A stretch of 32,000 bases of DNA, taken from contig JBHLPG010000016.1 in the NCBI GenBank assembly GCA_048939725.1, positions 299 to 32,298 of the forward strand, read 5' to 3'. Below the pieces are notes generated by a model. It searched no databases. It saw nothing but the letters and a program-made list of their open reading frames with translations, and was not told the origin of the DNA. How positions within the stretch are numbered: position 1 is the first letter of the stretch; each line of letters opens with the position of its first letter. The stretch is from Promethearchaeota archaeon. GTDB taxonomy: Archaea > Asgardarchaeota > Heimdallarchaeia > Hodarchaeales > Hodarchaeaceae. The position numbers and the translations under genes are program-made. Positions 1-32,000 of this stretch are shown here, in pieces.

Positions 1-338
1 CTTTTGAAATTTCTAATAACATCCTTAGGTTCTATTTCTGTCATAAAACCCTTTCTACCTTTATTAATAGATAATATGGGTATATCGGGCTTAGTTCTAG
101 CAATCCTAAGGATAGTTCCGTCACCTCCTATTGAAATGATACAATCTACATCCATTTGTTCCATTAATTCCCTTTGAATTGAATTTAAGGGAGTGGTTTT
201 CGCCATAAAATCGAAAAGTTCTGGATTCATGAAAAATTTGATGGAAGAGCTTTCCTCAATAGAGAGAATACTTTGAATTATGTCAATAGTTTCCTGAAAA
301 AGTACCTGGGAGACAATACCAATTCGTGATACTCTCAC
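1..338 (-). CDS. nadK: NAD kinase (ATP-NAD kinase), N-terminal part; the gene runs off the left edge of the window
   Basis: My own minus-strand translation from GTG 336-338 (alternative TTG 341-343) reads [11 protein letters not shown]...[48 protein letters not shown](I/L)L followed by IN.G..GF is the NAD kinase signature. It is absent from the ORF track because it is truncated by the window edge. Confidence 0.75.
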
Positions 339-371
339 CAAAGGATTTACAACCCGTTGAATGTTTTTATA

Positions 372-809
372 TTAAAGTGACATTTCTCGGACTTGCATGA
401 TCTTACTTCGATCCATCACAATCCAATATTCAATCTCTACCGTTTTCCCAGCGGAGAATAAGGAGTTAAGTTTTGTCTTAAGTTCCTCATCGGAGGGTGG
501 ATCTGCAACAAATGTACCATATGTTTCGTTGTCCATCGCATGAACAAAGCCAGTATTGGCTTCGACATTTGTTACTTGAGCGACACGTTTTTCAATTATT
601 GGAACATTAATTCTTTTATCGACTGGGGAAATAAACTGTCTTTTCTGATTATCAAATAGTCCTATTAACATCATCCTTGCTTTGGCTGCTCCATGTTTTC
701 CAGGTTTGCTTTTATCAATGGAGATAACTCGACAAGGTTCGTTAGACTCGGGGTCAATGATATAACGACCTATTTTAATACTACCGACTTTTTTTGGTTC
801 ATATGCCAT
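372..809 (-). CDS. eif5a: Translation initiation factor 5A (aIF5A)
   Basis: 145 aa. The hypusination loop SKPGKHGAAKA is present (the conserved lysine in GKHG), followed by a C-terminal OB-like part. Size is typical. Confidence 0.9.
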   Translation of the reverse strand: MAYEPKKVGSIKIGRYIIDPESNEPCRVISIDKSKPGKHGAAKARMMLIGLFDNQKRQFISPVDKRINVPIIEKRVAQVTNVEANTGFVHAMDNETYGTFVADPPSDEELKTKLNSLFSAGKTVEIEYWIVMDRSKIMQVREMSL

Positions 810-1095
810 ATTCTAAGCACCATCTCTATCTTTGTATACCGTTTAAAATAGGGTGGAGTTCCATGTTAAAATTTCTTTGAACTCAGATCCAATTTATTTT
901 AATTTGGCACTGTTGACATGTAGAACACCACACCAAATAAATGTTTATCTTTTCCTCGCAGAATATATTCGGAAAAAGTAGTGAAAATTCTTTTTTTTGA
1001 GTATACATTTAGTTGATAAGTTAAAACTCAATTCGAAGGAAATGAAAGCGATAAAGGTATAGAGTTAATTTTTGGTTCTTATTTGGTGATTAGCA

Positions 1096-1830
1096 TTGTT
1101 CGCACCGAAGGGTTTAGGTTATGATAGAGGGAGTACTATTTTTAGTCCTGATGGGAGATTATTTCAAGTGGAATACGCCATCGAAGCTGTTAAACGCGGA
1201 ACAACAGCCATTGGGATTAAAACTGATGAGGGGTGTTGTTTAGCAGTTCAAAAACGGTTACACACCTCTCTTGTCGAGAAAGAGCTGGTAAAGAAGATTT
1301 TTGCAATTGATGACCACATTGCTGCAGCTATTGCGGGATTAACAGCCGATGCACATGTGCTTGTGAATCAAGCACGTATTCAAGCGCAGATTCATCGGAT
1401 TACCTATAGTGAAGCAATAACTGTAGAGGCACTTACTCGACGACTAGCGAATCTAAAGCAGATGTACACTCAACACGCGGGAGTACGGCCTTTCGGGGTT
1501 TCATTGCTCATTGCAGGCTGTGATGAAATGTTAGGCCCTCAATTATATATGACTGAACCTAGCGGAAGTTATTGGGGGTATCGTGCTACTGCAATAGGTT
1601 CAAGTGCTCCTGCAATCATAGAATATCTTGAGGGTGAATACAAAGAAATCGCTCAAACCCTGGAGGAGGGGAGTTTAATTGCTTTAAAAGCACTAAAACA
1701 CGTGTCTGACGAGGTCGGTATTGACCCACAGATGATTGAAATTGTGGTAATATCCAAAAAAACTCAAGTAATTGAATATTTAAGCAAACAAGACATAAAT
1801 TTACTTATTAAACGTTTGCAGGAGAGTTAG
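1096..1830 (+). CDS. psmA: Proteasome subunit alpha
   Basis: YDRGSTIFSPDGRLFQVEYA is the hallmark N-terminus of 20S alpha subunits. 244 aa, TTG start at 1096. It heads the exosome/proteasome superoperon. Confidence 0.93.
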   Translation: MFAPKGLGYDRGSTIFSPDGRLFQVEYAIEAVKRGTTAIGIKTDEGCCLAVQKRLHTSLVEKELVKKIFAIDDHIAAAIAGLTADAHVLVNQARIQAQIHRITYSEAITVEALTRRLANLKQMYTQHAGVRPFGVSLLIAGCDEMLGPQLYMTEPSGSYWGYRATAIGSSAPAIIEYLEGEYKEIAQTLEEGSLIALKALKHVSDEVGIDPQMIEIVVISKKTQVIEYLSKQDINLLIKRLQES

Positions 1831-1833
1831 GAA

Positions 1834-2568
1834 ATGTTACGAGATGCACGTAGGTTTGATTTAACAGGTAAATCAATTGTTCGTGCAAAATTTGAAGGGA
1901 ATAGATTTGAAATTATAGTTAATCCAGAATTGGCTCTTAAATATAAAATGGGTTTACTTGATGATACAACTAGTATTTCTGACATTCTCGAAATGGATGA
2001 AATTTTTCATAATGCAAGCAAGGGGGAAAAGGTTCCCGAAGAGATTCTCTTGCATTGTTTTGAGACAACTGACCTTATTAAAATTGCAGAAAAACTACTG
2101 ATTAAAGGAGAATTGAATTTAACAGCAGAACAACGCCAGGAATTTTTCGAGAAAAAGCGTCGACAAATCGTAACTATTCTATCTAAGACATGCATAAATC
2201 CGAAGACACGAACTCCCCATCCCCCTTTACGAATTGAGAACGCAATGAAAGAAGCTAAGGTTATGATTGATCCATCAATCCCTGCAGAAAGTCAGCTAAA
2301 GGATATAATCAAGCAGCTTCGTAGTGTTATGCCCATTAGTATGGAAACCGTCAAACTTGCTGTGAGAATTCCTCCAGAGTTTACAGGGAAGGCTTATGGA
2401 GAAATAAAACGTGATGCACAAATTGAAAAAGATGAATGGCAGAATGATGGTCATTGGATTGCAGTAGTAACAGTGGCAGCTGGAATACAGGGAGAGTTTA
2501 TGGAACGGGTTCAAAGTATGACAAAGGGCCGTGCAGAGATCAAGATTATGGAAAGAATTCGGTTATAA
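1834..2568 (+). CDS. sdo1: SBDS/Sdo1-family ribosome maturation protein
   Basis: 244 aa. It has an FYSH-like N-terminus (FEIIVNPELALKY). Its position directly after psmA and before rrp4 matches the conserved archaeal superoperon. Confidence 0.85.
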   Translation: MLRDARRFDLTGKSIVRAKFEGNRFEIIVNPELALKYKMGLLDDTTSISDILEMDEIFHNASKGEKVPEEILLHCFETTDLIKIAEKLLIKGELNLTAEQRQEFFEKKRRQIVTILSKTCINPKTRTPHPPLRIENAMKEAKVMIDPSIPAESQLKDIIKQLRSVMPISMETVKLAVRIPPEFTGKAYGEIKRDAQIEKDEWQNDGHWIAVVTVAAGIQGEFMERVQSMTKGRAEIKIMERIRL

Positions 2569-2597
2569 CCTTTTATGATAACTTTATTATTTGAGAA

Positions 2598-3338
2598 GTG
2601 AATGAAATGACGATTTTAGTGACCAGAAATCAACTTGTTATTCCGGGTGAAATTTTAGCTCGTGGATCTGGATTTAAAGTTGGTGGTGGAGTATATCGTA
2701 GAACTGTCAATAATGAGATTGAGATTTACGCGTCTATGATAGGTTTGGCACAGATTAGAAAGAATAGAGTAGGTGTTGTCCCATTAGAAGGTTGCTATAT
2801 TCCATTAGAAGGAGATATTGTTATTGGAAAGATAACCAAGGTAGGTATCACTTCTTGGAACGTAGATATACGTGGGCCTTATATCGGAACACTTAGAGTT
2901 AGTAATGTTATTGATAGAGACTTTGATGCTCTTAGGGAGAGTTTGGATCGCATTTTGGAGACTGGAGACATTATCAAAGCGCAAATCACATTCTTTGATA
3001 GAATGCGAGATCCTGTTCTCACATTACAAGGACGGGGCCTTAGAAAAATAAACAATGGCCATTTAATCGAGGTAGATCCAGTCAAGATTCCCAGGATCAT
3101 TGGTAAAAAGGGCAGTATGATTCAATTATTAAAAAATATGACTAATGCTCAAATTATTGTTGGACAAAATGGCCGGATAGTCATTATTGCATCTAATCTG
3201 GAAACTGAAAATTTGGTCGAGCGTGCGATCCAAAAAATCGAAGCAGAGGCCCATACAAGCGGATTAACTGACAGAATTCGCGAATATTTAGAAAATGAAA
3301 AGATGAAATTATCTCAAAGAAGTGAAGAAGATGAATGA
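2598..3338 (+). CDS. rrp4: Exosome complex RNA-binding subunit Rrp4 (S1 + KH)
   Basis: S1-like GDIVIGKITKVGITSWNVDI and KH-like IPRIIGKKGSMIQLL are present. GTG start, with ATG alternatives 6-9 nt downstream. The 3' end overlaps the rrp41 start. Confidence 0.9.
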   Translation: MNEMTILVTRNQLVIPGEILARGSGFKVGGGVYRRTVNNEIEIYASMIGLAQIRKNRVGVVPLEGCYIPLEGDIVIGKITKVGITSWNVDIRGPYIGTLRVSNVIDRDFDALRESLDRILETGDIIKAQITFFDRMRDPVLTLQGRGLRKINNGHLIEVDPVKIPRIIGKKGSMIQLLKNMTNAQIIVGQNGRIVIIASNLETENLVERAIQKIEAEAHTSGLTDRIREYLENEKMKLSQRSEEDE

Positions 3339-4086
3339 AGAAAAAACTCCTCTTATGCTTGAGGATGGTCGACGTTTAGATGGTCGTGGGCTTCACGACC
3401 TTAGGCCGATTGAAATGAGCACAGGAGTCCTTAACCGAGCTGATGGAAGTTGTTATCTTAAGTGGGGAAATAATAAAATATTATGTGCGGTCTATGGGCC
3501 ACGAGAACTACATCCAAAACATCTTGCTCAACCAGATAAAGCAATAGTTCGCGTTGAATATAGACTTGCAACGTTTTCTGTTGGAGAACGAAAAAGTCCA
3601 GCTCCCCGTCGTCGAGAGTATGAACTTAGTAAGATATTATCCGAATCAATTAATTCAGCCTTATTTTTAGAAAAATTTCCTACTGGAACAATAGATGTTT
3701 TCGTCACTGTTTTAGATGCAGATGGTGGTACTCGTTGTGCAGCACTAACTGCTGCTTCATTAGGACTAGCTGATGCAGGCATCCCGATGAGAGGGATTAT
3801 TACTGGTTGTGCAGTCGGGAAAGTTGATGGGAAAGTTGTGGTTGATCTTTCCGATGTTGAAGATAAAGAAGGAGAAGGAGATATGCCTGTTGCGATGATT
3901 CACAGCACAGGAGAGTTAACCTTACTTCAGTGTGACGGTAAATTCACACCAGAAGAGATTGAAGAAGGGCTTAAACTTTCAAGAACAGCCATTGGCCAGG
4001 TATATCAAATGCAGCGAAACGCTTTATTAAATAAATATTCCCAACTCGAAGAACCTCATGATAAACTTGACGATGAAGAAGAATAG
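3322..4086 (+). CDS. rrp41: Exosome complex exonuclease Rrp41 (RNase PH domain)
   Basis: RLDGRGLHDLRPIEMSTGVLNRADGSCYLKWGNNKILCAVYGPRE is the RNase PH family signature. The start is GTG 3322 or in-frame ATG 3331. Confidence 0.92.
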   Translation: MKKMNEEKTPLMLEDGRRLDGRGLHDLRPIEMSTGVLNRADGSCYLKWGNNKILCAVYGPRELHPKHLAQPDKAIVRVEYRLATFSVGERKSPAPRRREYELSKILSESINSALFLEKFPTGTIDVFVTVLDADGGTRCAALTAASLGLADAGIPMRGIITGCAVGKVDGKVVVDLSDVEDKEGEGDMPVAMIHSTGELTLLQCDGKFTPEEIEEGLKLSRTAIGQVYQMQRNALLNKYSQLEEPHDKLDDEEE

Positions 4087-4096
4087 GTGAAAAAAA

Positions 4097-4951
4097 ATGC
4101 GTTCAGAAGATATAATCGCAAGCTTAGAAAAAAGATATCTAACTGATTTACTTGCGAAGGAGCAACGGATGGATAATCGAAGTTTTTGGGAGGGGCGCCC
4201 AATTCAAATTATACCTAATGTCATTAAAAAGGCTGAAGGTTCAGCAATGGTAAAATGGGGTGACACTGTTGTGTTGGCTGGTGTAAAAGCACAAATAGGT
4301 TCTCCATTTCCAGATACTCCAAATGATGGTGTAATCACAGTGAACCTTGAATTATCTCCCATATCATCACCATCGTTTGAAAGTGGTCCACCGGGGCCTT
4401 TAGCTATCGAAATGGCTAGGGTTGTGGATCGAGGAATTCGCGAAAGCAAAGTAATTCCAATGAATGATCCAAAATTATGTGTTATTCCTGGAAAATCTGT
4501 GTGGATTCTGTTTATTGATGTTTATATACTTGATGATGGAGGAAATTTAATAGATGCTTCAGCGCTTGCAGCTATGGCAGCCCTTGCAAATACACGATTA
4601 AATAAGGTTTTAATTGATGAAGAAACAGAAGAAGTCACATTATTGGAAGAAACGGAACCCTTACCGAGAGCAGGGTGCGCAGTAAGTCTGACATATGTAA
4701 AAATTGATGATATAATTATGTATGATCCCAATCTGATTGAAGATCGGGGGAAAACTGCTCGATTTTCTTTAGCAATCACAGATGAAGGTATGATATGTTC
4801 GATGCAGAAAGGAGAATCAGGTGTTTTTCTAGAGAGTGAAATTTTAACTATATTAGAAAAAGCATCAAGTCGAGGGAAGGAATTAATTGAAATCATTGAA
4901 CAAAATTCAGAGGTTACAGAGCTTCAGGAGATGTTCCAATTCGAATTTTGA
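4097..4951 (+). CDS. rrp42: Exosome complex subunit Rrp42 (inactive RNase PH-like)
   Basis: An RNase PH-like fold is indicated by AEGSAMVKWGDTVVLAGVKAQ. It is the third gene of the rrp4-rrp41-rrp42 trio. Confidence 0.9.
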   Translation: MRSEDIIASLEKRYLTDLLAKEQRMDNRSFWEGRPIQIIPNVIKKAEGSAMVKWGDTVVLAGVKAQIGSPFPDTPNDGVITVNLELSPISSPSFESGPPGPLAIEMARVVDRGIRESKVIPMNDPKLCVIPGKSVWILFIDVYILDDGGNLIDASALAAMAALANTRLNKVLIDEETEEVTLLEETEPLPRAGCAVSLTYVKIDDIIMYDPNLIEDRGKTARFSLAITDEGMICSMQKGESGVFLESEILTILEKASSRGKELIEIIEQNSEVTELQEMFQFEF

Positions 4952-5114
4952 CCAATGATTTTCTACTAGAAATGATGACGATATCAATAAATATGAACCA
5001 TAAGGAGCTCTCTTATAGGGTATTACTGAATCCTGAAACTGGAAAGCCCCCCTACATTACATAGGGAAGATATCTATTAGTAAGTAAAGCAATAAATGGA
5101 GTAATACAATAAAA

Positions 5115-5390
5115 ATGGGACGAACTAAAAAGGTAGGATCCACAGGACGCTTCGGTACCAGATATGGTGCTACAATTAGGAAAAGAATCAAGAAGATTGA
5201 AGGTGTTATGAAAATCAAACACCGGTGTCCTTCCTGTAATTTAAATAAGGTAAAGCGAGACTCAATAGGCATTTGGGAATGCCAATTCTGTGGTTTTCGA
5301 TTTACTGGCGGATCGTGGGCTCCAGAAACACCAGGGGGAAAGATTGCTCTTCGAACGGCCAAACGATTAGCTAGTGAACCCGAAACTTAG
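5115..5390 (+). CDS. rpl37ae: Ribosomal protein L37Ae (eL43)
   Basis: MGRTKKVGSTGRFGTRYGATIRKRIKKIE plus a CPSC...CQFC zinc ribbon is diagnostic of eL43. Confidence 0.93.
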   Translation: MGRTKKVGSTGRFGTRYGATIRKRIKKIEGVMKIKHRCPSCNLNKVKRDSIGIWECQFCGFRFTGGSWAPETPGGKIALRTAKRLASEPET

Positions 5391-5442
5391 TATTTTTCGT
5401 AATAAATCCATTTATTTAAACCACTCAAGAGTGGATAATTGA

Positions 5443-5997
5443 TTGGTTCTGTTAATAACAACATCTCGTAATCCCTCACATAAATTACGTCGAATAAGTA
5501 AGATTATTAATTACTCCATCCCCAAATCCCAAAGGTTAACCAGAGGGAACTTAAGCTTAAGTGACATTTTTCGATATTGTTGGAATCATCAGATTTCTCG
5601 CCTCATCATCCTTCAGAAACATTCGAAAAATTCTCTTCTTGTAAAAGCTTTTTCAATAGAAGATAAACCTCGACCGATTCATGCGACGATAAGATTGTCA
5701 GAAATTGTTACTCTACAGAAACATGTTAAAACACAGCGGATTTTGATTGAGAAAGTAAATATCGAATTCAAGAGTAAATTGAGGAAAGAAATAAGGAAAT
5801 ATATTTTAGATTTTTTCTCACCAATTACCCAGAATTTAGAACCTAATCATTCAACAAAACTTCTTATAATTAGTTTCGAAAAGACTAGTTCAGACTCTCT
5901 TATTGGACATGCAGTGCAACAAAATTCATCAATGCCACTACCCCTTTACACTATTCATATCACTTTAGAATGTAATAACGATGAACCCGAAATTTAA
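5443..5997 (+). CDS. Brix/Imp4-domain ribosome biogenesis protein
   Basis: The N-terminus LLITTSRNPSHKLRRISK resembles archaeal Brix proteins (ITTSR.PS.R.R). Its superoperon position after L37Ae fits. TTG start. Confidence 0.75.
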   Translation: MVLLITTSRNPSHKLRRISKIINYSIPKSQRLTRGNLSLSDIFRYCWNHQISRLIILQKHSKNSLLVKAFSIEDKPRPIHATIRLSEIVTLQKHVKTQRILIEKVNIEFKSKLRKEIRKYILDFFSPITQNLEPNHSTKLLIISFEKTSSDSLIGHAVQQNSSMPLPLYTIHITLECNNDEPEI

Positions 5998-6286
5998 ATT
6001 CAATTTTAGTATCCAGTATGATTCAGAGGATGAGGCCAGGATCATATATACATCTCTAATACCTGAGATTCAAGAGGAGCACTTTGATCGATCCAAGGCT
6101 ACTATTGGATTAGAGGCTCAAAAAATAGAAATTAATGTTATTGCTCAAGATGTTAACGCAGCTAAAGCTACTATTAGTTCTATTTTACGGTGGATTTCTA
6201 GTACAACACAAACTCTCTCAACTTTGGCAAAACACACTTTTAACCCAGAAGAATCTTCGACGCTCGAAAAGGAAATTCTGAAATAA
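5981..6286 (+). CDS. pcc1: KEOPS complex subunit Pcc1-like
   Basis: 101 aa. The pattern F.IQYDSEDEARIIYTSLIPE...IEINVIAQDVNAAKATISSILRWI matches the Pcc1/CTAG family pattern (A.D..alRa..ns.lrw). Its conserved position is between Brix and prefoldin beta. It overlaps Brix by 17 nt. Confidence 0.7.
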   Translation: MNPKFKFNFSIQYDSEDEARIIYTSLIPEIQEEHFDRSKATIGLEAQKIEINVIAQDVNAAKATISSILRWISSTTQTLSTLAKHTFNPEESSTLEKEILK

Positions 6287-6300
6287 ATTGGAAATAATTT

Positions 6301-6675
6301 GTGGTTGTTATTATGGCCTTACGTGAACTCTCTCCTGCTAAGCAAGAACAGCTCTTAAGGTTCCGACAGCTGGAACAAACCATCCAGAATTTACGAATCC
6401 AACTTTCGGAGATTTCCCGTGCTCTTTCCGAAATTGAGATGACAAGAAAGGAACTTCAGAAATTGGATTCTGAGCAAGAAGTATGGAAGACAATAGGATC
6501 AGTTATGTTCCCTAAAAAAGTTGGAGAAATCCTGAAAGAATTAACAGAAAGAACTGAGCTTTTAGAGCTTAAACAAAAAAGCTTTTCTTCTCAAGAGGCT
6601 CAGAACATTAAACGGTTAGAGGAATTACAGACTCGCCTGAGTGAAGATTTAGCTGATTTACAATCATCAAATTGA
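6301..6675 (+). CDS. pfdB: Prefoldin subunit beta
   Basis: Two heptad-rich coiled-coil arms flank VWKTIGSVMFPKK (the beta hairpin region). About 120 aa. Superoperon context fits. The start is GTG 6301 or ATG 6313. Confidence 0.85.
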   Translation: MVVIMALRELSPAKQEQLLRFRQLEQTIQNLRIQLSEISRALSEIEMTRKELQKLDSEQEVWKTIGSVMFPKKVGEILKELTERTELLELKQKSFSSQEAQNIKRLEELQTRLSEDLADLQSSN

Positions 6676-6700
6676 TTTCAGTTATACTTAGTTTAATAAC

Positions 6701-6991
6701 GTGAATTCCTTGATAGATAACGAATCAGATGAAATACTGGATCGTTTATATCTTAAAATTAAACAATTTCTTTATACTAAAGTTGGGGAAGATTTAGATC
6801 AAGATCTGATTGATATCAGCTTGGAAACAACAGAAAATGGAGAACTCAATATAAATATTGATTTATATCTTGAATTATCACCTTTTTCGAGATTTGATGT
6901 GCAAGAAGTAGCTGAAGAAGCAGTCGAGTATGGCATCAAAGAAGCTGACCAGATTTTCCCATCTTATGTTTTAAGAATCCAGAGGAAATAA
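6701..6991 (+). CDS. Small acidic conserved archaeal protein (DUF3194-like)
   Basis: 96 aa, GTG start. Its position directly after prefoldin beta is where DUF3194 proteins sit in many archaea. The family assignment is from memory and not verified. Confidence 0.5.
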   Translation: MNSLIDNESDEILDRLYLKIKQFLYTKVGEDLDQDLIDISLETTENGELNINIDLYLELSPFSRFDVQEVAEEAVEYGIKEADQIFPSYVLRIQRK

Positions 6992-7017
6992 TATAACAAT
7001 TTGGCTGAAGTAAGATT

Positions 7018-7953
7018 ATGTCTCGAACAAGATGCTGTCGTAATACTCCTTTTACTCAAGACCCGCAATCAAAAAAGGCCTATTGTAAAGATCATTTCAT
7101 AAAATTAATTGAAAATAAAGTAAGAAAAGCTATTAACCGTTTTAATATGCTGGAAAGAGATGATCATATAGGTTTGGGGTATTCAGGGGGAAAAGACAGC
7201 TCTACTCTTCTAAATATCCTTATTAACCTTCGAAAACGGTATCCAAATTGTGATTTGACTGTACTAACCGTTGATGAAGGGATTATAGGATACAGAGATG
7301 AATGTTTGAAACTCACTGAGAAAATTGCTAAGAAATACCAAGTTCCTCAGGTTATTGTGTCCTTCAAGCAAATTTATGGTGCAACATTAGACCAAATAAT
7401 TGAAAAAAGTCTTGAGAAGAGACATTCATTATCTGCCTGTGCTATTTGTGGGATCCTCCGTCGTCGTGCATTAAATTACGCAGCTAAACAAGCCAATGCA
7501 ACCAAAATTGCTACTGCACATAATTTAGACGATGAAGCACAATCGATATTATTGAATTTACTACGTGGAGATTCAAATAAATTTATACGCCTCTCTCGTT
7601 TTCCAATTTCAAAGTTTAAAACTCTATTACCTCGCATACGGCCTTTTGTACACATAACAGAACCTGAGATTGTCCTTTATGCGTATGCGACAAATTTGAA
7701 ATACCATTCATATCCATGTCCATATGCTTCTTCTGCAATGCGTAATAATATTCGGAATTTTCTTTCAAATATGGAGGAAAAACGACCAAGTACTTTACGA
7801 AATATTGTTAATCTTCATGATTCAATTAGTCAGTATTTTCCAAAGGTAGAAAACCTAGAACCCCCTTATTTGTGTCAAAAATGCGGTGAAATTTCTTCCA
7901 ATGAGGTTTGTCCCATTTGTCAACTATTAGATGACTTTGGATTTGAAAATTAA
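7018..7953 (+). CDS. ncsA: tRNA 2-thiolation PP-loop ATPase, Ncs6/NcsA/TtcA family
   Basis: The PP-loop GYSGGKDSSTLLNIL is present, together with CAICGILRRRALN and ATAHNLDDEAQSILLNLLRGD. There is a C-terminal Zn finger CQKCG...CPIC. Confidence 0.88.
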   Translation: MSRTRCCRNTPFTQDPQSKKAYCKDHFIKLIENKVRKAINRFNMLERDDHIGLGYSGGKDSSTLLNILINLRKRYPNCDLTVLTVDEGIIGYRDECLKLTEKIAKKYQVPQVIVSFKQIYGATLDQIIEKSLEKRHSLSACAICGILRRRALNYAAKQANATKIATAHNLDDEAQSILLNLLRGDSNKFIRLSRFPISKFKTLLPRIRPFVHITEPEIVLYAYATNLKYHSYPCPYASSAMRNNIRNFLSNMEEKRPSTLRNIVNLHDSISQYFPKVENLEPPYLCQKCGEISSNEVCPICQLLDDFGFEN

Positions 7954-7970
7954 TTAAAAATTCATGGAAA

Positions 7971-8240
7971 TTAGTCTTCGCCAACAGCAAGGAATTTCTG
8001 ATTACTATCAATCCTTTTTATCATTCGTTGATTTTTCTTAATAGATTGGATATGAAGTAGTCCTTTTATTTCTAACTTCATTAGGGCACGGTTCAATTCC
8101 CTCTCTGAAAACTCTCCAACATCATTTTCTAGTAAACGAATTAAATCATCTTCTAAAAGGACACCTTCACGACGTTCAACAATGTTCATTATAGAAAAAG
8201 TTAGAGGAAACGGTCTCCAATAAGGTTCTTTATTTACCAT
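7971..8240 (-). CDS. Hypothetical small protein, possibly winged-helix
   Basis: 89-aa ORF in a tight gene-sized slot between ncsA and cdc48. It has a helix-rich region (LIRLLENDVGEFSERELNRALMKLEIKGLL). No family was recognised. Confidence 0.5.
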   Translation of the reverse strand: MVNKEPYWRPFPLTFSIMNIVERREGVLLEDDLIRLLENDVGEFSERELNRALMKLEIKGLLHIQSIKKNQRMIKRIDSNQKFLAVGED

Positions 8241-8339
8241 TTTTGTTGCCTTTCAATTAATTTATCTGAGAGAAAGAAGGATTAATGTGAGATTTTTTTG
8301 AGAGATTTACAATCTTTTCTGAAGTAGGTTATTAGATAA

Positions 8340-10535
8340 TTATCCAAATAGTGGAACAGTAGGTTGAGCATCAACAGCTATTCTTCGTCTGAACTGAGAT
8401 TCTTGGTTTTCATACCATTTTATCATTTCTGGTGTACAGGATGAGTGAACTCTTGAAAGAGAGGCTTCAAAATGACGCCATTCCACTAAATTAGAATCTA
8501 ATCCTTCGCGAAGAGCTATCATACCCGCTTCACGACAAATTGCGTCCAAATCTGCCCCTACATAATATTCCGTTTCTTTGGCTAATCGGTCTAGATTCAC
8601 ATCTTCTGCGAGGGGCATATCCTTTGTGTGAATATCAAGAATCTGTTTACGGCTTTCTTCATCAGGAGGAGGTATGTAAACAACGCGATCAAATCTTCCT
8701 GGTCTAAGAAGTGCTGGATCTATCATATCTGGGCGATTGGTCGCTGCTAGAACTACTACATCTCTTAAGGGCTCAATTCCAGCTAGCTCTGTCAGGAGTT
8801 GGCTTATAACCCGTTCATTCACTCCAGAGGAGTCACCAGATCCTCTTCGGGTAGCAACAGCATCAATTTCATCAAAAAAAACAAGTGCAGGGGAAGCTGT
8901 ACGAGCTTTACGAAAGACTTCACGAATAGCTTTTTCACTTTCTCCAACCCATTTTGAAAGTAATTCAGGACCTTTGACACTTATAAAATTAACTTGACTC
9001 TCTGTTGCTAAAGCTTTTGCTAATAAGGTTTTTCCTGTGCCTGGTGCTCCAAATAGAAGAACTGCTCTAGGTGGATTAATACCTAGACGTTGAAAACTAT
9101 CCTTTCTTCTTAATGGCCATTCAACAATCTCAATAAGTTCTTGTTTAATCGAATCCATTCCGCCAATGTTTTCCCATTTCACATTTGGGACTTCTACAAA
9201 AACCTCCCTAATTGCAGAAGGATGGATCTCTTTTAAAGCATCCTCGAAATGACGGTCCTCAACTTTTAAATTATCAAGAACTGCTGGTGGGATCGTGTCT
9301 TCGCTCAGATTAATTTCGGGTAGAATCTCACGAAGCTTTTTCATGGCAGCTTCTCGGCCTAGAGCTGCAAGATCAGCACCCACAAAACCATGAGTAATAA
9401 CCGCAAGTTTCTCTGTGTCTACATCTTCTATCCCTGGCATTCTCCTAGTATGAATTTGAAGGATCTCTAATCGCTCATTTTTATCGGGAACTCCGATTTC
9501 AATTTCGCGATCAAAACGGCCTGGTCGACGTAAAGCAGGATCGACAGCATTGGGACGATTAGTTGCCCCAATTACAATTGTTTCGCCTCGACTCTCCAGT
9601 CCATCCATTAAAGCTAGAATTTGTGCAACAACGCGTCGTTCAACTTCACCAGTAACATCTTCGCGTTTTGGCGCAATAGCGTCAATTTCATCGATAAATA
9701 TAATACTTGGAGCATTATCCTCAGCTTCTTTGAATATTTCTCGTAGTCTAGCTTCACTTTCTCCATAGAACTTGCTCATAATTTCCGGTCCTTGAATCGG
9801 AATGAAGTGAGCCTCTGATTCATTAGCGACAGCTTTTGCGATAAGAGTTTTACCCGTTCCAGGAGGCCCATGTAACAAAACTCCCTTGGGTGGATCAATT
9901 CCCAATTTCTTGAAGAGTTCAGGATGTTTTAGAGGAAGTTCAACCATCTCACGGATTCGCTGAATTGCATCTGACAAACCACCTATGTCCTCATAGCTCA
10001 CCCCAGGCATTCCTGTTTCAGTTTCAGAAACAGGTTTTTCTGAGACATTCAGCTTTGTAGTGTCAGTGATCAACACAATATCTGTAGGAGTGGTCGAATT
10101 TACAACAAATGGAATTGACCTACCTAGAATAGGTATGAGAACTGTATCATTTTTGGAAACGGGGTAACCTAACAATTTTCGCTTGACAAAAGCTTCGAAT
10201 CCATAATCGAGAGATATCTGTCGGGTGGGTGCGATGTTGACTGTTTTTGCAACTTTAATTTGGGCTTTTCGAATACGAACGTTTTCTTCTAAAGACACTT
10301 TGGCATTTCTACGGATTATTCCATCCATTCGTACTATTCCTGCCCCCTGGTCCTCAATGTATGCTGGCCAAGCGATAGCTCCAGTTTTTTGTCGTCCTCG
10401 GATTTCTACAACATCTCCAGTTGTGATTCCAATCTCACGCATGTTGATATCATCCATTCGGATCTTCCCACGACCAACATCGCGTTGTCGGGCCTCAGCA
10501 ACTTTTAACACAACTTCTTTTGCCAAAGTTCTCAA
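8340..10535 (-). CDS. cdc48: CDC48/VCP-type tandem AAA+ ATPase
   Basis: 731 aa. An N-domain is followed by two AAA modules, each with Walker A ([18 protein letters not shown]), Walker B ([16 protein letters not shown]) and second-region-of-homology motifs. Confidence 0.95.
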
Positions 10536-10690
10536 CTTATAATACTATTTACAACTCTAGTGTAGTTGTCTTTCTTCTTGTTTAAAATTGATTCTAATCA
10601 AATCCTAATAATATTTTCCTTAAAGAGGTTGGTGAATCCCCCTCTATAACTCTTCCAAAAAAAGAGTTGTTCTTGTAATATGATCGTAAA

Positions 10691-10978
10691 TTAATAATCA
10701 ATTATAGTTTGGAGTTCAATTTCGCAATTGTCGATTTCTTCCAAAGCCATAAGCCGATCTTCATATTTTTGAAGTGTTTCTGTCCCCTCATCGGAGTCAA
10801 CTGTCTTCACAAAGAGTTTAATGGCATATAAACCAAAGAAAAGAGGTTCTTCTTCCCTTTTCAATACTTCTAGATCTAAACCAGCTCTCAATTCGGTTTG
10901 AGCGCGGGATACAATCTCATCACGATTAACTTCCGGAGATGTAGGAATAATCCTCAGAATTGACAGCACATTTGACAT
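10691..10978 (-). CDS. ef1b: Elongation factor 1-beta (aEF-1beta)
   Basis: 95 aa. The pattern L.I.P.SPEV...EEEPLFFGLYAIKLFV...D..G.T matches the aEF-1beta family pattern. It has the usual Zn-ribbon neighbour. Confidence 0.85.
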   Translation of the reverse strand: MSNVLSILRIIPTSPEVNRDEIVSRAQTELRAGLDLEVLKREEEPLFFGLYAIKLFVKTVDSDEGTETLQKYEDRLMALEEIDNCEIELQTIIDY

Positions 10979-11048
10979 GATTGATCCTCTCTGAACATTA
11001 ATTAAGGTAGAAGTTCTGATAAATGATATTCAATATAGCAAAATGACT

Positions 11049-11231
11049 TTAAGGCCCAGTAAATCCACAATTAGGACAGGTATATCGATTCCCTAATTTT
11101 CGACACCGCTCACAACGAATAATTGGGATCATTCCACAAGATGGACAAGGAAAACGGGTTGTTCCATGTTGACTGGGCATGACCGCAATTTGACATGGAT
11201 TACATCTTTGCATTCGAATGTTTTCGCTCAT
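11049..11231 (-). CDS. Four-CxxC double zinc-ribbon protein (COG2888 / HVO_2753-like)
   Basis: 60 aa with CNPC, CPSC, CERC and CPNC. It shows the conserved archaeal adjacency to aEF-1beta. Confidence 0.8.
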   Translation of the reverse strand: MSENIRMQRCNPCQIAVMPSQHGTTRFPCPSCGMIPIIRCERCRKLGNRYTCPNCGFTGP

Positions 11232-11384
11232 ATAGGGAACCTCTGAGTCTATTTGCCCTCCCCAGTAAAAATATAATAAAGTCTTCTCTTTGATTCAGTC
11301 CTTCATCAAGTTTTTCTCTAGCTCAGGAGAAATTTTGGTGCTTAAATAGAACTGGATGTAAGGACTTTAGGAAAGTAAATTAGA

Positions 11385-11813
11385 GTGAGAAGAATGGCAA
11401 CTTATGGTCATGTAACAGTAGCTAAAGATGGTGAATCCTCTTCTGCAGAAACGATTCAAAAGATTTTAGATAGGTTAGGCGCTGTTCAAGGGGTAGTGCA
11501 AGCTCTCCTGGTGAGTGAAGAAGGCTTTCCAATAATGAGTGCACGGACAACACCGATCTCTGAGGAAGTTGAGACTTTGGTCTCCGCCATGGTTGCTGGA
11601 ATTGTCAGCACATTCGCTGGGGCGTGTGTTCAACTTAATTTAGGCAACAATATAGATTACATTCATGTTCAGACCCCACTCGGTTTGGGTTTAATTTCTA
11701 GCATAGGAAGTACAATTCTCGTGCTGATTACAAACCCCAAAGTTAAGCTCGGATTAATGCACTATCTAATTACCTCAACGAGGACTAAGATGTTAAAATT
11801 AAGAGATTTCTGA
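11385..11813 (+). CDS. Roadblock/LC7 (MglB-like) domain protein
   Basis: ILDRLGAVQGVVQALLVSEEGFPIMSAR and a later G..LISSIGSTILVLI block fit the Roadblock/LC7 alpha-beta pattern. The start is GTG 11385 or ATG 11394. Confidence 0.75.
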   Translation: MRRMATYGHVTVAKDGESSSAETIQKILDRLGAVQGVVQALLVSEEGFPIMSARTTPISEEVETLVSAMVAGIVSTFAGACVQLNLGNNIDYIHVQTPLGLGLISSIGSTILVLITNPKVKLGLMHYLITSTRTKMLKLRDF

Positions 11814-11823
11814 TTAATAAAAG

Positions 11824-11843
11824 TTTTTTGGGGGGTTTTTTTT
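11824..11843 (+). terminator. Oligo-T tract (T6 G6 T8), candidate archaeal terminator after the Roadblock gene
   Basis: TTTTTTGGGGGGTTTTTTTT begins 11 nt after the stop codon. Archaeal termination commonly uses oligo-T runs. Confidence 0.45.
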
Positions 11844-11917
11844 AAAAAGAGGGGCAAGTATAACGCAAATTTGTTTTTAAGAAAAACTAATTTGATTTAT
11901 AATCGCTTCTATATTCA

Positions 11918-12415
11918 GTGATTCATAATAAAAGTGAATTTGGTGAGTTTTTATTGCCCCTTAAGGAGTCTGATTTAGTACTACGTCCTTTAGATTGTAA
12001 GGTTGGAGGAATGGAACCAATCTGTATTCTTGATCCTGATCATCCGTGCTGTGAGGATGTTCCTCGCGAAGAAATCATGTTTGAAGACGGTCAATTAGTT
12101 AAAAAGGGCAACTCTGCAATTGTATCCCTTAAACTTCATTTTAACGATCCAGTTGAAGTATTTATTTTTGACAGAATACGAAATGAGTTATGGCGGGACG
12201 CTGGATCTCGACTAAAAGTCATCCGAGAACCAGAGGAGGGATATCAAATCTCTTTTTTTCTCAATACCGAAATGGTGGCAAATATTGAACAGCGAGAGAC
12301 ATTAATTGACTATTGGGAGAAATTTAGCACAGAAATGCGTCGAGTCTTAACAGATGGAAAAATGGTCATTAATAAATATGTTCGGAGTAAAGCCGAAGCT
12401 TCTCGCCTCAGCTAG
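11918..12415 (+). CDS. Hypothetical protein (Cys cluster DHPCCED), no recognised family
   Basis: 165-aa ORF with coding-like composition. GTG start; the first in-frame ATG is at codon 32, so the 5' end is uncertain. Confidence 0.55.
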   Translation: MIHNKSEFGEFLLPLKESDLVLRPLDCKVGGMEPICILDPDHPCCEDVPREEIMFEDGQLVKKGNSAIVSLKLHFNDPVEVFIFDRIRNELWRDAGSRLKVIREPEEGYQISFFLNTEMVANIEQRETLIDYWEKFSTEMRRVLTDGKMVINKYVRSKAEASRLS

Positions 12416-12515
12416 ATGATATTATTCTCCTTAAAGGGTAGCTAGTTCATTAGATACAAATCTCATTCATGAAAATATTGCAGAATAAAAAAAAAGAAGT
12501 GTAAATTATCTAATT

Positions 12516-12974
12516 TTAAGCTGCAGCGTCATAATCAGTACTGTATAAGGGATCCTGAACATCATCCCCAATTTTATACTCTACTTTTATCCTTAAAACC
12601 GCAGTGTCGACAGGTTCCGCAAAATTATAAGTTATATCAATTTTTGATTGACCAGTAGTTATAGTAAACGGGAAAGTTGTCGTACTGTTAGCATTAGTAA
12701 TAGGGATTTCATTTGCTTGAATTTCTATTTTTGTAATTGTTACTGTTTTTGATAATTCATTTGTTAAAGTGAATACTAATTTGTCATGTGTACCATTTTC
12801 ATCTATATCAGAAAATTTGACCGAGCTAAATTTCAATTCTCCTGATGATTCAATCATTGGTAGTACAATAACAAATAAAACCGCACCTGCGGCTACAGCA
12901 AGTCCAATCAGTAGAATTGCAGCCAGAATGGGGCTAACTGCACGTTTTTTTCGCAATAGTTTGTGGATTTTCAT
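12516..12974 (-). CDS. Archaeal type IV pilin-like protein (class III signal peptide, DUF1628-like)
   Basis: The N-terminus KKRAVSPILAAILLIGLAVAAGAVLFVIVL resembles the archaeal prepilin/archaellin-type signal (basic residues, small residue, then a hydrophobic helix). The mature part is Thr/Asn-rich. Confidence 0.75.
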   Translation of the reverse strand: MKIHKLLRKKRAVSPILAAILLIGLAVAAGAVLFVIVLPMIESSGELKFSSVKFSDIDENGTHDKLVFTLTNELSKTVTITKIEIQANEIPITNANSTTTFPFTITTGQSKIDITYNFAEPVDTAVLRIKVEYKIGDDVQDPLYSTDYDAAA

Positions 12975-13195
12975 GATAGATTTATCTCCATCTTTTTTTC
13001 ATAATTTTTGATGAGTCAATTATTGACTTTGAAAAACATAATTAACATATTACTTAAACTTTTCATAATATCATGATGTTATTTATTTCGTAGCATAAAT
13101 AATATGCTTTTAATCATACCTACTCTCATATTAAGTTATGATTGATATTCACTAGCGTTTTATTAACAAATTAATATACAAAGGAAGCACATTCT

Positions 13196-13717
13196 CTATT
13201 TTAGTTGCAAAATATTCACATGTGGCCTCAATTTACTCATTGTTTGTTCAAGTGTCTCAACCAACACTCTGGTTTCTAATATTTCCATGAAATTAAAATC
13301 TCCTGAGTAACGTGGAACGATGTGCCAGTGGATATGGTCGATGCTGCCTCCAGCGATTTTTCCAAGATTCAAACCAATATTAAAAGCTGTTGGTTGGTGT
13401 GTGTGTTTCAAAAGCTTAATCCCTCTTTGTAGCAAAACAGTCAGATGAAAAGCAACTTCAGTTGGTATTTCCTCAAATAAGTTGTAGTGCTCAATTGGAG
13501 CAATTAAAAGGTGACCAGGATTATAGGGAAAACGGTTGAGTAAAATCATGATGTGGTCGTCACGAAAAACTTCCCAGGCTTCTATTCCTGGAGTTTTTTG
13601 GGCAATAGCGCATAGAAAGCACTGATTAGGATCCTTCCTACGTTTAACATATTCAATCTTCCATGGGGCTGTAAGATAAGACTGAAATAAAGGATTGGAC
13701 ATTGTAGCATTCCTCAA
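13196..13717 (-). CDS. HIT (histidine triad) family nucleotide hydrolase/transferase
   Basis: The histidine triad HIHWHIVPR is present near the C-terminus. The N-terminal APWKIEYV...CFLC resembles the Ap4A-phosphorylase/GalT-like HIT branch. Confidence 0.8.
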   Translation of the reverse strand: MRNATMSNPLFQSYLTAPWKIEYVKRRKDPNQCFLCAIAQKTPGIEAWEVFRDDHIMILLNRFPYNPGHLLIAPIEHYNLFEEIPTEVAFHLTVLLQRGIKLLKHTHQPTAFNIGLNLGKIAGGSIDHIHWHIVPRYSGDFNFMEILETRVLVETLEQTMSKLRPHVNILQLK

Positions 13718-13843
13718 TAATACATGATGAATTTTAATATAGATAATTATTCCGAATATCTTGTTTTACAGATTGCGGAACATTGATTCGGAAAGATTTT
13801 TTTTATTTGTTTAAGAATGTTGTCATAATGGTGCGAGCAGAGC

Positions 13844-15331
13844 ATGCATTGGCAAAAACGAATACATTCTAGAAGAACACTAATAGGATTATTTTTAATA
13901 GCTGGAACTGTTGTAATAAGTATCACTCTGCCAATGATGGGAAATATAGGAGATGGAGAACCAGAGAAAGGAACAATAGCTGTTTTTTTTGGCTCTACTA
14001 CGGATAAAAAATTAAGTGAAGAAGTTATCGAAGTTACAGGATTATCAGCACGGTATTACAATATTTCTAAAATCCAGAAGAAGAAATCATTTGAATTTGA
14101 GAATGAAAGCATTGCAGCAATTTGGTGGATCAATGAGCTCCCATTACCTATAGATTTAACATTCATGGGTGAATTTAGCGAATGGAGAGATGCAGACAAA
14201 GGACTATTTGTGCTGAATCGTTATTTTAATCAAACACCACTTCAATATTTGAAGAATTTTGGCATAACATCTTACACCCCAATAGTTTACCCTCTTAATG
14301 GATCATTTGTAAAACAAGAGCTGAATATTTTAGAAACCACAGACCCTCTTTTAACTTTAAACACAACAACTCTAGAAGTCATTTGTAGTACTGCATGGGT
14401 AGAGATTGATAATCAAACACAGATGTTGCTAGAGGTTAAAAAACCTGAAAATGAACCGTTTTTGAATAATTTGACCTCGGGTATTTGGATTGCAGACAGG
14501 CGTGTCATTATCGGCACTCTCTCGATCGAACTTCCTTTAGATATTGGAGAATCTCCAATCAATTTTCATGAGATGAATCAAATTACTTCTGAGGAGGTTA
14601 TTGATCTTCTAGGTCAGATCCTCCAATTAACAATACGGAGTTTACCTTCTGATAATGGCATTCAAATTCAGTTCGGAGATCTGAACCAAGTAATTGCGAT
14701 AAGTTTTGTTGTGTTTGCGAGTATTTTATCATTCTTTGTTTTGTTGAAAGTAGGGATTTTTTCCAGAATTCGTGATATTTTGGTGGGATTTTTCTTAAGT
14801 TTATTCTTATTTGTTGCCCATATTGCTTATTCACCTCAAAGAAGACGGATTAACGAGACTGAACTCCTAGAAAATGAATTACGGGGCCAGATTGTAGGTT
14901 TCCTGGAGGCGAAAGGAGAACAAGGAGCTCATTTACGAGAAATACAGCGAGAAGTGGGGTGTGGCATCTCCTCCCTATTGTGGCATTTACAGGCGTTAGA
15001 TGATTTCAATTTGATCACCCATGAGAAAATTGGCAAGTACCATATTTTTTACCTTGTGGGGGCAAAATCTGTTCAAATATCAGAGATTGCACTGGCTTTG
15101 AAAAGCGATGTAGCTAAGGAGCTCTGTCGTGTTTTAATAAGGAAAGGAAAACCTTTAACATTAACAAAAATTTCACAAGAGATTGATGTACACCATTCAA
15201 GTATTCAACATCATATTAAAAGATTGGAAGAGTTAGGTATAATAATTTCCTTAAAAGAAAAAAAGAGGTCAAAGTATACAATTGGTCCGAAGCGCTTATC
15301 TTGGTTAAAAAGTCATTTGGAGGTGGCTTGA
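13844..15331 (+). CDS. Membrane-anchored protein: N-terminal TM, about 250-aa extracytoplasmic domain, two TMs, two cytoplasmic winged-helix (ArsR-like) DNA-binding domains
   Basis: Hydrophobic segments lie at aa 12-31, 283-302 and 311-329. The ectodomain has several N-x-S/T sequons. wHTH-like blocks are LRGQIVGFLEAKGEQGAHLREIQREVGCGISSLLWHLQALDDFNLI and VAKELCRVLIRKGKPLTLTKISQEIDVHHSSIQHHIKRLEELGII. Confidence 0.7.
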   Translation: MHWQKRIHSRRTLIGLFLIAGTVVISITLPMMGNIGDGEPEKGTIAVFFGSTTDKKLSEEVIEVTGLSARYYNISKIQKKKSFEFENESIAAIWWINELPLPIDLTFMGEFSEWRDADKGLFVLNRYFNQTPLQYLKNFGITSYTPIVYPLNGSFVKQELNILETTDPLLTLNTTTLEVICSTAWVEIDNQTQMLLEVKKPENEPFLNNLTSGIWIADRRVIIGTLSIELPLDIGESPINFHEMNQITSEEVIDLLGQILQLTIRSLPSDNGIQIQFGDLNQVIAISFVVFASILSFFVLLKVGIFSRIRDILVGFFLSLFLFVAHIAYSPQRRRINETELLENELRGQIVGFLEAKGEQGAHLREIQREVGCGISSLLWHLQALDDFNLITHEKIGKYHIFYLVGAKSVQISEIALALKSDVAKELCRVLIRKGKPLTLTKISQEIDVHHSSIQHHIKRLEELGIIISLKEKKRSKYTIGPKRLSWLKSHLEVA

Positions 15332-16954
15332 TTGAGGATACGAAATCAATCGATTTGGAAAACATGGATTTTTTGTGTCTCCTTAATCTTGATCTCTATA
15401 GGCAGTAGTGTTTCCGCTGTGGAAAGTTCAGATTATCAACCACTTCTATTTGGTTCATTTTTTGATAGTAGTTTATTTGGGATTCAATTTAATTACAATC
15501 CCAATGCTCCAGAGGATCAAAAAATCCTTTTAGTCACTGATTTAGTTAATCAAACTTCTCTAGCTACTCCTACTAATTATCACAATATCATTAGCCTAGT
15601 TGGACATGAGGATAAGGGGATAAAATCTGCATTCCTAGCATTGGAAAGATTTAACCGCACGATAATTGATTTAATCAGTTGGCAAGCCATCGTCCCGTTT
15701 ATTAAGTATTTACATCATTTTTCGCTCCCTAGCGGGGAGGATGTGGTCTTAGGGCAAGATTTTCTTGGAATTGCATTAAAGATCAAAGAAAGTGAGATTT
15801 ATCCAGCAGAGTATCAACTTGGTTATGCAAATGTTCCATTGACCTTTCTGGAACTTTTGATACCTGATGGTTATAATTCCTCTTTAACCTCCTCTGTAGG
15901 GACCTCTATCAGGATCCAAGAAAGCATTAACGAGCTTCAAATCGATTTTACATATTCTAATTTAACCTTTCTTTTCCAAGGGAGTAGTATAGATTTAAAT
16001 ACTCTATCTGGACTAAGAATAGTTGAGAATGTGATCCTAGCTCAATTTGACAAAATTACATTCTCGATCTTTTTTAGAAAATACTCACATCATGAAATAT
16101 CAGGCGTTGAAACTATTTCTAAAGTGTCCATAGGTACCGTTATGAATTTAATCATTAATGAGGAGCTTCCAACGAGTGTAAGTTGGATAAATGCAATTGA
16201 CTATGAGATCGAAGAAAACTTTCAAGATTTAGAGTTTCCTATTCATGAAGTATTCTCGTGGTATCAAGGCTCGGATATAAAACGGAGATTAGAGCTTTTT
16301 AAAGATATTTCATTTTCTTTTATAACAAGTCAAAACGTTGGGATTTTAAGCAATACCCAACCGAAAGAAGATATTCAAATTGTCATTGATGGGAACAATA
16401 GGACACCAAATGAGCTTGAGAAAAAGGATTTTCCAGTAAAAGAAGAAATTACATTAATTCATAACATGTCTCAAGTATTTTCAACGAAGGTAAAAGGGCG
16501 AAACTTCGCAATCCAACATGAAAATGTCCCAGACAAAATTTCCTTAATTCCGATGGAAACTCAAGTAATTGCATTAAATCAACACGATGGATTTGCAGGT
16601 AATCGGCTATTCATACAAGAAACATCGTTACTAAAAGAATTGGTTGCTGAATGTGTGAAATGTTTCATACCTGAGATGTCTGCATTGGGAACTGGCGAAA
16701 TAATTAACGCTGCAGGATTAGATCTTACTTCAGCGCAATATATTCAAGATCTTCAAATAAACAATTGGTCTGGCTTACAGTTCACTTTTAATTTACTACA
16801 ATTCGCAGTGAAAACAGCCCCCTCAGCCCCTATGAAATCTAGTTCTGGTAAAATAACACCTATACCAGCATTTCACTCTTTTTTAGGTGTCTTAATTGTT
16901 TATGTGGTTTTAAAGAAAGGAAAATCAATAAAAAGGAATTATAACAAAAACTAG
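15332..16954 (+). CDS. Secreted/surface protein with signal peptide and C-terminal TM anchor; paralog of the next gene
   Basis: The TTG start immediately abuts the upstream TGA. The signal peptide is WIFCVSLILISIGSSVSAVES. The C-terminus PIPAFHSFLGVLIVYVVLKKGK is a TM followed by a basic tail. It shares motifs with the 17324 protein at identical offsets. Confidence 0.7.
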   Translation: MRIRNQSIWKTWIFCVSLILISIGSSVSAVESSDYQPLLFGSFFDSSLFGIQFNYNPNAPEDQKILLVTDLVNQTSLATPTNYHNIISLVGHEDKGIKSAFLALERFNRTIIDLISWQAIVPFIKYLHHFSLPSGEDVVLGQDFLGIALKIKESEIYPAEYQLGYANVPLTFLELLIPDGYNSSLTSSVGTSIRIQESINELQIDFTYSNLTFLFQGSSIDLNTLSGLRIVENVILAQFDKITFSIFFRKYSHHEISGVETISKVSIGTVMNLIINEELPTSVSWINAIDYEIEENFQDLEFPIHEVFSWYQGSDIKRRLELFKDISFSFITSQNVGILSNTQPKEDIQIVIDGNNRTPNELEKKDFPVKEEITLIHNMSQVFSTKVKGRNFAIQHENVPDKISLIPMETQVIALNQHDGFAGNRLFIQETSLLKELVAECVKCFIPEMSALGTGEIINAAGLDLTSAQYIQDLQINNWSGLQFTFNLLQFAVKTAPSAPMKSSSGKITPIPAFHSFLGVLIVYVVLKKGKSIKRNYNKN

Positions 16955-17323
16955 AAGAAATTTTTTAGTTTTTAAGAAGTAAATGGCCGAATTAAAAATT
17001 AATCATAAGTTAATTGCTTTAGAAGGATTGAAAATTATTCTAAACTCACTTAGTCTAATAGAAAGCGAATAATGAGTTATAAAAATATCAATCAGATTTT
17101 AAAAAAATATACTGATTAAGTATCCTGATTTTTAACTTTAAATCGGAATTTTATCAAATTTAGAAGATTTTTATACTTTTTTTGGCGGATTTTTGTTTCG
17201 CACATTTTTTTAAAGGATGATGAATGCATAGTTCTTAGACTTTGTATCTGACTCTTGATACTCGTCAAAACGCAATGAGAGGAGTTTCAGAGTCGAGGAT
17301 ACGATTAAAGGTGATTTGAAGAA

Positions 17324-19135
17324 ATGAAAAAGAAACTTCTTATGGGGATATCAGTAATAACCTTACTGACGCTCCTTATCTTTACTTCTCCAGCACAAGC
17401 TGTCGATGTTGCAGATTTTGCTGGCCATAATTTTGCAGAAGAATATTTTGCGATTGAAGTGGATCTTGTCGGTGACGGGACTAGTGTCTTTGACCCTGAT
17501 CCTGAAAATCCTGATTTAATTAACGATCTTATAGGTACAGCGACACCAACAGGAGATTCTAATCCTTTAGAAGATGAACAATTCTACCTCGCATATATGA
17601 ATATGTCAGGTATTGAGACTGCTTTCTCTGCGTTAGAGAAATTTGAGCATACGATAACCCTTCAAGATCTATTAACAGATGATGTATATACAACGATCGA
17701 TACTCTTGGCACACCAGACATGAAGACAGCTATAAACACCCCAATCTCTCATATCAATGCTACTGCTCCCTTTCAACAGTTAGTTCAACATTATACAACC
17801 TCTGAAGAACATGGTTTCAAAGATGTCTTTGTTACGAATAACTTCATGGCTCTAATAGCTTACGAAACAGGAACAGGCGATGATCCTAATATTATGGATA
17901 AAAATGACCGGCTTTATATAGGCTATACTTTTTGTCTCCAAAATTTAACCGATGCTATTAACGATATCATTGCACCAACCTATGAACTGGGACATTTTGA
18001 TTATGAAGCTGATTTTGAAACAACAGCTACAGGTTTCGAATTTGGCATCACTTATACGAATTTATTTGTATTATGGCAAGCTATTGATATTGCACCAAAA
18101 GGTGTTGATGTCACTGGTGCTGGTGAACAATATATCAGAGACGATACAAATGGTATTATATATGGTGGACACATTGCTGCAGCTTCAGTCCTTGATTATC
18201 TTGCATTTAATTATGTGTTTGAAACAACCGAATTTACAGGTGCAAACCGATATATCGAAGGAACAGTTACAACTCATTATGATATTGGTGAAACCAACTT
18301 CCTTGTAACTCGTGACAATGCAGCCTATATCGCAGATCATGCTGATAATTGGACTCACAATCCATTCACAGAAACCCCTACGTATACTTTAGATATTCCT
18401 GATGCTATTGCTGATGCTAATCTCGGACTTCTCGGCCTTCCTGATATTCCATCGTCTGTAACAATATCATTACCAGAGTTAGCATTCTATTTCGATGATG
18501 ACGCTAAAACACGTATAAAAATGCATGGTGGTTTTGGATTGACAGTAGCAACTGCAACAACCACTTTTGGGGTTGATGTTGTCGAACCAGAATACGAACT
18601 AGTAGGAGAGGATATCAACCTCAATATGGGTGGAAAAACTTACTTCTTTACCGAATTTACAGGTAAAAATACGTACAAACTTAAAGGACTAGAGGATCTT
18701 TGGGGTATCGACCCTAATCTTGATCGGCCTGTATATATCCTTCCTTTCGATCCAAGTGGCTGGACTATTACTGGTGTAGCTAAAGCATATTTTATAGTTG
18801 AATTCGCGTTGGCTTATGGTTTTACATTGTTCATGGCTAAACAATTAGGAGAATTTATGTCAATGTCTTCGAGTGCCACAGCTTACGTCTCAGTAGACTT
18901 ACTTTACTTTACATTCACTGAATTTCCAGAATGGTATGGTGGAGAAATTATCCACGATCCTGCATATTCTGCTGTTGCTGCGATGGCTGCTGAACCCCCA
19001 GAATCAAGCTCGATACCAGAAGAGTCAAGCGAAGAACCAGAACAACCAAGTGATGGAGTTCCAGGATTCGAGATACTCTCCGTGTTACTAGGCATTCTCC
19101 CTCTATATGCGTTGTATCGAAAACGACGACACTAA
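17324..19135 (+). CDS. Secreted acidic surface protein with Sec signal peptide and PGF-CTERM-like anchor
   Basis: MKKKLLMGISVITLLTLLIFTSPAQA|VD is a classic signal peptide. A C-terminal S/E/P-rich linker is followed by PGFEILSVLLGILPLYALYRKRRH. Confidence 0.8.
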   Translation: MKKKLLMGISVITLLTLLIFTSPAQAVDVADFAGHNFAEEYFAIEVDLVGDGTSVFDPDPENPDLINDLIGTATPTGDSNPLEDEQFYLAYMNMSGIETAFSALEKFEHTITLQDLLTDDVYTTIDTLGTPDMKTAINTPISHINATAPFQQLVQHYTTSEEHGFKDVFVTNNFMALIAYETGTGDDPNIMDKNDRLYIGYTFCLQNLTDAINDIIAPTYELGHFDYEADFETTATGFEFGITYTNLFVLWQAIDIAPKGVDVTGAGEQYIRDDTNGIIYGGHIAAASVLDYLAFNYVFETTEFTGANRYIEGTVTTHYDIGETNFLVTRDNAAYIADHADNWTHNPFTETPTYTLDIPDAIADANLGLLGLPDIPSSVTISLPELAFYFDDDAKTRIKMHGGFGLTVATATTTFGVDVVEPEYELVGEDINLNMGGKTYFFTEFTGKNTYKLKGLEDLWGIDPNLDRPVYILPFDPSGWTITGVAKAYFIVEFALAYGFTLFMAKQLGEFMSMSSSATAYVSVDLLYFTFTEFPEWYGGEIIHDPAYSAVAAMAAEPPESSSIPEESSEEPEQPSDGVPGFEILSVLLGILPLYALYRKRRH

Positions 19136-19148
19136 ACTCCCCTTTCTC

Positions 19149-19163
19149 TTTTTTTCTTTTTTT
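19149..19163 (+). terminator. Oligo-T tracts (T7 C T7), candidate terminator
   Basis: TTTTTTTCTTTTTTT begins 14 nt after the stop at 19135. Confidence 0.45.
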
Positions 19164-19447
19164 CAGAATAATTATTATTGAATCTAAGTTTTTTAAGCCT
19201 TATTTTTATTTAAATCAATCTTGATGGATTATATCAGGATTGGAGAATTCAGAGACTTTTTAGACATAGTAGAAAATTAAACACTTTCTGTTACCTAGAT
19301 GAAAAATGGTTTTTAGGAATAATTTTAAATTTACATAAAAAGAACATAATAATAATTTTTAATGCATAATATAAAAAGGAATGAATATACTTCAATTACT
19401 ACAGAGGATCAGTTTAGCGTAAACCATTTTCAGTAGGATGAAAAATC

Positions 19448-22069
19448 ATGGCTTTAATAGACCCATTATTAGACCCAGTTAACCTTATGGTTTCTTTACT
19501 TTTAACATTCTCTCCCATAATTATTTTATTTATACCATATCTGTTCACCCGACGTAAGGACGAGAACTTTTTTGCTGTTATCTTTAATCGGGCTTATTTC
19601 GGGTTCATTGTTTTTTATTTGGCGTACTTTATTTTTTCTAGCATTTTAAACGCTGTTGTTCCAAATCCAAGCCAGTATATTGATCAAGAATACTATCCTG
19701 TTACAGGCACAAGTGAATATAGTACCGTTTGGGATTCAGCTGCAGTCGATGAGGAAACAGTGAATAACTTTTTAACATCTATTGGATTGCCAGGAATACC
19801 TTTATTAGTTAAATATATGTTCCAGCACTTTATCAACTCGATTGTTAATTTCTTATACTATCCCATCATAATTCTAGCCTTTGTTTTTGGTATTTCACCT
19901 ATAATTTCGCTGATAATATTGTTATACCAAACTTGGGGAGAAAAACGGAATGAGAGAAAGCCATTAAAACGATTAATAAAGCAAAATGAAGAGGAAATCA
20001 AATTCCTGCGAATTAAACAGAAAAATGCCAATGAAACGGAGATTCCAGAGATCAGTCAAGAGATTACCACACTAGAGGATGATATTAATAACTTACAGCG
20101 TCAATTAACCGAGCTACGAAGCGTAACTCAACGATTACAAGAGATACAATTTGAGATGGAAGCTTCACCATTCCAAGAAATTACAAAAAGGGTGAAAGAA
20201 AAGGAATGGGGCAACGAAAGAGAATTACTGAAAGTACTTATTGCTATCCTCCCCATTACTCTATTTCTTCTTATGACAATTCTTCAGTTGCTTGGAGAAA
20301 CTGAAAATCCAAGCTTACTTCAAGGGACTGCAATGGGGCACTTTCTAGAAATATTCTTTGCCTATATTGCTTCAATAGTATTTAGCGTTTATCTTATAAA
20401 AGCAAGTCGCTTATCACGGAGGGGTAAATTCTTAGGTAATCAACTTTACATTGCAATGGTTCAAAGTCTATCAACTGTAGGGGCTTTTATGTCAGGTCTC
20501 GCAGTTATTCTATTTTTAGTTCAGTATTTTGACCAGATCTTTGTGGTTTCTTATTTTGTAGTATACTTCATCATGGTGTCAATATTTTTTGTACTCTTTT
20601 TGGATATTTTCGAACCATTCTCGATTTACTTACTAATCAAACTCATTGAGACATTTAAAAATTTCAAAATGGCTGTTAAACGAATTGATTCTACTAATGT
20701 TGCAAAATCTGCCGCAATGGGGGTAGTTATTGGTTTTCTACTAGCAGTTGGATTTCTTGTTTATCGTGTTATTGTTGGAGGTTTGTTTCCCCGAAATATA
20801 GACACTGTTCAATATAGTACTTTCTTTTGGTTTACTTTGAATTACATAAGCTTTTTTTTAAGTGCAGCGCTAATTTTGTTCATAAGAAGATGGAATTGGA
20901 GTATTTTTACCACCACATTGATTGCTTATCTATCGATATCCTCAGTCAGCATTTTTCTCTTTTTATGGTATGACGAAGCTCTCGCTCTCTATAGTTTAAT
21001 TCCATTTTTAGACTTAGATAATCCAATTTTCAGAATTGGTACTGTTCCGCTAATACCTCCATTTATCACACTCACTTCAGGACTTGCTGGAGGCGTAGAA
21101 CGGTTACAATGGTACACCAATATTTGGAAAGAGGGGATATTTGGTGATATTCACTTTATTATTCCTGAATTACAACGGATTCCTGTAATCTGGAAAGGAG
21201 AGGGGGGTATTTTTCTAGGACTTTTATCTATTCCATATAATCTTCTACACCCATTTGCTATAATATTAACGTACGGTAGCATTCTATTTTTAGTAAGACG
21301 GAATTTTCATATCAGAACACAGAAAAGCGAATTAGAAGGAGAAGAGAAAGTTCAATATAAGTCAATATATTCTGATATGGGCCGACTCCCAAATTTAAAT
21401 GAATTAGAAAGGAAATCAGATATAATTTTAATTGGAGCGACTCCTGTTGACAACCCAGAAATAAACCAGAAGATAGAGGAAGCTTGGACAGAGATTGAAA
21501 ATGGACAACAGTTGCGTGAAGTAATTACTAGAGGAATAGAACCATTTAATGAGTTAACGAAGAAAAGTGGGTTAACTTCGGCCGAGATCCATCAAATCTT
21601 AGATGATTTAACATTTGATATTGCCATTCCATTCAATCAAGTATTGACAGTCCTACATAGAGAATTTTCCTACTCATTTGAGGAGGTTACTATTGACTCA
21701 CTTCATGTAATGATGCTCGATGGGCGGGCAGTACTATCTCACACCTTTGCGATGGAATCACAAGTTGAACCAGCGTTGGTAGCTGGTCTTTTCTCTGCCA
21801 TCACTTCTTTTGCGAAGGAAGCTGTACGAAGTGAACAGTTGCTAAAGACCATAGATCACGGTGATGTCGTTCTAACCATTGAATATGCGAAATGGGTCTT
21901 TGCTGCAATATTTGCAGATAGTACATCCACGGAATTACGGAGAAAATTAAGTGAATTCTTAGCTGATTTTGAAGAAAGACATGCAAAAACCCTACCTATA
22001 TGGTTAGGTGATCTGGAAGTATTTACAGGTGACATCCAAATAATAGATGATACTTTCTCTACAATTTAA
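19448..22069 (+). CDS. Large polytopic membrane protein with internal coiled coil and C-terminal cytoplasmic longin/roadblock-like module
   Basis: 873 aa with more than 10 hydrophobic helices. A charged heptad-like segment lies at about aa 170-250. The soluble C-terminal domain includes LHVMMLDGRAVLSHTF...EPALVAGLFSAITSFAKEA...VVLTIEYAKWVFAAIFAD. No family was recognised. Confidence 0.75.
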   Translation: MALIDPLLDPVNLMVSLLLTFSPIIILFIPYLFTRRKDENFFAVIFNRAYFGFIVFYLAYFIFSSILNAVVPNPSQYIDQEYYPVTGTSEYSTVWDSAAVDEETVNNFLTSIGLPGIPLLVKYMFQHFINSIVNFLYYPIIILAFVFGISPIISLIILLYQTWGEKRNERKPLKRLIKQNEEEIKFLRIKQKNANETEIPEISQEITTLEDDINNLQRQLTELRSVTQRLQEIQFEMEASPFQEITKRVKEKEWGNERELLKVLIAILPITLFLLMTILQLLGETENPSLLQGTAMGHFLEIFFAYIASIVFSVYLIKASRLSRRGKFLGNQLYIAMVQSLSTVGAFMSGLAVILFLVQYFDQIFVVSYFVVYFIMVSIFFVLFLDIFEPFSIYLLIKLIETFKNFKMAVKRIDSTNVAKSAAMGVVIGFLLAVGFLVYRVIVGGLFPRNIDTVQYSTFFWFTLNYISFFLSAALILFIRRWNWSIFTTTLIAYLSISSVSIFLFLWYDEALALYSLIPFLDLDNPIFRIGTVPLIPPFITLTSGLAGGVERLQWYTNIWKEGIFGDIHFIIPELQRIPVIWKGEGGIFLGLLSIPYNLLHPFAIILTYGSILFLVRRNFHIRTQKSELEGEEKVQYKSIYSDMGRLPNLNELERKSDIILIGATPVDNPEINQKIEEAWTEIENGQQLREVITRGIEPFNELTKKSGLTSAEIHQILDDLTFDIAIPFNQVLTVLHREFSYSFEEVTIDSLHVMMLDGRAVLSHTFAMESQVEPALVAGLFSAITSFAKEAVRSEQLLKTIDHGDVVLTIEYAKWVFAAIFADSTSTELRRKLSEFLADFEERHAKTLPIWLGDLEVFTGDIQIIDDTFSTI

Positions 22070-22113
22070 CCTATCCCCCTTGCCTTCCAAAATTTTCATA
22101 CTTGAAAAGTCCT

Positions 22114-24753
22114 TTATTTCGCTTCTCCAATTATAAAAAGATAATCGTCAGGGCTTAACTTAGCTATTGAACAAATAATTATTGCCAGATCTGATTTCAG
22201 TATAATCTTGATCCCATTTAAGGGATTCTTTGCTTTCTGATGGAGTAGAAATCCCTTTTGAGTCATTAAAGTGGCCCATTGCTTTAAGTCTGCTTCTGTG
22301 TATGTCAAAGTCCTGATTGAAGTGGATTTAATTCCCACTTCAGATTCAAAGATTAAATCTCGTTCTAAGATGTCAGATATGAGATTTGAAGAGAGTGAAG
22401 TTTCCTGTAAGTCGTTTATTAACTCTATAAACCATGTGATGTCTTCCTCTCCTATCTCTATCGTCTCGTCCTCAGAAATGAAATCTGACATTTCTAGTCG
22501 AGGAGGAGCTTGATCTTCAGAAATCTCTTTAAATTCCTGCTGCTCCTCGGAAAGAGGTGTTGACACAAAATGTGGTAACATACGATTTTGGTCAGCGAGT
22601 ATAAGAACCCCATCACGAAGATATGAAATAATAACCTCGGTTATTTTTCGATAGCTATAATCTGAATCTAGAAGGCACTGATTAACAATTTCTATTGCGA
22701 AAAGGCCTTCTGATAATGCAAGTTGATCTATTTGCTGATTGATGATTTCATATAATATCGGATGAGAAATTTCCTTTTTAAAAGATCGATTTAGTTGTAA
22801 AGGAGAAATCAAAGACAATCCTAGATAACGATCAAGAATTTTTATGGTTGGAGAGAATTCATCAATTATTCCAACAAACTCTTCAAGATTTGAAAGGAAC
22901 TTAATTTCGAATTGATAAGAAAAATTTCTAATTCGTCTCTTAAAATCATTTATGTACTTCGGAGTACGATCTAGGATGACTGCAGTGACAGAATTGACTC
23001 CTTCTACTGTGATGATTTTAAAAGCTTTATCGCCGATCTCTTCAGTAAATATACGCAAAATTGAGCGTTCTTTAACGAGATCTGACTTAAGCTCACTAAA
23101 AAGTCCCGAAATTGCGCTCAGAAATCCTGAAACAAGTTGAGGGTCGATTTTTAACATTGTTATTCCAAGTTCGAAAATGCAAATTCCAGTTCTTTTGTGA
23201 AGGATTAAAATGTGATTACACGCAAGCAGATTCGTTAAATCTTTGTAGCTGAAAGGTTCAATCTCAATTGGAGACACAATTTCATCATGTTCAATAACAG
23301 AGGACTCTAATTTAGGTGTATATAATTCCTCCTCTGAGGAATCCGAAATAATCCCAGTTCCATTGTACCTGGGGATAGAACTAGGCATTTCATCCTCTTG
23401 AGGATCTATATGTTTTGATAAACGAGGACGAACGTGAATTTTTATTGGCCCATGACTTCCTAATCCAACAATTAACGCTTCTCCCCTTACTAGATGAGGC
23501 AAATTCGATACTACATCAGTACTAATCCCTTCCATCAACCGAATTTTATTGAGGTCCTTATCAGATCTTATCCTTAATGCAATTAGTGTGTTCATATTCG
23601 CAATGATGTTATCTGGGAAATCCCCAGGCCGTTGGGAGATTAGAATTTCGTAAAGCCCAAATTTTCGCCCTTCACGAGCAATTCTTGATAATATTTCATT
23701 TGTAGTTGAGAAACGATGTGCTTCTTCGACAATAAGCACGACTTCTTGCTCTTTTGTTATTTTACCATGAATTTTCTTTTCAAATACTTGTGTTAGGAGT
23801 TCATTGACAAAAATATTTCGCTTTTTCTCGTCAGTAAACTGATCCAAACGAATAATAGAGATTTGACCAGGAGAAATGAGAGTTTCTAAGTCAAGTTCTT
23901 TATCAAATAATTCCAATTTTTTCAGGGAATGGATTTTTGAAACAAGTGTTTCTCGAGTTGAAGAATGAAAATCAGATGATTCAATCACTGAAATCAGATC
24001 ATCTAATAAAATAGGTTTTTTCATTAAATTGGACAATGAATTTTCTTGTGCAGCTGTTAGATCTATTAATCTTCGTATTCGTGGTAAGGTGAATTCTTTT
24101 CCAAGACCTAGAGAGTCCTTTTCATAGATTAAGATGTTATCGCGGAATCCAACTGGGGAATAACCTTCGTAATCTAGTTTTTCAATCTCTTCTCCATCAT
24201 TTGGTTGAGCTAACCCCCAATATTCGTTATGAATATCAAAGAGTAATACTGTAGCTGACTTAAACTTCATAATTATTTCTTCTAATAAGACACCAACACT
24301 GTACGATTTTCCTGCGCCAGTACTCGCAACGCAAAGAACGTGTCGTTCAATGAATTTGGGGGATAAAAGAAAAGGATCAGTATGATCTTTATAGGTCACA
24401 ACATCTCCAAGGTATATTCCTTGATCACCCCTGTGAGAGATTATCTTAGAAACAAGACCTTTAGGTGGATGCTGAATCTGTGCTTGTGAAGAAATCGGAA
24501 ATCTGCATGGAGAAAGTGAAAAATCATCTAAATTAATCTCCCCAAGAATAGTGGCTATTCCTCTTATATCTTCTCCCTTGGCTTGAGTTAACTTTGCAAC
24601 TTGAGCTAAATATTGTCTTTCAGGAGTTTTTTCCGAATCTGTGATCAAAACAAAATCCTGTTCATAAATGGTGGCTTTGGTTTCATCTATATAAAAAGAG
24701 ATTTCCCCTGTTGAAGATTTTATTACTTCCACTGCGTGCAGCAACCATTTCAA
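22114..24753 (-). CDS. HerA/FtsK-superfamily (DUF87-type) P-loop ATPase with a roughly 430-aa C-terminal extension
   Basis: Walker A is CVASTGAGKSYSVG (aa 141-154) and Walker B is VVLIVEEAHRF (aa 338-348). The HerA-typical EGRKFGLYEILISQRPGDFPDNIIANMNTLIALRI is present. An N-terminal barrel-like region precedes the P-loop. C-terminal aa 513-620 carry a longin-like module. Confidence 0.8.
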   Translation of the reverse strand: MKWLLHAVEVIKSSTGEISFYIDETKATIYEQDFVLITDSEKTPERQYLAQVAKLTQAKGEDIRGIATILGEINLDDFSLSPCRFPISSQAQIQHPPKGLVSKIISHRGDQGIYLGDVVTYKDHTDPFLLSPKFIERHVLCVASTGAGKSYSVGVLLEEIIMKFKSATVLLFDIHNEYWGLAQPNDGEEIEKLDYEGYSPVGFRDNILIYEKDSLGLGKEFTLPRIRRLIDLTAAQENSLSNLMKKPILLDDLISVIESSDFHSSTRETLVSKIHSLKKLELFDKELDLETLISPGQISIIRLDQFTDEKKRNIFVNELLTQVFEKKIHGKITKEQEVVLIVEEAHRFSTTNEILSRIAREGRKFGLYEILISQRPGDFPDNIIANMNTLIALRIRSDKDLNKIRLMEGISTDVVSNLPHLVRGEALIVGLGSHGPIKIHVRPRLSKHIDPQEDEMPSSIPRYNGTGIISDSSEEELYTPKLESSVIEHDEIVSPIEIEPFSYKDLTNLLACNHILILHKRTGICIFELGITMLKIDPQLVSGFLSAISGLFSELKSDLVKERSILRIFTEEIGDKAFKIITVEGVNSVTAVILDRTPKYINDFKRRIRNFSYQFEIKFLSNLEEFVGIIDEFSPTIKILDRYLGLSLISPLQLNRSFKKEISHPILYEIINQQIDQLALSEGLFAIEIVNQCLLDSDYSYRKITEVIISYLRDGVLILADQNRMLPHFVSTPLSEEQQEFKEISEDQAPPRLEMSDFISEDETIEIGEEDITWFIELINDLQETSLSSNLISDILERDLIFESEVGIKSTSIRTLTYTEADLKQWATLMTQKGFLLHQKAKNPLNGIKIILKSDLAIIICSIAKLSPDDYLFIIGEAK

Positions 24754-25078
24754 GATGAGCTCAATCTTCTGAAAGCTCTATATTGAAGATCTACCTGAAT
24801 TGATGGACTAAAGGCACTCGTACTAGTCATATCATGAGTTTCTGGACAAGTTATTTTTTCATTATTATAGGATTTTGATTAGTATAAAAACTCCTTTATT
24901 GAATATAACTCAATATCTCCAATCTATTATATATAAGGGAATACTCGTTATGAAATAATTTTTGGTATGAATGTTTGATCAAATGGTTGTGATAAACCTC
25001 GCAAAAAGTTAATATTTCAATCTTCATACTGTTGAGATTAAATCACCTAATTCATTTTTAGGTGGAGAGTAAGCTATT

Positions 25079-26050
25079 ATGGCAAGTACCCCTCGAAACA
25101 ATGAGTATGATATTATAATTGTAGGTGCTGGGCCAGCAGGTATGGCTGCTGCCATCTATGGTTCACGTATGGGTTGGAAAACATTAGTACTCGAGAAAGA
25201 GGCTATAGGAGGCTTAGCAGCAGTTACTCCGATAATAGAAAATTATCCTGGTTTTTCTGAAATCACTGGTCTTGAATTCGCAGAGAAATTACGAAAACAA
25301 GCGGAAAAGTTTGGGGCTGAAATCAAAGAGCTTGTCGAGGTAACGGATATTAAGACTGAGGAAGTCCCATTTGAAGTAATAACGACATCAGGGATTTTTA
25401 ACGTAAAAGTACTCATTCTTGCTACTGGAACTTCTCATCGTCATTTAAATATCCCAGGTGAAAAAGAATATGAAGCGAAGGGTGTTTCTTATTGTGCAAC
25501 ATGCGATGGGCCACTATACAAAAGTAAAAAAGTGGCTGTCGTTGGAGGAGGCAACTCTGCGGTCACAGAAGCCCTTTATCTAGATAATGTGGTTCGTGAA
25601 GTATATTTAATCCACCGTCGAGATCAGTTACGAGCAGAACAATCATTACAGAACGAAATTCTTAATAATTCAAAAGTTAATTTCGTTTGGGATTCTGTAG
25701 TATCGGAAATCCATGGTAGCGAAGCTGGTGGAGTTAAGAAAATTACACTGAAAAACGTAAAAACAGGAGAAGAGGACTCGCTTCGTGTCAAAGCAGTATT
25801 CATAGCTATTGGTATTATCCCTAATAATGAGCTAGCGAAAAAAATTGGCATTGAATTGACTGAAGAGGGTTTAATCAAAGTCGATGATAAACAACGTACT
25901 AACATTCCCCGAATTTATGCGTGTGGGGATATTACTCCTGGTCAGGGACAGATATCTGTTGCGGTAGGTGAGGGTACAACTGCTGCAATCTCTGCATTTC
26001 TTGATATGAGGGGGGGGGATTGGTATGGAGAAGAAGTCAGCAACGGTTGA
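25079..26050 (+). CDS. trxB: Thioredoxin reductase (low-Mr, FAD/NAD(P)H)
   Basis: The FAD site is IIIVGAGPAGMAAAIYGSR. The redox-active motif is CATCDG. The NADPH site is VAVVGGGNSAVTEALYL...HRRDQLRA. There is a C-terminal GD motif, ACGDIT. Confidence 0.93.
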   Translation: MASTPRNNEYDIIIVGAGPAGMAAAIYGSRMGWKTLVLEKEAIGGLAAVTPIIENYPGFSEITGLEFAEKLRKQAEKFGAEIKELVEVTDIKTEEVPFEVITTSGIFNVKVLILATGTSHRHLNIPGEKEYEAKGVSYCATCDGPLYKSKKVAVVGGGNSAVTEALYLDNVVREVYLIHRRDQLRAEQSLQNEILNNSKVNFVWDSVVSEIHGSEAGGVKKITLKNVKTGEEDSLRVKAVFIAIGIIPNNELAKKIGIELTEEGLIKVDDKQRTNIPRIYACGDITPGQGQISVAVGEGTTAAISAFLDMRGGDWYGEEVSNG

Positions 26051-26571
26051 TTTATGTTTTGAGTCAGAAAAAATCGTCTAGCAGCATTGCTATCGAAAGA
26101 ATTTCAGCTAACTTTTGTGCCTCCCATGTTATAGTTACTGAACAATATGAAGAGGGTCTTCACGGACATAATTATCTTGTTGAAATTGAGATTGAGGGAA
26201 ATGTGGATACGGATGATTTACTTATTGACTTCATTTTTCTAGAAAAGCTCCTTTCCCAAGCCATTTCAAATTGGGATCATTACATATTATTGCCATCAAA
26301 GAATAGCAAGATGATAATTAGTGAAAACGAAGATAACATCGAAATCAAATATGGAAACCGATTTTATTCCCTTCCCAAGAATGAGATAAAATTTTTGAGT
26401 TGTAGAAATGTAACCACCGAAGTCTTAGCCCGATTACTGGGCGAAAAATTAAGAGCTCTCTTATATCAAGAAGAATTTTGGAAAAGGATACAAACCATTA
26501 AGATCACGATATGGGAAACTTCAGTTTATCGCGCTAGTTATACTATTCGATCCAATCTCTTAGGAAAGTAG
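26047..26571 (+). CDS. 6-pyruvoyl-tetrahydropterin synthase / QueD-family protein
   Basis: FCASHVIV...EGLHGHNYLVEIEIEG...LIDF is the PTPS/QueD catalytic pattern. The start is uncertain. The ORF track gives TTG 26020. TTG 26047 forms a TTGA overlap with the trxB stop. TTG 26059 is also in frame. Confidence 0.8.
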   Translation: MIYVLSQKKSSSSIAIERISANFCASHVIVTEQYEEGLHGHNYLVEIEIEGNVDTDDLLIDFIFLEKLLSQAISNWDHYILLPSKNSKMIISENEDNIEIKYGNRFYSLPKNEIKFLSCRNVTTEVLARLLGEKLRALLYQEEFWKRIQTIKITIWETSVYRASYTIRSNLLGK

Positions 26572-27358
26572 TAATATCAACTCTTGGGAATCCAGGGATT
26601 TGCTGTCCTTTGTTAGTAAGATTGTATCGAAGTCCATTATGTTGAGAATGAAATTCTGTGAGTAAATCAAGAGCAACCTCAAATTTCTCTAACTTCTTCT
26701 CCTTTTTCTTGTTTAACAGGGAATTAAGTGTGCTATATTCTCCAATTTGGGTTCCAAAATCAAAACCAATGAGCCCAACAAGAGGAGATTGGAAATGAAA
26801 AGTTAAAAAGATAGCTCGATCGCCATCAGTAAAGCCTCCGAAATTAAAAAGGAATTCTCCTGGCTCACACTGAGCTGTTCCCCAGACATCATTTTCATAG
26901 ATGATATTCCGATATTTTTGGAAGAATAGAGAAAGCTGTTGTTGGTTATCTCCATGAGCATGAATCAATGCTAAAGCGCCATTCTTAATCGCCCAGCTAA
27001 TCGAAACTAAATCACCATCGAGATCGGTGACAACTATTGATGGAATGATTTTTTCTTGTTTGAATAACGTTGTTGCACCATCAACTGAAATTATCTGAAA
27101 GTTAAATAAAATTTTACTAGAATATGAGGCCTTGAAAAGTGTTGAAAAATCTTTTTTCAAAGAAGGGCCTGCTCCAGCAATTATTACAGGTTTATTCTGT
27201 ATTATTTTCAGTTTCAGAAGGATTTCATTTTTCTTATTAGGTGAAAATTTGGCTAAATGCGTTTCCAATAATCGCACTGCCCTCCTATCCGCCTCCGTAT
27301 CAAAATCTAACTTATCCATAATTTGGAGATAGCTTTTTTTCCACTCTGGCCAAATCAT
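26543..27358 (-). CDS. mptE: MptE-like 6-hydroxymethylpterin diphosphokinase (DUF115 family)
   Basis: IIAGAGPSLKKD, ISVDGAT, VVTDLDGDL and IHAHGDN follow the pattern I recall for DUF115/MptE. It is convergent with the PTPS-like gene and overlaps it by 29 nt. Confidence 0.7.
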   Translation of the reverse strand: MIWPEWKKSYLQIMDKLDFDTEADRRAVRLLETHLAKFSPNKKNEILLKLKIIQNKPVIIAGAGPSLKKDFSTLFKASYSSKILFNFQIISVDGATTLFKQEKIIPSIVVTDLDGDLVSISWAIKNGALALIHAHGDNQQQLSLFFQKYRNIIYENDVWGTAQCEPGEFLFNFGGFTDGDRAIFLTFHFQSPLVGLIGFDFGTQIGEYSTLNSLLNKKKEKKLEKFEVALDLLTEFHSQHNGLRYNLTNKGQQIPGFPRVDITTFLRDWIE

Positions 27359-27488
27359 CCTCGTTATCTCTGTTTAATTATAACCAAATTAGTCTTGAAG
27401 TAAGATCCAATGACCACAAATAAAATATTTAAGGACTCTTGAAAGTGCTCCTTTTGGTTTGTTTTACAAACAAGGCGCTTATAACTGC

Positions 27489-27633
27489 GAGGCTCTGCCG
27501 GAAGTTAAGTTAGGTTCCGTTTCGGTCTGTACTGTTGTGCGCGAGCCAACGGGAACATCGAGAAGCTGAGTATTGCTCGGCCAAAGGGCCTGGGTTACAC
27601 CCGGTCTCATTCCGAACCCGGAAACAGAGTCTC
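27489..27633 (+). other. Leader/trailer processing helix with bulge-helix-bulge geometry enclosing the permuted 5S
   Basis: GAGGCTCTG 27489-27497 pairs with CAGAGTCTC 27625-27633 (9 bp, one G-U). CCGG 27498-27501 pairs with CCGG 27618-27621 (4 bp). The 3-nt bulges AAG 27502-27504 and AAA 27622-27624 each lie 3' of the 4-bp helix on their own strand. Confidence 0.7.
27504..27623 (+). rRNA. rrn5: 5S rRNA, circularly permuted gene order (3' half, 5-nt loop, 5' half); 120 nt between the predicted BHB cut sites
   Basis: ACACCCGGTCTCATTCCGAACCCGGAA (27597-27623) and GTTAAGT (27504-27510) are the two halves of the conserved archaeal 5S helix III/loop C motif, in swapped order. The loop E/helix IV-V arm lies at 27522-27561 (GTACTG...GGGAAC, GNRA-capped stem). 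The helix I strands GCTGAG/CTCGGC are joined by the loop TATTG. Confidence 0.85.
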
Positions 27634-27884
27634 CTTCTTCTTACGCCTAAGTTTCAACTCTTTTCTATTTTGATTTCAATGATTAATTGGTTTAAGCATT
27701 GTTTCTCATATATTTTCCTTGATTTGGGAATGTGAGGTAAATAATATATTGGTAGTTAGATTGAAGTTTAATAGACCTTTATTATGATGAAGGTCAAAAT
27801 AGTAGGTTACAAGACTATTGATATAACTGCTATCAATCTCTTATTAAATATTGAAGTTTAATCTTAATTCGACGGAGACGTTAA

Positions 27885-28796
27885 ATGGTATTCTCTCCAA
27901 TAGCTCAAAGTTATTTTGACGAATTCCCATTTCATCGAAGTTCTCCACGAAAACCATCGTCAGGTTTTTTTTTCTTATCTCACGCACATTCTGACCATAC
28001 ATCTGGTCTCCGATCAAGTCTCTCTGATCCTGATGTCACTATTGTATGTTCTAAAGAAACTGCAGCTGTTGTCGGGGTTCTCTATGGAATTCCCCAAGAA
28101 AAATGTCTAGAAGTAAGATCAAATCAATCCCTAGACTTTGATAATTTCACTGTTCATGCAATAGACGCTAATCATTGCGTTGGTAGTTTATCATATATAA
28201 TAGAATCAAAAGATGGATTAAAAGAAGTGTATACAGGTGATTTTAGGCTAGGAACTCCGATTTTGGACGAACTCAGCTTACTTGAAGGAGCTAGCCATCT
28301 CTGGGTAGACTATACTTACGGGAAAGATCCCATATTTAGATTTCCTTCAAGAGAGAAAATGATTTCAGAAATTATTACTTTAATACTTACAGAAGGAAAC
28401 TATCCAGCAAGAGATGTCTGGATATCATCCTATCAAATAGGGAAAGAAAAGCTCCTTAAAACAATCAGTGACGCATTGAAGGTGAAAATATGGGCACCAG
28501 ATCTTAAAGTGAAAACCTACAAAGAAATTGGAGGAGAATGGGATATTTTTACCACTGATAGAGATTCAGGGGTATTTGTTGGGAGTCGTCGAATGGTTGA
28601 AAGATTGCATGGAATAGATAAAGAATATCATGATAAGATGTCTGAAGCTCTAAGAATCTCTCCAACGGGGTGGGCCTCACGGTTATACCAAAAGCATTTA
28701 GATGTGAATTTCTTTCCTTATTCTGATCACTGTTCATATTCTGAGGTTCATAAATTCATTGAGCTAGTTAACGCAGGAAGAATCGTAAAAATCTAA
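27885..28796 (+). CDS. SNM1/Pso2/Artemis-like metallo-beta-lactamase / beta-CASP DNA repair nuclease
   Basis: The HxHxDH motif is LSHAHSDHTSGL. A series of blocks follows that I recognise from eukaryotic SNM1/DCLRE1: IDANHCVGS (DANHCPG), YTGDFR (TGDFR), WVDYTY (LDTTY), YQIGKEKLL (IGKEK), ISPTGW (RPTGW), PYSDHCSYSEVHKFI (PYSEHSS..E...F). Confidence 0.8.
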   Translation: MVFSPIAQSYFDEFPFHRSSPRKPSSGFFFLSHAHSDHTSGLRSSLSDPDVTIVCSKETAAVVGVLYGIPQEKCLEVRSNQSLDFDNFTVHAIDANHCVGSLSYIIESKDGLKEVYTGDFRLGTPILDELSLLEGASHLWVDYTYGKDPIFRFPSREKMISEIITLILTEGNYPARDVWISSYQIGKEKLLKTISDALKVKIWAPDLKVKTYKEIGGEWDIFTTDRDSGVFVGSRRMVERLHGIDKEYHDKMSEALRISPTGWASRLYQKHLDVNFFPYSDHCSYSEVHKFIELVNAGRIVKI

Positions 28797-28878
28797 AGAA
28801 ATGCTAGCTTTTCAAAAAAGACAAAAAAGTCTTTTTAAATTCTCCCAAATTAACAATCCAATATGAAGGGGACCTGCT

Positions 28879-31074
28879 TTGAGCGTAAATAATCTTCGAG
28901 ATATACGGGGAATTGGCCCATCAGTGGAAGAAAAATTGAAAGCATATTTTAAAGGCGAAACAAACGCTCTCATGGCATTACGAGAATCCCGAATAGCTGA
29001 AATATCCTCTATCGAAGGGATTGGCGAAAGATTTGCTCTGAGTATGTGTCGTAACCTTCATTTTCAGGAAACTGGGGAACAGATTCAGAATTTCTTGAAA
29101 ACAGAAGACGCAATCCTACTTTATAATAGAGTTATAGATATCATATCAAAATTTGCGAACACTGCGTATTCTAAATCAAAATTATATTTATTCTTCCCAT
29201 TGCCAATTTCAGCGATAACTAAGATTAAGGACAGACAAAAGACAACCCGACGTGCCCAGAAGTTAGTATCTTTGATTAAAAAATCTCCTCATTCTTTTAA
29301 AGAGTATGATAAACTCCTCAGGAACCTTTCACCTCTCAAAGAAAATATTGATCATTTAGATACAGCATCACGAGTCGTCGCGACTGCAGATAAGCAGATT
29401 TATGAAGAATTATCAACGAACGAGATTGGGAGATATTGTGAGGTCATTTTTATCGATGAAATTGAACAAATCTCTGGATTCATTGAAGGCTACGATGAAA
29501 TTGTTTGGATCGGTTCAGATATTTTGCTTGAAGAAGGGGTCTCGAACGCAATAACTATTTCAGAGGCCCAACGTAATGATATGATTAGGATAATCCCAGA
29601 AAAAACTCTTAGTTTATTTGCTAGCAATAAAACAATTCTCGAATCAATCTCTGGAATAGCAAAACTGTTGAAGACTATTTCAACATTAGAATTAACAGTA
29701 TATATTGGGGATTTAGATCTCGATATGCTTATAGAAATGGGTAAAGAACTTTTAAATCTCGAGGAATCAGGTGAACCAACAGAACTATTCAACGAGGAAT
29801 ATTCACGTCTTTTAATGGCCGATCAGAGCTTTGATAACCACTTAAGCGAAGTATTGTTATCATTAAACGAAAATCTAGAGAAAACGCTTCAAGACACTAC
29901 GGTCCATTTAGAGGGTGAAAAAATACTTGCTCTTCTCAAAGGTATGGCAGAGGATGATCATGGATACTCTAGGGATAGTGGAAAGGCAGAATTACGTGAA
30001 TATCTTGATGATGAGCTATATTTAGCAGTTGAAGAGATTGTAACCAAAGCCGAGGAACAGCTCGTTACAAAATTAAATCTAAGAAGTGAAGAAACTGATT
30101 ATCTTACAGGAATTTTCCCAAGAGAACTTCAGTATCCCGTTGATCCTGTTGAAGATGTAGTTACTAGGATAAAAACCTATTTACGACAATCACGAGCTAT
30201 TAAAGCATTTGAACTCAAAATTACATTAGCTAAATCTCTTAAGCGATTCGAAGACGTTGCTAAAAGTGCATTAAATTATATGTTTGAGTTGGATTTTCTT
30301 TTAATGATTGGTAAATTTGCTCGTTCTCATGATTTAGTTTTACCTCAACTTGTTGAAGGCCAGGGCACAGGGCTCCTTGTGGAAGAAAGTCGAAATCTTT
30401 TTCTAATTCAACAAGAGCGCAGGGGGCTTTTAAAAGTTGAACCAGTCTCATATGCACTAGGAGAAATTGGTAAGATTGCAGGAAGTGTTGATGGTGAACG
30501 GATAATTCTTCTGTCAGGTGCAAATAGTGGTGGAAAGACCACATTAATTGTCACTGTCGCAGTATTAGTCATTCTTGGACAAATAGGTCTCCCAATTCCG
30601 TGTAAACGAGCTCAACTCGGAGGTTTCAATGAATTACACTATTACCGTAAAGCTTCTGGACAAATGGATGCTGGTGCTTTTGAGACCACGTTACGAACAC
30701 TATCCCAAATGATAATGAGTCCTAATTCTCGATTGGTATTAGCTGATGAAATGGAAAGTATGTCTGAGCCAGGCGCATCCGCTCGGGTGATTGGAGCCTT
30801 TTTAGATTTATTAGGACGATCATCAAACTCTGTCGGAGTTTTTGTGACCCATCTAGCGCAATTAATTGCGGAGTATACTAAGGAGAAGCTGCGCATCGAT
30901 GGAATAGAAGCCAAAGGGCTGTCAAAAAATCTTGAACTTCTAGTGAATAGAACACCACTTTACTATCAATATGCAAAATCAACTCCTGAATTGATTGTAA
31001 GAAGATTGCAACAAATATCTAAAGGTGAGGAAAAAGAAATTTACTCCTATATATTAGAAAGATTTGAATCTTAA
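28879..31074 (+). CDS. MutS-related ABC-type ATPase (MutS domain V-like) with N-terminal tandem helix-hairpin-helix motifs
   Basis: Walker A is LLSGANSGGKTT (MutS: GPNMGGKST). Walker B is LVLADEMES (MutS: LvllDElGrGT). FVTHLAQL corresponds to MutS faTHy.eL. The N-terminal HhH motifs are LRDIRGIGPSVEEKL and ISSIEGIGERFA. TTG is the only possible in-frame start. Confidence 0.8.
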   Translation: MSVNNLRDIRGIGPSVEEKLKAYFKGETNALMALRESRIAEISSIEGIGERFALSMCRNLHFQETGEQIQNFLKTEDAILLYNRVIDIISKFANTAYSKSKLYLFFPLPISAITKIKDRQKTTRRAQKLVSLIKKSPHSFKEYDKLLRNLSPLKENIDHLDTASRVVATADKQIYEELSTNEIGRYCEVIFIDEIEQISGFIEGYDEIVWIGSDILLEEGVSNAITISEAQRNDMIRIIPEKTLSLFASNKTILESISGIAKLLKTISTLELTVYIGDLDLDMLIEMGKELLNLEESGEPTELFNEEYSRLLMADQSFDNHLSEVLLSLNENLEKTLQDTTVHLEGEKILALLKGMAEDDHGYSRDSGKAELREYLDDELYLAVEEIVTKAEEQLVTKLNLRSEETDYLTGIFPRELQYPVDPVEDVVTRIKTYLRQSRAIKAFELKITLAKSLKRFEDVAKSALNYMFELDFLLMIGKFARSHDLVLPQLVEGQGTGLLVEESRNLFLIQQERRGLLKVEPVSYALGEIGKIAGSVDGERIILLSGANSGGKTTLIVTVAVLVILGQIGLPIPCKRAQLGGFNELHYYRKASGQMDAGAFETTLRTLSQMIMSPNSRLVLADEMESMSEPGASARVIGAFLDLLGRSSNSVGVFVTHLAQLIAEYTKEKLRIDGIEAKGLSKNLELLVNRTPLYYQYAKSTPELIVRRLQQISKGEEKEIYSYILERFES

Positions 31075-31091
31075 GCATTTGAATCTTAAGC
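31062..31091. repeat. Perfect 15-bp tandem duplication (ATTTGAATCTTAAGC x2, plus a partial third ATT) spanning the MutS-like stop codon
   Basis: Read directly: 31062-31076 is identical to 31077-31091. Each copy carries an in-frame TAA for the MutS-like frame and a TGA in the downstream ORF frame. Confidence 0.9.
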
Positions 31092-32000
31092 ATTCCTGAA
31101 GCTCCTCCATTTGATTTTCAAGCCGAATTAGATGCATTAGAAGAAGAACAAGAAAGTATTTCAGATGTCTCACTTCTAAGATCGTTAGAAAAGGCACAGC
31201 AGACTCAGCTGACAGCCAATATTAATCTCGCTAAACAAAAACTAAACAATGAAAAAGTTCGGTCTATTAAAAACACTCAGAAAGCTTTTCCTAAGAAGAT
31301 TTCAAAGAAAATACATAAACCTCTGCAAATTAATCAGCAATCATTGGATAATTTCACTCGTTCCAAGACGATTAATCATACAGAAGATGATATAGTAGCA
31401 CTGAAAACCCTAGACCAGCGTATCACACAATTTAATCTCAGAATGAAATTCAACGAAACTTTTAAACAACCTACTCCTGATGATTTTCTTACAACATTTC
31501 AAGAACTCTATGATGAAGGAGTTTCAAAGGGAAAAACTTTTGTAAGGAACTCAGATACTGATTATTTTTATCTGGAAGATTACACAGAGTTAGCGAACGA
31601 TATTAAACTCCATTCAGTTTTATTCGATCCTAATGCTCCGAGTCGTGTTCCTATAGACCAACCATTAATCGCGCTAGTTGGGGGAGGTCCTCGGGATTTA
31701 GTAGCTCTGAAAGACAAGCTGCTGTTTTTAAAAACTGGTAGTACACTTAAGGGGGAATTTTTTTTAATAAAAGGTAAAAATTTTGGTGGAAAAAAGAGTT
31801 GGGCATACCTTCTTCAGCATTCAAACCCTAAAAGTGTAAGAGACCATTCTAAAACTTTATTTAATGGTATGACTGAACCTGTAAATGATAAAAAGATCTT
31901 TCGTAAGTTAAGAAACATAAATGGACTTTCTGACAAAAAATACAACAGTTTAAGCTTTTTTAAGTTGAAACATTCTTTTAATGATGTCGAAAGAGTAATT
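31083..32000 (+). CDS. Hypothetical protein, 3'-truncated by the window edge; start codon unresolved
   Basis: My own translation of the frame opening at 31083 is stop-free to the window end (IPEAPPFDFQAELDALEEEQES...LIALVGGGPRDLVALKDKLLFLKTGSTLKGEFFLIKGKNFGGKK...). The first canonical in-frame starts are TTG 31344 and ATG 31443. It is not in the ORF track because it runs off the edge. Confidence 0.5.
   Translation, partial: MLSIPEAPPFDFQAELDALEEEQESISDVSLLRSLEKAQQTQLTANINLAKQKLNNEKVRSIKNTQKAFPKKISKKIHKPLQINQQSLDNFTRSKTINHTEDDIVALKTLDQRITQFNLRMKFNETFKQPTPDDFLTTFQELYDEGVSKGKTFVRNSDTDYFYLEDYTELANDIKLHSVLFDPNAPSRVPIDQPLIALVGGGPRDLVALKDKLLFLKTGSTLKGEFFLIKGKNFGGKKSWAYLLQHSNPKSVRDHSKTLFNGMTEPVNDKKIFRKLRNINGLSDKKYNSLSFFKLKHSFNDVERVI

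Follow-up and report, generated by a model that had tools for sequence, protein, structure and literature searches.

A predicted HerA-clade ATPase and a polytopic membrane protein sharing a longin-like module in a five-gene cell-envelope cluster of Hodarchaeales

The DNA analysed in the present study (a stretch of 32,000 nucleotides, referred to below as the window) carries a five-gene cell-envelope cluster, A to E, which is specific to the Hodarchaeales, a Heimdall-group Asgard lineage, and whose members are probably linked in function. Two of these genes, located tail to tail, encode a polytopic membrane protein (D) and a protein (E) that is, judged by its sequence, a highly divergent HerA-clade ATPase with its catalytic motifs intact; D and E carry modules of predicted longin-like fold that are homologous by sequence comparison. 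The best overall explanation, adopted tentatively and at somewhat less than an even chance, would be that E serves as a motor acting on D via these modules as part of the envelope cluster. The supposition in the first-pass annotation that the architecture was undescribed agrees with the literature searched, in which no description of it was found, and neither was any report of a longin-like module fused to HerA or ending a protein with 11 TM helices.

Results

Organization of the locus

The features of the locus are listed in Table 1. The initial reading of D and E as convergent ORFs of 873 aa (plus strand) and 879 aa (minus strand), with stop codons 44 bp apart, was correct, and D and E would not be co-transcribed because of this convergent orientation. 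The start codon of E may lie 3–7 codons 3' of the TTG, since the ortholog alignments start at aa 4–8. The nucleotide coordinates first assigned to the modules were also right for E aa 513–620 and D aa 749–845, but the real extent of the modules is greater, about aa 505–645 in E and aa 733–870 in D. Similarly, of the two-component unit proposed earlier, the conserved D/E pair stands, but the unit is larger and comprises all five genes.

Table 1 Genes of the cluster and parts of D and E, with positions in the window
Feature	Position	Strand	Description
Gene A	13844..15331	+	495 aa, membrane-anchored; cytoplasmic tandem winged-helix cassette
Gene B	15332..16954	+	540 aa; signal-peptide-like N-terminus, C-terminal TM anchor
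Gene C	17324..19135	+	603-aa surface protein; signal-peptide-like N-terminus, Heimdall-CTERM sorting/anchor signal
Gene D	19448..22069	+	873-aa membrane protein, 11 TM helices, N-out/C-in
Longin-like module of D, aa 733-870	21644..22057	+	Conservation, AF2, PDB structure matches
Gene E	22114..24753	-	879-aa predicted divergent HerA-clade P-loop ATPase with ~430-aa C-terminal extension
Rest of E extension, aa 646-879	22117..22818	-	Helical domain, acidic linker, ~100-aa alpha/beta C-terminal domain
Longin-like module of E, aa 505-645	22819..23241	-	BLASTP/profile homology to D module; AF2
HerA/DUF87 core of E, aa 114-445	23419..24414	-	Pfam DUF87, PDB HerA matches, motifs

The ATPase E

The HerA/DUF87 core recognized earlier in E was confirmed. 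Residues 114–323 correspond to the Pfam DUF87/HerA central domain PF01935 (E = 6.7e-19; 69.3 bits vs a cutoff of 23.2), PDB HerA chains are matched with E = 4.8e-24 at best, Sulfolobus HerA (4d2i) being included among the best matches, and the Walker A (STGAGKSY), Walker B (VEEAHRF), EGRK, and QRP motifs are invariant in 14 orthologs; the divergent E7 has the motifs GSGKT, LFLDE, and GRK. At the same time, E does not reach the level of any more narrowly defined family that it was compared with. It scored 118 vs 970 bits and 79 vs 800 bits against the NCBIfam equivalogs of canonical HerA (NF040819/NF040937), was far under the NCBIfam cutoffs for anti-phage HerA (74 and 65 bits vs 850 and 800), and obtained 66 bits against the Ced ATPase model NF053655 (cutoff 600) and 17.9 bits against Pfam FtsK_SpoIIIE (cutoff 24), with PDB FtsK chains found only at E = 0.06–0.1. 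PADLOC HerA models matched E at 1.6e-37, as generic HerA only, and PADLOC gave no effector among its neighbours.

No NurA gene adjoins E, as had been noted at the outset, and no NurA match was obtained among the window ORFs of ≥ 100 aa that were scanned (the ORF at 31083–32000, at the window end, was left out); the scanned ORFs also gave no match to Mre11 or Rad50, and neither a nuclease nor Sir2 nor any further defence effector was detected among them. The C-terminal extension of approximately 430 aa is likewise present as originally described and consists of the longin-like module followed by aa 646–879, a part whose conservation between the E and E7 types extends over its full length and which has neither a Pfam match nor a PDB sequence match; scans of this part and of the modules against NCBIfam, PHROG, and PADLOC were negative too. 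A mobile-element or viral origin of E was considered and rejected, a search of IMG/VR contigs having found no relatives.

The membrane protein D

The AF2 model of D (pLDDT 82, pTM 0.81) includes a long cytoplasmic coiled-coil hairpin (aa 159–259) and a cytoplasmic tail (aa 613–873). The loops follow the positive-inside rule, with 27 K+R inside and 4 outside, which upholds the cytoplasmic placement of the C-terminal module. The TM body has no structural match in the PDB and, as modelled, resembles no known channel. Searches of Pfam, NCBIfam, PADLOC, and PHROG with D gave nothing above the curated cutoff or at E ≤ 0.001, the only matches being sub-threshold (Pfam, E ≥ 0.044; PADLOC PDC-M62B, E = 0.003), and PF28006 is precomputed on three D homologs. 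The family is spread over Asgard archaea, including Prometheoarchaeum (DSAG12_01663), and its most conserved part is the longin-like module, in which AGLFSAITSF is nearly invariant.

Two other identities were tried for D. An R-SNARE-like protein (longin, coiled coil, and TM) was rejected due to a different domain order, and the V-SNARE/Syntaxin matches in D homologs (E = 0.1–0.3) are typical coiled-coil noise. A role as the Heimdall-CTERM sorting enzyme, considered because no two genes are paired more tightly than C and D, finds no support, as the TM body lacks an invariant Cys or His and D also occurs in Lokiarchaeia.

Homology and fold of the shared module

Comparison of full-length D and E by BLASTP resulted in a single significant HSP (D 772–867/E 535–641, 25% identity, E = 2e-4). 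A profile built from D-family modules alone recovered E with E = 9.8e-8, and the reciprocal profile from E-family modules alone recovered D with E = 4.1e-7, the next best match of these two profiles among 92 window ORFs being at E = 0.015 or worse. The joint alignment of D and E modules contains 15 invariant columns spread over the full length, and between D and the divergent E7 module there is likewise a match (E = 4e-4). The likeness of the two modules, noted at the outset, is thus beyond chance.

The expected beta-beta-alpha-beta-beta-beta-alpha order was reproduced in both modules by AF2, exactly so in E (pLDDT 68) and with an additional N-terminal strand and a second terminal helix in D (b-b-b-a-b-b-b-a-a); an N-terminal helix is present in neither. 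This topology is in favour of the longin-like fold initially anticipated, and the closest PDB structures are of the longin/roadblock class. All of the top 50 PDB matches of the D structure were longin/roadblock proteins (probability 0.97–1.00, mostly 1.00; every E-value ≥ 0.035), and the best longin matches (AP sigma/mu-N, Sec22b, and TRAPP) had target TM-scores of 0.58–0.69 and rmsd of 3.3–3.8 Å at E ≥ 0.035. For the E module, whose model has pLDDT 68, the best Foldseek TM-scores were 0.53–0.54 for AP2/AP5 sigma and 0.45 for SRX, the query TM-score not exceeding 0.54; the Foldseek E-values for the modules are all above 1e-3. At the sequence level, no longin-related Pfam family was found for the module at E ≤ 10, Robl_LC7 (PF03259) gave no Pfam match to it, and profile searches of PDB sequences with the module and with the whole E extension returned noise only. 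The window itself encodes a Roadblock/LC7 protein; hhalign of the module with this protein gave a probability of 1%, i.e., no relationship.

The module is by no means confined to the D/E pair. It belongs to a very widespread family, mostly Asgard and typically located next to the membrane, with 4,042 cluster representatives at E ≤ 1e-3. In 78 of 108 non-D representatives, a TM helix precedes the module by a median of 28 aa, and the module-bearing receptor-like proteins have Ig/MG2/CARDB-type ectodomains, some family members being fusions with KaiC ATPase or wHTH domains. A Helarchaeota protein, P0247, combines the module with an A-type tandem wHTH (E = 1e-11), and the “module + helical domain” unit of E recurs in a soluble protein at locus L030. 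Compared with modules of the D family, those of the receptor-like proteins are the better matches of the E module (1e-15 to 1e-10).

The partners A, B, and C

In protein A, the N-terminal TM helix is followed by an ectodomain and additional TM helices, and the wHTH pair, which is cytoplasmic, is of the HTH_20/HVO_0163 type (Pfam HTH_20, 6e-11, and HTH_HVO_0163_N; NCBIfam ArsR/SmtB, 1e-10). It accompanies D/E in every E-type locus whose contig extends there and is found in L007 at 34% identity. Protein B, taken like C to be an anchored surface protein and without a match in Pfam, NCBIfam, or PHROG, is present in E-type loci and, at 22% identity (E = 1.7e-4), in L007; the N-termini of B and C are weakly similar (E = 0.001). 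Residues 579–603 of C match the Heimdall-CTERM model NF045529 of NCBIfam (28.6 bits vs a cutoff of 24), and apart from this signal, Pfam, NCBIfam, PADLOC, and PHROG gave nothing above the cutoff or at E ≤ 0.001 for C; PADLOC gave nothing at this level for B either. Gene C is located directly upstream of D in the E-type loci reaching it, in L007, and in L006/L025; in L024, just a C-terminal fragment of C precedes D at the contig end.

Conservation of the cluster

Among genomes taken at species level, all 13 informative loci have D and E convergent, as do 3 further loci from metagenomes, so that the convergent pair was seen in each of the 16 informative E-type loci; these belong to one clade with broadly conserved synteny and, taken alone, are weak evidence. 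Genes A, B, and C are kept in the E-type loci wherever the contig extends, and in L001, both D and E are split. D also occurs alone, with no E adjacent, in Lokiarchaeia (L004/L008) and in several Heimdall-group lineages (the loci concerned also include L006, L024, L025, L026, and L009). In these loci, the module of D is still nearly invariant, and for this reason it must have a function that does not depend on E. An apparent case of a D module alone beside E (L016) is accounted for by a stretch of Ns where the assembly is gapped.

Locus L007 carries all five genes at 22–38% identity in another gene order, with D and E again convergent, and what sets it apart from L006/L024/L025 is an E-B-A block that lies precisely between D and the orthologous gene that follows. 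Metagenomes scanned with E7 alone gave no match; the alignment-based scan yielded three further loci of E type and an unrelated protein with the module, with no additional E7-type cluster. Genes for small GTPases occur in the neighbourhood of D or of module genes at L004, L006, L025, and L030; the five-gene cluster and the rest of the scanned window contain none.

Discussion

The wide distribution of the module has direct consequences for the interpretation of the D/E pair. The initial argument led from a shared module to docking, a step that the sequences by themselves do not warrant, because the module is common, the E module is closer to those of other proteins, and D is found without E; the same observations would count against the mechanism considered below. 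They would be accommodated if the module were a general juxtamembrane signalling or dimerisation domain of Asgard archaea, used by D and E separately and with no direct contact between them, the partner being a third factor, such as a small GTPase, or other module-bearing receptors, possibly in one pathway. The size of the family, the frequent TM helix shortly upstream, the conservation of the D module where E is absent, and the GTPase genes near D or module genes at four loci are all consistent with this explanation, as is the published view of longin/roadblock dimers as GTPase platforms (PMC10933270). On the other hand, the cluster and the rest of the scanned window contain no GTPase gene, the nearby GTPase genes elsewhere are inconsistently placed in genomes of a group that holds many of them, and the tail-to-tail arrangement of D and E in both forms of the cluster is left unexplained. 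Separate use of a common domain is considered somewhat unlikely.

A distinctly improbable explanation is that D and E are neighbours by descent only, E being a soluble HerA-type repair or defence motor with a regulatory longin-like domain, uncoupled from D. The restriction of the E-type loci to one Heimdall/Hodarchaeales group, the synteny of the flanking housekeeping genes (thioredoxin reductase, PTPS, MptE, and MutS-like), the convergent orientation, the PADLOC HerA matches of E, and the solitary D genes would all be expected in this case. However, L007 retains convergent D and E together with A, B, and C despite changed order, flanks, and sequences, and E, B, and A come or go as one block beside D. 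Besides, the scanned window provides neither NurA nor a nuclease, Sir2, or other defence effector, E scores far below the canonical and anti-phage HerA cutoffs, and the locus is part of a stable chromosomal core, not a variable island, with viral or mobile relatives not found. As for a likeness of the modules due to chance or composition, the low pairwise identity and the modest E-value of the single D–E pair could be cited in its favour, but the reciprocal profiles with their separation from all other window ORFs, the invariant columns, the identical predicted topology, and the match to E7 leave it an almost vanishing probability, and it may be regarded as effectively refuted.

In favour of the preferred explanation, a motor E coupled to D, are the homology and common predicted topology of the modules, the cytoplasmic location of the D module, the conserved ATPase motifs, the retention of the cluster in the E-type loci and in L007, the E-B-A block, the joining of module and wHTH in P0247, and the splitting of both D and E in L001; the convergent orientation and a TM body of D unlike any known channel count against it. 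The coupling would operate as follows. E would assemble as the ring typical of HerA ATPases, and its longin-like domains would pair with the longin-like tail of D and so tether E to the cytoplasmic side of the membrane; the longin/roadblock fold canonically forms dimers. Such direct contact between D and E is a possibility to which we assign slightly less than an even chance. ATP hydrolysis by E would then move or remodel a polymer at D, with B and C as the presumed outer portion of the apparatus. DNA would be the leading candidate for the polymer because of the HerA-clade assignment and the DNA-binding partner A, even though DNA as the actual substrate is rather doubtful.

Known HerA-type motors act in DNA repair and, as recognized more recently, in phage defence, and a canonical HerA gene is adjacent to NurA, usually with Mre11/Rad50. 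E resembles the HerA-NurA end-resection machine in its ATPase core (DUF87, HerA chains, Walker A/B, and the arginine-finger region), but differs from it in the score gap to canonical HerA, the lack of NurA in the scanned window, and the 430-aa extension with a longin-like domain; moreover, the partners of HerA-NurA are Mre11, Rad50, and NurA, whereas the coupling of E, at the genome level, is to proteins of the membrane and the surface. Membrane-coupled translocases of the HerA/FtsK/VirB4 type, among which FtsK, VirB4, and Ced serve to move DNA either at a membrane or across it, are represented by crenarchaeal Ced DNA import, conjugative type IV secretion, and FtsK/SpoIIIE. The proposed D–E concept is similar to these in that a ring ATPase of the superfamily would be located at a polytopic membrane protein with surface components. 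However, FtsK contains motor and membrane domain in one polypeptide, while D and E would join non-covalently; the Ced ATPase model, the CedA/VirB6-like partner, and the pilin-like subunits are all unmatched by E, D, B, and C, and the five-gene cluster has no pilin or VirB2-like component. Furthermore, Ced, FtsK, and VirB4 are DNA movers, whereas translocation by D/E is a proposal.

The modules, as modelled, share the fold order b-b-a-b-b-b-a(-a) with the eukaryotic longin platforms (AP sigma/mu-N, Sec22b/Ykt6, TRAPP Bet5/Trs23, Mon1-Ccz1, and SRX), but differ from them in having no Pfam longin/roadblock sequence match and no evident GTPase partner. A precedent for docking by a longin-like fold is given by SRX, which docks soluble SR-alpha to membrane-bound SR-beta. 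Longin/roadblock platforms bind small GTPases in eukaryotes and in Myxococcus. Roadblock and longin proteins have been described as dimeric platforms (PMC10933270), and Asgard archaea possess many longin/roadblock genes and fusions (PMC10933270; bioRxiv 2020.10.19.343400).

A more general possibility, to which only a low probability is given, is that the longin-like module would be a “plug” by which Asgard membrane proteins recruit cytosolic machines. Hundreds of receptor-like Ig/MG2 proteins, and D as well, would bear the module at a distance of ~15–35 residues from the inner side of the membrane, and the same module would be carried by motors and effectors, HerA in the present case and KaiC-like ATPases or wHTH regulators elsewhere. 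If so, D–E would represent a split, FtsK-like membrane translocase.

Part of the system is open to experiment, because a D ortholog, DSAG12_01663, is present in the cultured Prometheoarchaeum syntrophicum, and the longin-like family of ~4,000 representatives provides a concrete, testable handle on the longin/roadblock expansion of Asgard archaea. If the coupling of E to D is true, a HerA-clade motor with genomic ties to a membrane protein and to surface proteins would represent an envelope machine of a new type, and its setting is the archaeal lineage closest to eukaryotes; pairing between the modules, if true, would be a prokaryotic forerunner of the longin-based recruitment of adaptors and coats to the tails of membrane proteins.

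Homology and fold of the shared module

The convergent reading frames of the HerA-clade ATPase (E) and the polytopic membrane protein (D) were recovered as the first-pass annotation had given them, with stop codons 44 bp apart, and the module that it had noted in both proteins is, on sequence comparison, homologous. BLASTP of full-length D against E gave a single significant alignment (D 772-867/E 535-641, 25% identity, E-value 2e-4), a profile built only from D-family modules retrieved E at 9.8e-8, one built only from E-family modules retrieved D at 4.1e-7, and the joint alignment of both families contains 15 invariant columns spread along its full length. None of the other window ORFs (92 in all) scored below 0.015 against either profile.

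The AlphaFold2 model of the E module showed the order β-β-α-β-β-β-α at moderate confidence (pLDDT 68, pTM 0.63; shallow alignment of 15 sequences). Foldseek found no PDB match to it with E-value ≤ 1e-3; the best TM-scores were those of AP2/AP5 sigma subunits (0.53–0.54), SRX (0.45) and Mon1-Ccz1, followed by LAMTOR, MglB and Asgard Roadblock proteins. The model of full-length D was confident (pLDDT 82, pTM 0.81; 33 homologs), and its 50 best PDB matches all fell on the C-terminal module and were all longin or roadblock proteins (AP sigma and mu-N, Sec22b, TRAPP Bet5/Trs23, zeta/delta-COP, Mon1-Ccz1), the best of them with a target-normalised TM-score of 0.58–0.69 and an rmsd of 3.3–3.8 Å, at E-values of 0.035 or higher throughout; this would suit the longin/SRX/roadblock-type fold proposed earlier. 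Longin fits better than roadblock because of the element order and the absence of an N-terminal helix. Since the fold fits longin and no sequence link to the curated longin/roadblock families was found, we call the module longin-like, which is a statement on predicted fold and not on membership in a curated family.

An exhaustive profile search collected 4,042 cluster representatives of the module family at E-value ≤ 1e-3 and 796 at ≤ 1e-10. The named bearers are Asgard archaea (Lokiarchaeia, Helarchaeota, Atabeyarchaeia, Heimdall/Hodarchaeales) and one Methanomassiliicoccales cluster. The D family accounts for 38 of the 150 top-ranking representatives; 78 of the other 108 carry a TM helix ahead of the module, at a median gap of 28 residues (≤ 60 residues in 68/78), and many of the 30 without one are short (about 100–280 aa) and may be fragments. 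Among the domains found with it are ectodomains of Ig-like, MG2 and CARDB type, KaiC-like ATPases and wHTH. Typically, then, the module lies on the cytoplasmic side, next to the membrane, in surface proteins that resemble receptors, and the soluble HerA fusion is the unusual case. The module of E has its nearer relatives among non-D proteins (1e-15 to 1e-10), modules of the D family being less similar to it, so D and E share a family and do not form an exclusive domain pair.

A second combination of module and P-loop ATPase was seen in two receptor-like proteins, from Atabeyarchaeia and a JGI metagenome (P0169, P0170), ordered as Ig-like ectodomain, TM helix, module and KaiC/DUF835-type ATPase, with the membrane anchor on the same chain. 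At another locus (L030), a soluble module protein lies about 1 kb upstream of a small GTPase gene, with one opposite-strand gene between them.

Many longin/roadblock genes and fusions are known in Asgard archaea (PMC10933270; bioRxiv 2020.10.19.343400), with 41 predicted longin domains in Lokiarchaeum (PMC10933270) and about 130 asCOGs of the superfamily, among which domain shuffling is widespread (bioRxiv 2020.10.19.343400). Neither paper mentions HerA, and in the literature searched we found no description of a HerA plus longin-like module architecture, which had already been put down as unfamiliar.

The ATPase and the membrane protein

The HerA core recognised in E from its motifs matched Pfam DUF87/HerA over aa 114-323 (6.7e-19); HerA chains were its best solved relatives by sequence, FtsK being matched only at about 0.06. 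Fourteen orthologs keep Walker A, Walker B, EGRK and QRP unchanged, and E is therefore very probably an active ATPase. It is not the canonical repair HerA, reaching 118 bits against that equivalog model (cutoff 970), and it fell just as far below the cutoffs of the anti-phage HerA models and of the Ced DNA-translocating ATPase model. Of the window ORFs scanned, none codes for NurA, Mre11, Rad50 or a defence effector, in line with the earlier remark that NurA is not adjacent. The TTG start of E (24733-24753) is uncertain, as ortholog alignments start at aa 4-8; the real start codon may lie a few codons downstream.

D has 11 TM helices by model and hydropathy. With an N-out/C-in topology, inside loops carry 27 K+R vs 4 on outside loops, which places the module in the cytoplasm, as had been supposed. 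A long coiled-coil hairpin (aa 159-259) is also cytoplasmic, and a β-rich and a helical segment lead from the last TM helix to the module. The TM body had no match among PDB structures and none in Pfam, NCBIfam or PHROG above the curated cutoff or at E-value ≤ 0.001, only sub-threshold Pfam and PADLOC matches being obtained. Precomputed annotation gives PF28006.1 on 3 of 66 D homologs (P0025, P0033, P0034). In the "complete" chromosome CP070760.1 (L016), a run of N at about 11540-11730 interrupts D, so that only its module appears, as the "partial" protein P0085.

Genomic setting

The GC content of the window is 33–42%. D is identical (100%) to the GenBank MAG protein ACFFDC_03535, and its close relatives are all labelled Hodarchaeales, Heimdallarchaeota or similar, which agrees with the Heimdall/Hodarchaeales group of the window. 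Around D and E lie housekeeping genes (eIF5A, proteasome alpha subunit, SBDS, exosome subunits, CDC48, thioredoxin reductase, PTPS, MptE and a MutS-like protein). The Asgard signature genes of the window, Roadblock/LC7 and ARPC4-like, directly adjoin each other as two "eukaryotic signature" genes in tandem; in B3_Heim (L003) an ARPC4 gene likewise lies upstream of gene A. The pilin-like ORF just upstream of A is absent from the divergent cluster L007. The DRMBL gene and the following MutS-domain-V gene are syntenic in L001, L002 and L003.

Coordinates of features in the window and at locus L030
Feature	Sequence	Position	Strand	Remarks
Roadblock/LC7, stand-alone gene	window	11385-11813	+	Pfam 6e-09
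ARPC4-like gene (ARP2/3 complex subunit)	window	11918-12415	+	7e-09
152-aa ORF	window	12516-12974	-	archaeal type IV pilin N-terminal match, sub-threshold (21 bits vs cutoff 25.2)
B	window	15332-16954
C	window	17324-19135
D	window	19448-22069	+	873 aa
E	window	22114-24753	-	879 aa
DRMBL/metallo-beta-lactamase protein	window	27885-28796	+
731-aa protein	window	28879-31074	+	N-terminal helix-hairpin-helix motifs, MutS domain V ATPase
Soluble 462-aa protein	L030	805-2193	+	Zn-ribbon-like N-terminus, module, helical domain as downstream in E, TPR-like helices
Ras/Rab-like small GTPase gene	L030	3158-3676	+

Recurrence of the five-gene cluster

Scanning species-representative genomes with the extension of E gave 14 E-type loci, all of the Heimdall group. 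In 13 of them the next gene downstream is D, in convergent orientation, and in the other D is broken by a run of N; three further metagenome loci have the same layout. Where contigs are long enough, these loci also carry three more genes: A codes for a tandem-wHTH protein anchored in the membrane, B for an anchored protein that fits no known type, and C for a surface protein bearing the Heimdall-CTERM signal. In Lokiarchaeia and other lineages D occurs without E.

The five-gene recurrence in E-type loci is by itself weak evidence, because the clade also shares flanking synteny. The decisive observation for genomic association is L007, where all five genes recur at only 22–38% identity, with different flanks and in the order C D> <E <B <A, where the E-type loci have A B C D> <E. 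In L006, L024 and L025, C-D (C in L024 seen only as a C-terminal fragment at the contig end) has as its next neighbour a GT-C-like gene orthologous (41% identity) to the one that comes after A in L007; E-B-A is therefore a single block, adjoining the 3′ end of D, that a locus either has or lacks as a whole. Hints of linkage also come from a Helarchaeota protein that joins the module to a tandem wHTH of the A type, and from the Hodarchaeales locus L001, where D and E are both split. There (8557-13708) frame changes divide E into 587 + 243 aa and D into 560 + 177 aa, which may reflect decay of both genes together or mistakes in the assembly; an IS605 OrfB/TnpB gene lies between D and C.

B and C resemble each other weakly at their N-termini (aa 15-111, E-value 0.001). 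Between genomes C varies much more (32–66% identity) than D (64–88%), as expected of an exposed protein. Around the Loki D ortholog, two Loki genomes (L004/L005, L008) conserve a gene neighbourhood in the order Zn-ribbon protein, ABC ATPase, FtsX-like permease, small protein, histone deacetylase, D; the small protein has a weak profilin match in L004/L005 and no Pfam match in L008.

Interpretation

Functional linkage of the five genes is, in our judgement, probable. The first-pass annotation had proposed that the shared module docks the ATPase onto the membrane protein as a two-component translocase; its observation is confirmed and its interpretation partly supported. Docking of the motor E onto D via the module is the reading that accounts most simply for three observations: a soluble, putatively ring-forming ATPase carries an otherwise juxtamembrane domain, the fold characteristically dimerises, as longin/roadblock proteins do (PMC10933270), and the E gene adjoins that of a membrane protein whose cytoplasmic tail bears this domain too. 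Alternatively, each module may work with some third partner shared by the two, which would accord with the large size of the family, the greater closeness of the E module to proteins other than D, and the conservation of the D module where E is absent. We accordingly hold direct docking to be a tentative proposal, somewhat short of even chances. Translocation by D/E is putative only, and DNA, the leading guess for a substrate given that E is of the HerA clade and that A is a DNA-binding protein anchored in the membrane, is a rather unlikely one taken singly.

The HerA-clade ATPase and the expansion of longin-like domains in Asgard archaea are already known in kind; the HerA-module fusion, its partnering with a membrane protein found across Asgard archaea, and the cluster of five genes appear to be undescribed.

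Follow-up and report, generated by a model that had tools for sequence, protein, structure and literature searches.

A circularly permuted 5S rRNA gene with a flanking splicing-type motif in an Asgard archaeon and related loci

5S rRNA is universal, and its gene has been described as easy to identify in archaeal genomes (PMC4267664), yet authors of closed Asgard genomes report that 5S genes could not be predicted (PMC8813620), although some Asgard MAG papers report 'a 5S rRNA gene' without details (PMC9723677). Could such genes be present in an order that standard models do not recognize? Here, we describe a 120-nt locus in a 32,000-nt stretch of DNA from an Asgard archaeon (hereafter the window; GCA_048939725.1, contig JBHLPG010000016.1, positions 299 to 32,298 of the forward strand), in which a 5S rRNA is encoded as 3' half, short hairpin cap and 5' half, and ask whether it is a genuine 5S gene and how its halves might be re-joined.

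A complete 5S rRNA in permuted order

The original prediction, that this is a genomically permuted 5S rRNA gene whose halves would be re-joined at a flanking bulge-helix-bulge (BHB) motif, is confirmed base for base in its coordinates and is supported in its central reading by everything testable by sequence, with cleavage, ligation and circularity being inferred. Its weak inner helix was already noted there. One detail requires correction: TTATAA at 27479-27484, proposed as a possible promoter with a transcription start near 27505-27510 that would give a linear permuted RNA, is not conserved in relatives, and this alternative is not supported by conservation. The conserved promoter-like block instead lies at 27425-27451. 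The features of the locus, all on the + strand, are as follows.

27425-27451 (+), conserved promoter-like block ATATTTAAGGACTCTTGAAAGTGCTCC, with the TATA-like box ATATTTAA at 27425-27432 and an inferred transcription start near 27455-27457; the block aligns among 13 Hod/Heimdall-type loci at about the same distance upstream of the gene, and its promoter function is inferred
27457-27471 (+), leader hairpin (GUUUG / CAAAC, loop UUUUA); relatives have a hairpin of different sequence at the same place
27473-27477 (+), 5' strand (AGGCG) of a distal leader/trailer helix, pairing with 27644-27648; judged by eye only
27489-27497 (+), 5' strand of the 9-bp leader/trailer (outer) helix, GAGGCUCUG (DNA GAGGCTCTG), with one G-U pair
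27498-27501 (+), 5' strand (CCGG) of the 4-bp central helix of the BHB-like motif
27502-27504 (+), 5' bulge AAG, with a predicted cut between 27503 and 27504 that makes G27504 the 5' end of the excised RNA
27504-27570 (+), 5S rRNA 3' half: helix II 3' strand, helix V, loop E, helix IV with GCGA loop, and helix I 3' strand (GCTGAG, 27565-27570) (Rfam model about 52-115); the continuation GTTAAG starts at 27504
27571-27575 (+), 5-nt loop UAUUG (DNA TATTG) that covalently closes helix I, where an ordinary 5S has its two ends
27576-27623 (+), 5S rRNA 5' half: helix I 5' strand (CTCGGC, 27576-27581), loop A, helix II 5' strand, and helix III / loop C (27599-27623) (Rfam model 6-51)
27618-27621 (+), 3' strand (CCGG) of the central helix; the same bases are the 3' strand of helix III in the mature fold, so that the two pairings are mutually exclusive
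27622-27624 (+), 3' bulge AAA, with a predicted cut between 27623 and 27624 that makes A27623 the 3' end of the excised RNA
27625-27633 (+), 3' strand of the 9-bp leader/trailer helix, CAGAGUCUC (DNA CAGAGTCTC)
27644-27648 (+), 3' strand (CGCCU) of the distal leader/trailer helix, by eye
27661-27671 (+), two T4 runs (27661-27664 and 27668-27671), a likely archaeal oligo-T terminator, function inferred

The Rfam 5S_rRNA model (RF00001) yields no hit at its gathering score (38 bits) anywhere in the window, as expected for a permuted gene, and only sub-threshold pieces of 20.8 and 14.9 bits are seen; model positions 27-51 align to 27599-27623 (20.8 bits) and model positions 52-113 to 27504-27563. 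The isolated 5' half matches model 6-51 as a 3'-truncated 5S_rRNA at 28.1 bits (E 9e-5), while the isolated 3' half (27504-27570) gives no Rfam hit at E <= 1 and is seen only inside a forced global alignment and with our own model, below. Joining 27623 to 27504 therefore joins model position 51 to 52 with no indel. In place of a direct Rfam score for the rotated sequence, a reciprocal test was made with a covariance model (R2) built only from 24 in-silico re-joined Asgard sequences. R2 hits three Rfam-verified bacterial 5S genes (97.5 bits in Rfam) end to end at the same coordinates, covering model positions 1-114 at 64 bits (E about 5e-16), with no other match below E 0.1 outside the Asgard loci in 134 kb, whereas on native Asgard loci it gives only two half-hits (here 43.8 bits for the 3' half and 33.6 bits for the 5' half). 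A search with a model built here found no second 5S-like copy in the window.

Conservation across Asgard lineages

The arrangement recurs in about 55 independent loci, with 49 hits in GTDB genomes and 8 in metagenomes, on sequences carrying names from Hod-, Heimdall-, Hermod-, Thor-, Jord-/Frey-, Njord- and Promethearchaeota (Loki-type). Every GTDB hit is on an Asgard-type locus and none on the chance bacterial pattern matches, although one carrying contig is binned as Nanopelagicaceae. A locus labelled Thermoproteota does not extend the feature beyond Asgard, as its TrpRS is 99% identical to a Freyarchaeota protein. The layout is found in three chromosome-level assemblies and many independent MAGs, with syntenic conservation in chromosome-level Heimdall-type assemblies, and is thus not a misassembly. 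Rfam misses all 18 related Asgard loci tested. Among Hod-type loci, GC-rich complementary blocks occur in leader and trailer of most (e.g., GCGCC/GGCGC, ACGCC/GGCGU, GCGCU/AGCGC), and T-runs lie about 20-45 nt after the trailer helix in nearly all.

Alignment with MAFFT followed by RNAalifold on all 39 flanked sequences recovered only the leader/trailer helix, helix IV and helix III, because the sequence alignment misplaces helices I, II and V between clades. Model-based realignment of 46 distinct sequences resolved this, with 95.6% of structure cells paired and 38 of 45 pairs compensatory, against 30-44% paired when the partners are slid; as this alignment was fitted to the model, the pairing percentages are somewhat inflated. 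All 5S helices are 93-100% paired, helix I is 100% paired with 5 of 6 pairs covarying, and all 9 pairs of the leader/trailer helix show changes on both sides (94.8% paired). Within the Hod clade alone, 96.8% of cells are paired with 10 compensatory pairs. The motifs ACCCGGUCUCAUUCCGAACCCGGAA, GUACUG and GGGAAC are conserved. Outer-helix base pairs 1-3, next to the 3' bulge, are paired in 39/39 distinct loci with up to six pair types, and own leader/trailer pairs give a mean of 6.5 contiguous bp, against 2.2 when swapped between loci and below 0.7 when slid.

These data bear on whether the locus could be a decaying relic of a tandem 5S duplication, or an assembly artefact, with a conventional gene elsewhere supplying the ribosome. 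The leader CCGGAA (27498-27503) does repeat CCGGAA (27618-27623), as a tandem-duplication origin would leave, and one relative carries an extra truncated copy (locus L078, 3201-3280). However, the same complete gene is kept across Asgard lineages carrying at least seven different taxon labels, with compensatory changes in every helix and its own conserved promoter-like block and likely T-run terminator. No contiguous, conventional-order Hod-type junction was found in 241 million metagenome records (0 hits), while 8 of 8 control hits are permuted, a result informative for DNA that says nothing about RNA. We consider this explanation very remote, although the remainder of this genome could not be searched for a conventional 5S.

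A predicted splicing-type motif and the fate of the RNA

The bases retained after the predicted cuts are conserved, while the discarded ones vary. In the 5' bulge, position 2 varies (A, G, U, C) and the retained position 3 is G in 36 of 39 loci; in the 3' bulge, the retained first two bases are AA in 36 of 39 loci and the discarded third base varies in those 36 (A 23, U 11, G 2). The remaining three, Jord/Frey-type, loci have A and GA, respectively, and replace CCGG/CCGG by CGUG/CACG in a register shifted by one, which gives the same ligation product. Across relatives, central base pairs 1-3 are kept in about 93-98% of sequences, but base pair 4 is G-C in 29, A.C in 7 and G.A in 3 of 39 distinct loci, and is unpaired in 16 of 44 in the model-fitted alignment. 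The inner helix is at best 2-3 bp (G27504-C27617, U27505-A27616 and U27506-A27615, which would shrink the 5' bulge to 2 nt) or is replaced by a multi-helix junction, with the native G27504-C27598 and U27505-A27597 pairs also possible; both strands are constrained by 5S function, so covariation cannot decide. The motif is best described as a relaxed (hBH / BHL-like) rather than a strict hBHBh' BHB. Asgard EndA is reported to be the (alpha-beta)2 type with the L1 loop, which confers broad specificity for relaxed BHB motifs (PMC5829648). Unconstrained RNAfold of the precursor predicts the 9-bp outer helix (z = -3.0) but neither the central helix, which competes with helix III, nor the native 5S fold; constrained folds give -55.3 kcal/mol for the BHB conformer against -50.9 for the helix III conformer, such that the BHB conformer is energetically accessible.

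We consider it likely that 27504-27623 is the organism's functional 5S rRNA gene. In this explanation, an independent transcription unit from the TATA box near 27425-27432 to the T-runs near 27661-27671 is inferred to yield a precursor in which leader and trailer pair through a distal helix and then the 9-bp helix, and the leader's CCGG pairs with the CCGG that later forms the 3' strand of helix III. The tRNA-splicing endonuclease (EndA) would cut between the second and third base of each bulge, after 27503 and after 27623, releasing a 120-nt RNA with 5'-OH and 2',3'-cyclic phosphate ends. RtcB would then ligate A27623 to G27504, joining ...CCGAACCCGGAA to GUUAAG... and restoring the universal ...CCCGGAA-GUUAAG... 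connection, after which helix III forms. As helix I is closed by a stable small loop, UAUUG here and UUCG-type tetraloops in other clades, the mature 5S is most probably a covalently closed circle that is not reopened, although these RNA-level steps and incorporation into ribosomes are inferred.

A less likely possibility is that the mature RNA is linear and permuted, cut out at the two bulges or trimmed by other nucleases guided by the leader/trailer stem and never ligated, leaving a 5S with a nick between helix III and helix II and a capped helix I. All DNA-level evidence fits this equally well; the retained bases would also be conserved if the RNA stayed nicked, so the conservation pattern does not prove ligation; brown-algal mitochondria use a permuted, unligated 5S (PMC4267664), and the weak inner helix and imperfect fourth base pair show that the motif is not an ideal EndA substrate. 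However, described EndA products in archaea (tRNA exons, circular introns, circular pre-16S/23S and the circular SRP RNA) are ligated by RtcB (PMC4731332), the two ends are held side by side by helices II and III in an ideal ligation geometry, and the exact 3 + 4 + 3 geometry is kept even where the sequence changes in the Jord/Frey register shift, which is what a splicing-type motif needs and more than a simple processing stem would need. Even more doubtful is a circular intermediate that is reopened in the helix I cap to give a conventional linear 5S, as permuted tRNA genes are finished by RNase P and tRNase Z. This is the pathway in Cyanidioschyzon (cited in PMC4267664), and circular pre-16S/23S are generally thought to be reopened (PMC12918454), but the cap is only 3-5 nt, with no conserved extra sequence between the helix I strands, and in distant clades is a UUCG-type tetraloop on a G-C closing pair (e.g., GCUUCGGC in Loki-type and Njord-type loci), a hallmark of a permanent structural cap rather than a spacer with processing signals.

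This arrangement explains why 5S genes could not be predicted in Asgard genomes, and the covariance models built here, or a permuted Rfam family, would fix annotation and MAG 'high-quality' scoring. It predicts that ribosomes of the closest archaeal relatives of eukaryotes contain a circular, or at least nicked and capped, 5S rRNA, and would make 5S maturation depend on EndA and RtcB, a new essential substrate for that machinery. More tentatively, if the 5S inside Asgard ribosomes is a covalently closed circle made by the tRNA-splicing machinery, it is a rare, essentially irreversible genomic character, and eukaryotes, which have ordinary linear 5S genes, must either have branched off before it arose or have re-derived a colinear gene, for example by retro-insertion of a 5S RNA. 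Mapping permuted against conventional 5S genes over the contested Asgard/eukaryote phylogeny would then give an independent marker for where eukaryotes attach, and 'missing 5S' in Asgard genome quality statistics would be an annotation artefact.

Comparison with known permuted and circular RNAs

To our knowledge, and in the literature searched, a gene-level circular permutation of a ribosomal RNA gene that must be repaired by the tRNA-splicing machinery has not been described for any archaeon. Circular forms of ordinary 5S rRNA exist in Sulfolobus, Pyrococcus and Halobacterium (PMC12558985; bioRxiv 10.64898/2026.03.23.713588), but come from conventional genes, lack a BHB, have heterogeneous junctions, are low in abundance and are interpreted as degradation or side products. 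The permuted mitochondrial 5S rRNA of brown algae and other stramenopiles (Valach et al. 2014, PMC4267664; model mtPerm-5S) likewise has a rearranged helix I region and displaced termini, but there helix I is replaced by a terminal hairpin, the ends sit at the three-way junction, no BHB or ligation is involved, and the product stays permuted. Here, helix I keeps both native strands and is merely capped, the break lies between helix III and helix II (model 51/52) with a splicing-type motif, and no Rfam family other than RF00001 gave a relevant match, none reaching its threshold in the window.

BHB-dependent circular pre-16S/pre-23S rRNA, circular 23S in ribosomes, and the permuted 23S of Pyrococcus/Thermococcus (PMC12918454, PMC7758197, bioRxiv 10.64898/2026.03.23.713588) also involve a leader/trailer processing stem with a BHB and circularization by EndA and RtcB (only inferred here), and in some lineages a circular or RNA-level permuted rRNA ends up in the ribosome. 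Those genes are colinear in the DNA and any permutation arises only at the RNA level, whereas here the gene itself is permuted, so ligation is needed to restore the sequence; of these papers, one lists 5S as not circularized and another notes that any 5S circles would form without a BHB. Circularly permuted tRNA genes (Cyanidioschyzon merolae; Thermofilum pendens) similarly encode the 3' half upstream of the 5' half, join the native ends by a short linker, form a BHB at the new termini and mature through a circular RNA (only inferred here), but tRNA circles are reopened at the native ends by RNase P and tRNase Z, while here the native ends are sealed by a tetraloop-like cap with no sign of reopening. 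The closest precedent is the permuted SRP RNA gene of Thermoproteus tenax / T. uzoniensis (Plagens et al. 2015, PMC4731332), in which a universal, structured non-coding RNA gene that seemed 'missing' is circularly permuted in the genome, has its own TATA box, and has a leader and trailer that fold into a BHB at the new termini, where the splicing endonuclease cuts and the ends are ligated to give a circular, functional RNA. Cleavage and circularity are proven for the SRP RNA and only inferred here. The present RNA is 5S rRNA rather than SRP RNA, its central helix borrows a mature helix strand (helix III), and the arrangement spans many Asgard lineages rather than a few species of one crenarchaeal genus.

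Sequence organization and identity of the 5S rRNA

Direct reading of 27300-27800 and extraction of the strings by script confirm every element listed in the original prediction, which had proposed a circularly permuted 5S rRNA gene with a flanking BHB motif that would rejoin its halves. The elements enclosing the gene are as follows.

27489-27497, leader GAGGCTCTG, complementary to the trailer (9 bp with one G-U)
27498-27501, CCGG, facing CCGG at 27618-27621
27502-27504, bulge AAG
27504-27623, enclosed piece of exactly 120 nt
27618-27621, CCGG, facing CCGG at 27498-27501
27622-27624, bulge AAA
27625-27633, trailer CAGAGTCTC

Within the enclosed piece the order is helix II 3' strand; helix V, loop E and helix IV, capped by GCGA; helix I 3' strand GCUGAG (27565-27570); a 5-nt loop UAUUG; helix I 5' strand CUCGGC (27576-27581); loop A; helix II 5' strand; and helix III / loop C. 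No tRNA and no Rfam family at its curated threshold were found in the window. A 66-codon TTG-start ORF (27535-27735, +) overlaps the RNA gene and its trailer and is very likely spurious, but gene callers may annotate it as a hypothetical protein in place of the RNA gene.

With relaxed thresholds, the Rfam 5S_rRNA model gave two pieces in swapped order, with model 27-51 aligned to 27599-27623 (20.8 bits) and model 52-113 aligned to 27504-27563, inside a 14.9-bit forced global alignment. The 5' half alone scored 28.1 bits (E 9e-5) as a 3'-truncated match to model 6-51, while the 3' half alone fell below the filters. Position 27623 is model position 51 and 27504 is model position 52, so joining them restores the family consensus without any insertion or deletion. 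Identity was then tested in reverse: 24 distinct Asgard sequences were re-joined in silico (cut in the helix I cap, joined at the predicted junction), a covariance model (R2) was built from them with the standard 5S structure, and 134 kb were searched that included three bacterial rRNA operons whose 5S genes are verified by Rfam at 97.5 bits. R2 hit exactly those three genes end to end (model 1-114) at 64 bits (E about 5e-16), and outside the Asgard loci nothing else scored below E 0.1. On the native Asgard loci R2 produced only two adjacent half-hits, of 43.8 and 33.6 bits in the window. The re-joined sequence is therefore a genuine 5S rRNA, and the genomic order really is permuted.

Conservation and covariation across Asgard loci

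The flanking genes are archaeal and include proteasome alpha, SBDS, exosome Rrp4/41/42 and Cdc48; the row proteasome-alpha, SBDS, Rrp4, Rrp41, Rrp42 (1096-4951), identified by eye from the translations, is the usual archaeal exosome superoperon. The downstream MBL/DRMBL-fold protein is 100% identical to a 'Promethearchaeota archaeon' protein and 65-92% identical to proteins that, where a source names them, are Heimdall-/Hodarchaeales proteins; its best non-archaeal matches are eukaryotic Apollo/SNM1 exonucleases. The loci of two homologues from chromosome-level assemblies, CP070695.1 (4.94 Mb) and CP070760.1 (3.16 Mb), show the same gene neighbourhood (MptE-like gene, intergenic region, MBL gene), with the same permuted 5S in that intergenic region. 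In Hod/Heimdall-type genomes the 5S gene lies between an MptE-like gene and an SNM1/Apollo-like MBL/DRMBL-fold gene (window 26543-28796; loci L001 2632-4912 and L003 2644-4912), and the distant GC-rich locus L012 (1186-2136 and 4629-4749) also has that MBL gene about 2.5 kb from its 5S.

A pattern that can only match the permuted order (GTACTG..GGGAA..45-70 nt..CCGAAYNCGGAA) was scanned over one genome per GTDB species and returned 99 stretches. A model of the whole precursor (R1, built from 14 Hod-type sequences and a hand-drawn structure) separated these cleanly, giving 49 hits, every one on an Asgard-type sequence and none on the chance bacterial pattern matches. By record title, the hits come from Hodarchaeota, Heimdallarchaeota, Hermodarchaeota, Thorarchaeota, Jordarchaeia, Freyarchaeota, Njordarchaeota, Promethearchaeota/-archaeia (Loki-type) and unclassified archaea. 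One Loki-type gene (locus L055, DATKTW010000142.1, 679-842) sits on a contig binned as a Candidatus Nanopelagicaceae bacterium, an actinobacterial MAG, and this contig is almost certainly misbinned. The one record labelled Thermoproteota (locus L091, JAPDJY010000015.1, Thermoproteota archaeon S9B3_HD70, 3909-4074) is an Asgard genome by its TrpRS (ORF 4173-5261), which is 99% identical to a Candidatus Freyarchaeota protein, so the permuted 5S is not shown outside Asgard. In one MAG (Hodarchaeota YT1_021) two contigs end and begin inside the 5S gene with overlapping, identical sequence (L033:1-146 and L096:3030-3174), and the assembly graph apparently breaks at this locus. This many independent assemblies, three of them chromosome-level, excludes a chimeric junction.

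Within the Hod clade alone, 96.8% of structure cells pair and 10 pairs show changes on both sides, compared to 28-51% pairing in slid controls. In the alignment of all 49 hits (46 distinct), 95.6% of cells pair and 38 of 45 pairs are compensatory, with a covariation score of 0.586 against 0.19 for shuffles (0 of 500 reach it) and 30-44% pairing in slid controls. This alignment was fitted to the model, which favours pairing, a bias not shared by the anchored, alignment-free analysis of the junctions described below. Every helix takes part: helix I, which is closed by a loop instead of having free ends, is 100% paired with 5 of 6 pairs covarying, and the leader/trailer helix is 94.8% paired with 9 of 9 pairs covarying. 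A relic or pseudogene reading is contradicted by this Asgard-wide conservation and covariation.

Although the rest of this genome could not be searched for a conventional copy, indirect evidence is available. The contiguous junction of this 5S type (CCGAACCCGGAAGTTAAGYYAGGYTCCGTT) occurs 0 times in 241 million metagenome records, while a control pattern for the same 3' half occurs in 8 contigs, all of them permuted with leader and trailer (177-193 bits with R1 for the 7 complete copies, the eighth being cut by its contig end). Rfam at its threshold finds no 5S in 118 kb around 18 of these genes. Against this, some MAG descriptions list 'a 5S rRNA gene' for Borr- and Jordarchaeum without details (PMC9723677), which may be either partial hits on a permuted gene or conventional genes.

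Splicing-type motif and inferred transcription unit

Each of 39 distinct loci was anchored on the two predicted junctions, with no alignment needed. The three outer-helix pairs abutting the 3' bulge are paired in 39/39 loci; pair 2 is U-A, C-G or G-C, and pair 3 takes all six standard types. Each locus's own leader and trailer give a mean of 6.5 contiguous pairs, against 2.2 when trailers are swapped between loci and below 0.7 when the register is slid. Clade-specific sequences illustrate this point (table).

Table. Leader and trailer sequences by locus type.
Locus type; leader; trailer
Hod; GAGACUCUG; CAGAGUCUC
L012; GGGUG; CACCC
L026; CCAGCACUCUGG; CCUGGAGUGCUGG
Jord; GGCGUCGUUG; CAGCGACGCC
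Loki-type (bipartite stem); AACCACAU...ACG; CGU...AUGUGGUU

In the Loki-type clade (e.g. L006:6741-6898, L040, L067) the stem is bipartite, with 3-6 bp next to the bulge and then AACCACAU/AUGUGGUU further out, and in one subgroup (e.g. L006, L040, L067) the leader also carries a small internal hairpin (UAGC...GCUA) between the two parts.

In the central helix, bp 1 is C-G in all loci; bp 2 is C-G in 34, G-C in 3 and U-G in 2; bp 3 is G-C in 36 and U-A in 3; and bp 4 is G-C in 29, A.C in 7 (many Hodarchaeota read CCGA) and G.A in 3. In the Jord/Frey-type loci the helix is CGUG/CACG in a register shifted by one base, with bulges AAA and GAA, which gives the same ligation product and is a true compensatory replacement. 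The count on the fitted alignment agrees, with 92% paired overall and bp 4 unpaired in 16 of 44. In the 36 loci of the standard register, the discarded second base of the 5' bulge varies (A, G, U, C) while the retained third base is G, and the retained first two bases of the 3' bulge are AA while the discarded third base varies (A 23, U 11, G 2). The three Jord/Frey-type loci, one base over, yield the same junction sequence. This is the pattern expected if the RNA is cut between bulge bases 2 and 3 on both sides. Constrained folding shows that the precursor conformer with the central helix (-55.3 kcal/mol) is at least as stable as the one with helix III (-50.9). The motif does not appear to be strict; the inner helix is at best G-C, U-A, U-A, which would shorten the 5' bulge, or is otherwise replaced by the 5S junction itself. 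We therefore classify the motif as relaxed (hBH / BHL-like). Asgard archaea are reported by Kaneta et al. to have the (alpha-beta)2 EndA with the L1 loop, the type that cleaves relaxed motifs (PMC5829648).

The following elements of a transcription unit were assigned by inference from conservation.

27425-27451, block conserved upstream of the Hod-type genes, ATATTTAAAG.CTCTTGAA.GCGCTCC (ATATTTAAGGACTCTTGAAAGTGCTCC)
27457-27471, leader hairpin
27473-27477 with 27644-27648, distal GC-rich leader/trailer helix (AGGCG/CGCCU)
27661-27671, T-runs following the trailer

The precursor thus resembles a miniature 16S/23S-type processing stem. Other clades also show TATA-like boxes upstream, and most show T-runs downstream. 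The original prediction had considered a TTATAA at 27479-27484 as a possible promoter element, but this lies between the two leader/trailer helices and is not conserved, and we therefore do not support a start near 27505 giving a primary linear permuted RNA.

Proposed maturation and comparison with known systems

In the best-supported pathway, a precursor of roughly 200 nt is transcribed, leader and trailer pair, the leader CCGG captures the helix III 3' strand, EndA cuts after 27503 and after 27623, RtcB joins A27623 to G27504, and helix III forms. We think that the circle is not reopened and that the mature 5S is circular. The main rival is the same gene yielding a nicked, unligated RNA; no sequence evidence distinguishes the two, but we rate the rival lower because described EndA products are ligated and the ends are held together. 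The original interpretation is supported at the DNA and comparative level, where a functional permuted 5S gene is all but certain; maturation at the bulges by EndA is likely, and a ligated, circular mature RNA is, with somewhat less confidence, probable. On origin, as an inference only, the leader CCGGAA repeats the 3' terminal CCGGAA, as a tandem duplication followed by loss of the outer halves would leave, and because CCGG is its own complement, the 4-bp helix would have come for free. A second, truncated copy about 270 nt upstream of the intact gene (L078:3548-3713) in locus L078 (contig CAZALJ010000016.1, 3201-3280) might bear on how the permutation arose. It is made of the leader, the CUGG/AAG motif and the 5S 3' half only (up to loop E, with GTATTG and GGGAGC variants), is followed by unrelated AT-rich sequence, and looks like a decaying partial duplication.

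What appears to be new is a permuted rRNA gene in the DNA across Asgard lineages, which resolves the 'missing 5S' problem, predicts a circular rRNA in these ribosomes, and offers a rare genomic character for the eukaryote-origin debate. Full-text literature searches, which also recovered a 2026 Asgard review and a 2021 survey of 5S variation, found no description of a permuted archaeal 5S, although most subscription journals were not covered and prior description elsewhere cannot be excluded. Permuted non-coding RNA genes restored by BHB cleavage and ligation are already known for tRNA genes and for the SRP RNA of Thermoproteus, the latter being the direct precedent for a circular mature product (PMC4731332). 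Archaeal 16S and 23S are circularised at BHBs, and 23S can be circular or RNA-level permuted in ribosomes, but the papers examined treat 5S as outside this pathway, with one listing 5S as not circularised and another noting that any 5S circles would have to form without a BHB. Circular forms of ordinary 5S are regarded as degradation products. The permuted mitochondrial 5S of brown algae is architecturally different and is not re-joined.
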